DNA of 64,000 nt, taken from Pomacea canaliculata (lineage: Eukaryota). The position numbers were made by a program, and so were the translations under genes. The notes beneath the pieces are model-generated. The model ran no database searches and was not told the origin of the DNA. It saw nothing but the letters and a program-made list of their open reading frames with translations. Below, piece after piece: positions 1 through 64,000 of the stretch. The first letter of the stretch is position 1. Each line of letters opens with the position of its first letter. The stretch lies in contig NC_037595.1 of the NCBI RefSeq assembly GCF_003073045.1, positions 8,572,345 through 8,636,344 on the forward strand. The letters are read 5' to 3'.

Positions 1-419
1 AGTAAACCTTATTAATAATTTTGTTTTCTTTGCTGAGGGGGATCAATTATCAATTTCAACAGATAATAAGAAAATACTTTATGTTTTGAAGTATACCTCC
101 CTCCCACATTCACACATCTAAAAGAACAATGGTAAAAGGACTATTGAACAACAATTACCAAATAAATAAACTCTCAGACAAAAGTGGTGGCAGCACTTGC
201 AGAAAGAATGTGGCAGATGGCGCTGCTCTTATGTAACTCACAACAGAGAAACTGACGGACTGACAGACTGATGTAACTTGTTTATCAAGGACCATGTCTG
301 ATGAAGCCGTTATTTCGGACAGATGATGTGAATGTCATGTTGGAGTCATTAGCCTTGACTTACTTGGGCGAACTAATGAGCGATGATCGATTTCCTCTCC
401 TCAAGCATCATGTCTTGTT

Positions 420-545
420 ATCTGTTGATACATGATTAACACTTATATTCCCAATTCCACAATCCTAAGGAATCAGCAACCTTCCATTTCAGATATATTT
501 ACATACAAATATCATCATACACAGAAGGAGGTCAACAACACTGAA
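420..545. repeat. ~125-bp dispersed repeat family; other copies at 2521-2640, 5161-5300 and 6301-6440
   Basis: Near-identical 'gatatatgattaacac.tatattcccaattccacaatcctaaggaatca.c..cccttccatttcagatatatttacatacaaatatcatcat.cacagaaggaggtcaacaac.ctgaa' at four positions inside the duplicated region. Confidence 0.7.
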
Positions 546-2923
546 GTCAGGGCTGTGATCCTGTTTCGCGGCCATACCTGAGATTGTCATTTTGATTTTT
601 GAAATTCATATACTACGGAGTGATTTTTAGGCCTTGGTGGTCCGCCATATTTTGTACTTAAGTAAAGTGGTCCGTGGTCCGAAATACTTTAGAACCATTG
701 GACTAGGCGTTGGACCGGTTTACTGTGCCTACCCGGACACGCAAACACGCAAAACACAAAACACGCAAAAAGACTTCTTACACTCCGTACCTGGTTGTGT
801 TGGTATCGATCAGTGAAGAAAGAATAGGTGAACAGCAACTAATTTATGTTATCCATACACGCATTCTGAAAACTTTCCTCACTCACTCTCTTTCGTTATT
901 CACGCTCTTTCATCTGTTTTTTTTTTAAATATCATTTTCTCGCTCTAGCTATAAACTTCATTTTTTTTAAATTATAAAATGCGAATGAAAAAAAATCCCC
1001 CCCCCCCAGGGTCCCATATATAATGCCTTATCCAACTTGGTTAAGTGGCGCGAACATCAAACAACTGCCACACACAAACTCATTACTAATTTCATTACTA
1101 ATAAAATGAAATATTAAGAAGGCTGCAAGAAATCTGCGTAACAGCATGTGAAGAAAGCCTAATGTCTGCACTGAGAGGACATTTTGTCCAAAACAACAGC
1201 AACCTTCTCATAACTCCAAGACACACTAACTGCATATACAGTAATCTAATGGCAACTGAAACCAATCCTACAGAAATAGTTCTGAGAGGAGATTCTCAGA
1301 TCTAGATTTTGAGAAGCCTTTCATGTATTTGTTAACTTGTGCTCTAATCCTTCTCTGATGAGCGTGGTATTCTGCATTGCATTTGGACATGGAATTAATA
1401 AATAAATATTATATTTACTTTAGAGTATATATATATATAAGTTAAATAAACGTTCTGTATTGTACGTACATATCGGTTCCCTGTGCGGGGATGTATCGTC
1501 GCTATCCGTCTGCAAATAATTTTAAAAAAGTCTTAATTAACGTGTCTAGGCATCCATATGAGTGTGGGTACATTAAATGAACTGAACCTGATCCTAAAGA
1601 AAAAATTTTGCACTTGGCTTGTACTTCAAACTGACCAGAAGCCAAGCTTTTTTTTATAAAAAATAAAGACATTATACATGTGCATATTTTAACCTACTAT
1701 TATAAGAACACCCATATAACACACCAATGATTTATGGAAGACAAGCAGAGTAGAAAATAAGACTACCAAATTAAAACTGTCACAAAGAAAGCAAAAAACA
1801 GAGATCCCTATCTCCACAGGCAGACAGTTGATGAGAGATTTCTTCAAATTAAAAAAGTATTAGATTTCATCCTTCTTTTGATTCTTTTTCCCCTCTTGGG
1901 GAGGGGAGGATCCCTACCCCCGGGAGATGGCTCATCTATGTTTATCTGCAAATAATTTAAAAAAGACTTAATTAATGTGTCTAGGAGGCGGGCGTGAATT
2001 CTCCTGCTCTGGTGACTGTAATGACTGCTCTTGGTAATTGTCTGCTGTTGTGAACGGAAGTGTTTCTCAACAGTATTTACACACAGGGTGTGTATTTTCG
2101 ATCAGTTCTAATTGCATGAAGTCCCTTTTGGGAATTATTGTTGTCCTCTGTTGACTGGAAGTGTTTTTGAACACTTCTTACGCATACAGCGTGTATTTCA
2201 AGCTCCAATTTCATGAGCTCCCTTTGTGGAAGCTTTTTAATTATGCTGGTTATCACCTGAAAAAACATTCATATAAAATGGCGATTCTTTTCGTCTTTTG
2301 AATACAAATTTAGGTACGTTCAAAATATATATATATACTGAATAAGAAAGCGATCCTGTTTCGCGGGCCTACCTCTAAATCTTACTGTAAGGATTTTTCT
2401 GGCGGCGCAGGTAGCTCTTCTCCTCCGGCCGAAGGAAGCTCTTCTCGTCCGGCCGAAGGTAGCCCTTCTCCTCCGCTATCACTTTGCCCGGCGGTTGCAG
2501 AACCACGTCGTTGTCGTTGTCGATATATGATTAACACTTATATTCCCAATTCCACAATCCTAAGGAATCAGCACCCTTCCATTTCAGATCTAGTTACATA
2601 CAAATATCATCATACACAGAAGGAGGTCAACAACACTGAAAGCATACGAAAACTTTTTTCAACTCTAGGAAAAAAAACAAACTATGTGTACCAAGCTACC
2701 TTCTAAATGGCATACAAAAGTAATGTCATACAGAGTTAACCTTTCCTATTGTAGAATCAAACTGCAATTTTTTTCAGCTGTTGTGCATTTTTAAATATCG
2801 TTGCATTTTCTTTTTATACCTTACAAGATTAATATTTTGTGATCCACTGTGTACATATTTCTTGCTTTGCTTCATTTAATAACATATCTATAATACCGAC
2901 AACTCTCGGAATTACATTTCCTC

Positions 2924-3257
2924 CTACCTCCTCGGCTTCTTTTCCTGTCTGCGCCTCCATGCTTTGCGGCGGTTTGCAAACCATCTCTGGAAGGAAGAAC
3001 CACAATGTTAATACGTGTCTCTGAAATCAGGGCTGTTTAGTTAACAACTAGTGGACTAGGCGTTGGACTGATTTACTGCGCCTTCCCGGACAGTGGTTTC
3101 TGGCAGTCCAGTCCTTCTTTCCAGCGCTTCGCGGTCAGCCACCCCGGGTAGCGATTTCTTCGGAATTCCCTTTCCAGGGTGCGCAGCTGGTCAGGCCGGA
3201 ATTGTATCCGTGGCCTTCGCACCCTCTGTGGCTGTACACGAGCGCTGTCGGTGGGTC
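2924..3257 (-). CDS. Type D paired-like homeobox gene (partial; no ATG in this exon). Exon 1 at 3082-3257, ~95-nt intron at 2987-3081 with a GC rather than GT donor, exon 2 at 2924-2986.
   Basis: Minus-strand translation gives '..PTDSARVQPQRVRRPRIQFRPDQLRTLEREFRRNRYPGWLTAKRWKEGLDCQKPLSGK' followed by 'RWFANRRKAWRRRQEKKPRR*'. These are the canonical PRD-like helix-1 motif 'QL..LE..F..NRYP' and the helix-3 motif 'WF.NRR.K.WR+R'. An acceptor 'gtgtgtcgcag|GACC' lies just upstream, so a 5' exon is expected. The helix 2-3 region is one residue longer than canonical. Confidence 0.55.
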
Positions 3258-5099
3258 CTGCGACACACGGGCAGACAAGGCGTCAGGATATGTGTAGATG
3301 AATAAGATGTAATAAGACGCCACTTAAAGAGGCTTGTTTATCCAATTTTTCTTTCTTGGGTCTCAGGAAGGGGAGATGAAGCTTTTTCGGCAGCTTGATA
3401 TTGAAGCACGGTTTGGTGGCATATTTGTTGTTCTGGCCTTAACGTCACAATTGTGAAGCTGTCCTGCCAGTCTCCACCCCCAAGTCCCTGACGCGCTTCT
3501 AGAGTTGGATAAATTTCTTGCGAGGACGCTAACATGTTTAGTTTGCTACTGTCATCTTGCACCAGTTGCATGTGATCACACCACGAACTCTACACACTTT
3601 CAGATTTTAGCGGTAAATCTTGGACAAGAATTACGAATGCTGAAAACATAGAAACAAATAGAAGAGTCAGATCTCTCAAGAAAAGCACTTACTAAACAAA
3701 AGATGATGAAACATTTATTGACAACTCACACTTATAGTCTTTAGGTAAAGAAACAATACAAATAAAACAGAAAAAATGCAAAATAAGTCAGGGAAGACGT
3801 TTACACAAAAGATGGTTATTGATGCACATGTTTAAGTACTCACGTGGTTCTGGTTCCGCCTGCTCTCGCCGGAAAAGCTAGGACATTTGAGCATGCGTAC
3901 GCGATCGAACCAGAGCTGTTGCTCCGGTCCAAATCGAACGGATTCTGAAATGATACAAGTAGTGTAACTCCATAACTTCATTTTTCTGTTGTCTCCTCAT
4001 ATTACGTTAGCTTTTCTAGTTTAAACAACTAAAAACACAAACAAACAAAATTATTACTTATGCTTAGAATATCATTTTAGGGACAATTAAATGTTAATTC
4101 TGTGACAAGTCCTTTTGAAAGGGAATAAATCGTATCTCCACACTGAAGTGAAGCATTCCGGTCCTCCCACTTATGTTCCGAATTCGAGTTAAAAACGATA
4201 ATTATTAATTCAAACTCTAAAGACTGAGGTTTTTTAAATCTATCGTCATAAGAGATATTAGCATATGAAAATGTAGTAAGGGTTCCACCGCAGTGAAATG
4301 TACTTTTACTCACATATTCAGAAATGGCATTTTTATCCTGGCTTCAATCTTTCCACTCTTCCAGCTACAAGGCTCTCTGGGCAATGTACAGTAATCGTTA
4401 TACTTCATTTTTACGTCATTCATACAGGCAGTGCAGTTTATTCGTAATTTGATTGCATTGACATATATCATATCAAGCGGCAGATGCATTTGACAATATT
4501 CTGGAACATTTTTTCCATACAACTAGTCCATATCTCTCTGACCTCAGACATACAGGTTTTCGAGAAACCTTAGCCAGATTTAGACGAATCTTGTGTCATA
4601 AATTTAGGTACTTTAAACAGCAGTTCTCTATGCAATTTGTTATATTACTGTGATGAGATCTACTGGGAACCAGCTGTACCTGTCTTCTGGGGAGGGGCCG
4701 TTGGCTCTCTCGGATGAGAAGCATTGAATTTCTTTAAAAACTCGTAGCATACATTATGTAGCTTCATGTGGATATCCAATAAAATCTCCTCAGGTAAAAC
4801 TTCAGTGATAGATCTAAGAAGTCTGAAGAAATGCCTGTTTTCTTTCTTTTTCTTTATCCAATTCCTCCCCCCTCCCTTGGGTAGGGAAAGACCACTCCCC
4901 CCTATCACAGGGGGTAATGTACATATTAGTGCACTCCCATCCATCCCTGTGTACAATATCTCCCACACACACGTGTTATCAATTTAATTAATTCACTGTC
5001 CTTAATAGTATCTTTACAAATCGAGCTAATCTGCTTTTCATAGCTTACAAGAGTGATGCAGCTCAATGTCTTTTTAGATTCCAATAACGCTTCGTTGCG

Positions 5100-5142
5100 A
5101 ACCAGCGCTGGAAAGGAAGAACCACAATGTTAATACGGTCTC
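5100..5142 (-). pseudogene. Degenerate homeobox exon-2 fragment ('RWFATKRYWNLKRH*') with a truncated intron element
   Basis: Minus strand shows 'ttcctttccag|CGCTGGTTCGCAACGAAGCGTTATTGG...TGA'. This is homologous to the type C exon 2. Homeodomain N51 is replaced by T/K. Confidence 0.4.
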
Positions 5143-5979
5143 CTTGTAGTGCTGTAATAATAACGTCGCAGCCGTTTTCGATATATGATTAACACATATA
5201 TTCCCAATTCCACAATCCTAAGGAATCACCACCCTTCCATTTCAGATATATTTACATACAAATATCATCATGCACAGAAGGAGGTCAACAACGCTGAAAG
5301 CATACGAAAACTTTTTTTGAACACTAGGAAAAAAAATTATGTGTACCAAGGTACCTTCTAAATGTTATACAAAAGTATGGAAGTCTGGAAGGTAGAACCA
5401 GAATATTAATACGTGTCTCTGAAGTCAGGGCTGTTTAATTAACAACTAGTGGTCTAGGCATTATAACTGTTTACTGTGCCTACCTCGACTTGTTTTTGAG
5501 ATAGTCGGGTTCTTCCTGCGAGGGTTTGTCTGCTTGATACTGGAGGAAATTTGCATTTTTTGAAGTAATCCTCCAATATCTTTTTTTGCCACCTCTTGAT
5601 ATTTCTTCGCCGGGGCCTCCGTCTGGCCGGTGGTTCTGTGATATGAAGGTGCAGCCAAGGCTTCAGGATGTTTGTAACGTTTTAGGAAGAGTGTGTTAAA
5701 TGTGTATGCGAGCGTGTGTGAACATCTACATGTCAACCACGCTCACCGCACTCTTTCACCTTTCACCTCTCGCGGACACATACACGCACACAGTTTTCTT
5801 ATTATTATGTCATTCATATAAAATGGCGATTCTTTTCGTCTTTTGAATACAAATTTACGTACATTCAAAAGAAAAAAAATATAGTGAATACGAAAGCGAT
5901 CCTGTTTCGCGTCCCTACCTGACAGAGTTATTTGGATCTTTTTGGCTTTTCCTCTTTTTTGAGGACGGGCGTCAGCAGC

Positions 5980-6030
5980 TGGCCTCTTCACTAACCGCAT
6001 TTTTCTGCGGCGGTTTGAGAACAACGTCTG
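5980..6030 (-). pseudogene. Degenerate homeobox exon-2 fragment ('TLFSNRRRKMRLVKRP..', W48L)
   Basis: Minus strand shows 'ccttccag|ACGTTGTTCTCAAACCGCCGCAGAAAAATGCGG'. A helix-3-like NRRRK motif is retained but the Trp is lost. Confidence 0.35.
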
Positions 6031-6159
6031 GAAGGTATAACCACAAAGTTAATACGTGTCTCTTTGAGTCATTCGCTTTTGTAAAATTCTTTGAGCTCGC
6101 TATCGTGTGAGAAAATACATTTGTAGTGCTATAATAATAATGATAAAAATAGTCGTCGT

Positions 6160-8640
6160 CGTCGCCGCCGCCGTTGTCGATATATGGCCTACCTCTCAAT
6201 CTTACTGTAAGGATTTTTCTGGCGGCGTAGGTAACCCTTCTCCGGCCGAAGGTAGCTCTTCTCCTCCGCCATCACTTTGCCCGGCGGTTGCAGAACCACG
6301 TCGTTGTCGTTGTCGATATATGATTAACACATATATTCCCAATTCCACAATCCTAAGGAATCACCACCCTTCCATTTCAGATATATTTACATACAAATAT
6401 CATCATGCACAGAAGGAGGTCAACAACGCTGAAAGCATACGAAAACTTTTTTTGAACTCTAGGAAAAAAAATTATGTGTACCAAGGTAACTTCTAAATGG
6501 CATACAAAAGTAATGTCATACAGAGTTAAGCTTTCCTATTGTAGAATCAAACTGCAATGTTTTTAAGCTGTTGTGCATTTTTAAATATTGTTACATTTTC
6601 TTTTTATACCTTACAAGATTAATATTTTGTGATCCACTCAGTACTTGTACATATTTCTTGCTTTGCTTAATTTAATAACATATCTATAATACCGACAACT
6701 CTCGGAATTACATTTCCTCTGACCTCATCGTCCTCGAGGTCATTCATTGTTGTCTGCACCGCCTTTGGGCCCTGCTGTTTCAAACCATCTTTCAATGTGA
6801 CGCCTGGACAGGCCTGTACGTCGTGCAAGTGTTGCTCTGGTTGAACGTCGGGGAAATTTCGTCTGCTAGAATTGGTCTTCCAAAATTCTCCTTTGCCATG
6901 GTTGTATTCTTCTTATTATTATTATTGATCTTCTTCCGGCTGGTGGTTCTGCGAAATGAAGGGCAGACAAGGCTTCAGGATGTGTGTGTCGATGAATAAG
7001 ATGTAATAAGACGCCACTTAAAGAGGCTTGTTTATCCAATTTTTCTTTCTTGGGTCTCCAGGAAGGGGAGATGAAGCTTTTTCGGCAGCTTGATATTGAA
7101 GGACGGTTTGCTGGCATATTTTATGTACTTGCAGATGGAGATCTTGAAGAATCTCCACTGGAAGTGTTGAAGTCAGACTTTAGCGGTAAATCTTGGACAA
7201 GAATTACGAATGCTGAAAACATAGAAACAAACAAAAGAGTCAGATCTCTCAAGAAAAGCACTTACAAAACAAAAGATGATGAAACATTTATTGACAACTC
7301 ACACTTATAGTCTTTAGGTCAAGAAACAATACAAATAAAACAGAAAAAATGGAAAAATAAGTAAGGGAATACGTTTACACAAAAGATGGTGATTGATGCA
7401 CACAACTCGATCACTCACTCCAGAGCCTGTTAAAGTACTCACGTGTTTCTGGATGGGCCAATGGCTGAAGTAGTAGTATTTTTAAGCAGAGTAACGCTTC
7501 ACTGTCTCATAGACGCTAAAAATTAGCTAAAATATTAGCTGAGACAGAATTGCACACTAAATTGTGACGAAACGAGGCGGTGTAATTCAAACTCTGAAGA
7601 CTGATGTTTTTTAAATCTATCGTCATAAGAGATATTAGCATATGAACATGTAGTAGGAGTTCGCTCTCACTTTCCACTTACGCCGCAGTGAAATGTACTT
7701 TTACTCACGAATTATTATTTGGTATTGCTGTGGGAGCTTTTTCGGCCTGCCTGCCTGCCTCCAGATATCGTCCTCACGGTACCTCGCTCTTTGTTACGTC
7801 ATTCATACACGCATTCTGAAAACGTTGGTCACTTACACTCTTCCGTCATTCACGCTCTTTCATCCTTGCACGCGCGCTCATTCCTTCCACGATATAAAAA
7901 TGTTAGAGGGCATTTTATTCGTAATTTGATTGCATTGACATATATCATATCAAGCGGCAGATGTATTTGACAATATTCTGGAACATTTTTTCCATACAAC
8001 TAGTCCATATCTCTCTGACCTCAGACATACAGGTTTTCGAGAAACCTTAGCCAGATTTAGACGAATCTTGTGTCATAAATTTAGGTACTTTAAACAGCAG
8101 TTCTCTATGCAATTTGTTATATTACTGTGATGAGATCTACTGGGAACCAGCTGTACCTGTCTTCTTGGGAGGGGCCGTTGGCTCTCTCGGATGAGAAGCA
8201 TTGAATTTCTTTAAAAACTCGTAGCATACATTATGTAGCTTCATGTGGATATCCAATAAAATCTCCTCAGGTAAAAACTTCAGTGATAGATCTAAGAAGT
8301 CTGAAGAAATGCCTGTTTTCTTTCTTTTTCTTATCCAATTCCTCCCCCTCCCTTGGGTAGGGAAGACCACTCCCCCTATCACAGGGGGTAATGTACATAT
8401 TAGTGCACTCCCATCCATCCCTGTGTACAATATCTCCCACACACACGTGTTATCAATTTAATTAATTCACTGTCCTTAGTAGTATCTTTATAAATCGAGC
8501 TAATCTGCTTTTCATAGCTTACAAGAGTGATGCAGCTCAATGTCCTTTTCGTTCCCAATAGCGCCTGGTTGAGAACCAGCGCTGGAAAAGAAGAACCACA
8601 ATGTTAAAATACGTGTCTCTGAAGTCAAGACTGTTTAGTT
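6160..8640. repeat. Copy 2 of the ~3.6 kb tandem segmental duplication
   Basis: Same blocks as copy 1. Copy 2 carries the intronless homeobox version (see 6795-6960). Confidence 0.75.
6795..6960 (-). pseudogene. Intronless, frame-disrupted paralogue of the type D/B homeobox (degenerate homeodomain)
   Basis: The minus strand reads '..IQPWQRRILEDQF*' and then, in a shifted frame, 'RRNFPDVQPEQHLHDVQACPGVTLKDGLKQQGPK', continuing straight into the exon-2 homologue (AGATGGTTTG...). The ~95-bp intron present in the paralogue at 2987-3081 is absent here. The WF/N51 positions are degenerate. Confidence 0.5.
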
Positions 8641-9248
8641 AACTAGTGGACTAGACACCGGACCTGTTTACCAGGGTTGTCCCTGGGACATATTTTTCTA
8701 TCCCATCCCATCCCATGGCAATTTATGCCTGTCCCATCCCATCCCATCCCATGGGACGTTTCCCATAGTAATAACATTCATATGGACAACACTGCGCATT
8801 GCACACATGTTAACAAAGTCATGGCATAATGAAACTGGAATAAAAAAAGTATTTTTCCTGTGCTTAAAAAGTCTGACAATGCAAATTTCAGCGTAAATTT
8901 ATTTTACAATATCAAGTATCGACTACCATGGGAAATACAAATGTGTGCTGTCCCATCTCATCCCATCCCATGGGACGTTTCCCATGGGATTCCCATGGGA
9001 TTCCCATTCCTATGGACAACACTGCTGTTTACTGTGCCTACCTTTATCCATGGTTGGGTTAGCTTCGTTCTTGTAGACAATAATCTCAGGTCACTGGAAG
9101 TGACGTAGTTACGCTTCTCAAAACTTTTTTCTAGCATCAACTTTTTCCAATCTTTCGGGTTTTTTCTCCTGTGTCGCTGAGGTGTAGGCTGCTGCTGAGG
9201 CTGCTGCTGCTGAGGCTGAGGCTGCTGAGGCTGATTCTCAGGCTGATT
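8537..9248 (-). CDS. Type C divergent homeobox gene. Exon 1 at 9042-9248 is Q-rich; 460-nt intron with an ATCCC pentamer microsatellite; exon 2 at 8537-8581.
   Basis: Acceptor 'tttttctcag|AATCAGCC'. Exon 1 reads 'NQPENQPQQPQPQQQQPQQQPTPQRHRRKNPKDWKKLMLEKSFEKRNYVTSSDLRLLSTRTKLTQPWIK' and ends at donor AAG|GTAGGC. Exon 2 reads 'RWFSTRRYWERKGH*'. Homeodomain positions L16, F20, Y25, L40, I45, W48, F49 and R53 are kept, but position 50 is S and position 51 is T (normally N). Confidence 0.45.
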
Positions 9249-9250
9249 CT
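9042..9250 (-). repeat. CAG/CTG-rich coding microsatellite (polyQ/Pro tract) in type C exon 1
   Basis: Positions 9181-9250 are 'gctgaggctgctgctgctgaggctgaggctgctgaggctgattctcaggctgattctgag', which encodes (Q/P)n on the minus strand. Confidence 0.6.
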
Positions 9251-9317
9251 GAGAAAAAATCAAAATATAACAACTAATCATCAATAAAGCATAGTCACCA
9301 CAAACCAATTCACCTCA

Positions 9318-9346
9318 AAAAAAAAAAAAAAAAAAAAAAAAAATTG
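9318..9346 (+). repeat. Poly(A) run of 29 nt following AATAAA; shorter A-runs at 10582-10595, 12909-12923 and 15236-15258
   Basis: Direct reading. It recurs at every unit boundary. Confidence 0.9.
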
Positions 9347-9576
9347 CGTGTTGCTAAGACTACTCTACATAATCGGGCATTGTCTGTTCACACGTACAAC
9401 CATCTCCTCGAGATAAAAATGTGCGTTTTACACAGCCTGTCCAACAATCTGTTTCATGCAGCAGTAAAGGCCCTTTTTTTTTCACACCTGCCTAGTCACA
9501 GAGGCTCTGACACTTTAGCCGTGCCGGTTTATATTCTTCTCTTTTAGCTGTTGGTCACGGTGCCTTGCTTCGTATG

Positions 9577-10070
9577 CTACTTTGGGAATTCTGATCCGTA
9601 TAGGAGGGTGCTGATGACAGTTGACTGGAAGATTCTCAGCTTGATCTTCTTACTGATGTTTGTTGCCTTCCATGTGCTCCTGAGTGAGGCACGTCTGTTG
9701 GCGAACCACCTCTGGAAAGGAAGAACCAAAATGTTAAAACGTGTCTCTGAAGTCAAGACTGTTTAGTTAACAACTAGGACTAGACACTGAACCTGTTTAC
9801 TGTACCTACCCTAATAAAATCTTTTTCAAATGAGTGTTTCGTGATAGGTCTGCGAGGACTTTTGGTGTTACATACTGATTTTTCTTAAATTCTTTCTTCA
9901 GCCATCGTCGAAGAGTTCGTCTTGGTTGTCGTCTTTGCGGTCTGTTCTGTTGTGGTCTAATTAATTGTCGCTGCTGTCTCTCTATTTCTGGCTGTTGATG
10001 CTGGTGTCCAACAAGCCACCTCACGCCTGCTCTTAATGCGTCGTACAATGCCCGAAGGCAAAATTTCATC
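9577..10070 (-). pseudogene. Type A homeobox copy, frameshifted. Exon 2 at 9577-9711, intron, exon 1 at 9806-10070.
   Basis: Exon 1 reads 'MKFCLRALYDALRAGVRWLVGHQHQQPEIERQQRQLIRPQQNRPQRRQPRRTLRRWLKKEFKKNQYVTPKVLADLSRNTHLKKILLG*'. Relative to the intact copies it has a 3-residue deletion in helix 1 and a 1-nt deletion that places a TAG at the donor. Confidence 0.6.
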
Positions 10071-10195
10071 CTGAAATGATAAAGCAGAATGAGTGAGTCA
10101 GTGAGCTGGTGTACGGAAAATTTTAGTTTTTACACGTTTATTTTGTGTAATTCTTCAATGGGTTAGACTCGTACAAATTAAAAAAAAATGTTCAA

Positions 10196-10595
10196 AATCA
10201 AAAAAATCAAATCAAAACCAACTTTATTGTCTGTCGAGGATACCCAGGACAGAAATTTATCTTCGCTCACAAGGGCAGGCATACATATACAGACATTTAA
10301 GACACAGCAGTAAAAACTAGAAGTGCATCTACTTACCTCTAGTTAACTAAGTAACTAAACACAGTAAACACACTACACCTTAAAAAAGATAAAATGTAGA
10401 AATACATTTTCTACATCACCCTTCCTCCGGGGGAAAAATTGTGCCTGCTAAGGCACAATAAATACAAATCCATCCGATAGCCAAAACGATTAGTACACAT
10501 GCCCAAATGTATAGCACAGCCAAAAATCAAAATATAACAACTAATCATCAATAAAGCATAGTCACCACAAACCAATTCACCTCAAAAAAAAAAAA
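10196..10595 (+). mobile_element. SINE-like, poly(A)-terminated ~400-bp module. It is present in every array unit (also at 12518-12923 and 14858-15258; partial at 11490-11770, 13846-14100 and 16125-16205).
   Basis: The 5' ~100 bp is 'ATCAAATCAAAAC.AACTTTATTGTCTGTCGAGGATACCCAGGACAGAAATTTGTCTTCGCTCACAAGGGCAGGCATACATATACAG', which also occurs at 29372-29470. It is followed by two hairpins and then 'AATAAAGCATAGTCACCACAAACCAATTCACCTC' plus A(10-29). I see no clear tRNA-type A/B boxes. Confidence 0.45.
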
Positions 10596-10872
10596 TAAAT
10601 AATAATGTGTTGCTAAGACTACTCTACATAATCGGGCATTGTCTGTTCACACGTACAACCATCTCCTCGAGATAAAAATGTGCGTTTTACACAGCCTGTC
10701 CAACAATCTGTTTCATGCAGCAGTAAAGGCCCTTTTTTTTCACACCTGCCTAGTCACAGAGGCTCTGACACTTTAGCCGTGCCGGTTTATAATCTTCTCT
10801 TTTTGCTGTTGGTCACGTGCCGGTTTATATTCTTCTCTTTTTGCTGTTGGTCACGGTGCCTTGCTTCGTATG

Positions 10873-11366
10873 CTACTTTGGGAATTCTGATCCGTAAAGG
10901 AGGGTGCTGATGACAGTTGACTGGAAGATTCTCAGCTTGATCTTCTTACTGATGTTTGTTGCCTTCCATGTGCTCCTGAGTGAGGCACGTCTGTTGGCGA
11001 ACCACCTCTGGAAAGGAAGAACCAAAATGTTAAAACGTGTCTCTGAAGTCAAGACTGTTTAGTTAACAACTAGGACTAGACACTGAACCTGTTTACTGTA
11101 CCTACCCTAATAAAATCTTTTTCAAATGAGTGTTTCGTGATAGGTCTGCGAGGACTTTTGGTGTTACATAGTGATTTTTCTTAAATTCTTTCTTCAGCCA
11201 TCGTCGAAGAGTTCGTCTTGGTTGTCGTCTTTGCGGTCTGTTCTGTTGTGGTCTAATTAATTGTCGCTGCTGTCTCTCTATTTCTGGCTGTTGATGCTGG
11301 TGTCCAACAAGCCACCTCACGCCTGCTTTTAATGTGTCGTACACTGCCCGAAGGCAAAATTCCATC
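10873..11366 (-). pseudogene. Type A homeobox copy carrying the same frameshift and deletion as the 9577-10070 copy
   Basis: Exon 1 at 11102-11366 reads 'MEFCLRAVYDTLKAGVRWLVGHQHQQ...HLKKILLG*'. Exon 2 at 10873-11007. The two copies share their lesions. Confidence 0.6.
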
Positions 11367-11903
11367 CTGAAATGATAAAGCAGAATGAGTGAGTCAGTGA
11401 GCTGGTGTACGGAAAATTTTAGTTTTTACACGTTTATTTTGTGTAATTCTTCAATGGGTTAGACTCGTACAAATTAAAAAAAAATGTTCAAAATCAAAAA
11501 AATCAAATCAAAACCAACTTTATTGTCTGTCGAGGATACCCAGGACAGAAATTTGTCTTCGCTCACAAGGGCAGGCATACATATACAGACATTTAAGACA
11601 CAGCAGTAAAAACTAGAAGTGCATCTACTTACCTCTAGTTAACTAAGTAACTAAACACAGTAAACACACTACACCTTAAAAAAGATAAAATGTAGAAAAT
11701 ACATTTTCTACATCACCCCTTCCTCCGGGGAAAAAATTGTGCCTTAGCAGGCACAATTTTTTCGAAATACAAATCCATCCGATAGCCAAAACGACAACAG
11801 AATAACAACAGAACAAGAACAGTAAATCCACACACACCACCCTGTGAAATATCCATGCATATACATTCACTCCTCTGCCTTACAACAGTGATGGCCAACC
11901 TTG

Positions 11904-12396
11904 CTAGTGTTGGCGCCTACGAATTGCGGCACGCCTGTTGGTAAACCATGTCTGGAAAGGAAGAACCAAAATGTTAACACGTGTCTCTCAAGTCAAGACT
12001 GTTTAGTTAACAACTAGGACTAGACACCGAGCCTGTTTACTGTGCTTACCCTTATCCATATATAACTCAGATGGGTATGTCTTGAAATAGTGGCGACGAC
12101 TTCTGCAGTCGCATATTGATTTATATTAAATTGATCTTTGAGGATGGTTGACTGCCATGGTTTAAGTATTTGTCTTCTAGGCTGTTGTCTTCTTCTTTGA
12201 TTACGTATTCTGGGTTGTTGATTTCTTCGTCGTCTTTGTCTTAGATTTAAGATGTTCTAAGTCTTCTTTGTCTTTGTTCCTGTCTCCTTTCTCGTCTAAT
12301 TATTTGTTGATTGGCTGGCTGTTGTTGGCGATGCCAATGACGTATTGAATTCCGGCTTTGACAGCTTGGAAAGCAGCTCTGAGGATGTATTCCATA
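11904..12396 (-). pseudogene. Type B homeobox copy with a frameshift in exon 1
   Basis: This is 95%+ identical to the intact type B gene at 14213-14710, but has a 3-nt deletion (cttcttcttc becomes cttcttc) and a 1-nt deletion (atgcccaatgacg becomes atgccaatgacg). No ORF of 60 aa or more is called here. Confidence 0.6.
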
Positions 12397-13198
12397 CTGA
12401 AATGATAAAGCAGAATGAGTGGAGTCAGTGAGCTGGTGTACGGAAAATTTAGTTTTTACACGTTTATTTTGTGTAATTCTTCAATGGGTTAACTCGTACA
12501 AATTAAAAAAAATGTTCAAAATCAAAAAAATCAAATCAAAACAAACTTTATGTCTGTCGAGGATACCCAGGACAGAAATTTGTCTTCGCTCACAAGGGCA
12601 GCATACATATACAGACATTTAAGACACAGCAGTAAAACTAGAAGTGCATCTACTTACCTCTAGTTAACTAAGTAACTAAACACAGTAAACACACTACACC
12701 TTAAAAAAGATAAAATGTAGAAAATACATTTTCTACATCACCCCTTCCTCCGGGGGAAAAATTGTGCCTGCTAAGGCACAATTTTTTCGAAAATACAAAT
12801 CCATCGATAGCCAAAACGATTAGTACACATGCCCAAATGTATAGCACAGCCAAAAATCAAAATATAACAACTAATCATCATAAAGCATAGTCACCACAAA
12901 CAATTCACCTCAAAAAAAAAATAAATAATAATGTGTTGCTAAGACTACTCTACATAATCGGGCATTGTCTGTTCACACGTACAACCATCTCCTCGAGATA
13001 AAAATGTGCGTTTTACACAGCCTGTCCAACAATCTGTTTCATGCAGCAGTAAAGGCCCTTTTTTTTCACACCTGCCTAGTCACAGAGGCTCTGACACTTT
13101 AGCCGTGCCGGTTTATAATCTTCTCTTTTTGCTGTTGGTCACGTGCCGGTTTATATTCTTCTCTTTTTGCTGTTGGTCACGGTGCCTTGCTTCGTATG

Positions 13199-13714
13199 CT
13201 ACTTTGGGAATTCTGATCCGTATAGGAGGGTGCTGATGACAGTTGACTGGAAGATTCTCAGCTTGATCTTCTTACTGATGTTTGTTGCCTTCCATGTGCT
13301 CCTGAGTGAGGCACGTCTGTTGGCGAACCACCTCTGGAAAGGAAGAACCAAAATGTTAAAACGTGTCTCTGAAGTCAAGACTGTTTAGTTAACAACTAGG
13401 ACTAGACACTGAACCTGTTTACTGTGCTTACCTTAATAAAATCTTTCTTGAGGTGAGTTTCTTGAGATAGGTCTGCGAGGACTTCTGATGTTACGTACTC
13501 GGACTTCTTAAACTCTCTCTTCAGCATTTTCTTTTGCCATCGTCCAAGAGTTCGTCTTGGTTGTCGTCTTTGTTGTCTTTGCGGTCTGTTCTGTTGTGGT
13601 CTAATTAATTGTCGCTGCTGTCTCTCTATTTCTGGCTGTTGATGCTGGTGTCCAACAAGCCATCTGACGCCTGCTCTTAATGCGTCGTAAACCGCCCGAA
13701 GGGAAAATTCCATC
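13199..13714 (-). CDS. Type A PRD-like homeobox gene, intact. Exon 1 at 13432-13714 with ATG at 13713, 98-nt intron, exon 2 at 13199-13333. ~138 aa.
   Basis: Exon 1 reads 'MEFSLRAVYDALRAGVRWLVGHQHQQPEIERQQRQLIRPQQNRPQRQQRRQPRRTLGRWQKKMLKREFKKSEYVTSEVLADLSQETHLKKDFIK'. Donor is AAG|GTAAGC, acceptor is ttcctttccag|AGGTGG. Exon 2 reads 'RWFANRRASLRSTWKATNISKKIKLRIFQSTVISTLLYGSEFPK*'. The homeodomain is a perfect 60 residues with R5, L16, F20, Y25, L40, I45, W48, F49, N51 and R53, and the intron sits exactly between residues 46 and 47. An acceptor lies immediately 5' of the ATG (tttatcatttcag|G ATG), suggesting a non-coding 5' exon. Confidence 0.7.
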
Positions 13715-14212
13715 CTGAAATGATAAAGCAGAATGAGTGAGTCAGTGAGCTGGTGTACGGAAAATTTTAGTTTTTACACGTTTATTTTGTGTAATTCTTC
13801 AATGGGTTAGACTCGTACAAATTAAAAAAAAAATGTTCAAAATCAAAAAAATCAAATCAAAACCAACTTTATTGTCCGTCGAGGATACCCAGGACAGAAA
13901 TTTGTCTTCGCTCACAAGGGCAGGCATACATATACAGACATTTAAGACACAGCAGTAAAAACTAGAAGTGCATCTACTTACCTCTAGTTAACTAAGTAAC
14001 TAAACACAGTAAACACACTACACCTTAAAAAAGATAAAATGTAGAAAATACATTTTCTACATCACCCCTTCCTCCGGGGGAAAAATTGTGCCTGCTAAAA
14101 CGACAACAGAATAACAACAGAACAAGAACAGTAAATCCACACACACCACCCTGTGAAATATCCATGCATATACATTCACTCCTCTGCCTTACAACAGTGA
14201 TGGCCAACCTTG

Positions 14213-14710
14213 CTAGTGTTGGCGCCTACGAATTGCGGCACGCCTGTTGGTAAACCATGTCTGGAAAGGAAGAACCAAAATGTTAACACGTGTCTCTCAA
14301 GTCAAGACTGTTTAGTTAACAACTAGGACTAGACACCGAGCCTGTTTACTGTGCTTACCCTTATCCATATATAACTCAGATGGGTATGTCTTGAAATAGT
14401 GGCGACGACTTCTGCAGTCGCATATTGATTTATATTAAATTGATCTTTGAGGATGGTTGACTGCCATGGTTTAAGTATTTGTCTTCTAGGCTGTTGTCTT
14501 CTTCTTCTTTGATTACGTATTCTGGGTTGTTGATTTCTTCGTCGTCTTTGTCTTAGATTTAAGATGTTCCTAAGTCTTCTTTGTCTTTGTTCCTGTCTCC
14601 TTTCTCGTCTAATTATTTGTTGATTGGCTGGCTGTTGTTGGCGATGCCCAATGACGTATTGAATTCCGGCTTTGACAGCTTGGAAAGCAGCTCTGAGGAT
14701 GTATTCCATA
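14213..14710 (-). CDS. Type B PRD-like homeobox gene, intact. Exon 1 at 14359-14710, intron, exon 2 at 14213-14260. ~132 aa.
   Basis: Exon 1 reads 'MEYILRAAFQAVKAGIQYVIGHRQQQ...QPRRQILKPWQSTILKDQFNINQYATAEVVATISRHTHLSYIWIR'. Exon 2 reads 'TWFTNRRAAIRRRQH*'. The homeodomain is 60 residues and aligns with the canonical homeodomain without gaps (F20, N23, Y25, T27, L40, I45, W48, F49, N51, R52, R53). Position 50 is T. The intron is at 46/47. Confidence 0.75.
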
Positions 14711-15487
14711 CTGAAATGATAAAGCAGAATGAGTGAGTCAGTGAGCTGGTGTACGGAAAATTTTAGTTTTTACACGTTTATTTTGTGTAATTCTTCAATG
14801 GGTTAGACTCGTACAAATTAAAAAAAAATGTTCAAAATCAAAAAAATCAAATCAAAACAAACTTTATTGTCTGTCGAGGATACCCAGGACAGAAATTTGT
14901 CTTCGCTCACAAGGGCAGGCATACATATACAGACATTTAAGACACAGCAGTAAAAACTAGAAGTGCATCTACTTACCTCTAGTTAACTAAGTAACTAAAC
15001 ACAGTAAAACACACTACACCTTAAAAAAAGATAAAATGTAGAAAATACATTTTCTACATCACCCCTTCCTCCGGGGGAAAAATTGTGCCTGCTAAGGCAC
15101 AATTTTTTCGAAATACAAATCCATCCGATAGCCAAAACGATTAGTACACATGCCCAAATGTATAGCACAGCCAAAAATCAAAATATAACAACTAATCATC
15201 AATAAAGCATAGTCACCACAAACCAATTCACCTCAAAAAAAAAAAAAAATAATAATAATGTGTTGCTAAGACTACTCTACATAATCGGGCATTGTCTGTT
15301 CACACGTACAACCATCTCCTCGAGATAAAAATGTGCGTTTTACACAGCCTGTCCAACAATCTGTTTCATGCAGCAGTAAAGGCCCTTTTTTTTCACACCT
15401 GCCTAGTCACTGAGGCTCTGACACTTCAGCCGTGCCGGTTTATATTCTTCTCTTTTTGCTGTTGGTCACGGTGCCTTGCTTCGTATG

Positions 15488-15994
15488 CTACTTTGGGAAT
15501 TCTGATCCGTAAAGGAGGGTGCTGATGACAGTTGACTGGAAGATTCTCAGCTTGATCTTCTTACTGATGTTTGTTGCCTTCCATGTGCTCCTGAGTGAGG
15601 CACGTCTGTTGGCGAACCACCTCTGGAAAGGAAGAACCAAAATGTTAAAACGTGTCTCTGAAGTCAAGACTGTTTAGTTAACAACTAGGACTAGACACTG
15701 AACCTGTTTACTGTGCCTACCTTCATAAAAACTTTCTTCAAACGAGTGTTTCGTGATAGGTCTGCGAGGACTTCTGATGTTACGTACTGGGACTTCTTAA
15801 ACTCTCTCTTCAACATTTTCTTTTGCCATCGTCGAAGAGTTCGTCTTGGTTGTCGTCTTTGCGGTCTGTTCTGTTGTGGTCTAATTAATTGTCGCTGCTG
15901 TCTCTCTATTTCTGACTGTTGATAACGGTGTCCTAGAAGCCACCTGACGCCTGCTCTTAATGCGTCGTACACTGCCCGAAGGCAAAATTCCATC
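15488..15994 (-). CDS. Type A PRD-like homeobox gene, second intact copy. Exon 1 at 15721-15994, exon 2 at 15488-15622.
   Basis: Exon 1 reads 'MEFCLRAVYDALRAGVRWLLGHRYQQSEIERQQRQLIRPQQNRPQRRQPRRTLRRWQKKMLKREFKKSQYVTSEVLADLSRNTRLKKVFMK'. Donor is AAG|GTAGGC. Exon 2 is identical to the 13199 copy (RWFANRRASLRS...LLYGSEFPK*). Confidence 0.7.
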
Positions 15995-17479
15995 CTGAAA
16001 TGATAAAGCAGAATGAGTGAGTCAGTGAGCTGGTGTACGGAAAATTTTAGTTTTTACACGTTTATTTTGTGTAATTCTTCAATGGGTTAGACTCGTACAA
16101 ATTAAAAAAATGTTCAAAATTAAAAAAAAAATCAAATCAAAACAAACTTTATTGTCTGTCGAGGATACCCAGGACAGAAATTTGTCTTTGCTCACAAGGG
16201 CAGGCATTTAAATCAACATTTAACACACACAGTTAGGAGTAGAGATACAAGTTACTCACTTTTCAAAAGCTTCACATGGAAGGGCAAGCTTCAAAATGCA
16301 CTCATACCGACCTTGCGTGACGTAGTAAGAGCATGACGTCCGGCGCTGCTATCGCTGCTATCGTCATCGGGAGAAGGCCTTGACGTTACCCGCGAACCAA
16401 AAAAAAAAAAAAAAACCCAACCTGAAAAATGTCGTCTGCTGCAGCTACCTTTCTAATATAGGAGCGTCCCCAAGCGCTGATCAGGCAGGCCTAGAACAAA
16501 AGTATGACATGCCACATATCACCCTCCCAAAGACGAAGCAACGCGGAAAATATACTTGACAATATATATGAAATAATAATGATATTGAAGAATTCATATA
16601 GTGCAATTCTCTACTTAACAGAAGGTAACTTAAAAATGCAAGCACAAAATGACAGACACAAAATTGTTATATCACACGTACTGACACTGACTAAAACATA
16701 GCAGCAAACAAACAGAGACATCAACAGGCAAAAGTACAAGACAGATGTAGCACTCTAGTAGTAGTATAGTAATTAGTTGACAAAACTACGTACCTCGTTC
16801 TTTGTTGAGTGGTTCAGTGGTTCAGTCACTGCTTGTGCAAAAGTTTGTAGTTTTCCTGCAGTAAGTTAGTACCGTAGCAGCTCAACCAGAAGGCTGACAG
16901 GAAGATAGGACCTCTCGTCAAGAATCGAACTCCCAGCGAGGTATGCAGACGCTGTGTTTTCTAGTGTTGCTGAATTAGGAGGAAGAAGGCCTCATTGTTT
17001 CTAGCTCTAGACTCATCTCTCCTCCTCCTCCTCCTGCTCCATCTCCTCTTCCTCCTCCTAGGTGGAGAGTCATTATCATGGGGCTTTTCCTGCAAATAAT
17101 TAAAAAAAAAGACTTAATCTGTCTAGGCATGGTTTACCTTTTCTGCTGGCTCTATTCTGAACCAGCTGAACATGGGTCCTAGGAAGGCGCCGTTTGCTCT
17201 CTTGGATGAGAATCAAAATCAATATAAATCCGTTTTCTCAGGTAAACAATAACATTGTCACACTTTCAGAGTACAAAATAAGACTAACAAAGTAAAACTG
17301 TCACAAAGAAAGCAAAAGCAACATTAAATGCTTTTCCTGAGCAGACAGTACTCCCAAGCATGCAAAGTAAAGACAGCCGTCAGGTTTTATAGCTTTTTTT
17401 TCCCCCAGGCTGTACATAAAATTAGAAGCAACATGAAGGAAGTACCTTTCCAAATTTAGCATGCCATCTCCATTTCCTC

Positions 17480-17770
17480 CCACGTTTTGCCATCCTGACA
17501 CCATATCAAGAAAAATGTCACTTCAAAATTATAAAATATTATATCGGAAACATTTAAGAATTTAAAGGCAGCCAAAGGACCACATATGCCTTAAACCAAA
17601 CGCAATGACTACATTTCTATGCAAGCCAATACCTTTGAAGATAACATTCTGCTTTTAACACCAAACCCTTCATCTCTGTAAAATGTGTAACTATACTCTC
17701 TCCAGTATAACTTCCCTTTGTAAACTATTGTGAAGGAAAAAGGTTGGCGCAAGCTTTTTCAGCAATGCAA
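17480..17770. repeat. ~290-bp direct repeat; second copy at 18693-18975, ~1.2 kb apart
   Basis: 'ccatcctgacaccatatcaagaaaaatgtcacttcaaaattataaaatatta.atcggaaacatttaagaatttaaaggcagccaaaggacca.atatgcctta.accaaacgcaatgactacatttctatgcaagcca.tacctttgaagataacattctgcttttaacacc...ggttggcgcaagcttttt' is more than 95% identical at both sites. The adjacent 'gagaatcaaaatcaatataaatc' motif is also duplicated at 17205 and 18345. Confidence 0.8.
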
Positions 17771-20214
17771 AAAAAAAAAAAATTAGTTTGTCGATGCTCT
17801 TCCTTAAATATTTTTTGGCAGCTGAACAGGATTCATGAACAGATCATTGTGTGATTATTGATGTACATTCATATTTTTCTCCTCCATCCTACACCACTAA
17901 CACTTAAATTTTTTTATATTATTATTTGATTGTTCAGTTTGTATTGGTGGATATATGCACACCCACATATTTTGTCAGGTAAGGTGACCTGTGCAGGACC
18001 CAAAAAATGCGAGTTACCCACTTCTGTACAAAGGAGTGAAATTTTCACCACTTGTGAATAAGTTGTGTGTTTCAAGTAGAGGAAACTTAAATGTATGAAT
18101 GCTTTTACTTTTAATGTAACAAAATTGCTCTTCCTGTGTCTTTTTAAAAATTGCATTTTTCTTCAAATTTTTTTTGAGGATGTTTCCATTTGCCCCAAAC
18201 ATTTTTTTTCGGCAAGATTTATTTTTCTTCATGAAGTAAAGTATCACTGTATTGTAAACTTTGGGATTTATTATAAAAGTTAATAAATAAATTAAAAAAT
18301 GTTTATATCAGTGATTTTGTGTGCGTGTATGTGTCCGCGAGAGGGAGAATCAAAATCAATATAAATCAGAGTTTTCGACATGCAAACAATAACATTGTCC
18401 CACTTTCAGCACTCTTTGCTTTTCTTTAATAAAAAAAGGAGGGGGAGAATTGGCTACAAACAGTATGGCTGGGGCATGCTGATTACTCTGCTATTGTGTA
18501 AAGCAAGAAATGTTTGGGTTTTTCCTTTGCTCATACGTAGTTGTCCTAGCACCGTATACTAACATCTTTTCATTTGTTAACAATGATGGCTGACCTATGT
18601 ATATCATGTGACTAATTTCTATTTTTTAAAATTTTATTTACTTTAATGCAAATACAATGAGCAATTATACTAAACAGTAACTTTGCTAACCCTGAGCCAT
18701 CCTGACACCATATCAAGAAAAACGTCGCTTCAAAATTATAAAATATTAGATCGGAAACATTTAAGAATTTAAAGGCAGCCAAAGGACCATATATGCCTTA
18801 TACCAAACGCAATGACTACATTTCTATGCAAGCCATTACCTTTGAAGATAACATTCTGCTTTTAACACCAAACCCTTCATCTCTGTAAAATGTGTAACTA
18901 TACTCTCTCCAGTATAACTTCCCTTTGTAAACTATTGTGAAGGAAAAAGGTTGGCGCAAGCTTTTTACAGCAATGAAGAGGTTAAGATATAAAGTTGGCT
19001 GGACAGACTTTGTTATTATTATTAGGTCAGACTATAAACTTCAGGGGTGGGGAGCTTTTTTTTTCCTCCAAGTTCGGGGTAAACAATCTTTCCATCCCAA
19101 AATCCTTTTTGTACACACATTTCACAGCCATAATAGCCGGAATGACCTTTCACTTGCTTTACAAACGCACGAGCAGGTGTATCACAGATAAAACAAGACA
19201 AATTAATCTCTACACTCTGAGGGATACCGGCTTATAGTTCCACTGGCCCCTGCTGTAATTCTGTCATATCCCTTACAAAGTCTTGTAAAAACATATTAAT
19301 ATCTTCGGGTTTTCTATCCCCACAGTACAAGCCAATTACAAAAGGGTCAGTTTCTACAGGACTATATATTCTCCCCAGAATAGGCCAAAACTGATTACAT
19401 GAGGAATGAAAGAGTGGCAGACCATCGATATTTACTTGTATATATAATAGGTTTCAGAATTTGTGGCCATTATATTTTTCAGAAATAATACTCCACAAAA
19501 AACTGGATGGGAAGAAGAGAAAGTATCCATCAGATACAAAGATGCAAATGCATACACACACATTGGATGATAACACTCCATATACTTGGTGTTTTATTTT
19601 TTTATTTGCTGTTCAATCTTCAACAAAAAATGAATTTTTTATCATATTGTGCCCCTGCAAACTGGTGACCAGACTACAGTGAAGAAATAAGAAAAATTAA
19701 ATACTTTAGGTAACGAAGATTGTCAAAAATAAACTTAAAGAATTGTGCTCTTGAATAATTAAGAGAGGAAGACCATAAAATTAACAACAGTATGAAGGAA
19801 AGGAGAGAAGCATAATTAATTGAGAAAAGTTGTTTGATGACTGATGACTAAAAATGATGTGGGACAACTGATGCATGTTGAGGACTGCTGACAATGTTGA
19901 TCTACAGTATGTTGGTGTGAACAAAGTGGATAAACGACATCAGATTCTGCCAAAATCCATTACTTTTCAGCATGAAAGTCTTTACATGTAATTTGTAACA
20001 CCTTGTCTTCGCTTCATCACAATTAAAAATAGTGGAGTATAAAAATAAAAATTAAGATCAAGTATATATGCCAATTCTTGTATCATAGGCATCAGTGAGG
20101 TAGTATAATTATTGCAATCTTTTCATAAAAACAAAATTCTACTTAGCTCTTAACAGTCATTTTTGTCATAGTCTGTTGCAGACAGGGCTAGCTTTGTTAT
20201 TCATTAGTCCTCAT

Positions 20215-20378
20215 ATGCAGGAAGCCCCAATTGGACTATCGTCACGATAGTGCATGTAAATTTTGATGCAAGGGCCCTTTTTTGCAGCACCATGTTGTAC
20301 AATAGCTGGCTTTTGGGGGTCCCTGTATCCTAATTTTCATCTGCTATCGTGATAATAGTCCAGTTGGGGTTTCCTGCA
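20215..20378. mobile_element. MITE-like palindromic element with ~36-bp imperfect terminal inverted repeats
   Basis: Left arm 'ATGCAGGAAGCCCCAATTGGACTATCGTCACGATAG' at 20215-20250. Right arm 'CTATCGTGATAATAGTCCAGTTGGGGTTTCCTGCAT' at 20343-20378 is its reverse complement (32 of 36 bases) around a ~95-bp AT-rich core. Confidence 0.55.
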
Positions 20379-22242
20379 TACAAAAGTTCTGGTGTATAGG
20401 AAATGCACACTATATTCATGTACTTCAAGGTAGTGAAATACATATGCATGAATGAAAAATTGTTTGCACACTGATTTAACCTCAGTTTGTATGTGTGCGA
20501 GTCTGCATGCCAAGGTGTAGTTACACTCTATTATTCAAGAGACTGGTGAAAAATATTGTATGATGCAGAGGGTGTAAGGAATACATTATATATTCAACTA
20601 AAAATAAAATGGTGAGACATAGGGTGCCTGCCACTACAGGCTGGCAAGGAGTGGGATTTGTATAAACATAGCACATACATCAATATATCCAATTATTGCT
20701 TATGTTAAGGAGAGCAATATAAATAAGCAGCAGAAATAAAACCATAAATCTCTGATAGAAACTGAAAAGGACAAGAATTGGAAAAGAAGACTGTGAAAGG
20801 AGAAAAGATGTTAAGCTGCAGACTTCATTTTCTTAAAGTTTGCAAATTGTGCAATTCAGAAAAAAATAAGTAAAAAATCCAGAACACTGAATAAAAATAT
20901 GACTTGTGGAAAGACAGTAAATCATTCCATAAAAAAAATACTTTCCAGTTGTCAATATTTCCTGATGGTGCAGATGCTAACTTCTCCCCACCATGATGTC
21001 AATGCTGCTTTGACTAGAATTTTAAAAGATGCCATATCTCTACTTAACATTTCAAGGATTCTTTAAAAGAAATTTTGTTTAGCATAAAAATTATCATAAA
21101 CACTGCTCCTAAATCAAAACTTTTCCTTTTGAAACAGTTTATCTCAAATTGTAAGTAATGATCTGGAAAATACAAAGAACTTCTTGTAACATCGTCTGAG
21201 GTGGATGAATATCCAAAAGCATGACCAGGTAGTGAAACGTTCTACTGGAACTACTCTTTTTGAATGAAGCACATGACTATGCTACAGCAGCATCCAACTG
21301 TGTGTTGCCTCACTGCAGATCACACAGGTGCATGTAAAGATTATAAACACGGGACTTTTTCCAGGGTACCAGGAAAAATGAATTTTCATTAAAACATGTC
21401 ATTCCTTGTGACTTGGCACTTTTTAGTCGCCTAATCACCTAGCAGGTTATCCACAATCTGCAGAAAGATACTTTGTGATAATTTGCACCTTATATCAGAA
21501 GTACACTATCTTTATGTTGCAACACTTGCTAGATCTCACTTTTGTAGCACCTCTAAGATTCCTGAAGTGGTGTCAAACCACCTACTGATGTCCAGAGCTT
21601 GCACACTGGATGTACACAAGACGCTATGTCAGTCTGTCAATCACAGTGGAAGTGGTCTTTGTCTTCTTCTGCTGTTAAGGAAATTTGAAATTTTAAAATT
21701 GGGACCTTTAACTCGTTGTAGTAAACTTTTCTTTGCAGATGTCAATTCTTAACAGCAGCCACCATGCAGTTCTGTAACACTTCTCTTTTCCTTTCCAATC
21801 AGAAGGTTCTTAAGCATTTGCAGGAGCTGGAATAGACATTAAAAGTCTTACGAGGTCTTTGACTAGTCATGCTAATTGTCCATCTCAACATCCATGCCTC
21901 ATAAATAATGTCAAAATTAACGTGAAATAAATTACACACAGCCCTTAGAAGTTTTTGCCAAGAAGCTCTTGAAATGAAGTAGCCTCAGTGCTAATTCTTC
22001 CAATATGATTCACAGCAGGTGAATTCTGCCACAGGTACAAAATCCAAAATGAACATTGTTGTCTTGTCAGGATGTGCACCCAGGACCTATCCTTGAAAGC
22101 AATTCAGTAGTGACTTCACCAGTTATGTTCCAATACATTTCACTTCCTGTCACCTCAGGCACACATCACAGAATCCACATGCACAAACCATTTTTGGCAG
22201 CTTGGGAGAATAAGATACACCATGAGGTCAAGAGGATGATGG

Positions 22243-25200
22243 TCAGATGATGCCAGATCTGAATGTCTCGCTGGTTCCCACGTTCTCGATGTGACCCCCT
22301 CTTGCTCTCAATACTTTCTGTTCCAGAAGACTATTCCATGCTGCTTTATCTTCTAGTGTTGGAGCTCGAAAGATTATTTTCTGTGAAGCTGGAATGGTGC
22401 TGCTTGGACTTGTGTAAAGTTGTAACAGAATCTCTGTAGCTGTTAAATAATCCAAATCAGTTTTATTATTTTTTAATCACTTTAACATCAGCACATAGTA
22501 GGTCTCAAATCTTAGTGTATCTACATATATATTTGTAAACATTTAGTTACTGATTGTTAATGCTTATTTCTTCCATGGGAAGATGAAAACATAGCAAAAT
22601 ATAAAAAAATATAATGTAATTCTTGTGAAGAAATTCATCTCTTCTCCAAAAATAAAAATGGAAAATGTCTATCTTTATGTAAACTGTATTAATCATGATA
22701 AAAATTTTACAAAATACTCACAATGTTTTCTGCTTGTTTCTATGCTACATATATTTCGAGGCAGAATGGGTTCAGATATAACATGCAGCTGTCCGCCCTT
22801 TTCTGGCTTCAGCAACATAAGAATGTCTGAAAACAGCACCATCATCACCTGCAAGCAAAGACGATATGCACCTGAAGCAGATATCCAGCCAGACATGTGT
22901 CCCACAATAAAGACTACACACAAAAGATAAACACACAAAACACACAAAAGATACACACCTAACTGATAAGCACAATTTTTTCATTTGTGTACACCATAAT
23001 TTAAATATTGGGTACTAGTAAAAAAAAGACAATGTGAAGAAATGTGTTAACTAGTGTGGATCTAATATAAGCTGTAGCCTGATTGGCTATCCTAGAAAAT
23101 ACACTGATGAAACGCACCTTAGCCCACTGGCCACTGCTCCAGTGAAAAACATCTCCCTGGAAGATGATGTGTCGATCTTCTTGGCTTAGCTGAAACACCT
23201 GCAACAAAAATGTCATTATGAAATTGAAAATCAACTTAATTATTTGTATCAAGAGCACATTGTAAACAGTTTATTCCTACTAAATAATTTTTAGTTAAAA
23301 AAACGATTCCGAATAAACAGAAATAAAATTTCTTACGAGACTCTTTTGAGGAAATACAAGTCTATCTTCAAGTTGTTTCACTTCATAATCAAAGGATCAT
23401 AATCTCTGCAGAGATGATGATGGCACCAATGGCAGATTTTCTTGACTGTGTCTGCTGCCACAATTAATGCTGCCTGCAAGAAAGCAATGAACAGATCCTG
23501 GTTAACAATGCTTTTGTAAAGCATCTTTAACAGCTACAACAAAGTAGAACATAACTACAGTTATCAAGAGTGCTTATTTTCAAAAGAAAAGATTTGCAGG
23601 TCTATTGTATACATTTACTACCTGTATTTTCAAAAAGAAATTTTTTAATTTTCAATAAAAGATATTCTTTGAGAAAAAAAAAAAACTGTAGACAAAGGGA
23701 GACAACAACCCATCCACACTTTACATGTCGTGATAACTCGAACAATATGCATTATATGACTTAAAAATTGCCTTTATACCTTTAGATGAGCTGTCAGAAG
23801 AAGATGATGCCAAGCTGCCTCTTCCAGGACACCCACTTCTGCTGGAACTCTTGGTGTGGGAGGACAGTGATGTCAGGCTCTGGACCCTAGCATTGCTCAT
23901 GCTAGTGATGTTGGTGACACAGCTGTTCAAAACTGAACGCAAACAGGAAAGAAACTTTAGATAAAAATAATGAGTGAAATCTAGCAATCCTTCCAAGTGG
24001 TTCAACACAAATGGATAAAGTGGGTGGAGGGCATAAAGTTAAACACCTGATTGATCAAGTTTATAAAAATTTACATGTATGCAGTCTTAGTGACTGAAAG
24101 ACACTCGGTTTTGACATCTCAGAAAACATTATGTTTGACAGAACCCCTTGCACTTGTTTAGAATGTGAGGTGTTGCCTGGTAAGATGCATCATTTGTTCT
24201 CACCTTGAATCACCTGCTTCAGAGTAGCGTAGACTCTGTGGCGGGGTGTGAAGGAAGATGTCCTGCAGGACCACAAACAGCTCCCTGATGTGCTGCAACA
24301 TAAAAACGCAAATTCAAGACAGGGTAAACTGATAACTGTTCCAAGCATGTGTTTAGTTTTCTACTGCCTACCTCTACACTATAGCCAACAATTAAAAAAA
24401 AATCTGAATTGACAGAAACAGCAATGAAAATCCATGTTTCTGCAATGGTGCTTCCCAGCTTTAAGAATATAATTCTACATTGTAGACAAAAGCTAATATA
24501 CCTGTAAAGGCCTGAAGATAAATGCACTGATGCTAGGTTGCCCAGGCTCCAGTGCTGGTTCCTTCACAAATCGCACAAAGTCATGGTTGTGCTGTAATTC
24601 TGACAGGACTCGATTGGCTTTACGTAAACCCAAAGCATACGTTTCATGTGCTTGACAAAGCATCTGCACCTATAATTTACAAAAAAAAAAGCATGAAAAT
24701 ATTATATGATTACAATTACAGGAAGCAATCCACATACGATCTTGCTGCACTCACAGATCTTTAAAAGCCATTAGATATACATGTGATGATTTTTAGCTTT
24801 AATGGCTATATCAATCATTGTGTAATGGTGCACCAAGTCCGAGGTCGGATGCATTTAATTTTATAAAAGCAAAAGTAAAAATCTAATTTATAAATGCACG
24901 AAATAAGTCTCCCTTCTTAACTGAATCTGCTCCAACTGTTAAAAAGTAGTCAGCTACCACCAAATTATAATGGCAGCATACACTACACTCTTTGGAACCG
25001 ATGGTAAAGTGTAAAATGTTTTATGTAGGGAACAGATATAACTGACATGCTACTCACTTTAGATTGATATATCAGAGCAATTGATGTTGCGAAATGGCTA
25101 CTTCCAATCGACTAAGAATCATCGTCGGACAACGACCACAGATGGAGAGTTTTCCTGCATCTGCTTGACGTGGTACTACGAGATCGTCACAAGCTAAAAT

Positions 25201-27529
25201 AGGACAGAACACAAAACATTTCTGACTTCAGGTCTGACTTTTAATTTTCTAATTTTCCTTATCACAGTTTAAAACTTAATGGAACTGACTCAATTTCCTT
25301 TTTCATACATAATTTACACTATGCTTTGTAAATTTGTGTTCTAAATCAGTATAGTCAATTTATAGTAACACTCACTTTTTCAACATTTTGAAAGACTGCA
25401 TAGTGCTGTGTTCCTGAAAGGACACAATGTCGGAGGGGTCGGGAATACCGCTGGAGACCAGCATGCATGAAGTCGATAAAATCCAGCTCTAAGCTAAGGA
25501 GACGATGGATAGCCTCATGTTTCTTCTGCTCATCAGCTGTTTTACAGTCCATCTGGAAAGAACAAACCCCAAATATTTAGTTTGCTAAATGATAGATTTA
25601 GGTTATTTTTCAATCTGTTTCAACTCTTGTCTTTGAAAATCGTTTTTGTTTAACAATAAAAAAATAATATAATGTCTTAATAAGGGTTACATTGCTTAAC
25701 CCTAGAAAATGCTTAGCAGAAATAAAAATAAGATTTTTTTACATCTTCGCTGACGAACAACAGTATGTGGTGTTTCTCAATAGTTAAAAACTTTTTCTTA
25801 ACAAAAATGATTAACAATAGTTGTTTTAACTATAGAAGTAGACATAATCTTGTAAGCCTCCAAGACATGCAAAAACTAAACTTGTAGAATAAACTTGTAA
25901 ATATCAACTTCATTAGTCAACACAAGATAAAAGCTATATTTTACTAACATATTTGCTCTTGAAAAAGAAAAATCCATAAATAGATCCACTAGCACTAATA
26001 TTACCTTCATCAAATTTGGCAAAGGGGTGCTTGTTGGAATTTGCCCGACAGGGAAAGGAGCATAGGGTGCAGTCATGTCATAATCTGCAGACAGTTCCTC
26101 CTCCTCACAGTAATCACAGATGCCTTCAGGACAGACATGAGGGTCTTGCTGGCCAACAGCTTCCTCTGCAATGCTTTCATAGATAGAGTCCATTTTTTTC
26201 CATGGAGTCTGCTCTAAGGCATCAGTCTGAACTTGTCGAGGTCGTTGGAGCTGAAGCAGCAGGCTAGCCCCACTCTTCCTGAAGACAAGACATGGTAAAT
26301 TCATTCAGCTACTTTACTTTATTATTCATCATAATGAGATAGGATTAAATTTCATGAGATTTACCTCCAACTATTTTTTTACAATTTATACTAAACACAA
26401 CAGGATCATCTGTATGAGGAAATCATGAACATAATTACTGTTATAATTTAAACAAAGATAAACCAAATCTTAACAATAGTAAAAATAATTATGAGCAACA
26501 TTTGCTCAATCAGATGATTTTGCTACATTAGTCTCAGGATATGGATAGAGAGACAAAACAATCTAAGAAATCAAAGAACAGGCAATAAAATATTCCAATT
26601 TTTGGATGGAAGTGACAATACAGAGTCTACAGAAAAGGGTCATCTGTTATCTGGGTTGCTAACCTTTAGGTTAGGAAATCTGCATGAAACTACTGTTTTG
26701 TTAAGAAAAAAGTTGTATTAGTATAAAATAGTCTGAAAAAACTAATTTGCTAATAGAAAATGCAAATTCAAACCAGGAAATAAAATGAACACTCACTTGA
26801 CTAGTTTTGCGACACTGGCAACAGTTGACCTGGACGCATTCTGATTGTTGACCTTTACAATGAAGTCTCCAACTTTTAGGCCTGCCTTCTCGGCTGGTGA
26901 GGCTGAAAAAAAAGTGATGGTGAAATAAAGGACAAATCATTATGTATTACAAAAAAAAAAAAATAAATAAAAATTAAAAAATAAAAGAATGCTTAGCCTG
27001 AAGAAAAAAAGTGCTATCAAAACTTTACAGTATCTTTATTGGTCAATAACATAAATCATCCTCAACCTGGCTCTCGTTTTTCTTGATGTAATGTTTCATA
27101 AATTTAGTAGTAATAAATTAAACAAGTAATAAATTGAGCATATCTTTCATCACACCATAGGACATTTCATTTTCATATTGTGTATCAGTGTATATTTGTG
27201 CATCATCTCAAAGGGCCAAGATGTGGTGCTATATAAGTTTAGTTTATAATTAATAATTTATTAATATGTGCAGGATATGATTTACTTCATACTATCTCAA
27301 AGTAAACAGTAAAATCCTTATTTGTATAGTAGTGTAATGCATAAACCTATAAACAATAAAAAATATGACTTTAAAATTCTTTCTGGTAAGACTACTGTAA
27401 AGCTGGGATGAACCAATTCCTTTTTACTTAAGACTTCAGTTACATACCCAAGTCTACTCTGCCAACACGGACTGGAAACTCCTCCACAACAGAAAAGCCA
27501 AACCCATGCTTGCCTCTCGCCATTTGTAT
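22243..27529 (-). CDS. PDZ-DH-PH Dbl-family Rho guanine-nucleotide exchange factor. The gene may extend 5' of 27529. Resolved exons: 27448-27529 and 26797-26902 (PDZ), 26005-26278 (linker), 25376-25552, 24502-24663 and 24203-24291 (DH), 23118-23198 and 22722-22848 (PH), 22243-22439 (C-terminus and stop).
   Basis: PDZ: 'IQMARGKHGFGFSVVEEFPVRVGRVDLG/ASPAEKAGLKVGDFIVKVNNQNASRSTVASVAKLVK/KSGASLLLQLQRP'. DH: 'EAIHRLLSLELDFIDFMHAGLQRYSRPLRHCVLSGTQHYAVFQNVEK', '..LCQAHETYALGLRKANRVLSELQHNHDFVRFVKEPALEPGQPSISAFIFRPLQ' and 'HIRELFVVLQDIFLHTPP', matching the DH consensus (ELxxTEXXYV..L; FLIKPVQRItKYpLLLkeL). PH: 'VMMVLFSDILMLLKPEKGGQLHVISEPI' and '..IIFRAPTLEDKAAWNSLLEQKV'. Splice phases are consistent across 27529-25376. 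The region 25040-25200 and one junction near 23940 could not be resolved. Confidence 0.7.
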
Positions 27530-28018
27530 CTGAATGGTAAGAAATCATACAGAATTAACACTGATTAAGTGTGTGTGAGGGAGAGTGTGTATGTTTGTGC
27601 ATATAAATTTTAAAAAGCCTGTAGAAACTTCAAATAAGGTTACGGACTTTGTATACTTCATAGCCCCAATTTCATTTTTTTAAGGATATAGGCGCCTCGG
27701 GAAAATAGCGGTTTTGGGGTGTCGTGGTCAAATTTGAGATAACACCGTATTTGCATACTTTGACAAATGTATGTTTTGATGCTGAATAAAATAATTTTTC
27801 ACACGCGCCCTAACTAATTTTATCTCCAAGCCTCGTGCTGATACCGAAAATGGCTCTTTTTTGAGCCTTGGTTACGCATGCGACGATCCCGCGAAAGCCG
27901 ACATGTTGTATACCGTTTGAAAAACTCGCACGTGTTAAACTCTATAAGTACAGTACGTTTTACTTTAGGCTGGCCAACGACGCCGACACTTTTAATAAAC
28001 TTGAAAAAGAAGCTGAAA

Positions 28019-28085
28019 TTAGGATTAGAGTTTGGGTTAGGGTTTGTGATAAGTTTATGGTTTAGGTTAGGTTTAGGGCGTTTTG
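28019..28085 (+). repeat. Degenerate interstitial telomere-like (TTAGGG)n tract
   Basis: 'ttaggattagagtttgggttagggtttgtgataagtttatggtttaggttaggtttagggcg'. Confidence 0.5.
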
Positions 28086-28614
28086 TGTTTTGTTTTTTTG
28101 CTCTTTTCGTAGTAGATGCCTAAAGGCCTATTCCCACGCTGCAATGTTTCTTGTACAAGAACTTGCGCATAGACAGCTTTGCGCAATGCGTCCTATTCCC
28201 ACGTAGCAAGGCCACACAAGTGTCTTGCGAACTGACGTCATCCGCACACTGCATTGTGGGAAGTTAACAATATGGCAGGCTACATCGAAGACGAGATACT
28301 TTTCGAAGCAACTGTGGCGACTCTAGTATTTTACATGAAGAGGAGAGAGAGAAGAAGAAAGAAAAAAAGATGTGGGTGAGGGAGTGGGTAGCTCGAAGGA
28401 AGCCGATTCGGAGCTTATTCGTGTCTGCTTAAAGAAATATCGTCAGAAGATTCACGGGAGTGCAGACGCTTTTTGCGCATGTCGTCTGCCACATTTTATG
28501 ATCTGCTTCATTTAATCGAGCCTGCAATTCGCAGACAAGACACTGTCATGAGACAGTGCATACAAGCAGAAGAAAGACTGGCAGTGGACCCTGCGTTACC
28601 TTGGTTCAGGTATG

Positions 28615-28640
28615 CATTTTTTTTTTTTTTTTTTTTTTAC
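28615..28640 (+). repeat. Poly(T) run (~25 nt) interrupting the Harbinger relic
   Basis: Direct reading. Confidence 0.9.
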
Positions 28641-29371
28641 TGCTTGGGTTGGTGACGAGAATGTTTAGTTAAAGTTATGTACAGAAGGGTAGAAAGTGTG
28701 GAAAACTAAATGCTTATCTCAGATATAGCAGTAACAAGAACCTTAGAAGGAAGCACACTTAGCAGTAACAGTTCAAGAAATGAAATATAAGAGACGAGAA
28801 AGGATAAGCTTAAACGGGAAATGGTGGGGTGGCAATTATAGCAGTTGCTGTGAATATTCACATTTATTATACCACTTTAGTGCATTGTTTTTACAACTTG
28901 TCTTTGTGGTGGTGATCTTGATTGATCGATATAGCATTTTAATTTGGCAAAATGCTTCAGTGAATAAAATCATAAAGAAACAAAAGTGCAGAATTCATCA
29001 CTATTGATTGTTTATAGTAGTTGCTATATAATTTGTTATTGCCAAGTGTTCAGTTTTAACTGCCAAGATGTTGTGTGGGATCACACTTTTGTGAATGCAT
29101 TACAGAGGAACAGACAAGATCTGATTTTTTTTTTCAGGCAATTCATTTGCTGACCTAGCATTCCTTTTCCGGATTCCAGGCAACACCCATCCACAAAATT
29201 GTGATGGATACGTGTGCAGCATTGTACAGGATTCTTCGAGTGGATTTTTTAAAGGTACACTGCTGATAAAGCTTAGAAATATGGATGTACATCATTAGGG
29301 TCGATGAATGATTGCGGTGTTATTATATTGGAACCTCATTGTCAGTCAGATTTGTTGATAAATGTGTAATC

Positions 29372-29470
29372 AAATCAAAACAGACTTTATTGTCTGTCGA
29401 GGAGACCAGGACAGAATTTGTCTTCGCTCACAAGGCAGGCATACATACTCATACAGACCATTTAACACAC
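29372..29470 (+). repeat. Isolated copy of the ~100-bp dispersed repeat head, inserted in the Harbinger relic
   Basis: 'aatcaaatcaaaacagactttattgtctgtcgaggagaccaggacagaatttgtcttcgctcacaaggcaggcatacatac' matches the head of the array-unit module. The downstream sequence differs. Confidence 0.6.
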
Positions 29471-32400
29471 AAGTTAGAGTAAAAAAGTAGATTGCACCAG
29501 TCCATCAAAGCAGTTTATTGTTTATCCTAAACAACAAACCTTGGTGACCAAGGCCTTAAAAGCAGTGCTTTACAAAAAGAAAACGTGTTTTTCACGGGTT
29601 CTGCCCCACGACAGAAAATTTGTACATAGAGAGGTCCGTGATGCTATCCGTTTGGTTCAAGGTGAAACACAAGTCCAAAAATAGAGTCTCAGTTGCTACA
29701 GGTAACATGTCCGAGTAGCTTGCAGGACTCTGTGTGTGTCTCTTTGACACAGACATCAGGCTTAAGTAGACAATCATATTATATTATTCAATTCCAAAGT
29801 TATCAGTAAAAGTAAACAAAAATGAGTTGCCATTATAAAATGACTTCATGCTGGTATGTTGCGGAACAATACATAATGGCCTGAAGACAAGTGGGATACT
29901 TGATGTTTATTTTTCTAATGAAGTGGTATTCTGTAATTTCTTTCTAATCTCCATGCATCATTATAAATACATCCGATTGCATTTGATCTCGAATTCGTCA
30001 GGAAAGTTTTCCGTTGTACGAGCTACCATTTGGGTAAAAACAACTCATTTTCGGGTAGCCTGTCTTGGCCCGCCATTGCTTCTCCATGAACTTCTCCCTG
30101 GACGTATGCAGTTGTTCTAGAAGCTCCACAGCCCGTGAACTGGCTTGTGGTGTCTAATTTGTCTACCTTCCTCTTCTTCCTTGCACAGTTTCTGGTACCT
30201 TTGTGGTGGTGTTTGCCGTTACACACTGGTGAGTTGGGCAGCAGTTGCTTCAGCTGTTTCTCCTGAGCTGGCCCCCACAGAAGTGAGGAAGAACTCTGAT
30301 ATCTCCTGTCTCCTCTTCTGAACAAAGAGTTTTTTCTGAGGATTCCGATGGAGTTTGTTGATGCCAAACTCTGGAAATTAGATAAAATACTCATGAAAGT
30401 AAATTTCAATAAAATCTTGTTTATCTGTTGCTACATGAAATAATAGGAGCTATATAGATAGATGCACATGTAATATTATACTTAGCTAAAAGTGATGTTT
30501 GTTTTGTGTTTGCAGGTCCAAGTACTGAGCAGAATGGCAACAAATTTCACTAAGAATTTGCACAGCGATGGAATCTACCAAACTGCATTGGACCATAGAT
30601 GGCAAGCAGTTGCCATTCGGTCCCACTGGTGGGTCAACACACTATAAAATTTAAAGTATCCACAGCATCATTCTTCGGCAGTTGTAGATGCAAAAATATA
30701 GATTCTGTATTTTAACGCTGGGAGCAAATGGCAGGCAGGTGATGCTGGTGTTTTTATCAGAGACAATACTCAGCTGCTGCTCTTGAGAACAACACTTCTA
30801 ATATTCCAACACCAGTTCCTCTCCCAGGCCTGTCACTGTTACACCTGTCCCATATTTTATTGTAGGACGATGCCTTTCCCCTTAAACCATATTTACTAAA
30901 GCCATTCCCATTCAGAAGAGTCATTCAGAACCTACAAGATGCTCGAGAGAGGAGATGAGAGAGGCGACAGCGAATTTTTGACTATATATTGTCGAGAGCG
31001 AGAAGAATTGGTAGAAAACTGTTTGGCATTCTGGCGGCACGCTTTGGGTGTTTACAGAAACCAAATGGCCCATAGCCCGGAACGGCGCCACAACAGTAAA
31101 CACATAGCATGTATTGCACTCCACAACTTCTTAAGATTCTAAAGTGGACCAAGAGTTGTGTGCCACCCTGTTCATTGACAGGGAAGACACTGAAACCATA
31201 GATTAATTGAGGAGACTGGCGCCAGAATCCACATCAGCTGCAGCCCCTTAACAATGCGCAGTCAACAGTCTTCCACTGATGCCAGACTTGTGCGCGAGAA
31301 GTGAAAATTAATTACGGAATGAGGAGGGCACCGTGCCATGGCAAAGTCATATTGTATTGTTAAGATTTGAGTAAGTATATTGATTCATGATGCTTGAACG
31401 ATTTGAAATTACGAAAATGATATTAGTATTCAATGTTGCCCTTGTAGCCGATACAATCATTGGACAGCAGAACCAGGTTGAAACTATTCTTTTTCAGTGC
31501 TCACAGTCTTTAAGATCTTACGTAATCTTGATAAATCAAATGTCTTGATTTTTTGAAATGGTGTTTTATATGTGGTTAAGAAAAATGTTTATGTGGTAAT
31601 TCTTTTTTTAAAATTGTGAATGTATACAAATACTTGAGTATAGTTTTCTCCACAAGTTTGCTATTTTTACACATGCATTAGAAGATATTGCTGAAAAAAG
31701 CAGAAAGAGGGCGAGTTATAGTATTCTCAAACTTGTTATGGTAGCATTGGTGATACACTTCACCTAACCTGTTTTTCAAACTTTTTGATGCACACGGTCC
31801 AGTCAATACTTTTATATGGCTCCTCTGAAATATGGGGTCTGTGTACCAGTAATGATAGCATGGAGAAGGTTCACACCTTCAAAAAGGTTATAAACTGAAG
31901 AAACTGTATCCTACAAACCTGAAGCAGAGACTGACATAAACTGTCACCACCAAAGTGGCATAATGCTATCAGAAGCATTTCAAATATTTCCCATCAATAC
32001 ATTCAAACTCCCTAGTTATTTTAAGCAGCTTTCTGTCTGGTTGAAACACAGAGGCATAAAAAGATACCTTCATAAAATTTAGAATGTATACTGTACTAAA
32101 TGCCATTCAGCAGCGTTATTTAACTCAATCAGATGTTGAACTGCCCCTTTGCCCGACATAGTGAAACTGAACCAGCACTTTCTTCCTACATGCCCCCTAA
32201 ATTATATGGACCTTCGTAAACTTTTCATCTCGAAAAATCATTCAAGCACCCTTCCCTTTTCCATTTCAGATAATAGATTTAAAACTGCACATCTCTCCTC
32301 TTTTGTTTATAAATCATTGGAAATAAGAAAACTTTTGGACTAGACCAAAGATGATTTACTGTTAGTTGGTTATAGTGTCTTTTGACTAAAATAATTTGAT

Positions 32401-35400
32401 GAGTATAGTATTATGTTTACGCAGATTTATACAACTTTGATTGTATGGGTAAATACAATGCATATTTTTACTTGCACATGAGATTTGGCTTACTATAATA
32501 TATTACTATTGAAATATCTTTGATGGTATTGCACCCCCCCTTGAAAAAGGGCTATGGCCTATTCAAGTAAAAAGGTTCTGCATTGAAAATTAAAAAAAAT
32601 ATTTAAACTATTAAAGAATGATGGAGATGCATACTGCAGCATCTTTTATTTTTCTTGTGTGCATCTGTGTCGAGAAAAACCAATAATGCATTCTTTTGAG
32701 ATAACCATGTGTGTTCTGCATCTGTGATCGGGACAATTACGTGATGTATTTTTCACCTTAACCTTTCCCATCTTAAGAGATTACCCATTGGGACTAATAA
32801 AGTGTCCTATCATAGTTAAACAAATAATCCAAATTTTATCAAACAAGGAATATTGGTAGATATCTTAAAGCATTTAAAAAGTTTGTACTGACACTTTCGT
32901 GTTGTAAATAATGTGAAAACAATTTGACAATTAAACAACTAGAGCTGAAAATATTGCAGATGATAAAGATAATTTGAAAATAAATGTTAAGCTATCACAC
33001 AGAGGCTATTGCCAGTTGAAAATATAGTATTAGCGGTTAACTCAAAGTGCTTACCAGGTTGTCTTGACCCTTTTTGTTTTTATAAAGTCCAGAAAATTTA
33101 GCCTTTCCAAAAACGCCATGTAGGCTCTGCCACATTCAAGTGCAGGACGACCCCTACAGCGGCCCGTTGTATGCACCACAGCTGTGCAGAAAAAGACGTT
33201 CCTTAGTGAACGCATTTCTGCCTTCACATCTTTTCTGAAATTAGCAAAGCATTAGACTTTTAATATCCTAAATCTTATTAATAACAAAAGCTAATCAACC
33301 AAAAGATTATTGAAAGCTGCTCATTTATCTGTAGATGTTTTGTGAGAAGCAACCTATCATCGTTGAGAAAATTGTTTTCTTATGTTTCGTATGGCGAAAT
33401 TCTCAGGATTTCTGGTATGCATGATCATTCACTATTTATTCATATAAGCCATCACTAGCATCAGCAGCCACAACATCTGATTCACTGCATTCTTAACAGG
33501 TTTAATCACCTGAATCCTAAACAGTACAAATCATACTTTACAATGTTTTAATCACTAGATCTAAAACAGTACACAATCATCAAGCAATATAGATTAAGAA
33601 ATGTTACCAGTTATCCGTTGCCCATAGCACGCAATGTTCTGGAAGGCATTTTGCATTATACCTGTTCGTGGAGTCTGGGTCTCCAGTGTCGAACAGACAC
33701 GGATAATTTCCCATCTCGCAATCATCTTCAGCAGTTCTCTCCACACATGGCTATTGTTGATGTCGAAAAGGGAGCCTACTGTGTTCAAGAGTGAAAAGGA
33801 GCCTACTGTGTTCAACATTCCGATTGGCTACAGCGTCTACCAAATAAGGTCGTCCCTTGCTGGGAAATAGAAACGCGTTTCGTATATCTCAATCCAGGCA
33901 AGGCCTCTCTGCGTGCCGTGTGCACAACTCGACAAGCGCTTTGCGGGCTGCAAACCCGCAAAGTGCACATTGCAGCGATGAATAGGCCATTATCAACCAA
34001 GATCACTGCATCGCGGACCATCCTAAAGTAAAAGTAGTTAAATAAAGTAAAAGTTTTAAATTAACTTGAACATACTTTTTTCCCGTAATTTTTTTCTTAT
34101 GTCTGACACTGTAACAGAACAACAGTTATCTCCAAAGGAAACACAAACTGGCACAATTAATGCTCCTCAGTCAGAACATTAGTAGCTGAACAAGAATTAG
34201 TTCCCTTGTCGCAATACTATAGCGGGCAGCAAAGTGAAAATGGAAGAAAAAGAGGCAGATAATAGAATGGAAAGGAAACCCAATTCTGATTTTTCTCTTC
34301 ATAAAATAATTCACAAAATAGTGTCTTAGTGCCATTGTATGTTGCTTGCTATTTGATTTGTTTATATTAATATATGCGTCAGTGCAAGAGATTGAGATTT
34401 TTTTTTTTTTGCATTAGAATAATGCGCTTTAAATAACCTCATCTTTTTTTTCTTTTTTTTTTTGTTTAATTACGCAAAGCAAATCGAGACGTCTTTGATG
34501 GTCAGGTAAAGCGTTCTCTAGTAATTATATTATGATTAAATTACACACACTGCATGATTTGACTGCTACTATACCGTTGTTGCCGAAGTTATGCAAGGGA
34601 GGACACTCGTTTGTGTACATCGCTGATAGAGGCCATGACCCTAGCGTTTCTATGTGACGTCACAGTTGACTTATGGCTGCCAAGTGAGAAACGATTAAAC
34701 ACCATTGACATCAAAAAGTTTGCAGGTCACCGGCAGTCGATGTCATGTCAAATGAGGAATACAGAATACAGTCGAAATGACTTCATTACTGGCCGTGAAG
34801 AAACGTGGAGGATCCATGGAGGTGCACAACACGGATATTGCTAAACAGCTCAAAACTGATACATCATCATGTGTAACTCTATTAGGAACACCACAGGTAT
34901 TGTTCTGCGTGAGTTCGTGTTTTAAAAAAACAAGAAAAAGTTGCTGACATGCTTCCCAATTCCCAAAATTTTACGCTTTCGCACCATTCCATCCAACTTT
35001 GCATTAAAACGACCCAATTATAGGTGTTTCAGGCACATATAGATTTTAAACATTCTAGCTTTTATATTGTTATGACTGCCTATGCATTGTTCTGGTCCTG
35101 TCCGTTTTCGTATTCCTTACTGTCATACTCTAAAAAACTCCTAAATGAAAAATTCGTACCCTGCTTCTCGCTGGATAATCACGTTTTCAACATCAATTAG
35201 GGAAATAAAGACTAATTGTGGCCTTGAACACTATGGAAACAAGCAATTTTTAAGCCATATAGAGAAACCTTGATGCACTTACATCTTTAGATATTTTATT
35301 TGTAATTTATAATAACTGAACATAATGATAATTTGCATGTTAATCTGATAATAGCTTATTTCTGACTTGTTACGGCAATTAATTAAACCTTTATATATCT

Positions 35401-36099
35401 TTCAATCCTGATATATTTGCTATATATGATTCAACCATGCAAAATGTTCTCTGGATTACCTGATTAAGATTTTGATGATATTGGAGAACAGTGTAGATTC
35501 TTATTTTAAGAAGGAAATAAAGAATCAGACAGAAATATTTGACCCCTAACTGCAACTTTTAGGTGTGGCAGTATATGTTTATGAATCAGCCTCCCTATTA
35601 ATTATTGCTTAACCAGAATCAATGAGCTCAGAAGCTAATACCACGTTATTTAATCAACAGATTAAAAAACCAGACAGACTATCTGGGCTAAGTGTGGATG
35701 TTGGCATCTTGCATGAGTCTGCAAAAATGCAGGACTGGCTCAGCAAAAGAATGGTCAAAAGTTTGCAGGTATTACCTGTGTTTTAGAAATGAAGTGTCAG
35801 ACTATAAGTTAGGACTTTTATAGTTTGTTTCTATGGGGCTTAGATATAGCAAAAAAAAAGGAAAAAGTTTATGGAGTTATATGAGCACACACTCATGTAT
35901 AAACACACAAACATGAATATTACTATTAAGACATTTAATATATTCAATATACATAGTTATTTTCCTTGCCCTCTTCCTAAAAGGTTTGTAAGAAAAAGTC
36001 TGTAGTTTTAAAATGCTTACTGATTTGTAGGCTTTTAAAAAATCATGTTGTAGAAAATAAAATCCAATTTAAAAATGTAGGCAAAAGTCTACTCAGTGT

Positions 36100-39000
36100 A
36101 TGAACATGTACTTGATTGCATTTCTTAAGGATCTGTCAAAAGAGAAGGTAGGTCAGAGTGGTCTATTTCACATGTGGATTTTTTTCTCTGTGCATTTATG
36201 TTTATTTTGTTTTGAAAATGTTAGTAATAGTAATTGCAGTCAGTTTTTTTTGGTGACCATTGTTATGTACTTCAGTTTCACTTCCTCATTTAACACATCT
36301 GCTTATAGTGCAATAAGGATCTTCTTATCCTGCCACAGTTAGGCTGGATAAGCTGCAATAAACACAGTAGTTTGGGGCAAGTTTGTTTGGATAAGATCAG
36401 TTGATATTTTCATGTTTCTTGTGACAGGGCCTTTATATAATCACTTTGGGACATGTATGAGGGATCATGGCACTATGTACTGGTTTTGCCAACCTCATCA
36501 TGCTTGACAAAGGCAACTATCTTTCAGACCTCAAGCTTACCCTAACTATGGTTGGATAAAAAGGTCATTTAAGTGCAACATGTGGTTAATAAATCTGTCA
36601 TTACATATAAGACTTCGTGCTTTACTTGTTGTAAAATGACAACTGGAAAGAGTTGATATCCTTTTCCTGATAATGTGATTGGGTTTTGCATGCACTGAGT
36701 GTGGCATTATGTTCCAATGCATGCATATTGTTTTTAGAGTATTAGGATTATTTTTGTGTTTTTGTACTTGGCATTTCATTTCAGAAAAGTATATCATTAA
36801 ACCATACTCAGAATAATAACATATTATCAATGAATATCTATGTTTGTAAACTTTAAAAAAACGTACTCAGCCATCCAGTTACTCTTATTTTACCACCCTT
36901 TCCTCATGCCCAAATAGATGCAGAATTTTTTCATACACACTGATTAAAAATGCCACTTTACTGTAACTGCAGAAATGATCTGATTTTTCACTGCGAGCCT
37001 TTTGCTTTTGTGTTGCTGCTCTCTCTATTTCTGCATTTGATCATATAATAATCAAAAACCTCTTTGTCTTTCCAAGTTCTCCTCACTCAAACTTTGATTT
37101 GATTGCTACAGGTTAGAATATTTTCTTAGCTTAAGATCTGAATGAGTTATCATCTTTTTTCTTTTTGGTCACTTTATATATTAATCAACATTTGCCTTTC
37201 TTTTGGCATTTATTCCCTCTCATAGTTGTTGTGCTAACTAAAATAATATTTACAGAGTGCTGTTTCACAGCCATGTGTAGGTAGTGTTTAATGTTAGCAT
37301 TAACTACACAGTTGAAGTACTAGAAATATAAATATGTAACTAACATAATTACTAAACATTTGTGATGGTTTTGTGTATAAAATAATAGGCTACAAAAATC
37401 AACCAAGGCTTTTTACACTATCCTCTAAAACTGTGTATTTTTTTGTGCTGTTCATATGTACTAACTGATATGCCTTGTCTTTTTATGGTGTGATGACTGA
37501 ATATTTGTTGTCTCTGCTAGAAAAACATTTATTTCAGCCCATTAGCATCGTATTTTCTATGATTGGACAGGAGCGATCAGATGAGGAGAGTCGTGCTGCT
37601 CGTGTGCTGTATTCCCCTCTTCTGGAAACTGAACACACTTTTGTAAAAGTAAATCTGGAACTTTTTATCATTTGTACACTTATGATATCAAAAGTCATTC
37701 ATGTGTGCTAAAAGTTTTAATATCTTTAAAAAATAGTTTAATGAATTCATTCACACTTTCATACAGTGAAGCACATGAATACTGTAAATATTGAATTTGT
37801 TTGACACATCAGAACAATCCTTGTTTTTAGTTATCTGTGTGAGTTATATAGTGATTTATTAGACGACTTCTCCAGCTGATAAAAATAATTAACATGTGAG
37901 CTACTTGAATGTGGTGTTGATATAAATAGTCTGTGTATAAATTATACAATTTACACTATCTTTATCTCCAGTTGGCAGAACTAATAAAACTAGTATTTCA
38001 CAATTTCCCCCATGTTCAAAAAGCTTACTGTTTACTAAGCAATCTTTCCATATGAGTTTTTATAGACCTGTCTTAAAATTAATAGTGAAGAAAGGCATCT
38101 TTTTCTCAGTTTCAAGGAAAATATACATACGCACTCCTTTGTGGCTTTTGCGCTTAATTATTATAATTTGAATTTGGCATGATCTTTGTTGCGAGAAATT
38201 TTCTGATTCATTTCTCTGATGATGGTCCTTTTTATTGAAACTTCTTATTGTGTTTGGATGCTTATATGGGGAAACCGGCCACATCTGCTTTCATTTATCT
38301 TCTGCATGAAGTGCAGTGGATGTACTTTTTGGAAACTAAATTTGTTCTTAAAATAGGAATTTTTATATTTTTTAGAAACCCTCCATGATCATTGATTCTC
38401 TGCTCGATGATGCCATATTTGGATTTTTATTCAATGAAATTGTTATAAATTTGTCATTACTAGATGATAAAATCTTGCCTGTAAAGAATAGAATCATTCA
38501 TCACATCTTTTGCACCAGATCCATTTTAAATTCTTTGTAAATTAAGGTGTTGATATAAATAGAATAGAAGAAATATTCTTCTGTCATCTTTTCCTTTAGA
38601 TCGATTTTCAGTTTTAGGGAGAAGTCTGAAACACAACTGAAAATGTACATTCAATGAAATAATATCCTTTAGTCTACACTAATAAAATGTATTTTTGTTC
38701 CTCAAACTTGCGTGAAGTTGTTTGCCAGTGTCATATTCTTATTTTGATCTTTGCAGGATTTGGATGAATTCCTTTTGCATGAAGATATGCTAAAGCAGCG
38801 CAAGAAGGAGCTGTTACATAAACAGTGGAATGACCATGTTTTGAACCAATCAGGCGCCAGATCCTGAAAGTCATTGATGGCCAAGATTGGTCAGAAGTTG
38901 ACCGACGGAAAAGGGAGCTGCACAGGCAATATTTGGAATATGTAAACAGAAAAGTGAGCAGCATGTTTGGTTATAAATATTTCTCCTTTTACTTGTCTGC

Positions 39001-42000
39001 TTGCTCATAAGGATTGTGCTTCATTTATGCTAGCATTCTTGGCTAGTCTGCTAGTCTGTTCATGGTGTTTATTGTAATTTATTGCTTACTACTTTTAATT
39101 TTTTTTTTTTCTGAGGTGTAGGCTGATTTTTTTTTAATGGTATTAGAAACTGGAACAGTCAATATGATTGTAGAAATGTAGTACTTCTACCATGTGGTGC
39201 AGCTGGTTGACCAGATTTTGAGGGTTACAGCTTGCAGTGTTCTGAGCTCTGCTGTTTCTTGTGTGTATTATATACATATATTTATTTCACACAGGGCTTT
39301 GTATTCTTGGAAACTATGGATAAAGGAGAGTATTACGCTCAGGCTTTGAATGCCCATCGCCCCTCACCAATTAAGGTTAGCAGCAAGTACAATTACTGAG
39401 AGAGAAATCAGTGAATGATGTGGTCTATAGTGTTTCTAAGGACAGAGGGACATGATTACATGAACCAACTCCTGCCCCTTCCCCTCCCCACATGCACATA
39501 TGCATGCACACACACATACACAACAGAGAGAGCATCAGTGAGTCTGTACAAGTCATGATTTTGAATACTTTCAATGCAAGTGCATTGGAAAGGTGCTGCT
39601 ATTCTAGCTTTTACACAGGGCTTTGTATTATTGGAAAAGTGCAAAACTTTGCACAAGTGTCTGTGCTCTAATTCATTTAGATATTACGCTTATTTTTTAA
39701 TATTCAAGATTATGATATTCTGAAGCATTATACTTATAACTTTTAAAATCATTTAATGAAACATTTGCCATTATTTAAAGAACAACACCCTTGCCAAATC
39801 ACTACAGTCAAGAAACAATGTTGACAGCTGCTTGAATTTCTACAGATTGTTGTACCAGCTCTGCGAGACCCACTTCTTTCACAAGGGCGTGCACGCAGTG
39901 AAGAAGAGCAGACAATTTTGCGTTGCATGACTGGGAGTATTTACACACAGAAGGATATAAATCAAGTCAAGTTGCCGCCCATGCCATTAGTACCACTGGG
40001 TCGCCATGGCACAGACACTATGCAGTGGAATCAAATGCCCCTTGGAAACATTGACAGCACACCCCGCTTGGCCAGCAGGTAATAGTTTGGACCATGTGTT
40101 AAAGAAACCTTTTTAAGAAATATCTTCCATAAAATGTTGTGTTCTACACACTGCTCATTTCTTCATCTTTGTCCATGAACTTAATTTTGCCTTGGTGTCA
40201 TTTGCTTGCTGATGCTTATGTTTCTTGTATAGCTGACTCTTGGTTTGTTTGTAATCCTTTGCATGCAGCACATTGAGCTTACATTCACCTGGGTAAATTT
40301 GATAATGTTCATTATTGCTATTAGCCCTCCATCATTTTACATGTACTTGCAGTGGATTGATTGCTGGTTACTAAGTTCAGAAAGCTTTTTCTGATTTACT
40401 ATCATTTTGAACCATTTCTAAAACTGTGTGCAAGGCCTAGTCCAGTTGCTTTGTGGTGTTGCTTAAAGTTATTATTTTTGCTTTGTGTTTTCATAACACT
40501 CTGAATGTCAGACCTGTCATTCTCTCCATCTTAAATATTGCATTGTGAGCAGAGAAATAAGAGATTTACACATCAGAGCTGATGGAAAAAGTCATAATGC
40601 ATTTAAAATCAAGTTTCTGTTACATTGCATAAAAAGTTCATTTAGAATGTTGTGCATTTCTTCAGTCTAAAGTAGACTTACTTTATGTGGAGTATATACA
40701 TGTGTATATATATATTTTAGATGTGACATTTGCTTTCTTTGTTTTGCAAGTTTTTCTTATGTTTCAATGCATGACTCCTTTAATTCTTAGTTTATTCTTG
40801 CAGTTTGCACCTTAGTAAATTCTGCAGATATGGCATCACATCCGCTAGTAAAGGCATGTTAACAATGTCAATTTGTTTTGTCTGGTAAATATAGTCATGC
40901 ATTAACTAATGAAAACCATAGTTATATCAGGTTAGTGAAAACCTGTTGCAGTTACTGCAAATAAAAAGAAAAGGCACTTGCTATTCCATTTTATTTTGTA
41001 GAATTAGATGTGGTAATGCACAAATATTTGCAGTACAGGATTGTTTTGTTGCTTTCCCTTACACAGATCTAAATCAGTTGGAGATTTAATGTCAGCTTCT
41101 CTTTTGGTCTTGTGTGAGATAATGAGTTTGCAAGCTGATGTGGAAATTAAGTTACTTTTTTATGTCATGTCACCTAGTGTTTCTCATCTTATGGCCTTCA
41201 TCTAATTGCCTGATTCTGTCCCTCATCATATTAATGCACTGTGAACAGTTTAAACATTAGCAAAAAGATTTATTCTGGTGCTACTGACTGATCATAAAGT
41301 GTTCAAAATAGTCTTGGAAGATTGTCAGTCGTGGCAAGGTTTGTTATAAATGTTCTCTATATTTCTGTTATTGGGTTGTAGAATATCAAAATTATTTTCC
41401 AGAATATTGTTCCAACTTTAAGAACAGATTGTATTTGAAGAACAATGAAAATATAAAAATTATGTGTACATTTGATGTGGTTGCATTTGATTATTTTATC
41501 ACCCTTTCATTCGCTCAGAAAAGTCCAAAACCTTAAAAGTGATTTTAAAGGTTACATATATAATTTCAAAAAGCAAGCTATGTTGTTTCTGTGATAGTTT
41601 TTCGCCAAAGCCATTTCGGCAGATTTCTTCAGCAACAGTGTTTCAGATATGATTTATTTGAAAGACTGTGGTTTATTTGTTGGTAGATTGAGACAGATCA
41701 GGAACAAAAGAAAAGGTATCCAAATTCCTGAGTTGTAAGTTACACTAATGTTGGGGTTGCATATGTATGTTCTTTAAGTTCCAAATTTTATGCAGCTTTT
41801 AATTTGTTTCACATTTAACTTGTCCCCAAACCTGTAGTTAGCAACAGTATAGTGTTTGTAATGTTTGAAAAACATTATTTAGTCTTTTGAGTTGTGTAGT
41901 TAATGATGTTATTGCACCAACATCAACAGATCTTTGTTTTGTTGCTTTTTTTATTAATATTTTGTTGTGTGTCCATTTTCATTTCAGATTGAAAAATCAA

Positions 42001-42892
42001 TTAATTTTCACCTAGATGAAAAAAATGTTCACTTGTCTTTCTGTATTTGCTTATGATTATATCCAATTTTTTAACTTCAGCTCATCATATAACAATACTC
42101 TAAGGAGAGTAACTGCTGATTTGATATGATAGTGAATGTGGAAGATTTTCTTTTTTATATTTTGATGTTTGCTTTGCAGATCTGAAACATTTATGTTCAG
42201 CTCTTAATAAATTCTTCTGATGTGTAAATACTAAACCATTAACACTATGTTGCTAGCATATAATTCCAATAACTATTGCATAATATAGTTATAATGTGTT
42301 ATTTAGATGAAATTGTAATAGAGTTGGTAGAAGCTAATTCCTGCTGAGTGAAACATAAATACAAATCATTTGACATTCACATAATATTTTTTCATACTAA
42401 GATTTAAAAAAACACAAACAACCATGATTCCCCCCTTCCCCTAGTCACAGCCACAAAGTAACACATTTTGTGCTCTTTCCAATTTCTTCCATGCTTTATT
42501 CCCCATGCAAACAATGTCATGTTCTTCATATTGTCAGCCATCAGTAAGCCACAAGAATAAAATATATAACTAAAATAAAAAGACATAAAATAAAAAAATG
42601 CACATTAAAAAAAAAATTGAAATATTTATGAAATGAACTTTGCTCATGCTTGCTTGCTCTTGTTTGGGTTTTAACCAGGCTGCGCATGAAGGGTAACTGT
42701 ACCAGCACACAAGTGGACTTTGAAAAATGGGCTAACCTGCCAGTTGATCCTCGCATCATAGATGTGGAACTGATGACACAGAAAAAGCGTATGTTTCCAG
42801 AGAAACCGCCGTATGGTATACCAGCTCGTGAAGTATCCCAAGTCCCATTTTTGTGGTTTGACACAGACCATGTGAAGGAAATTTATACATAG
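36100..42892 (+). CDS. Unidentified multi-exon protein-coding gene. Candidate exons: 36100-36147 (possible ATG exon, weak), 37538-37648, 38757-38953, 39295-39375, 39846-40078, 42679-42892 (stop TAG at 42890-42892).
   Basis: GT-AG-bounded ORF segments with phase continuity over the last four exons: 'PISIVFSMIGQERSDEESRAARVLYSPLLETEHTFVK'; 'DLDEFLLHEDMLKQRKKELLHKQWNDHVLN' then frame switch to 'IRRQILKVIDGQDWSEVDRRKRELHRQYLEYVNRK'; 'GFVFLETMDKGEYYAQALNAHRPSPIK'; 'IVVPALRDPLLSQGRARSEEEQTILRCMTGSIYTQKDINQVKLPPMPLVPLGRHGTDTMQWNQMPLGNIDSTPRLAS'; 'RLRMKGNCTSTQVDFEKWANLPVDPRIIDVELMTQKKRMFPEKPPYGIPAREVSQVPFLWFDTDHVKEIYT*'. I do not recognise the family. Exons between 40078 and 42679 may be missing. Confidence 0.45.
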
Positions 42893-45379
42893 AATAATGA
42901 AAAAATTCTGCAGCCTGAGTTCGAGTGCTTCTGTTGATTTAAAGCAGACTCTTACAAATATTAACTTCTTGATTGTGCTTGTGGTTTGTAAACATTGTCT
43001 TCTCAATATCGTTTTCCATATAAACATGGAATTAAGCTGTCCTGCAGGCTTTGGTAGGAGCCTCAACAGTGTCCTGAGCTGTCTCAAATGAAATCAGGTG
43101 TCTTGTCAAGGTGGAAAATTTTGGTTTCCACATCTCCAGCAGTATTGTTGTTTTGAAATATCACACGGAGTCAAAAGGATGTAGTACATCAAGGTGTGAT
43201 TTGAAAACTTTGTCAGATAAGTGTTTGTTTTTTTGACAATCTAGCTTGAATTAAGCTTAAAAAAGCCACTGCTTGGGTGATTTAGGGTTTCCATTGTGGT
43301 CACGCAACTATCTAGTATGACATAGATCTTGCTACCATGTAGTCAGTTTGCTTTCATTAATGGGTATTGGTATTCATCAACCTTCAGCCAGTGTATATGA
43401 TTCAGTTAATTCATTGTTGGTTGACACTGTACATAACATAGCAGTCGAGCACTCATTTTTGACAATCTCATTAATTTCAAAGTAAACTTTTAAGTAATGC
43501 AGATGATAAACAGTATTTCAATATTATTTACCTTCATTTAAAAATAGTGCTTGGGTAAAGGATACTCGATCAGACTTTTTTTTAGGTCACAGTTCAAATC
43601 TTTGGCTAGACCAATGGATGGCTCAAGGTACTTATGTCCCATATTTTTGTACTGCACACACTTACGTGTAAGCAAATTGCAGGAGACTGTTTACTTACTT
43701 TTTATTGTTAGAAGCTTAACAAAATAAGTTAAAGATGTAAAAATTGCTAAATTTACAATACCTTTAAACATAGATTTATAATTCTCAGAGTAATATCTCA
43801 AACATGACATAATTATATGCATGTGACTGATAAACAATAATATGAAAGCTAAATTCTGGATGTTTCATGCTTACATTCAAATCTCATTGCTAAAGTATTA
43901 TGTGATCAAGATGCATGCACAGAGACATTAATTTCTTGCTGAAAATTAAGCACCAATTTGCTGATCATTATGCGACATAGTCTCTATATAATTTTTATTC
44001 CTGTGCATGGTTCTAGTATGGGTATTTAATGAGTTTTCTTGCCACCAAAAATTCAAATTAGGAAATTCAAAAATACTTTGCTTTAAGGGGTTTCATAGAT
44101 AATAATCTTTGTTTTGATACAAAGCCCTCTACTTATCTTGTGAATCAAATGTGTATGAACACTGCACTAAAAATTATGTGGTAATTAAAAGAGGCATTTT
44201 CATTTTGCAGTGACATTATTCTTTGATCTCCAAAAAGTTTCCTGTGATAGTCCTACTTATTTGTTGTTAAGGGGTTTCCAATGTATCTCCTTCAGGTATG
44301 TTTAAGTACCTTCAAGAGGATTAACATTTAGTATAATTTTAACATGCATGAACTGAGACGCATAAGTATTAAGATATTAAGGTAAGAATTTATCTCAAAG
44401 AATTAGATATGAGTGCATCAAATGTGTAGTCACATTGACCTGTAAAACAACACTGAAAATAAAAACATTTCATTCACTTAAATGTACTTTGCTGTTGTCA
44501 ATAGATTTCAGCAAAGCTATATTAGAATTAATTCTGTATTTCTCAAAATGTGTTTGATTAAATCATTTATCTAAACAAAATTTTTGTTTAACAAGTGTTA
44601 TAGATGTGTTTAAGTGTGCTTTTGTATTTGTGCATGAGTTTGCTCTTTCATGTTCCTCTATGTAAGAGAAAAAAGAACTTCAACTACTTAAAAATACCAT
44701 GCAGTCACAAAAGTTAAATGCACATTATATATACAGGCCTAGCTGTTATTAGCCAGTGTATGGAACACAAGTCACAGGATGATTGATCATTCTTACCAAA
44801 GTGTAATTCAAAACAACCCTCTTAGCATGGCATAAAAGTATAACCCATCTCACAGACTGATATAGAAATTGTCCGCCAGATTTGTATACTCTAAGTTGCT
44901 CAGAAGGATCTTCCCTGATATGCAAATTATGGCTTATGAATAAATGGGGGTTACTTTCACTGCTGAAGTTGCTGTAGACCCTCTTGTTCTAATCTAGAGC
45001 CAGTGTAAACATAGCTTCAAAATATTCGAAGATTTTGATGGAGGGTGGTGGTGGTTAAGAAATTCTATTTGTTAGTATTCGTATGTATACAGTGAGTGTG
45101 TGTGTGCGCGCGCGTAGGAGAATGGGTGTAGATAAGTTAACTGTTGTTGTGGGTTATGTGTCAGTACGTACAGTCGCTGAATGAATGGTGAAAATCAGTT
45201 GAGTTGTATAATGCATAAAAATAATAAACGCAAAATGCAAGCCGAAATTAACTATTAGTGCAGCCATAGTTATGACTGAACGGCGTGCGTCACTTATTAT
45301 TCAGAATGGGTAAATACACATTTTTTTGCACCACGCACGAACTGATACACACCGCCATGTCGACTTTCGATGCCTGGCG

Positions 45380-45400
45380 ATCAGCCAATCAAACAGAGGC
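45380..45400 (+). promoter_or_regulatory. CCAAT box ~80 nt upstream of the thiolase ATG, inside a CpG-containing block at 45290-45470
   Basis: 'cgatcagccaatcaaacagagg' at 45381-45402 is a CCAAT motif. No TATA box is obvious. Confidence 0.3.
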
Positions 45401-45470
45401 TAACATTTGTGTTTGGTCGTACGACGTCCTCGCGTGCCGTGCGAGTCACATTAACAAATATTTCGCCGAA

Positions 45471-51770
<6,300 letters not shown>

Positions 51771-54700
51771 ATATTTATAACCTCCTGACCATTATTTTTG
51801 GTAGTTTTTGGTGAGGGTGCGTGTGCAGAGAAAAACGACTATGCATGAGGTGGGCAATTGCTTAAGTATTTGTACTGTCAAGAAATGAAATTTTTTTAAA
51901 TGATAAGCTGACTAAGGAATTAGTGTGTGACCTTAGACTTACTGGTGTTTATACATTTGACCTCGGCACTTTTATATTTTACATTTCACCTTGGGACCAA
52001 TTAAGAAAGTGTTAACACCACTGTCATACCTGTTAGTATTGTTTTAAACTGTAGTTATCATGGCTCAAGCTTACCTACATGTTTTTAATTTGAATGGTGG
52101 GTTTTTGCCCTCTTTCTCCTTGGCCTCTTTTTGATCAGAGAAGAATTTTTCAGATTTGTACAAGTTACAACATGTGAATTTTTTTTTTTTAAAAAAAGCT
52201 CAGTCTCCTCAACTTTCATTGATGAATGATGAATGCTAATTGTGAAAGTACTTCTTCGAATCTAAAGTAGGCACCATTTTTATGAGCGACAAGTGTTTTT
52301 ATCATTTTCTTTTAGTGAGAGTACAAAAAGGCAGTTCCCTAACAATTTGATTTTCTGAAGTTTATTTTGGGCCCAGGTTTTTGAGGGGGAGGATGTCCAT
52401 CTCTCCCTCACTGCCTTTTGTTCCCCAGCCATCTAACCCTAACCCTGATTTTAAGTCCTAGCATTTGACTTTCCCAATCTGAAACCAGGCCTCCACAAAG
52501 CCTTGTAAAGGAAGGAAATCCAATTAGAAGAAAAAAATCCTAATTGCTTCCATTTAAACATGATCTTTCCCTGTTCAGGTCTGTGCGAAAAGAGCAACCA
52601 TAGATGTTTATCTTTGGACTGCTGGTGGTCTGCCGAGTTGTGGGCTGTAAGATCTGGGAAAGCCACTTAATAGTTAACCACAGTGAAGTTCATTGTGTCA
52701 ACAGCATACCTTCAGTAAGCTCATTTTCTTGTAAAAAAGAAATGTTCCCAAAATGTCCCCATTTAATGGCTGAGAAATACAACACAGAAATACATGATTT
52801 TGGTTGAATTTCATTCAACATTTGGGGTTTGCAAGTTGTCTCTAGAGACTGTAAAGAGCCTTTATTCGACTGTTTCATAATAAAGGAAAGGTAAGAGTGC
52901 ACTTATCAGGGCCTGAAATCGTCATTTCTCCCTAGAACGGTTGTATATTTATCAAAATAGATGATGTGGTTTATTAATGGCAGTTTATCATTTTTGCTTA
53001 AAGCTACTAGAGAGCATAGAAGACTGATTTTAAGAACTTCGAAAGTTCAGAAATAGATTAAGCCAGCCTGTGTAACTATCTGGAATAACTTTTGGTGACG
53101 TGTTTTTGTATGTGGTTCAGAAGTCAGAGGACTGCAAGTTTAATGTGCACTGGCCCACATTTCCTCATTAAATTAGCCAAATTTATGCAATGTGATGAAT
53201 CTCACATTTTGAACAAATATTAAGCATAACATTCTTGCATATCTCGTGACAGTAAAAGGGTCTTGTGTATGCATCTAACCAGTTCTGAATACTAATTGTA
53301 ACAGTTTGGGTGACTTCTTACAGGGCTGAAGTAGTGTGATGTCACAGCATAGTGTGCTTCAGGTGGGCTGTTTGTTGGAGGTGGGATGCACTAGCTAGTG
53401 CTCATTGAAATTGCATTCCATATTATTATGGCTATTCAGATATTGCTGGCACTTGCACTTTGGTAATGGTAACGGATGTCGTACTTTGTGTACTGCTGCT
53501 GAAGCAGATGCTACCAGCACTACGCAGAATAAAGATGCCTGGCTTAAAGATTATTTTTATGGTTTACTATCAGTTGCTGTACAGTGAAACTCTGATAACG
53601 ATTACCATTACAGTAATGAACTCACAACTGATGGGAGAAAGACAAGCCTTTTTCCTATGTAGCTTTATTTCACAACTGTGATTTTCAACAAATTTACTGC
53701 AATACTTAAAAGGCTGTTGAGATGCATGTCATGGAAAACTGCCCTCACTACAAAAACTACACCCAACAAAATTTTTGCAATATGAAAGCTTTCTACACCA
53801 AAATGGTTTGTACCATGGTGTCCAAATACCAACACACAATTTTAACTTTCCTCAGAAATGCTTTCTGTGATCAATGCCAATGAAAAGCAAAGAAGCATTC
53901 TAAAGAAGAAGCATGCACACAAGCAAATCTATTTTCTGTCTTTAAATATGTAGCAAACTTATTTTCACAAGTTAATTTTTCAAAGTATTGAATGTTCATC
54001 TTCAACATTAAAATTTTCTAAGCAATCACTGGTAAATCCTAAGCAGACAAACTCCTACTAGTAAAAGTTGATTAAATCTGAAATGGCATAACCACACAGT
54101 AAACTAAAGAATCTCCCATAGAAATAATGGTTTTAAACAATATTTTACATACAATTGTTGCAAAAAAAATGTGAGAACACTGCTTGTAATTTTTTTGTGT
54201 GTAAATGTTGCTCTATTCAGTTGTGAGCAAAACAAATCTTTTGAAATGAAAAAAAAAGTACACAGCACAAGATAGCTGGATGTCCTCCAGAATTAATTTC
54301 TCCCACTCTTAGACAATGTGAAGCATAATTTGAAGGGTTATCCCTATAATTGGGTGCAAAATATTGTTTCTTATTAAACAAGTGTTTTGAAGCATTCCAA
54401 CAAGTTAAACTTCCGCAAGTGACTTGTACAGAAAGTGATGCTAGAAAATGTATTACATCACTGAGCTAAAATTTATTAGTTTTTCATCTGACCAGCTTTA
54501 GGGCTACGACTTACAACACCGGCTATTCTCTAAATAGCATCCACAGTTGGCAAGATCCTTTGTTGATAAAATACATTTCATTCCACATGCAAACAATGTT
54601 ACAGATATCCTTAAAATTGTTATTCTGTTAGTGGTATTATACTTAAAGATGGATTGATGCCATGGCATGCAGACCGACATTTCACATTCACATATACTCC

Positions 54701-57096
54701 TCTGTTCTTTGCTCCAGCCTACACCGCAGTTACACATGACTTAAAGATTGTTTGGATGCAATTTTCACTCACAGATTATGAACTAAGATCTGAGCAAGTG
54801 AAAGGTGTGTCCTTAATCAAGGCAGCTTTCGGCATTTTGCATACAGATTTGGTCACAAATAAAGCAGTCCAACATCATGGACATGGCATGTGAGTAAGCA
54901 ATACCAATAAACAGCATAAATCCAAAATGATTCTGTTGCACTCTGAATTTAGTTTTGCCTTAGTGACAGGAAAGTTTCATGTTTCCAATAATTAGTCATC
55001 ACATGAAATTTAAATACTTGCTGCATAAGATAGTTCCAATTTCTGTTAATAAACTTGTTATAGTTACAATGTTAAGTAAACTTACACCATCTATAAATGG
55101 TCTTCTATTTACGGTTAGTAACATTCATCTTGTGTTTGATCATGAGGTTATACACAAAGAAACTATAACTAACGTTTAAAGAAATGTAAATATTTTCCAG
55201 CATTTATTTCACAAATACAGATACTGGGCAAAATACAGTTATCAATGATTAAAAAGTATCTTGAGCATATGATGTAAACATACTAGTCTCTAATAAAAGG
55301 TAAGGTCAAAATAACTTGCATCAATAGTTTCTCAGTAAGTAATTTTAAAAAAAGAGACAGTCAATACCTTGATGTACACAGTAAACTGCGCATCCTTACT
55401 TTAAAGCACTTCTGGTTGTCAGATTTCAAGATTGAAAATTTGAACAATTTTCAAATTGTCTATGGTCTTTCTGGTTGGATTGTCTTCAAGGCTACCCCCA
55501 GTAAAAATCAAAACTGAGCTCACAGTTGCCGATAGGTAAGAGGTTAGTGTTGTCATAAGCTTTTATATTAATAGTTTGGTGGTTATATGATAAAGCTTTT
55601 GCCCTGAATCAGAAATGTATAAATTTTAACATGCAGGTCTGAACCACTGTCACAACTTTCAAAAGGCTTGAAATTAACTGAGAATGGAAATGTGTTTTTA
55701 AGAAGTCCTCTATCAATTTCCTCCCAGACCGGTGACACCTAAACAAACTGCTACCATCACATACTACATATACAGTCAACATCACCCTAAAAGCCATTAT
55801 ACTAGTTTTCAATGCATTTGCACAAAATCATTTTCAGTCCGGCAAAAAGACAATGTCACAATTTGATATGGTATGAAAATGTACAAAATTCCCTTTCAGA
55901 CTAATCTGTACTACTTAACTTGCTACAGACTCATTACGTGTCCCCTTCACCATTTTTTTAGGGAAAAAACAATTGGACAAGAAAAGCTAAGCACAACCAC
56001 ACTGTGACACAGTTAATCATCTAGATATTTTTGTTAAATAAAAGTAATTAGTTATCTAATTTTCAAAACATCAAGTAAATGATTACTATAGTAAAAACAA
56101 AACTCTAAAGCGCTAAAATAAAACCACAATCATACATCATGGCAACCTGCCTCCTGAGCCCTCCTGTCTGTATTGTGCTCTATTGGCCAAAACTAATTTT
56201 TCCATTTTTTAAATTGCATTTTGAATTGAACAGGGAAAAAACCAGTTTCTGACTTGTGCTCAAGCAATGTTAAACCAACATCCACCACCACTGAGGAACA
56301 TGGCAAGATTGGATCAACTTTGGAATAAAACAGAACACAAGTGTTTTACAAGTCAATCACTTTTATGGCATCTTACTAATTTTGAAAAAAACAACATCAC
56401 AAATTACAACAAAGAAGTGCACTAGCTATTCAGCTCTGCTATCGACAAAACATGTTGTGACCTCATCACACCCAGCAATAAATAATACAATAAATGCTCT
56501 TCAAAAATGAACTGTCTTCGCACAATATCATCAAGCAAACAGTGCTGCAGACAAGGCAGGAAATATAGACATAATCGCTTTCTTCAAATCACATTGTTTT
56601 AACTATACAATTTGATAACAATCTGATAGATTTGTTGAAAATTTAACAAAAATATTTTCAATAATAATTTCAAAATTAAAAATGTAATTTTAGTTGATAT
56701 GAAAAATGTAGAAATAGACATTATCAAATGCTAAATTCAAAATGGCATAAATATAAGTCAAACCAGACAAAGATATCTAAAGGTTCACCATTTCAGTCTA
56801 GGTTTGGACTTGAACATCACATAATGCTTACTGGGCACAATGGATGGGATTCACATTCCACTTCAAAATAGATAACGAGTGTTTCTTCCATAACAGTTTC
56901 TCACCAAAAAATGAATGCGTTTCATTTGCTTGGACAAAATCACATTAATGAACACAGTTTACTAAAAAAACAAAACGTGAATGCACCCTGACACTAAAGA
57001 AATAAACCACTCTCTGCCCTGCTGCAACAACATCCATTCTGTGGTAGAAGAAAATCATGAACTGCTCTGCTTCCCCACTGGTTGTGCTTTAAAACC

Positions 57097-60000
57097 TCAT
57101 TTTGCTATACCCAGCTTGGCTTGCAGGAACTTAGATGATATCTTGTTGGCATTCTTTTTGAGATATGCGTCACCCTGATGCTTCTGCCAGTCTTCTTCAA
57201 ATTCATTCTCAAGGATCTCTGCCCCCTTTTTACGAGTTAGACCCGTCTCCTCCAAACTTAGTTCACACATATTGATGTCATCTGCTCCTGCAAAGTGGGT
57301 GGAAGAGAGATGTCAAAGAGTCTTGAAAGATTATTGTCAGCACTGTATGTAGTGCAAACAACTAAGGCTATATAATGGCGAGAACAGAAAGACGAGTAAA
57401 AAGACTTTAGGACAGCCACCATACATCAAATTGTGCATTGAACTGTTTCCGCATTTTTCTTGTCCCATGTAAATCCCTTGTGCAGCTTACTCAGTACAAG
57501 AACTTCTGTAAGCCAGCGTCACATTCATAAGAATCAGGTCTGATTAACTTTCTCTTCTGGAACATGAACAAAATTATTCTGCATGAATTAAAACATGTAT
57601 ACACACACTTACCTGCAACAAACAAGATGGGTGGTTTATCAGGGTAAAGCTCCATCTGGCGAGCAATCCAGGTTCCATCAAAGTGTGCATACCACATTCC
57701 ATGCTTGTTGTTGTCACGGAACTCATCAGATGGCCGCGCAAAGGGAATTTTGAAATAGCGCTGTACAGCATTTTTATCCTGAGTGGGCACTTTTTGCTCA
57801 GGATGAGCAGCGAATGCTTTTTCAGCTGCAATAAAACAAGCTTGGAAAATAATTAGTGTAAAATAGCATTTCAATGGTTGCTTTAGAAGTGCTTATACCT
57901 AAAGATGATTTCACACTAAGAGTACAGGTGGGGGGAGAAATGGAGTACCTGGAAAAAACCCCTGATAACAAACCTTGTAAACCTCACAGAATGTCCCAAG
58001 GCTAGATCTGAACCCAGGATCTCTCTATGCAGTGGTGACAAGCAAGTGTTTTAACTATGATACTGCTAAGTGCCCCTATAAAATAATATTCCTATATATA
58101 TATAAAAGAACAGTTTATATTTACACTAAAATGAAAAAAAGGCAAAACAAACAAAAACATCTAATGTATATTAACACAGATGTTGCTGAAACAGAAGAAC
58201 AACAGTAGGTACATACCAGCATCCTCTACAGCTTTTGGTGCTCGATGCTCGCCCTTATCAGTACGTTTTTTGTTCTTGGACTTCCATGCGTGGTATACTT
58301 TTAGACGACGATGGAACTCCTCACGGCAGGCATCCAACAGTTCCAGATCTGCAAGGGATGGCAGGACATTCTTTTATTAGACTGTGGTACATGCTCAACT
58401 ACTTGAAGTGTATAGGCTTTAGGGCATTAAGGAGCAGTTTTGTGATCTGCGTTCTCGCTGTTTTGAGAGATATCAGATTTCCTTCGAGATTTTATCTAAC
58501 ATACATATATGACAAATATATATATTTTAATAGAAAATCTTAAAATTTGTTTAAAAATACTACAGTCAGCACATAACAGTGACCTTCTGCAATGGATAAC
58601 ATTTCTAAAAATGTAACCCATTCCTGATGCTAACAAGCCAAATTTTTTCAGTATTCAAAGTCGAATAACTAGTGTCAGACTGGAATAGCAATATTCTTGA
58701 TGCATTAGGCACTTTGTTGTTGGTCATACAAGGGTATAAAAAGGGATGATTACAGTGTCTGAGGTCACTAGGGGGGTTCAGAAATAAAAATAGAAAGTGA
58801 AGTAAACAGATTATTATCATGCTTGTTTATGTCTGTTAATTAACCATATCAGTTTAATATTAAAACATGTAATTAATGGAAAAAAAAACCCAAACAAACC
58901 AGTGCCATCGTTATGCACTGCAAAATAAACTGGAATTGCTAGCTTACCACAAGATGTATTAATGGCATCACGAAGTTCAGCATACTTCCATTTGCTCAAG
59001 TCATACTTCTTGTTAGCTGCCTTCTGCTGGAATGCACGAACTGCCTCCGATCTAATGAAAGAATTGGTCATTTCTAGTTTTACACACACTTCTAAAAAAC
59101 ACTACCGCCAACAACATCAGTATCATTGGATGCGTACAGATATAAAAGATGACATTTCTACAAAGTAAGAATTCTCTCATTTTCTAGCTACTTATGTGCC
59201 TCAGTCAACTTAATTAACTCTTTTAACCAGTCTCCTTTATTTATTATTTATTCAAAATAGTTTTAAGTTTAACATTTTTAAAGAATTTCTTGAATTCTGA
59301 GGAAAACCTCTCAATAGATTTAGATCCTATTCTGAGGTACACTCTGCTGAAGTATCAAAAGAGAATATAACAGAGCGAACATAAAGCATCAGTAAATAGG
59401 AACATTAGCTCCAGCACTTTTAATACAGTGACAGAACAAACCTGGGTAATGGGGGAGGAAGAACAATGTCTTCCACCTGATTCTGGTCCTCCATGGCCAG
59501 TCTCAAGGCCAGCTCCCGATCCCTGTGTTCTTGATCCAGCTGAGCCTGTCTGTAATTTCACACACAAATAAACACATCACCAAGTCATTTAAATAACACC
59601 AATAATCGTCCACTAAACTAGCAAGATTCTCAGCTACATCAACAACTCAATGTAACAATATCTGACCTTTCAGCTTGTTCCTTTGCCTGTTTTGAAAGTT
59701 CAGCTTTCATTGCTTCCTGAAAAAGTACAAGCACAAGTCCAATGAATGTCTGTGAATGCAACTGTACAATAAGAATGCCACATTCTCAGAAATCTACATG
59801 GGACTTTAATGCTAACACAGCATTTTACATAAGTTCTGACAAAGGTAGCTCAGTAGATACATATAAATGATATTAACAGACTTGAATAATATCAGACTTT
59901 ATCCACAAGCAATTTTTATGACATATTCAAGACAGACACCCAGGTCTGCTTTCCTCCAAAATAAACTAGCCACTCACAGCTGCTTTTCGATCTTCCTCCT

Positions 60001-63000
60001 CCTGCTTTTTGCGAGCTTCCTCCTCTTTCTTTCTCTTGGCTTCCATTTCTGCTTTACTGAAACCCAAACCCCAAAGGTAAACTATCTCAGACTACTGCTT
60101 GATGATAGTAAGGTAGCACAATTAACTACCTATAATTTTTGCAAATCTTTACTGAAATTTTAAATTCAAGTGTACTGAATTGTATTGTACACATATCTGA
60201 TGGCTTAAAAAACGATTTGTAAAATGTTAATAAATCACCACAGATTAAAAAGTCTGGCTCAGACTTTAAAATAGAGAATAAAATATGTTAAAACTGAAAT
60301 GAACACCAATGAAAATGGAAATAAAAAAATGACAATTAGAACTTACAGCCGTCTTTGTTCTTCTTCTTCCTTTCGTTTCCTCTCTTCCTCTTCTTTCCTT
60401 TTCCTCTCTCGTTCCATCTCTTCCTGCACATTACCAGAGATGGTATACATTAAGTGCATGTGTCTACGATAATGTTCTGAATGATGAGCCACTTTTGAAT
60501 AGAAAGTTACACAAAAACACTATTTTCAGGTAGTAAATTTTTTTTTCTCAAGTACTTACCAAATGACATGACACTATTTCTTCTTTATACCGCACCAGAT
60601 GACATGATTATATGAAGAATAAATAACAGGTGGGAGATGTGGCACCCTGTAAAAGATTTCTGACATGCCTCAGTTTAGCTAGGCTGCAGATCAGGAGGTC
60701 ACTGCTTGCCCAGCTATGGTGAAGTAGAAAAGGAGTAAGTCAGACGATTCATTCTGTGATATGCTGATCTTCCAACATGCTTCTGATTGCCCTATGTCGC
60801 CCTGATGACTGTTTTTATCCTGGCTGCTTCTGTCTGTACCGTTATGTTAGCCTGTTCCTCCCACAAAGGTAGAAACAGGATTTGCTCCTCCTTCCAGATG
60901 TAGAGTTTTTAAAATAGATCTGCAACCTGGGTAGGTAAGGAGGCAGATGGAGCCATCTACCCAAAACTGAAAACAGGTAGGGTCTGTGGAAAAAGCCTGA
61001 ATTTCCTAAACTGGAATGACTAAAGTGACTGTAACCACAAAACAGATCTTCCACGTAAGAAGCACAGACAAGGCGGTGGGGTATATATTCAGGTAGGTGA
61101 GCACCCACCAAAGGTTCCAACAGGTAAACAGTAGACAACACACTGGCCATGCACGAGACTGGTTGGTCAGGAGGTCAGAAAAATCTCTCTTTGATCATAC
61201 ACAACCCCAAATGGTGAAAGGTATTGGACACCATAGCCCAACAGCCCTTAATCGTGAAGGATGCCCATTCCTTCATGTTGAAGAGCCAAAGAAGGAAGTC
61301 TGCCACCTGAGCCAGAGATGCATCTGAAACTGTGGCAACTAGAAGGGTAAACTCCACTTAGTCATGTCATATGGTACAGAATAAAGAACAAAATTATAAA
61401 TGTTGAGCAAAAGACTTTTGAACCATTTAAAAATTCATAACAGCTGAACAACTGGCCAAAAGGTATGACTCATTTCGAAAGAGTTCAACAAGAAATTCCC
61501 TTTTCTTGGCTAATTACAAAAAAGCAAAGTTTCTTGACAAACATATATGCTATTTAATACAAGCATAGCCTTTCCTGATGCCCACTGATACCACAACACT
61601 GCATACCTGTATTTTGCGCAGTCTTTCTTGCTCTTCAGCATTCTTTTGTTGCTCCAGCTGTTTCTTCAATTCAGCCAGCTGTACGTCAATATTGGTCATC
61701 AGAGTATTTGTTGTGCGTGACATCTCATCTCTTGTGATATTTGTTGTCTACAAAGAAAAACAGTCGCAGCATATATATTACATCAGCACACTATGGTCCC
61801 ATTTTTATGTAATACAGATTTGTCTTTACCCACCCACTTCACTTAGCCAATATAACAAAGGTATGCCCAAATCTTTACACAAGTCTTAAATGTACTAAAA
61901 AATGTAGACATTCCGAATACCCTATTGTGCCTGCAAACAGGTGGGAAGTGACAAGTTTCTCAATGTTCACGGCTGCATTGCACTTAATGTATGCTTTGCA
62001 TAAGGAACTTTCTTTGTTTCTTTTTTGCTTTGTCTTTTGAATGCAAACATTTTTTTCAGAATATAAATAAAGATGCATTACTTGTACATGTAAAAACTGT
62101 AAATAGTTAATGCAGTCATCCTTGCAATTCATGAGCAAACAAATCAAAGAATGCTCTATTGCAGAATGACATTTTCTTCTTCAAGAAAATAAGAATACAG
62201 CCACTGTTTTTGAAGATACAAAAAACACAGTACCACACTCACCCTTATCTTCTTGATGTAAGCTTCCAGTGAGGCTTCCAGTTCCCGGACCTTCTGAGTG
62301 GCCTGCTCCTTGTCCTTTTTGAGCTGACCCACAATCTGGCTCATTAAGGCCAGCTGTGTCTGCAGGGATTTCACCTTCTGGATTGTTTCATACCTATGGA
62401 AAAATCACTGGTTAATGCCACTCTGGTCATTTTATATTTAGATTTATAGTAAAAACATTCTGGATTGTTTCATATTTATGGAAAATCACTGGTTTATGTC
62501 ACACTTTCTACGTCATCTAATACTTAGAGCAATAACAGATTTATACTAATAATTCACTTAATTTATGAACATGAAACAACTTTGACCAGACTCACTTTGG
62601 CCTAAATCTGCGGACACAGAGCCACATTCGAACCGACTTCTGGATCATGACAAACTGCTCAGCACGGTATCTGATCTTGTTCTTTACTGCAGCCAAAGAA
62701 CGTAGAATACAGCTTTAAAGATAGCAACAATGAACATTTAAATTTGTAGTAACTTCACTTTACAAGGGTTAATATGGTACATATCAGCTTAAAAAAATAT
62801 CATGAATTGTCCGCTTGATAATTTTCCAATATTGTTGTGAGTGCTGAATATTAACAATCAACAAAAGATAAAATCTGTAATTAATAATTGCTAAACAATA
62901 TTACACTCCTGGTTCTCATTATATGTTTAAAATATTATGCCTTTTACAAGATGCAAGAGAGACTAATTCTATTAGAAAGAGAGATAAACTAATAACATCT

Positions 63001-64000
63001 CTATATCAAACACTTACACTTAATGACAGAAAGGGCACACCACTGCGCTTTCTTCCAGCGTGAGCACAGCAGCCACTTCTTCACCTTCTTGACCAGCATG
63101 GCCAGGTTCTCAGGGTCACTTTTCATGATCTGGTCAAACTCTGCAAATTTGCCAGGTCGGAAGAACACCTTGGTCAAACCAAACTTGAAGTCTTTGTCAT
63201 CCAGACCTAGGGCTTTGAACAAAGCCTGCAATTGGACAAGATGACACACATGAAGTTTAAGCCAGCATCATTTATTCTGTTGTACTATAATATTCCAGAA
63301 TTTACTGGGAGAGCAAGAAAACCAAGACACCTCACAAAGTTTCCATTAATATCTAGTCAGCATATGCTCGAGAGGGACATGAACTTGGTGGAATGCTGCA
63401 AAGAGCAGAAAGAAATACAACAGCTAATTCAAAGCAATTATAAATGTCAGTGACGTGATTTCTGTATCAAAATAAAATAAGGGTGGTTTGGTGGCAGAAG
63501 CACTTGTTATCAGCATAACAAGCATCAGATATTCTGGGCCCGCTGTCCTCTGAATGTGGCACCTGTCCCTGCCGCCAGCTGCTTTATAGCGATAACCCTA
63601 GTTGCTGATCTGCCTAGAGAGGTCACCCCACAAATGGCAGATACCTTGCAGAAGAGACGAGGATCCAGGCGAGCAATGTCTGCAGGCATATACTTCTTGT
63701 ACATGGTATACAGCTCTGAGAACTGTGTGCGTGATGGAAAACCTTGCTGCATGAGGTCCAGCACTGACACCATACCTGTTAGAATGTGCACCTGGTGTAA
63801 ATTAAATAATCCAGAACAGACGCCATACCTGTTAGAATTTGCAACTGGTTTAAATTGAGTGGTCCACTAAACCTACTTCAATGTTACTGTCATGTGGTCA
63901 TGAACAAGCCCTATATCCATAACAACCAAATAAATTATACTCTTTCTTTGCCTTCTTCTCAAGCTGCCTTACTGAGAGAACAGTAATTTTTTTTATGGTC
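57097..64000 (-). CDS. MYO6: Myosin VI (unconventional myosin, MYO6), 3' half from converter/insert-2/IQ through the tail to the stop. The 5' part lies beyond the window. Exons (minus strand): 63645-63775, 63018-63225, 62596-62686, 62243-62393, 61607-61747, 60347-60423, 59978-60056, 59667-59716, 59442-59549, 58948-59051, 58217-58348, 57613-57825, 57097-57287 (stop TGA at 57097-57099).
   Basis: The translation matches MYO6 recalled from memory: '[42 protein letters not shown]', '[69 protein letters not shown]', '[31 protein letters not shown]', the charged ER/K SAH region '[26 protein letters not shown]..', '[21 protein letters not shown]', '[28 protein letters not shown]', '[50 protein letters not shown]' and '[25 protein letters not shown]'. 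All junctions are GT-AG and phases are consistent through all 13 exons. Confidence 0.92.

Follow-up and report, generated by a model that had tools for sequence, protein, structure and literature searches.

The 64-kb stretch of Pomacea canaliculata DNA analyzed here (the window) contains at least 10 homeobox copies, about ten in all, lying between 0.7 and 16 kb and on the minus strand throughout (Table 1). Seven complete copies, D to J, at 8.5 to 16 kb came in addition to those in the original prediction, which was concerned with copies A and B. Homeodomain profile PF00046 (Pfam) matched copies A, B, C, D, I, and J above its gathering score, identifying a 60-aa homeodomain. In the intact copies the stop codon sits in exon 2. 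The exon 2 tails of E, F, H, and J matched DUF6451 and a Pomacea retroelement-like protein.

Table 1. Features of the homeobox array in the window. A slash within a motif marks an exon border.
Feature	Position	Strand	Details
Fragment	685..739	-	Intron 5' half plus ~8 nt of A-like exon 1 end (GTCCGG/GTAGGC)
Tandem unit 1	2266..5142		Partner unit 2 at 5811-8619; ~3.5-kb unit
3' flank of copy A	2366..2934		Collinear with 6186-6730 beside B, 88.9%
Copy A exon 2	2928..2986	-	Homeodomain position 47 onward, RWFANRRKAWRRRQ; RWFANRRKAWRRRQEKKPRR
Copy A intron	2987..3085	-	99 nt, phase 0, homeodomain codons 46/47; aligned with 7 other intron copies
Copy A exon 1	3086..3257	-	Homeodomain codons 1-46 plus 5' extension; acceptor tcgcag/ before
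Upstream intron (putative) or flank of copy A	3254..3437		Collinear with 6945-7132, 91.0% overall; distal part 98-100%
Fragment D'	5063..5142	-	Last 35 nt of intron plus exon 2 CDS (RWFATKRYWNLKRH, stop); twin of D's exon 2
Copy C	5385..5639	-	Exon 1 intact, 5639-5484; complete intron 5483-5385; exon 2 deleted, acceptor abuts flank
Fragment K	5919..6063	-	Last 35 nt of intron (6063-6029) plus exon-2-like piece 6028-5919 (TLFSNRRRKMR...)
Copy B fused exon (exon 1 + exon 2)	6724..6948	-	Exact junction at 6791/6790
Copy D	8537..9248	-	Exon 1 ~9248-9042; intron 9041-8582 (460 nt); exon 2 CDS 8581-8537
MITE-like insertion in copy D intron	8672..9024	-	353 bp; TIRs CAGTGTTGTCC / CAGGGTTGTCC; 8-bp TSD GTAAACAG at 9032-9025 and 8671-8664
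Copy E (type 1)	9577..10069	-	Exon 1 10069-9810; intron 9809-9712; exon 2 CDS 9711-9577; frameshifted
Copy F (type 1)	10873..11365	-	Intron 11105-11008; frameshifted
Copy G (type 2)	11904..12395	-	Intron 12049-11952; frame broken by indels, its sole differences from I
Copy H (type 1)	13199..13713	-	ORF intact; intron 13431-13334
Copy I (type 2)	14213..14709	-	ORF intact, 132 aa once spliced; intron 14358-14261
Copy J (type 1)	15488..15993	-	ORF intact; intron 15720-15623; exon 2 tail retrotransposon-derived (DUF6451)

A phase-0 intron at homeodomain codons 46/47 is a canonical, ancient site in PRD-like homeobox genes (PMC6258689, PMC2938728). Nine copies (A, C, D, E, F, G, H, I, and J) carry an intron at this site, and it is absent only in B. 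The spliced products of I and J contained no paired domain in Pfam, where only the homeodomain was found, plus DUF6451 in J, which argues for PRD-like rather than PAX genes. Residue 50 of the homeodomain was A in copies A, H, and J, T in G, and S in D, while in the PRD class it is typically Q, K, or S. No relatives of the array homeodomain proteins were detected among 1.8 billion representative proteins. On balance, and with the same moderate confidence as for the route of intron loss proposed below for B, the region appears to be where a minus-strand tandem array of PRD-like homeobox genes, specific to this lineage, ends in decay; the ancestral structure of these genes would have included a short (98- to 99-nt) phase-0 intron at homeodomain codons 46/47.

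In organization, the array resembles the eutherian ETCHbox genes (LEUTX, TPRX, ARGFX, DPRX, and Obox), divergent genes that duplicate in tandem, undergo gene conversion, and have left pseudogenes and retrocopies (PMC8208926, PMC6258689, PMC4904359). Features in common are an intron shortly before the homeobox together with the phase-0 46/47 intron, lineage-specific tandem arrays, rapid divergence, many pseudogenes, and mosaic histories. The Pomacea family, however, is unrelated and invertebrate, has A, T, or S and not K or Q at residue 50, and includes a copy, B, that misses a single intron in situ, in contrast to the dispersed, fully processed retrocopies of the ETCHbox genes. The array is also lineage restricted and highly divergent, like the novel lophotrochozoan homeobox genes of Paps et al. 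(2015), among which PRD-class and TALE-class “cryptic paralogues” were reported in molluscs (PMC5322547). Their description, however, mentions no array combining a conserved intron with saturated exons, and no orthology between the Pomacea genes and any named oyster group emerged.

Copies A and B each carry disabling changes and appear to be pseudogenes. In A, exon 1 contains a 1-nt frameshift inside a C3G4 run (3142-3147); with this repaired, PF00046 matched over profile positions 1 to 57 (E = 3.8e-17). The intron has the donor GA instead of GT (3085-3084) and an intact acceptor, ttccag/AGATGG, and exon 2 is followed by GAG/GTAGGA with an in-frame TAG at 2926-2924. The presence of the 46/47 intron in A was correctly predicted, but its extent was not, as it runs to 3085 rather than 3081.

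In B, the junction reads CAC ATT GAA/AGA TGG TTT, exact and in frame with no extra bases, and a single unbroken Pfam match (homeodomain profile positions 6 to 49, E = 2e-9) runs across the 46/47 site. No residual intron was found, the best local score of an intron copy against 7000-6680 being 8 (shuffled mean, ~10; positive control, 72), and the claim that helices 2 and 3 are contiguous in B thus stood to the exact codon. The copy is disabled by a TAG at homeodomain codon 21 (6868-6866), in helix 1, and by a 1-nt deletion at codon 50 (~6781), in helix 3. Since B is now a pseudogene, the excision has no present function. Both ends of the fused exon are kept, as the acceptor ttcgcag/ and the donor-like GAG/GTCAGA; a donor-like GAG/GT after exon 2 is kept in A as well as in B.

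The flanks of A and B are collinear right up to the exon borders at 89 to 97% identity. Besides the blocks in Table 1, 3600-3828 matched 7173-7402 (95.7%) and 4430-5142 matched 7907-8619 (96.8%), so that pairwise alignment gave matching blocks on both sides (88.9 to 96.8%), as had been claimed. Overall, units 1 and 2 form a mosaic of blocks that are 92 to 100% identical and blocks that cannot be aligned. The exons behaved differently. Between A and B, nucleotide identity was 38% in the homeodomain part of exon 1 and 45% over the 60 codons, near saturation, compared to ~90% in the flanks. The description of A and B as paralogous copies of the same gene with and without the intron therefore holds for position, but not for sequence.

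Neither a poly(A) tract nor a target-site duplication was found around B, and its flanks are the paralogues' own non-coding DNA, confirming that it is not a dispersed retrocopy. B thus does not display the combination that marks a processed retrocopy or retrogene, namely, loss of all introns, poly(A), TSD, and a new location. In DUX4/D4Z4-type arrays, a PRD-like homeobox without homeobox introns lies inside the tandem repeat, and DUX4 itself is considered to have arisen as a fully processed retrogene and to have been amplified afterwards. Unlike DUX4, B lacks one intron only, is a single copy, and has kept the flanking non-coding DNA of its paralogues.

Homologous intron sequence was present at the 46/47 site in 9 full and 3 partial array copies, and a 39-nt intron core occurred nine times in the window against 0 expected. 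The intron pieces at 640-730, 5395-5470, and 6031-6062, previously considered isolated, all belong to further gene copies, that at 5395-5470 lying within the complete intron of C (5483-5385). By both protein (neighbor-joining [NJ] tree) and flank, B groups with intron-bearing C and A. Its closest relative is C, with 49% aa identity over homeodomain positions 1 to 46 and 72% bootstrap for (B,C) in the protein NJ tree, while at flank sites B and C agreed against A nine times, A and B against C seven times, and A and C against B once. Given the canonical PRD-like site, the 12 homologous intron copies, and the nesting of B within intron-bearing relatives, sequence comparison supports loss from B as the right polarity. 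With intron-bearing and intron-less copies side by side and their flanks alignable, both polarity and precision are unambiguous. The predicted precise loss in situ is thereby upheld, with exact excision and the flanks in place.

The route that we infer to be most likely, with moderate confidence, is mRNA-mediated loss through reverse transcriptase (RT). A spliced, probably 5'-truncated cDNA from B or a paralogue would have recombined with the chromosomal copy through a short conversion tract covering the exon 1-exon 2 junction only. With the tract so limited, the intron (probably the 3'-most) would be erased and the upstream intron kept. In the RT model, 5'-truncated cDNAs lead to loss of the 3'-most intron while the upstream intron is kept (PMC3652778), and because exon 2 bears the stop in intact copies, the 46/47 intron is probably the last intron of the array genes, although the donor-like GAG/GT that follows exon 2 in A and B speaks against this. 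Precise, in-frame removal, as the model expects, is found in B. The first ~20 nt of its fused exon resemble the start of C's exon 1, and its exon 2 is 70.7% identical to that of A over the 42-nt homeodomain part; both exon ends are thus homologous in situ to family members, which points to a deletion internal to a resident copy. In addition, the DUF6451/retroelement-derived sequence inside the array suggests retroelement activity in the genome's past.

The case accordingly resembles mRNA-mediated loss under the Fink model (Zhu and Niu, 2013; PMC3652778) in its precise excision, its kept genomic context, and the probable loss of a 3'-side intron with the upstream one kept. It differs in that the adjacent intron was not lost, no donor or processed pseudogene was identified, and the recipient belongs to a tandem array and is now a pseudogene. 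Joint loss of adjacent introns is a classic prediction of the RT model, although a tendency and not a requirement (PMC3652778); it was not seen in B, where the putative upstream intron (6949-7132, collinear with that of A) is kept. No donor sequence or conversion-tract signature was found, local nucleotide scores of the B exon against the other copies in the window being at background. Outside yeast, the RT model is still a matter of debate (PMC3652778).

Exact deletion at the DNA level, whether by end joining, slippage, or AG-AG crossover and whether by chance or under selection for an open frame, is rather doubtful as the route. The locus is full of DNA-level rearrangements, such as the truncated copies C, D', and K, and this evident frequency of breakage and rejoining raises the prior for genomic deletion. 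Several truncations fall inside the 46/47 intron itself (D' at 5142, K at 6063, and 685-739), in addition to the lost exon 2 of C, and precise loss of introns through nonhomologous end joining has been suggested (PMC3652778). However, both breakpoints must hit splice junctions, whereas the other junctions in the array lie at arbitrary intron or exon positions, and a deletion in genomic DNA would in general be expected to lack such exactness (PMC3652778). Microhomology across the intron borders could assist such an event, and the splice-site AG provides it in every intron-bearing copy, but only over 1 to 2 nt, and it is zero at B's own GAA/AGA junction; an end-joining deletion, which needs exactness at both ends, would be little helped by it.

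It is unlikely, somewhat more so than exact deletion, that B received its coding core through DNA-level gene conversion, the donor being an already intronless copy elsewhere in the genome, for example a dispersed processed retrocopy of a diverged paralogue. A single import of this kind would explain why the intron is missing and why B's exons have diverged so strongly from those of A and C, with 38 to 53% nucleotide identity compared to 89 to 96% in the flanks and the change at or near the exon borders. Mammalian PRD-like arrays also show frequent gene conversion and many retrocopies (PMC8208926). On the other hand, the same discordance between exons and flanks was observed in pairs of intron-bearing copies (A-C, G-H, D-D', and F-H), so that a cDNA-derived donor is not needed to explain it, and the donor is absent from the window.

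An assembly artefact, such as cDNA contamination or collapsed paralogues, is very improbable as the source of the B junction or of the disabling frameshifts. Copies G and I differ by indels alone (0 mismatches and 21 gap columns over ~850 nt), and some single-base indels, including A's frameshift in the C3G4 run, may be sequencing errors. The B junction, however, is embedded in unique, collinear genomic flanks, its exon resembles none of the window's other copies and cannot have been created by local collapse or chimerism, and B's TAG and A's GT>GA donor are substitutions, not indels.

The alternative in the original prediction, that a ~98-nt introner-like mobile element recently entered the other copies and that B retains the ancestral intron-free state, is hardly credible: the intron sequences are strikingly alike (80 to 96% identity) among otherwise very different copies, but they differ by up to 20% and are thus not recent, and all 9 full and 3 partial copies share one strand and one homeodomain position and phase, at an ancient PRD-like site, with B nested among their bearers. 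At the intron borders, neither a TIR (length 0) nor a target-site duplication was found and direct repeats did not exceed 4 nt, whereas the genuine transposon in D's intron has both TIR and TSD. No further copies were found in the remaining 48 kb of the window or in JGI metagenome contigs, and near-identical copies at unrelated sites with TIR and/or TSD, which define introner-like elements, were not seen within the window.

Taken alone, the loss from B is one more instance of precise single-intron loss, useful for its side-by-side copies, but B is a pseudogene and the mechanism is one that we infer. Worth more is the wider locus, an unannotated, lineage-specific PRD-like homeobox array whose relatives were not detected in the protein collections searched. 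Across the array, conservation is far higher in the intron and flanks than in the exons that code for the homeodomain. One improbable explanation is an RNA-based renewal of the exons, in which spliced cDNAs, error-prone or derived from paralogues, would repeatedly overwrite the chromosomal exons and leave these far more diverged than intron and flanks. B would then, with the same low probability, be a footprint of this renewal, left where a tract crossed the exon-exon junction and erased the intron. In a weaker and more probable version, the 98-nt intron might itself be a constrained functional element; it might hold all the splicing information for hypervariable exons, its loss accompanying the death of B. 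Either intron constraint or exon-directed diversification or conversion, if true, would bear on how new transcription-factor families diverge after tandem duplication and would extend to homeobox genes a conservation pattern associated with venom genes.

In snake-venom PLA2, three-finger toxins, and Conus conotoxins, as in the array, paralogues differ much less in introns and UTRs than in coding sequence, substitutions occur at all three codon positions, and duplication is in tandem; Conus, like Pomacea, is a gastropod (PMC7285919, PMC3862624). All three count as “accelerated evolution” gene families, the three-finger toxins with ASSET exon-segment switching (PMC7285919, PMC3862624). The venom families, however, are secreted toxins under positive selection with dN/dS of ≥1, whereas exon 1 of H and J, the one clean young pair, gave a dN of 0.071 and a dS of 0.158 (dN/dS, ~0.45). 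The older pairs of the array, unlike the venom families, are fully saturated, making dS not computable, and the array includes several pseudogenes. Between the two unit types, the 98-nt intron is the only DNA that can still be aligned.

The window was eukaryotic in character, with a G+C content of 32 to 42%, short exons, and GT-AG introns; tRNA genes were absent from it. At least 10 homeobox copies were identified between 0.7 and 16 kb by tblastn and by self-BLAST of the window, every one of them on the minus strand (see the table). Translation of 2880-3300 and 6700-7000 gave recognisable homeodomains, which were confirmed with Pfam: copy A matched PF00046 over profile positions 1 to 57 (E = 3.8e-17, one frameshift repaired), and copy B, a fused exon, gave a single unbroken match over positions 6 to 49 (E = 2e-9). 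In copy C, exon 1 (5639-5484) encoded intact homeodomain positions 1 to 46 (PF00046, E = 3.6e-9), and exon 2 was deleted. A and B both look like pseudogenes. In A, the C3G4 run at 3142-3147 contains a 1-nt frameshift, and the donor is mutated from GT to GA. In B, homeodomain codon 21 is a TAG (6868-6866), and loss of 1 nt from codon 50 converts WFxNSR to WFETAG. Copies E, F, and G were frameshifted, and the frames of H, I, and J were open. Between G and I (11904-12770 versus 14213-15080) there were 0 mismatches and 21 gap columns, with 1-nt indels breaking the frame of G. Either these indels arose very recently by mutation or the assembly is in error at homopolymers, a reservation that extends to the frameshifts of A, E, and F; some of the single-base indels in the array could be assembly errors.

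Positions of the homeobox copies and of the aligned blocks within the window
Feature	Position	Strand	Remark
Copy A	2.9 kb	-	homeobox copy
Copy C	5.4-5.6 kb	-	homeobox copy
Copy B	6.7-6.9 kb	-	homeobox copy
Copy D	8.5-9.3 kb	-	homeobox copy
Copies E, F, H, J (type 1) and G, I (type 2)		-	six copies; types alternate
Truncated homeobox pieces	685-739, 5063-5142, 5919-6063	-	three pieces
A/B flank block	2366-2934 vs 6186-6730		88.9% identity
A/B flank block	3254-3437 vs 6945-7132		91.0% identity
A/B flank block	3600-3828 vs 7173-7402		95.7% identity
A/B flank block	4430-5142 vs 7907-8619		96.8% identity
Intron alignments across unit types	2972-3087 vs 9697-9811, 10993-11107, 13319-13433, 15608-15722	-	BLASTN

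The difference in intron content between A and B was confirmed. In A, a 99-nt phase-0 intron (3085-2987) follows homeodomain codon 46 and retains an intact acceptor, ttccag/AGATGG, whereas B reads continuously across 6791/6790 as CAC ATT GAA/AGA TGG TTT, and its unbroken Pfam match therefore spans the 46/47 site. A residual intron in B, named in the original prediction as the finding that would contradict it, was looked for in 7000-6680 by local alignment with three intron copies; the score was 8, compared with a shuffled mean of ~10 and a positive control of 72, so B is without a residual intron. The predicted presence in A and absence in B thus stood, with slightly corrected coordinates, as did the predicted collinearity of both flanks, which were 88.9 to 96.8% identical over four blocks and collinear right to the exon borders, in a tandem duplication with a unit of ~3.5 kb. 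The description of A and B as paralogous copies held for these tandem-duplicate flanks (89 to 96% identical), but the two are not clean twins. Their cores were too diverged for plain nucleotide alignment (neither MAFFT nor Needleman-Wunsch gave a meaningful result), and comparison in codon register showed that, in the homeodomain part of exon 1, A and B share only 38% identity and B and C share 53%.

Cnidarian otp, rx, and hbn have an intron at the 46/47 site as well (PMC2938728). Within the array, both unit types carried the intron with homologous sequence, the mean column identity being 93% across eight aligned copies. Copy B paired with C in homeodomain protein distance (49% identity over positions 1 to 46; neighbor-joining bootstrap, 72%), and in the shared 215-bp flank, nine informative sites united B with C, seven united A with B, and one united A with C. 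By these comparisons, B is placed among intron-bearing copies. The data are accounted for by one loss in B, whereas under gain one and the same sequence would have had to insert repeatedly at a single codon boundary. In situ intron loss, one of the two readings originally proposed, is well supported.

Three models of intron loss are now current: recombination with spliced cDNA, genomic deletion, and end-joining repair (PMC3652778). For B, we infer, with a slight leaning, loss by way of the cDNA of a resident or paralogous transcript, a mechanism that is plausible but unproven. A spliced, 5'-truncated cDNA would recombine with the chromosomal copy, erasing the 3' intron and sparing the upstream one. 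The stop codon lies in exon 2 of the intact copies, so the lost intron was probably the 3'-most, and B has kept its upstream intron, the pattern expected of a 5'-truncated cDNA. Excision was exact at either border of B, and border microhomology amounted to only 1 to 2 nt in every intron-bearing copy, with none at the GAA/AGA junction of B. Both features favor the cDNA model and speak against an exact deletion at the DNA level, which we consider unlikely even though DNA-level truncations are many at this locus, several of them inside the 46/47 intron. A further point in favor of the cDNA model is retroelement-derived sequence within the array: in E, F, H, and J, exon 2 ends in a tail that matches both DUF6451 and a retroelement-like protein from Pomacea. 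Within the window, neither a conversion donor nor a conversion-tract signature was detected for B, all scores being at background, a result that counts against the cDNA model or leaves it open. Import from an intronless copy elsewhere in the genome is a somewhat more doubtful source than deletion.

The other reading originally proposed, gain of the intron as a mobile element, was not borne out. The sequences taken for isolated intron fragments proved to be the complete intron of C (5385-5483) and pieces still joined to exon sequence: the last 35 nt of the intron at 6029-6063 and 5108-5142, each attached to an exon-2-like coding piece, and the first half of the intron at 685-739, joined to the final ~8 nt of an A-like exon 1. 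Nine occurrences of a 39-nt intron core were counted in the window (0 expected), always on the minus strand and within homeobox copies; the core did not occur in the other 48 kb of the window or match any JGI metagenome contig, a collection without animal genomes. The 46/47 intron lacked terminal inverted repeats, and direct repeats at its borders did not exceed 4 nt. As far as one window can show, the mobile-intron alternative was therefore rejected on core distribution and the lack of terminal inverted repeats. The intron of copy D, by contrast, contains a 353-bp MITE-like insertion (8672-9024, or 8664-9032 with the duplicated target site) with an 8-bp, hAT-like target-site duplication, GTAAACAG, 11-nt terminal inverted repeats, CAGTGTTGTCC and CAGGGTTGTCC (10/11 complementary), and an internal repeat (8729-8795 versus 8948-9025).

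Intron loss in the pseudogene B is an ordinary further example of a known phenomenon, and the architecture of the array, with conserved introns and diverged exons, is of greater value. In A, B, and C, third-codon positions were near random and dS was not computable, while the flanks of those units were 89 to 96% identical; identity dropped at the exon borders or within a few bases of them. The same pattern was family-wide (2266-16000; for example, 12395-11904 versus 13713-13199 and 8581-7907 versus 5107-4430), with divergence much greater in the exons than in the intron and flanks. Between G and H, the upstream 370 bp were 95 to 100% identical up to the acceptor 1 nt 5' of the ATG; identity then fell to 30 to 57% in exon 1 (third positions, 35%), returned to 95 to 96% in the intron, and was low again in exon 2. 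The exon 2 coding sequence of D differed from its truncated twin D' at 8/45 positions, compared with 6/629 in adjoining noncoding sequence (Fisher P = 5e-7), and F and H diverged less upstream (0.5%) and in the intron (2%) than in exon 1 (9.0%). In the intact pair H-J, exon 1 gave a dN of 0.07 and a dS of 0.16, whereas the intron and exon 2 together diverged by 0.9%. For this young pair, positive selection was rejected as the only cause of exon divergence, omega being ~0.45 and dS 18-fold above that in the adjacent intron plus exon 2. By this excess, exon 1 looks older than the sequence around it and not positively selected, which points to mosaic gene conversion, a process documented in mammalian PRD-like arrays (PMC8208926). 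Such conversion probably accounts for the discordance of the young pairs and leaves the old pairs unexplained. Introns and untranslated regions are likewise better conserved than coding sequence in venom PLA2 and conotoxin families (PMC7285919, PMC3862624); unlike those families, the array showed no dN/dS of >1.

The intron (98 to 99 nt) and 15 nt of exon 2 were the sole DNA alignable by BLASTN between the A/B/C-type and E-J-type units, at 82 to 83% identity. That this stretch is still alignable is not easily derived from conversion and suggests purifying selection on the intron itself. An RNA function was rejected as unsupported: Rfam returned a sub-threshold chance match alone (E = 0.4), the fold predicted by RNAalifold was weak (-11 kcal/mol), had 0 compensatory pairs, and was disrupted at several pairs in A and C, and no C/D-box or mirtron-like hairpin was evident. 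A second GT lies in frame 9 nt into the intron, within an invariant CAGTAAA kept in all copies (e.g., GTAGGCACAGTAAACAG at 15720-15704). In A, with its mutated primary donor, it could act as a cryptic donor, adding 3 residues between homeodomain positions 46 and 47.

Word-indexed protein searches recovered no family relatives of the array, the matches being the Pomacea canaliculata retroelement-like protein (exon 2 tail) and unnamed myosin VI fragments, and exact ORF look-ups gave no match. An exhaustive HMMER search with exon 1 of copy I against 1.84 billion representatives returned one 1,577-aa match (E = 2.7e-10) with no aligned stretch reported, which was set aside. Because no relatives were recovered, the array would be an apparently unannotated, lineage-specific expansion of PRD-like genes, of a kind with the novel lophotrochozoan homeobox genes of oyster (PMC5322547). 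A Pfam scan of 20 other ORFs between 16 and 64 kb revealed no reverse-transcriptase ORF, only an exon at 57491-57874 (minus strand) encoding the myosin VI cargo-binding domain (PF16521, E = 1.3e-20), whose best relatives were unnamed ENA proteins with 79 to 86% identity. Myosin VI is a conserved single-copy gene, and as a neighbor of the array it could anchor synteny comparisons.

The C-terminal tails of exon 2 (…SLRSTWKATNISKKIKLRIFQSTVISTLLYGSE…; 9577-9680, 10873-10975, 13199-13300, and 15488-15590, minus strand) matched DUF6451 and showed 85% identity to a hypothetical protein of Pomacea canaliculata; the tail of E, F, H, and J is an exonised retrotransposon fragment. In D and D' (8581-8537 and 5107-5063), homeodomain position 51 is T in place of the near-invariant N (RWFSTRR and RWFATKR), and the homeodomain may be degenerate in DNA binding, the open frame of D notwithstanding. 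The type 1 copies F and H carry a 38-bp tandem repeat 3' of exon 2 (10778-10860 and 13104-13186; 2.2 copies, 95% matches). More degenerate exon-2-like remnants (TWFCNRRAK, two stops, RRR) were seen at 2467-2520 and 6239-6313 on the minus strand, preceded by an (ACG)n tract in place of the intron and adjoined by a 24-bp tandem repeat (2.8 copies) at 2409-2475. They lie within a sub-repeat also found at 423-545, 2518-2640, 5180-5298, and 6311-6433.

Follow-up and report, generated by a model that had tools for sequence, protein, structure and literature searches.

The interval 8537-15994 of the window (the whole 64,000-nucleotide stretch of Pomacea canaliculata DNA analysed here, from whose first letter all positions are counted) belongs to a series of at least ten homeobox loci, every one of them on the minus strand, spread over the 2.5-16 kb part of the window. 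We favor, with moderate confidence, the reading that this interval forms the core of a tandem array of small paired-like (PRD-LIKE) homeobox genes that is lineage-restricted. Young and partly decayed, the array is a fast-evolving gene cluster of an ordinary sort with a few unusual details, and its features are these:

15488..15993, minus strand: copy D, intact by sequence and splice sites (Pfam Homeodomain E 1.3e-8)
15721-15993, minus strand: copy D exon 1, from the ATG to homeodomain codon 46
15623-15720, minus strand: copy D phase-0 intron
15488-15622, minus strand: copy D exon 2, encoding RWFANRR, the retrotransposon-derived tail and a stop
15611-15613 and 15608-15610, minus strand: copy D Ala50 and Asn51
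15500..15601, minus strand: 102-nt fragment of a non-LTR retrotransposon ORF, in frame, encoding residues 54-60 and the tail (ASLRSTWKATNISKKIKLRIFQSTVISTLLYGSE)
13211-13312, 10885-10986 and 9589-9690, minus strand: identical 102-nt fragments
14213..14709, minus strand: copy B, intact, without retrotransposon sequence (Pfam Homeodomain E 1.5e-10)
14359-14709 and 14261-14358, minus strand: copy B exon 1 and intron
14213-14260, minus strand: copy B exon 2, TWFTNRRAAIRRRQH, then stop
14249-14251 and 14246-14248, minus strand: copy B Thr50 and Asn51
13199..13713, minus strand: copy A, intact (Pfam Homeodomain E 2.1e-11)
13432-13713 and 13334-13431, minus strand: copy A exon 1 and intron
13199-13333, minus strand: copy A exon 2, encoding RWFANRR and the retrotransposon-derived tail
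13322-13324, minus strand: copy A Ala50
11904-12395, minus strand: copy B', near-identical duplicate of B, encoding WFTNRR
10874-11365, minus strand: copy A', likely pseudogene with WFANRR and lesions common to A''
9578-10069, minus strand: copy A'', with both A' lesions and WFANRR
8537..9248, minus strand: copy C (Pfam Homeodomain E 3.7e-7)
9042-9248, minus strand: copy C homeodomain exon, with an acceptor site upstream and no ATG
8537-8581, minus strand: copy C exon 2, RWFSTRRYWERKGH, then stop
8570-8572 and 8567-8569, minus strand: copy C Ser50 and Thr51
6776..6913, minus strand: degenerate homeodomain remnant, intronless, with an in-frame stop
6278-6313 and 2485-2520, minus strand: orphan TWFCNRRAK-stop segments
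5066..5636, minus strand: paralogue c5640, with its homeodomain exon at 5484-5636
5066-5110, minus strand: c5108, the sister helix-3 exon of c5640, RWFATKRYWNLKRH, then stop; Ala50, Thr51, Lys52
2930..3240, minus strand: paralogue c3240, RRPRIQFRPDQLRTLEREFRRNRYPGVADREALERRTGLPETTVR and RWFANRRKAWRRRQ

A six-frame scan of the window recovered WFANRR four times (15602-15619, 13313-13330, 10987-11004 and 9691-9708), WFTNRR twice (14240-14257 and 11931-11948) and WFSTRR once (8561-8578), all on the minus strand. These are the motifs from which the first-pass annotation had described a non-canonical residue 50 (Ala in A and D, Thr in B, Ser in C), and they belong to real homeodomains. The Thr51 that it had reported in C and near 5100 was likewise found by translation, the latter as RWFATKR (5087-5107, minus strand) in what it had called fragments at 5100-5142. 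Beyond 8537-15994, WFANRR recurs at 2966-2983 and WFCNRR occurs at 6281-6298 and 2488-2505. In total, the window holds 10 WFxxRR matches against 0.23 expected and a maximum of 2 in 40 first-order Markov simulations, a count of matches that are not independent events since the copies are duplicates. Numbering backwards from Trp48 places the odd residues at homeodomain positions 50 and 51, within motifs with which helix 3 begins in homeobox genes of two exons, and by the same count Leu16, Phe20 and Tyr25 sit at canonical positions. All six spliced models passed the Pfam Homeodomain profile (PF00046), with 30.3-54 bits against a gathering cut-off of 22.9 bits and with profile positions 1-57 aligned. 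A phase-0 intron separates homeodomain codons 46 and 47 in every copy, the AG acceptor lying immediately 5' of codon 47 in all copies and the GT donor immediately 3' of codon 46 in all except c3240, where it is GA.

An intron of that phase between codons 46 and 47 is the typical PRD-LIKE splice position (PMC6258689). Gln or Lys at position 50, which is usual in conserved PRD-LIKE families, including the Drosophila PRD-LIKE proteins (PMC4901127 Table 1), is not found in the array, although this is a typical rather than a defining feature of the class. The best matches of A and B were engrailed, HESX1 and NANOG, all of them weak (E 1e-5 to 1e-11), and class is not assignable by similarity alone. 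The least diverged homeodomain of the array, c3240, which reads RWFANRR, gave DUX4, Pax6, Pitx2, Aristaless and ALX4 as its best matches among solved structures (E 1e-19 to 1e-10). The PRD (Pax) class was rejected, as no modelled protein has a PAIRED domain, the genes are of 130-140 codons and Ser50 occurs only in C. So was the TALE superclass, as the three extra residues that make a TALE homeodomain 63 residues long are absent from the loop linking helix 1 to helix 2, and Homeobox_KN matches were below threshold.

Among the modelled copies, only D, B and A have an intact homeodomain after splicing, with open frames of 132-138 codons and consensus GT/AG splice sites, and these intact members keep Arg5, Trp48, Phe49, Asn51 and Arg53. 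The AlphaFold2 model of copy A has three helices with a homeodomain pLDDT of about 95, and in it helix 3 runs on through the retrotransposon-derived tail. Its best structural match was the DNA-bound engrailed variant Q50A, 1DU0, at a target-normalised TM-score of 0.96, an rmsd of 0.5 A and 38% identity, and the best 50 matches listed by Foldseek in the PDB were all homeodomain structures. The remaining copies are decayed to different extents. In copy A', helix 1 has lost 12 nt, and a 1-nt deletion upstream of the donor site puts the WFANRR exon out of frame. Exon 1 of B' lacks a single nucleotide at two places and 3 nt at another, and as assembled its frame is shifted. The intron of copy C, of about 460 nt, includes a duplicated insertion of about 220 nt, and c5108 and copy C derive from one 3.5-kb duplication. 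Paralogue c3240 has a 1-nt deletion in addition to its altered donor site. As assembled, roughly half of the copies are dead, which is expected in a birth-and-death array.

Everything after Arg53 in the four A/D copies is a LINE ORF fragment, so homeodomain residues 54-60 are transposon-derived. The 34-residue fragment has 88% amino acid identity to residues 106-139 of a Pomacea canaliculata protein (P0001; tblastn E 1e-13) in which the end of RVT_1 is followed by DUF6451 (PF20049), and 80% DNA identity to independent copies of the element on two ENA contigs (L001 and L002), the match beginning exactly at codon 54. Judged by these matches, the tail is a piece of the DUF6451 region that follows the reverse transcriptase, with a Pfam DUF6451 score of its own of 25.7-26.2 bits, slightly below the 28-bit cut-off. 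In A and D, residues 54-60 read ASLRSTW and do not offer the backbone contact normally made by Lys55, so DNA binding may be poor even in these intact copies. The transposon-derived helix end would affect DNA binding no less than residue 50 does. The first-pass annotation had made no mention of a retrotransposon origin for the helix after Arg53.

Codons 50-51 are GCC AAC in four copies and ACC AAC in two, and since identical codons recur in independent copies they are not random sequencing errors. Both A/D and c3240 read RWFANRR with codons 47-53 differing at 5-6 nucleotides, the Ala50 codon itself being GCC in A/D and GCA in c3240, and across the RWFANRR codons the synonymous differences between A and c3240 are saturated. 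Because the least diverged paralogue carries Ala50, this residue is the ancestral and selectively kept state, with Thr, Ser and Cys derived; Thr50 is one transition from Ala50 (GCC to ACC). Thr51 is present only in C and c5108, the most decayed copies. A dN/dS analysis across paralogues, as proposed in the first-pass annotation, gave values below 1 wherever synonymous changes exist: in exon 1, dN/dS was 0.45 for D vs A and 0.37 for A vs A' (Fisher p 0.008), while B vs A had a pN of 0.36 and a pS of 0.77, in counts that are small, with several Fisher tests marginal, and with dN/dS open to distortion by gene conversion or an unusual exon 1 mutation process. There was no orthologue of the array genes in any collection searched, no record matching their exact ORFs and no annotated homologue of their proteins in a database of 5.8 billion proteins, so constraint is read from paralogues within one window.

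It is possible, if rather unlikely, that the whole array is dead, its genes untranscribed pseudogenes and residues 50 and 51 a product of neutral decay, an outcome that the first-pass annotation had itself named as fatal to its proposal. In favor of it, as assembled, the motif is out of frame in three of the seven interval copies (A', A'' and B'), C is without a start codon, c3240 has lost its donor site and in four copies a retrotransposon fragment substitutes for the end of the recognition helix. The lack of any annotated homologue also fits a dead array, as do the five non-synonymous and no synonymous changes between exon 1 of A' and A''. Against it, the old paralogues have pN well below pS, A and c3240 retained RWFANRR despite saturated synonymous change, and the frames and splice sites of D, A and B are intact. 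These signals nevertheless speak for past constraint only and are no proof of present function.

Gene models, class features, the retrotransposon junction, frame status and substitution patterns are results of the analysis; expression, DNA binding and specificity of the array proteins are inferred. Positions 47, 50 and 54 are the main 3' specificity determinants, and a change of Asn51 to Thr removes a highly conserved DNA contact (PMC3460184); at position 50, conserved paired-like families have Gln or Lys and Pax proteins have Ser (PMC4901127 Table 1). We propose that a small uncharged residue at position 50 was passed down within the family. In its intact members (B and A/D), Asn51 and the N-terminal arm most likely would still allow docking on a TAAT-type core, with no side chain reading the two bases that lie 3' of it, as in engrailed Q50A. 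The outcome would be either low-specificity binding or specificity drawn from residue 47 (Arg or Thr), residue 54 or partner proteins. The Asn51-adenine contact is not available to copies C and c5108, which are degenerate in structure and probably either pseudogenes or remnants that do not bind DNA. From its unusual residues, the first-pass annotation had proposed a relaxed or shifted specificity across the array. What survives of this is that 3' base read-out has likely been lost throughout the family, and that the Thr51 copies have likely lost DNA binding. A working array with a spread of specificities does not survive, since Ala50 is ancestral and kept and Thr51 is confined to two degenerate copies.

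A stronger version, in which Ala50, Thr50 and Ser50 confer new and distinct specificities and the array holds transcription factors that are diversifying as a set, we consider improbable. Consistent with it, all of the main 3' determinants vary in the array (Arg/Thr at 47, Ala/Thr/Ser/Cys at 50 and Ala/Lys/Tyr at 54), and exon 1 is far more diverged than its surroundings, which could reflect diversifying selection. However, the sole states of residue 50 in intact genes, Ala and Thr, are small and extend little towards the bases, Ala50 has been conserved and not diversified, every comparison having synonymous changes gave a dN/dS below 1 and the Ser50-Thr51 copy is degenerate. That tandem repeat assembly produced the odd codons and the frameshifts as artefacts is very improbable, for although misassembly comes easily to repeats of 98-100% identity and B and B' differ over about 860 nt by 11 indel events and no substitutions, a pattern typical of unpolished long-read consensus that may make the B' lesions, and perhaps the c3240 frameshift, assembly errors, codons 50/51 are the same in four A/D and two B copies, the types differ by substitutions rather than indels, and the A' and A'' lesions are common to two copies otherwise five substitutions apart.

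A more interesting lead than residues 50/51 is the contrast between exon 1, which comprises the N-terminal motif and homeodomain helices 1 and 2, and the DNA around it. Introns and spacers are 96-100% identical among copies, whereas exon 1 divergence is 10-20 times that of introns, synonymous sites included. We suggest, quite tentatively and as an unlikely reading, that the array evolves by an exon-specific process in which the scaffold stays near-identical while exon 1 diverges. This would mean one of three things: selection holds distinct homeodomain exons apart in a concertedly evolving array, like MHC loci; exon 1 is overwritten again and again from diverged donors; or exon 1 undergoes targeted hypermutation, as proposed for gastropod conotoxin genes. 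If so, the residue 47/50 differences between A/D and B would be part of a maintained repertoire of DNA-binding variants, and the contrast, if real, would bear on how tandem families keep functional diversity under concerted evolution.

Taken by themselves, the odd residues at positions 50 and 51 are a modest curiosity, their apparent variety being mostly shared ancestry or decay. As a whole, the unannotated array is a natural series in which to ask what share of helix 3 is needed by a homeodomain, from ancestral Ala50 through Thr50 in intact B to a recognition helix that ends in retrotransposon sequence. Lineage-specific, fast-evolving paired-like arrays are familiar from mammals, with roles in embryonic genome activation and reproduction, while molluscan counterparts are poorly described.

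Ala50 is not unprecedented. IRO and MKX (TALE superclass) and HNF1A have natural Ala50 homeodomains (PMC4901127 Table 1), from which the snail copies differ in being of 60 residues with no insertion (Pfam positions 1-57) and in having the PRD-LIKE intron. Engrailed Q50A (PDB 1DU0) has Ala50 in a 60-residue homeodomain, as does A, and as it was crystallised on DNA, an Ala50 homeodomain can sit on DNA. In 1994 Ades and Sauer, and in 2000 Grant et al., reportedly found near wild-type TAATTA binding by this mutant. It is, however, an engineered point mutant of the ANTP class with an otherwise canonical helix 3, unlike the snail copies, which have Arg or Thr at 47 and, in A/D, non-canonical residues at 55-60. 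Among molluscs, oyster PRD1-PRD8, compared here by description only, are also lineage-specific, divergent PRD-class genes, with very early or late developmental expression (PMC5322547), but no dense array of ~1.3 kb units is described for them.

Close parallels in organization come from mammals. The eutherian ETCHbox genes (LEUTX, TPRX, ARGFX, DPRX and mouse Obox) and the Rhox and Dux clusters have PRD-LIKE homeodomains with the same phase-0 46/47 intron and a short exon that begins just upstream of the homeobox, and residue 50 changes at times, as in the Asn50 of an elephant LEUTX (PMC6258689). As here, they form tandem arrays that are lineage-restricted and diverge rapidly, and in which pseudogenes and gene conversion occur (PMC8208926, PMC4901127). 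No similarity between the snail array and ETCHbox, Rhox or Dux was found beyond the generic homeodomain, and those families come from Lys50 or Gln50 ancestors, whereas the conserved state of the snail array is Ala50. Unlike them, the snail array also has a family-specific N-terminal motif (MEFCLRAVYDALRAGVRW...), which has no Pfam match, and a helix 3 whose end is derived from a retrotransposon.

At least 10 homeobox loci are present between 2.5 and 16 kb of the window, which is animal DNA of ~38% G+C, and all lie on the minus strand. Seven are inside 8537-15994, and a six-frame scan recovered each helix-3 motif that the first-pass annotation had listed for them: WFANRR four times (D, A, A′ and A″), WFTNRR twice (B and B′) and WFSTRR once (C). 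The Thr51 fragment noted near 5100 was also found, as RWFATKR at 5087-5107. Overall, WFxxRR has 10 matches in the window versus 0.23 expected from Markov simulations. Leu16, Phe20 and Tyr25 fall correctly when counting back from Trp48, and the unusual residues are therefore homeodomain positions 50 and 51.

Homeobox copies inside 8537-15994
15993-15488, minus strand, copy D
14709-14213, minus strand, copy B
13713-13199, minus strand, copy A
12395-11904, minus strand, copy B′
11365-10874, minus strand, copy A′
10069-9578, minus strand, copy A″
9248-8537, minus strand, copy C

Exon 1 of D, B, A, B′, A′ and A″ has an ATG directly after a splice-acceptor-like TTTCAG; C has a homeodomain exon preceded by an acceptor-like site and no ATG. 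In all seven copies exon 1 ends at homeodomain codon 46, followed by a GT donor and an intron (98 nt in six copies, ~460 nt in C) whose 3' end is a polypyrimidine tract plus AG, and exon 2 begins with codon 47. The intron is thus of phase 0 between codons 46 and 47, the splice position typical of PRD-LIKE homeoboxes (Katayama et al., PMC6258689). All six spliced models examined passed the Pfam Homeodomain profile (30-54 bits, cut-off 22.9). The intron of C (8582-9041) is enlarged by an insertion with two ~220-nt direct repeats rich in CCCATGGGA palindromes. About 260 nt 5' of each ATG (13714-13980 and 14710-14980, minus strand) is a strong donor-like site (GAG/GTAAGTAG) that, together with the TTTCAG acceptor before the ATG, suggests a non-coding first exon, in which case the conserved 250 nt upstream of the ATG would be an intron. 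The start of exon 1 (15928-15993 and paralogues) encodes an N-terminal motif conserved in types A, B and D, MEFCLRAVYDALRAGVRWLVGH in A/D and MEYILRAAFQAVKAGIQYVIGH in B, which is predicted with low confidence to be helical and gave neither a Pfam match nor, in searches of protein databases, a homologue.

An uninterrupted homeodomain after splicing is found only in D, B and A. Two deletions common to copies A′ and A″, one of 12 nt in helix 1 and one of 1 nt immediately 5′ of the donor, place their WFANRR exon out of frame. Exon 1 of B′ is frameshifted, and over ~860 nt (unit 11640-12690) B′ differs from B by 11 indel events and 0 substitutions, a pattern that suggests unpolished long-read consensus rather than mutation, as would result from a polishing or assembly error or a falsely duplicated unit. 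The coding status of B′ is uncertain because this indel-only pattern resembles consensus errors.

The four WFANRR copies have a further feature in common. From codon 54 on, their sequence is, in frame, a 102-nt fragment of the ORF of a non-LTR (LINE-type) retrotransposon, corresponding to its DUF6451 region:

Retrotransposon fragments in types A and D
15500-15601, minus strand, fragment in D
13211-13312, minus strand, fragment in A
10885-10986, minus strand, fragment in A′
9589-9690, minus strand, fragment in A″

The fragment product, ASLRSTWKATNISKKIKLRIFQSTVISTLLYGSE, matches residues 106-139 of the Pomacea canaliculata protein P0001 at 88% identity (E 1e-13); in P0001 the end of a reverse-transcriptase domain is followed by DUF6451. 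Homology at the DNA level to independent copies of the element begins exactly at the residue-54 GCC codon, which is common to the fragment and the native sequence, and spans 101 nt. Copy B, which has no fragment, continues AAIRRRQH and then a stop. Since codon 54 onward is retrotransposon ORF, homeodomain residues 54-60 of types A and D (ASLRSTW), which lack the usual Lys55, are by homology transposon-derived. AlphaFold2 predicted a single long helix through this segment, with a pLDDT of ~95 in the homeodomain and 77-89 in the tail.

Two paralogues outside the interval bear on the states of positions 50 and 51. The least diverged, at 2930-3240 (c3240), encodes a paired-like homeodomain of near-canonical sequence, RRPRIQFRPDQLRTLEREFRRNRYPGVADREALERRTGLPETTVR / RWFANRRKAWRRRQ, whose closest solved structures are DUX4, Pax6, Pitx2, Aristaless and ALX4. 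Codons 47-53 encode RWFANRR in both c3240 and type A yet differ at 5-6 nt, including the Ala50 codon (GCA vs. GCC), so synonymous sites have been saturated while the peptide was kept. We infer that Ala50 is the ancestral, once-constrained state of the family. The Thr50 codon of B, ACC, is a single transition from Ala50, and the Ser50-Thr51 of C and the Ala50-Thr51-Lys52 of the helix-3 exon of the second paralogue (5066-5636, c5640) belong to members of one 3.5-kb duplication that have in common a different, shorter helix-3 continuation (RYWERKGH and RYWNLKRH, respectively). Two orphan segments read TWFCNRRAK, then a stop. Position 50 is a small residue in every state found in the family. Positions 47 (Arg or Thr) and 54 (Ala, Lys or Tyr), which also matter to 3′ specificity (PMC3460184), are non-canonical, and Arg5, Trp48, Phe49, Asn51 and Arg53 are retained in intact members.

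Position 50 is Gln or Lys in the PRD-LIKE homeodomains of Drosophila and Ser in Pax, and Ala50 occurs naturally in IRO, MKX and also human HNF1A (PMC4901127 Table 1); Asn51 is highly conserved (PMC3460184). Among 713 homeodomains from the best 150 of 15,003 matches, a sample biased to divergent multi-homeodomain proteins, position 50 was Gln in 219, Ser in 100, Arg in 76, Lys in 57, Ala in 42 and Thr in 40 (Ala and Thr thus ~6% each), and position 51 was Asn in 360, only half, Asp in 83 and Thr in 26; given that bias, the counts show only that such residues are common among fast-evolving homeodomains. The best structural match of the copy A model was engrailed Q50A on DNA (1DU0). On the basis of these frequencies and this match, both Ala50 and Thr50 are compatible with DNA binding; they are atypical of conserved paired-like families and ordinary among fast-evolving homeodomains. 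Intact members probably recognise a TAAT-type core, with no side chain reading the two bases 3′ of it, and the degenerate Thr51 copies would have lost the key adenine contact. The earlier proposal of relaxed or shifted DNA-binding specificity across the array can therefore be kept in two restricted forms: probable relaxation as a family-wide trait, with Ala50 ancestral and residue 50 small throughout, and probable loss of function in the Thr51 copies. A graded shift of specificity along the array was not borne out.

Exon 1 proved to be 10-20x more diverged than the adjoining introns and spacers, synonymous sites included (9300-16250, minus strand). Between B and A, 119 of 282 aligned exon-1 sites are mismatched, with 69 further gap columns, versus 7 of 347 in the upstream 250 nt plus intron (Fisher p 5e-40); identity is 58% in exon 1, 98.8% in the upstream 250 nt and 96% in the intron. 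Between A and A′ the corresponding counts are 28 of 260 and 3 of 347 (Fisher p 4e-8), and synonymous sites alone differ from the non-coding rate (p 2e-10). The divergent islands begin and end within a few nt of the splice sites. The 98-nt intron is 86% identical (83/97 aligned sites) to those of c3240 and c5640, compared with ~50%, near saturation, between the homeodomain exon of c5640 and A. Exon 2 of A/D, retrotransposon piece included, is 99-100% identical, like the non-coding scaffold. Across all paralogue types, 72 of ~100 columns of the homeodomain intron are invariant (15623-15720, 13334-13431, 14261-14358, 2987-3087, 5385-5484).

Three candidate explanations may be offered for this combination: the scaffold may evolve in concert while selection keeps exon 1 apart, exon 1 may have been converted from outside donors, or hypermutation may have been targeted to the exon. 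Variable sites in exon 1 of D, A, A′ and A″ are strongly clustered. Mosaic recombination among these four copies was rejected, as all site partitions fit one tree, and so was a structured RNA behind the intron conservation (no Rfam match in the window, folding z-score 0.23, no compensatory pairs).

Nei-Gojobori counts for exon 1, made between paralogue pairs with few sites, gave pN 0.36 and pS 0.77 for B vs. A, and dN/dS was below 1 where synonymous changes exist (D vs. A, 0.45; A vs. A′, 0.37, Fisher p 0.008). These values indicate that purifying selection acted on the family during most of its history; because the comparisons are of paralogues with few sites, they bear on past constraint and not on present function. 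A′ and A″ differ by 5 non-synonymous and 0 synonymous changes and look to have been released from purifying selection.

Elsewhere in the window, an ORF at 57491-57874 (minus strand) has a partial cargo-binding domain of myosin VI (Pfam PF16521, E 1.3e-20), placing a myosin VI gene ~40 kb from the array. Close to the array but outside it is a direct repeat (17489-17759 / 18696-18966; 98% identity, 1207 nt apart) that is unrelated to the homeobox units. A promoter/terminator scan, irrelevant to an animal genome, matched shuffled expectation.

In word-indexed searches, the queries copy A, copy B and an alignment of six homeodomain sequences matched only the retrotransposon tail. When 1.84 billion representatives were searched in full with HMMER, the 15,003 matches were generic homeodomain proteins, with multi-homeodomain proteins at the top and no match >50% identical to any copy. 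Exact look-ups of the exon-1 ORFs and P0001 found no record, and neither A exon 1 nor the conserved intron sequence had a match in metagenome scans; the collections searched thus gave no homologue beyond the generic homeodomain. Such an array is not described in papers on mollusc homeobox repertoires. It is similar in kind to the ETCHbox, Obox, Rhox and Dux arrays of mammals, whose genes duplicate in tandem, diverge rapidly, include pseudogenes and undergo gene conversion (PMC8208926, PMC4901127).

Follow-up and report, generated by a model that had tools for sequence, protein, structure and literature searches.

A LINE reverse-transcriptase fragment as the predicted C terminus of a tandemly duplicated homeobox gene of Pomacea canaliculata

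RESULTS AND DISCUSSION

A homeobox gene with a LINE-derived 3′ end

The predicted type A homeobox protein of Pomacea canaliculata ends in a tail that, to judge from its sequence, is a captured piece of a LINE reverse-transcriptase (RT) ORF used as coding sequence. The gene belongs to a minus-strand tandem array of short two-exon homeobox genes lying at approximately 2.4–16 kb of the window, by which we mean the whole stretch of 64 000 nt that was analysed. The window is A+T-rich (32–42 % G+C), and just two ORFs of at least 130 amino acids are present across its 64 kb. The chimera is a fresh example of a known phenomenon, the capture of a transposon fragment into coding sequence, which is a recognized route to new protein termini, although few of the known examples come from LINE ORF2 or RT. 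Both breakpoints are fixed here to within a nucleotide or two, with an un-rearranged paralogue alongside, and the fusion falls inside the DNA-recognition helix, with the result that residues which would ordinarily touch DNA are of LINE origin. The features discussed below are listed in Table 1.

Table 1. Coordinates, within the window, of the type A gene A3, of its LINE-derived fragment and of related features
Feature	Position	Strand	Description and basis
A3 exon 1	13432..13713	-	94 codons; N-terminal motif, Q/R-rich linker and homeodomain positions 1–46; direct reading, Pfam
A3 intron	13334..13431	-	98 nt, GTAAGC...TTTCCAG; separates homeodomain positions 46 and 47
A3 exon 2	13199..13333	-	Predicted product RWFANRRASLRSTWKATNISKKIKLRIFQSTVISTLLYGSEFPK, then stop
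Homeobox-derived start of exon 2	13313..13333	-	RWFANRR, homeodomain positions 47–53; aligns with type B through CGTGCC
LINE-derived fragment of A3	13211..13312	-	ASLRSTWKATNISKKIKLRIFQSTVISTLLYGSE, 34 codons, sense, in frame; blastn, nhmmer, tblastn, DUF6451, custom profile
Terminal codons of A3	13199..13210	-	FPK and TAG stop, without LINE likeness; LINE references diverge here
Rest of the type-A-specific block	12820..13210	-	A3–B1 global alignment; only in A units of the window
38 nt tandem duplication	13104..13179	.	CGTGCCGGTTTATAWTCTTCTCTTTTTGCTGTTGGTCA; 3′ flank of A3, also A2; absent in A1 and A4
LINE fragment in A4	15501..15601	-	Exon 1 intact, tail in frame
LINE fragment in A2	10886..10986	-	Exon 1 lesions; tail out of frame
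LINE fragment in A1	9590..9690	-	Exon 1 lesions as in A2; tail out of frame
Type B copy B2, exon 2	14213..14260	-	TWFTNRRAAIRRRQH, then stop; paralogue without the fragment, ancestral-like comparison

Structure of the type A gene and its predicted protein

The product of A3 exon 1 begins MEFSL and ends KDFIK, and the intron that follows has canonical GT..AG ends by direct reading, with an acceptor context common to types A, B and C and also seen at the 2986 copy. Translation of the minus strand from 13196 to 13339 gives FQRWFANRRASLRSTWKATNISKKIKLRIFQSTVISTLLYGSEFPK, a stop and H, and the order of segments in the predicted protein is the homeodomain, RWFANRR, ASLRSTWKATNISKKIKLRIFQSTVISTLLYGSE and FPK, followed by the stop codon. 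The Pfam Homeodomain profile (PF00046) matches residues 50–105 of the A3 protein with 43.9 bits against a gathering score of 22.9, and the core homeodomain residues W48, F49, N51 and R53 are all kept in both A3 and A4 (WFANRR corresponding to positions 48–53); residue 50 is an atypical alanine. An intron between homeodomain positions 46 and 47 is frequent in the PRD class, and its presence in type A is a supporting feature only, since class assignment needs phylogeny. P0205, a hypothetical protein from Pomacea canaliculata, is the sole database relative of the N-terminal region of type A; it is 47 % identical and is not encoded in the window. Type A is best regarded as a lineage-specific, divergent and tandemly duplicated homeobox gene.

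The LINE fragment corresponds to codons 101–134 of the predicted A3 and A4 proteins. It supplies homeodomain positions 54–60 (ASLRSTW) together with a mainly hydrophobic stretch of about 27 residues, and the two Pfam matches overlap within it: the homeodomain alignment extends as far as residue 105, which is position 56 of the 57 in the profile and lies in the part supplied by the LINE, and the DUF6451 match occupies residues 103–132.

LINE origin of the C-terminal tail

Exon 2 alone matches Pfam DUF6451 (PF20049) with 28.9 bits (E-value 1.1e-6, gathering score 28) over profile positions 4–33 of 33. When 5.8 billion proteins were searched with the type A protein using phmmer, the best E-value was 6.6e-7 and six matches to the whole protein were found, all of them confined to the tail and all with DUF6451; the two best are Pomacea canaliculata LINE fragments with 85–88 % identity. 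A tblastn comparison with the Pomacea LINE protein P0001 gave 88 % identity over 34 amino acids, and blastn against L001, L002 and L003 (two loci in ENA assembly ERZ26696912 and one Tara Oceans contig) gave 79–82 % DNA identity with E-values of 1e-20 to 1e-23. A custom LINE-thumb profile scored 53.7 bits on exon 2, its alignment covering exactly ASLRS...YGSE, whereas the maximum reached by approximately 5000 composition-preserving shuffles was 13.8 bits. The near-invariant LINE positions (L, W, K, F, S and LLY) are mostly kept in the fragment, and single variants of the tail are shared with Pomacea copies, P0016 having KST and P0118 having KAT. A LINE origin of the tail is concluded because the Pfam, phmmer, blastn and shuffle scores are far beyond chance. 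The sequence-only reading had proposed that type A exon 2 is chimeric, with helix 3 fused to a LINE RT fragment, and the searches bear this out, the tail matching only LINE ORF proteins with DUF6451 and the similarity being significant with both profiles.

It is extremely improbable that the resemblance to LINE RT is an artefact of chance or of low complexity. The segment is just 34 amino acids long, and the whole A3 protein scores 25.7 bits with DUF6451, just under the gathering score, but a coincidence would have to account for the protein identity given above together with a DNA identity that extends over 101 nt and has the same boundaries at three LINE loci, for the first 23 nt past the junction at 13312, which are identical to L001 at 23 of 23 positions, and for a profile score that no shuffle approached, all in a tail whose sequence is not low-complexity. 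The blastn matches to three LINE loci and the shuffle test rule out this explanation. The reverse direction of transfer, in which a LINE captured host sequence, is also ruled out, since gastropods, bivalves and a coral have the motif, in conserved form, inside RT ORFs that are intact. The data likewise contradict the views that the 34-residue motif is older than the LINE family and widespread at homeodomain C termini in related species, and that the matching proteins are host genes lacking RT and APE.

Boundaries of the fragment and the surrounding DNA

The alignments with L001, L002 and L003 each delimit the interval 13312–13212 in blastn, and nhmmer delimits 13312–13211. The first 21 nt of exon 2 (AGGTGGTTCGCCAACAGACGT), which precede 13312, have no LINE DNA similarity, and at the other end the LINE references continue SWK(V/M)TKT where A3 reads FPK and a stop. 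The fusion point is thus at homeodomain position 53/54, within helix 3. The sequence-only reading had placed the start of the LINE sequence after helix 3 and has to be amended on this point, since the LINE begins at ASLRS (13312); its coordinates for the tail, 13199–13290, were right to within 7 nt, TWKAT...FPK lying at 13297–13202 and the stop codon at 13201–13199.

No LINE likeness was found in the intron or the 3′ flank by ungapped comparison, relaxed blastn, a six-frame profile or nhmmer, and a six-frame protein-profile scan from 13440 to 12700 matched only the tail. The check proposed in the sequence-only reading, whether flanking nucleotides also align to a LINE, therefore proved negative on both sides, and an extension of the LINE into the intron or 3′ flank is rejected, all methods stopping at 13312 and 13211; some 40 nt further downstream there is an 8 nt match to the LINE (GTGACCAA), which we discount as too weak. 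Searches of the window with tblastn, hmmsearch and nhmmer found no other fragments of the donor LINE. The A3 segment contains no RT catalytic motifs (e.g. the FADD box), no endonuclease domain and no LINE 3′ end, and we regard it as a LINE-derived fragment and not a LINE copy.

The remainder of the type-A-specific block, about 390 nt, has no LINE, Rfam or tRNA (ARAGORN) similarity, and copies of it were not found in the window outside the A units. That it represents a SINE, a tRNA or a known RNA was considered and rejected, given the lack of Rfam and ARAGORN matches.

Comparison of type A with types B and C

Exon 2 of type C reads RWFSTRRYWERKGH or RWFATKRYWNLKRH before its stop codon, and all paralogues other than type A terminate 7–13 residues past N51–R53, so the earlier observation that types B and C end shortly past helix 3 is borne out (for type B, see B2 in Table 1). 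The A and B forms of exon 2 agree through CGTGCC (13315–13310) and are then unalignable. In a global alignment of A3 with B1, homology resumes at TCGTTTTGGCTATCG near 12819, the unalignable stretch measuring about 490 nt in A and about 137 nt in B. In its 3′ flank, type B is like type C (CCATCACTGTTGTAAGG versus GCATCACTCTTGTAAGC). Because the B flank resembles that of C, and because the other paralogues end so soon after position 53, we take type A to be the derived state.

At the junction a GCC triplet is common to the B-like and the LINE sequence, giving a 3 nt overlap. This microhomology is suggestive only, as an overlap of this kind is expected at about 5 % of random junctions by chance and B is a paralogue and not the ancestor.

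The four type A copies

With tblastn, exon 2 was found in four copies with 100 % amino acid identity (9711–9580, 11007–10876, 13333–13202 and 15622–15491), and the 101 nt LINE part differs by 0–1 nt among them. Exon 1 of both A1 and A2 has a 12 nt deletion in helix 1, corresponding to four residues, and a 1 nt deletion just before the splice donor, which together put exon 2 out of frame and break the homeodomain; the homeodomain–LINE fusion is encoded by A3 and A4 only. The statement in the sequence-only reading that the tail is present in all four A copies therefore holds for the DNA, and as regards an in-frame tail it applies to these two copies.

Divergence among the A copies is 0–2 % in the intron (98–100 % identity), in exon 2 and in the 3′ flank, as against about 10 % in exon 1, where dS is 0.16–0.19 and dN/dS 0.36–0.45. 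From this disparity we conclude that the chimeric 3′ end has been homogenized recently among the A copies, presumably by duplication or gene conversion. Given this homogenization, the four tails count as a single observation, and their identity does not speak for selection.

Origin and status of the chimeric gene

We think it likely that a single LINE-capturing rearrangement produced the chimera and that it was then spread by duplication or conversion, the tail most likely being near-neutral. One rearrangement would have put a block of about 490 nt in place of everything past residue 53 of the homeodomain; the first 101–102 nt of the block are an internal DUF6451 piece of an APE-type LINE ORF, in sense orientation and in its own frame. 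The join would have used the 3 nt GCC overlap, which would fit microhomology-mediated end joining or, alternatively, the 5′ junction of a 5′-truncated LINE insertion accompanied by a target deletion. The block may have come from a dead LINE copy and neighbouring sequence captured during break repair; the other route would be a 5′-truncated insertion with target deletion that was remodelled later. The chimeric 3′ end would then have reached the four copies via tandem duplication and gene conversion. A fragment without RT catalytic motifs would confer no RT activity, and a fast-evolving transcription factor most likely tolerates the tail as a near-neutral addition to its C terminus.

For human L1, 5′-truncated insertions with microhomology at the 5′ junction and with target-site deletion are established. 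Type A is like these in its sense orientation, its abrupt internal start, the 3 nt target overlap and the loss of about 137 nt of target. An insertion made by TPRT is, however, expected to reach the LINE 3′ end, and type A departs from this pattern in that its likeness to the LINE breaks off after 101 nt, with neither a tail nor a target-site duplication.

Three views of the present status of the fusion may be ranked, with the near-neutral extension most likely. Second, and rather unlikely, is that the A subfamily is pseudogenized, the A copies being pseudogenes or untranscribed relics, the fusion protein never being made and the ORF being a leftover of a recent rearrangement. The subfamily as a whole could be decaying, two of its four copies (A1 and A2) being frame-disrupted while carrying an identical exon 2, and in A3 and A4 the complete ORF, the canonical splice sites and the full set of core homeodomain residues argue the other way. 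Homogenization, rather than selection, would explain the identity of the tails, and protein searches with type A exon 1 gave no annotated protein match, yet the dN/dS values of exon 1 are below 1, and the upstream regions and introns are near-identical among units, as expected of maintained regulatory and splice signals. B1 is frameshifted as well, but some of the 1 nt deletions may be assembly errors.

Third, and improbable, is that the tail has been domesticated, the RT thumb piece having become a working C-terminal module of a homeodomain transcription factor. Such a module might be a hydrophobic helix that mediates dimerization or binds a partner, or it might give the recognition helix an altered end and so change DNA contacts at positions 54–58. 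The fragment is sense, in frame and stop-free, although sense orientation and the correct frame would be obtained by chance in one case in six and are thus unremarkable. Most near-invariant LINE positions have been kept, but if the capture was recent these residues can be an inheritance from the donor. The replaced residues 54–60 still score as homeodomain, and a single-sequence AlphaFold model, too poor to be informative at a pLDDT of 50, predicts helices, at low confidence, at residues 90–109 and 115–132; against this, the four A copies count effectively as one observation where selection is concerned, and the frame-disrupted copies carry the same tail sequence. If domestication were true, the tail would be among the few LINE ORF2/RT-derived sequences domesticated into a host protein, rebuilding the end of the recognition helix (54–60) and adding a hydrophobic C-terminal helix.

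The near-neutral extension is our preferred reading of the tail. If it is expressed, the fusion would offer a natural test of the tolerance of helix 3 and of the reuse of an RT thumb helix; if it is not, the locus would simply show a fast-evolving homeobox array in the course of transposon-driven decay. For annotation, it is a warning that RT-like matches can sit within genuine host genes. The chimeric junction was not found when metagenomes were scanned for it with a codon-degenerate pattern.

The donor LINE

In the Pomacea LINE proteins the piece stands in the context ...FAADIALL...KASHSFASLRSTWKAKNISQKIKLRIFKSNVISTLLYGSESWKMTKTISNKL..., downstream of a degenerate FADD box and of the end of RVT_1. 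DUF6451 adjoins RVT_1 on the C-terminal side in retrotransposon ORFs of the APE+RT type, and most of the database proteins that match the tail have RVT_1 directly upstream of DUF6451. When the Pomacea LINE protein was itself used as a query, 170 relatives were recovered, the majority combining RVT_1 (PF00078) with DUF6451. L003 is a near-complete element with Exo_endo_phos, RVT_1 and DUF6451 within about 3 kb; its ORF runs from 2373 to 5345 with APE at the start and RVT_1 and DUF6451 at the end, and upstream of it lie simple repeats alone, without an ORF1. On architecture only, namely a single ORF of about 3 kb with an N-terminal APE, the donor LINE is RTE-like, and the RTE/CR1/L2 label of the sequence-only reading can be narrowed to that extent. 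The same thumb motif also occurs in CR1 and L2 elements.

Among solved structures, a profile of 19 members of the family aligns with the RT palm of R2 elements and human LINE-1 ORF2p, with E-values of about 1e-10 to 1e-8, and the alignment ends just short of the DUF6451 stretch. Since it stops there, the captured piece would correspond to the first part of the RT thumb.

Protein relatives of the donor family with 50–80 % identity occur in Pomacea, Sinanodonta, Saccostrea, the coral Oculina patagonica and Tara Oceans metagenomes, the identity in bivalves and the coral being 60–80 %. The divergence of the donor LINE across phyla is unusually flat, a pattern that would be compatible with the horizontal transfer described for RTE elements. 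Metagenome scans revealed no closer LINE copies, and a full-text literature search for DUF6451 returned no papers.

Comparison with known systems

Coding exons that contain transposon fragments, like fusion proteins of host and transposon, are well documented. Few co-options of LINE-1 into vertebrate proteins have been reported, and a recent example is 'Lyosin', in which exons derived from L1 ORF1 are fused to MYL4 (Kitao et al., 2025; PMC12129022). Lyosin and type A are alike in that a piece of a LINE ORF, sense and in frame, is part of a host protein, or in type A of a predicted one. They differ in that the type A piece comes from the RT region (DUF6451, past the palm) of an APE+RT ORF and not from ORF1, and in that it is just 34 codons long and lies within a constitutive terminal exon, whereas that of Lyosin is a separate, alternatively spliced exon. 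Compared with LINEs that carry RVT_1 and DUF6451 (L003, P0001, P0002 and P0016), type A holds about 3 % of an element.

As regards the homeobox part, novel lophotrochozoan clades of PRD and TALE homeobox genes are lineage-specific and rapidly evolving (Paps et al., 2015; PMC5322547), and eutherian ETCHbox arrays have been shaped by tandem duplication and gene conversion (PMC8208926). Type A is like both in having a divergent homeodomain, a tandem array, pseudogenized members and signs of gene conversion. We know of no member of the lophotrochozoan PRD/TALE or ETCHbox families that ends in a LINE RT fragment.

An exhaustive HMMER scan of 1.84 billion cluster representatives gave 88 matches, each either to the homeodomain region or to residues 100–136, never to homeodomain and tail together; in ten of them scanned with Pfam, DUF6451 was not found. 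The best homeodomain matches are approximately 30 % identical and are multi-homeodomain proteins. Three of these, P0122, P0123 and P0125, have 5–11 homeodomain repeats (e.g. 1433 amino acids with 11 matched stretches, from a Logan assembly); they may be tandem arrays merged into single gene models, or they may be genuine.

Other features of the array

Between 8500 and 16 000, on the minus strand, non-coding DNA of the array is far more conserved than coding DNA. When A3 is compared with B2 (13334–13973 versus 14261–14970), 256 of 259 positions are identical in the 260 nt upstream and 93 of 97 in the intron, whereas exon 1 has about 72 % identity where it is alignable, with large indels, and 36 % identity as protein. 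Conserved surroundings of a diverged exon 1 suggest either that gene conversion has been patchy and has passed exon 1 over, or that selection favours diversity in this exon.

The disrupted copies are located at 9821–10069 (A1), 11117–11365 (A2) and 12050–12395 (B1). Several 1 nt deletions are present in B1, some of them non-coding, and these could be assembly indel errors rather than mutations. Further divergent homeobox copies lie at 2392–3240, 5070–5624 and 6278–7018, and two divergent copies have in-frame stops right after WFCNRRAK (6298–6278 and 2505–2485), followed by Arg-rich repeats; the array is thus larger and more decayed than types A to C imply.

At 9255–9300 the 3′ flank of A1 runs straight into the CAG/Gln-rich middle of a type C exon 1 (9236–9042), and duplication of the neighbouring A unit seems to have removed the 5′ end of this type C copy. 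The 38 nt tandem duplication that is common to A2 and A3 points to a more recent shared history of these two copies. Two adjoining palindromes, perfect or near-perfect, are found at 12718–12737 and 12757–12786 (GTAGAAAATACATTTTCTAC; AAAAATTGTGCC..GGCACAATTTTT), where A–B homology resumes. They recur at every unit boundary, and could mark sites at which recombination or duplication broke the DNA; alternatively, they could form a small inverted-repeat element.
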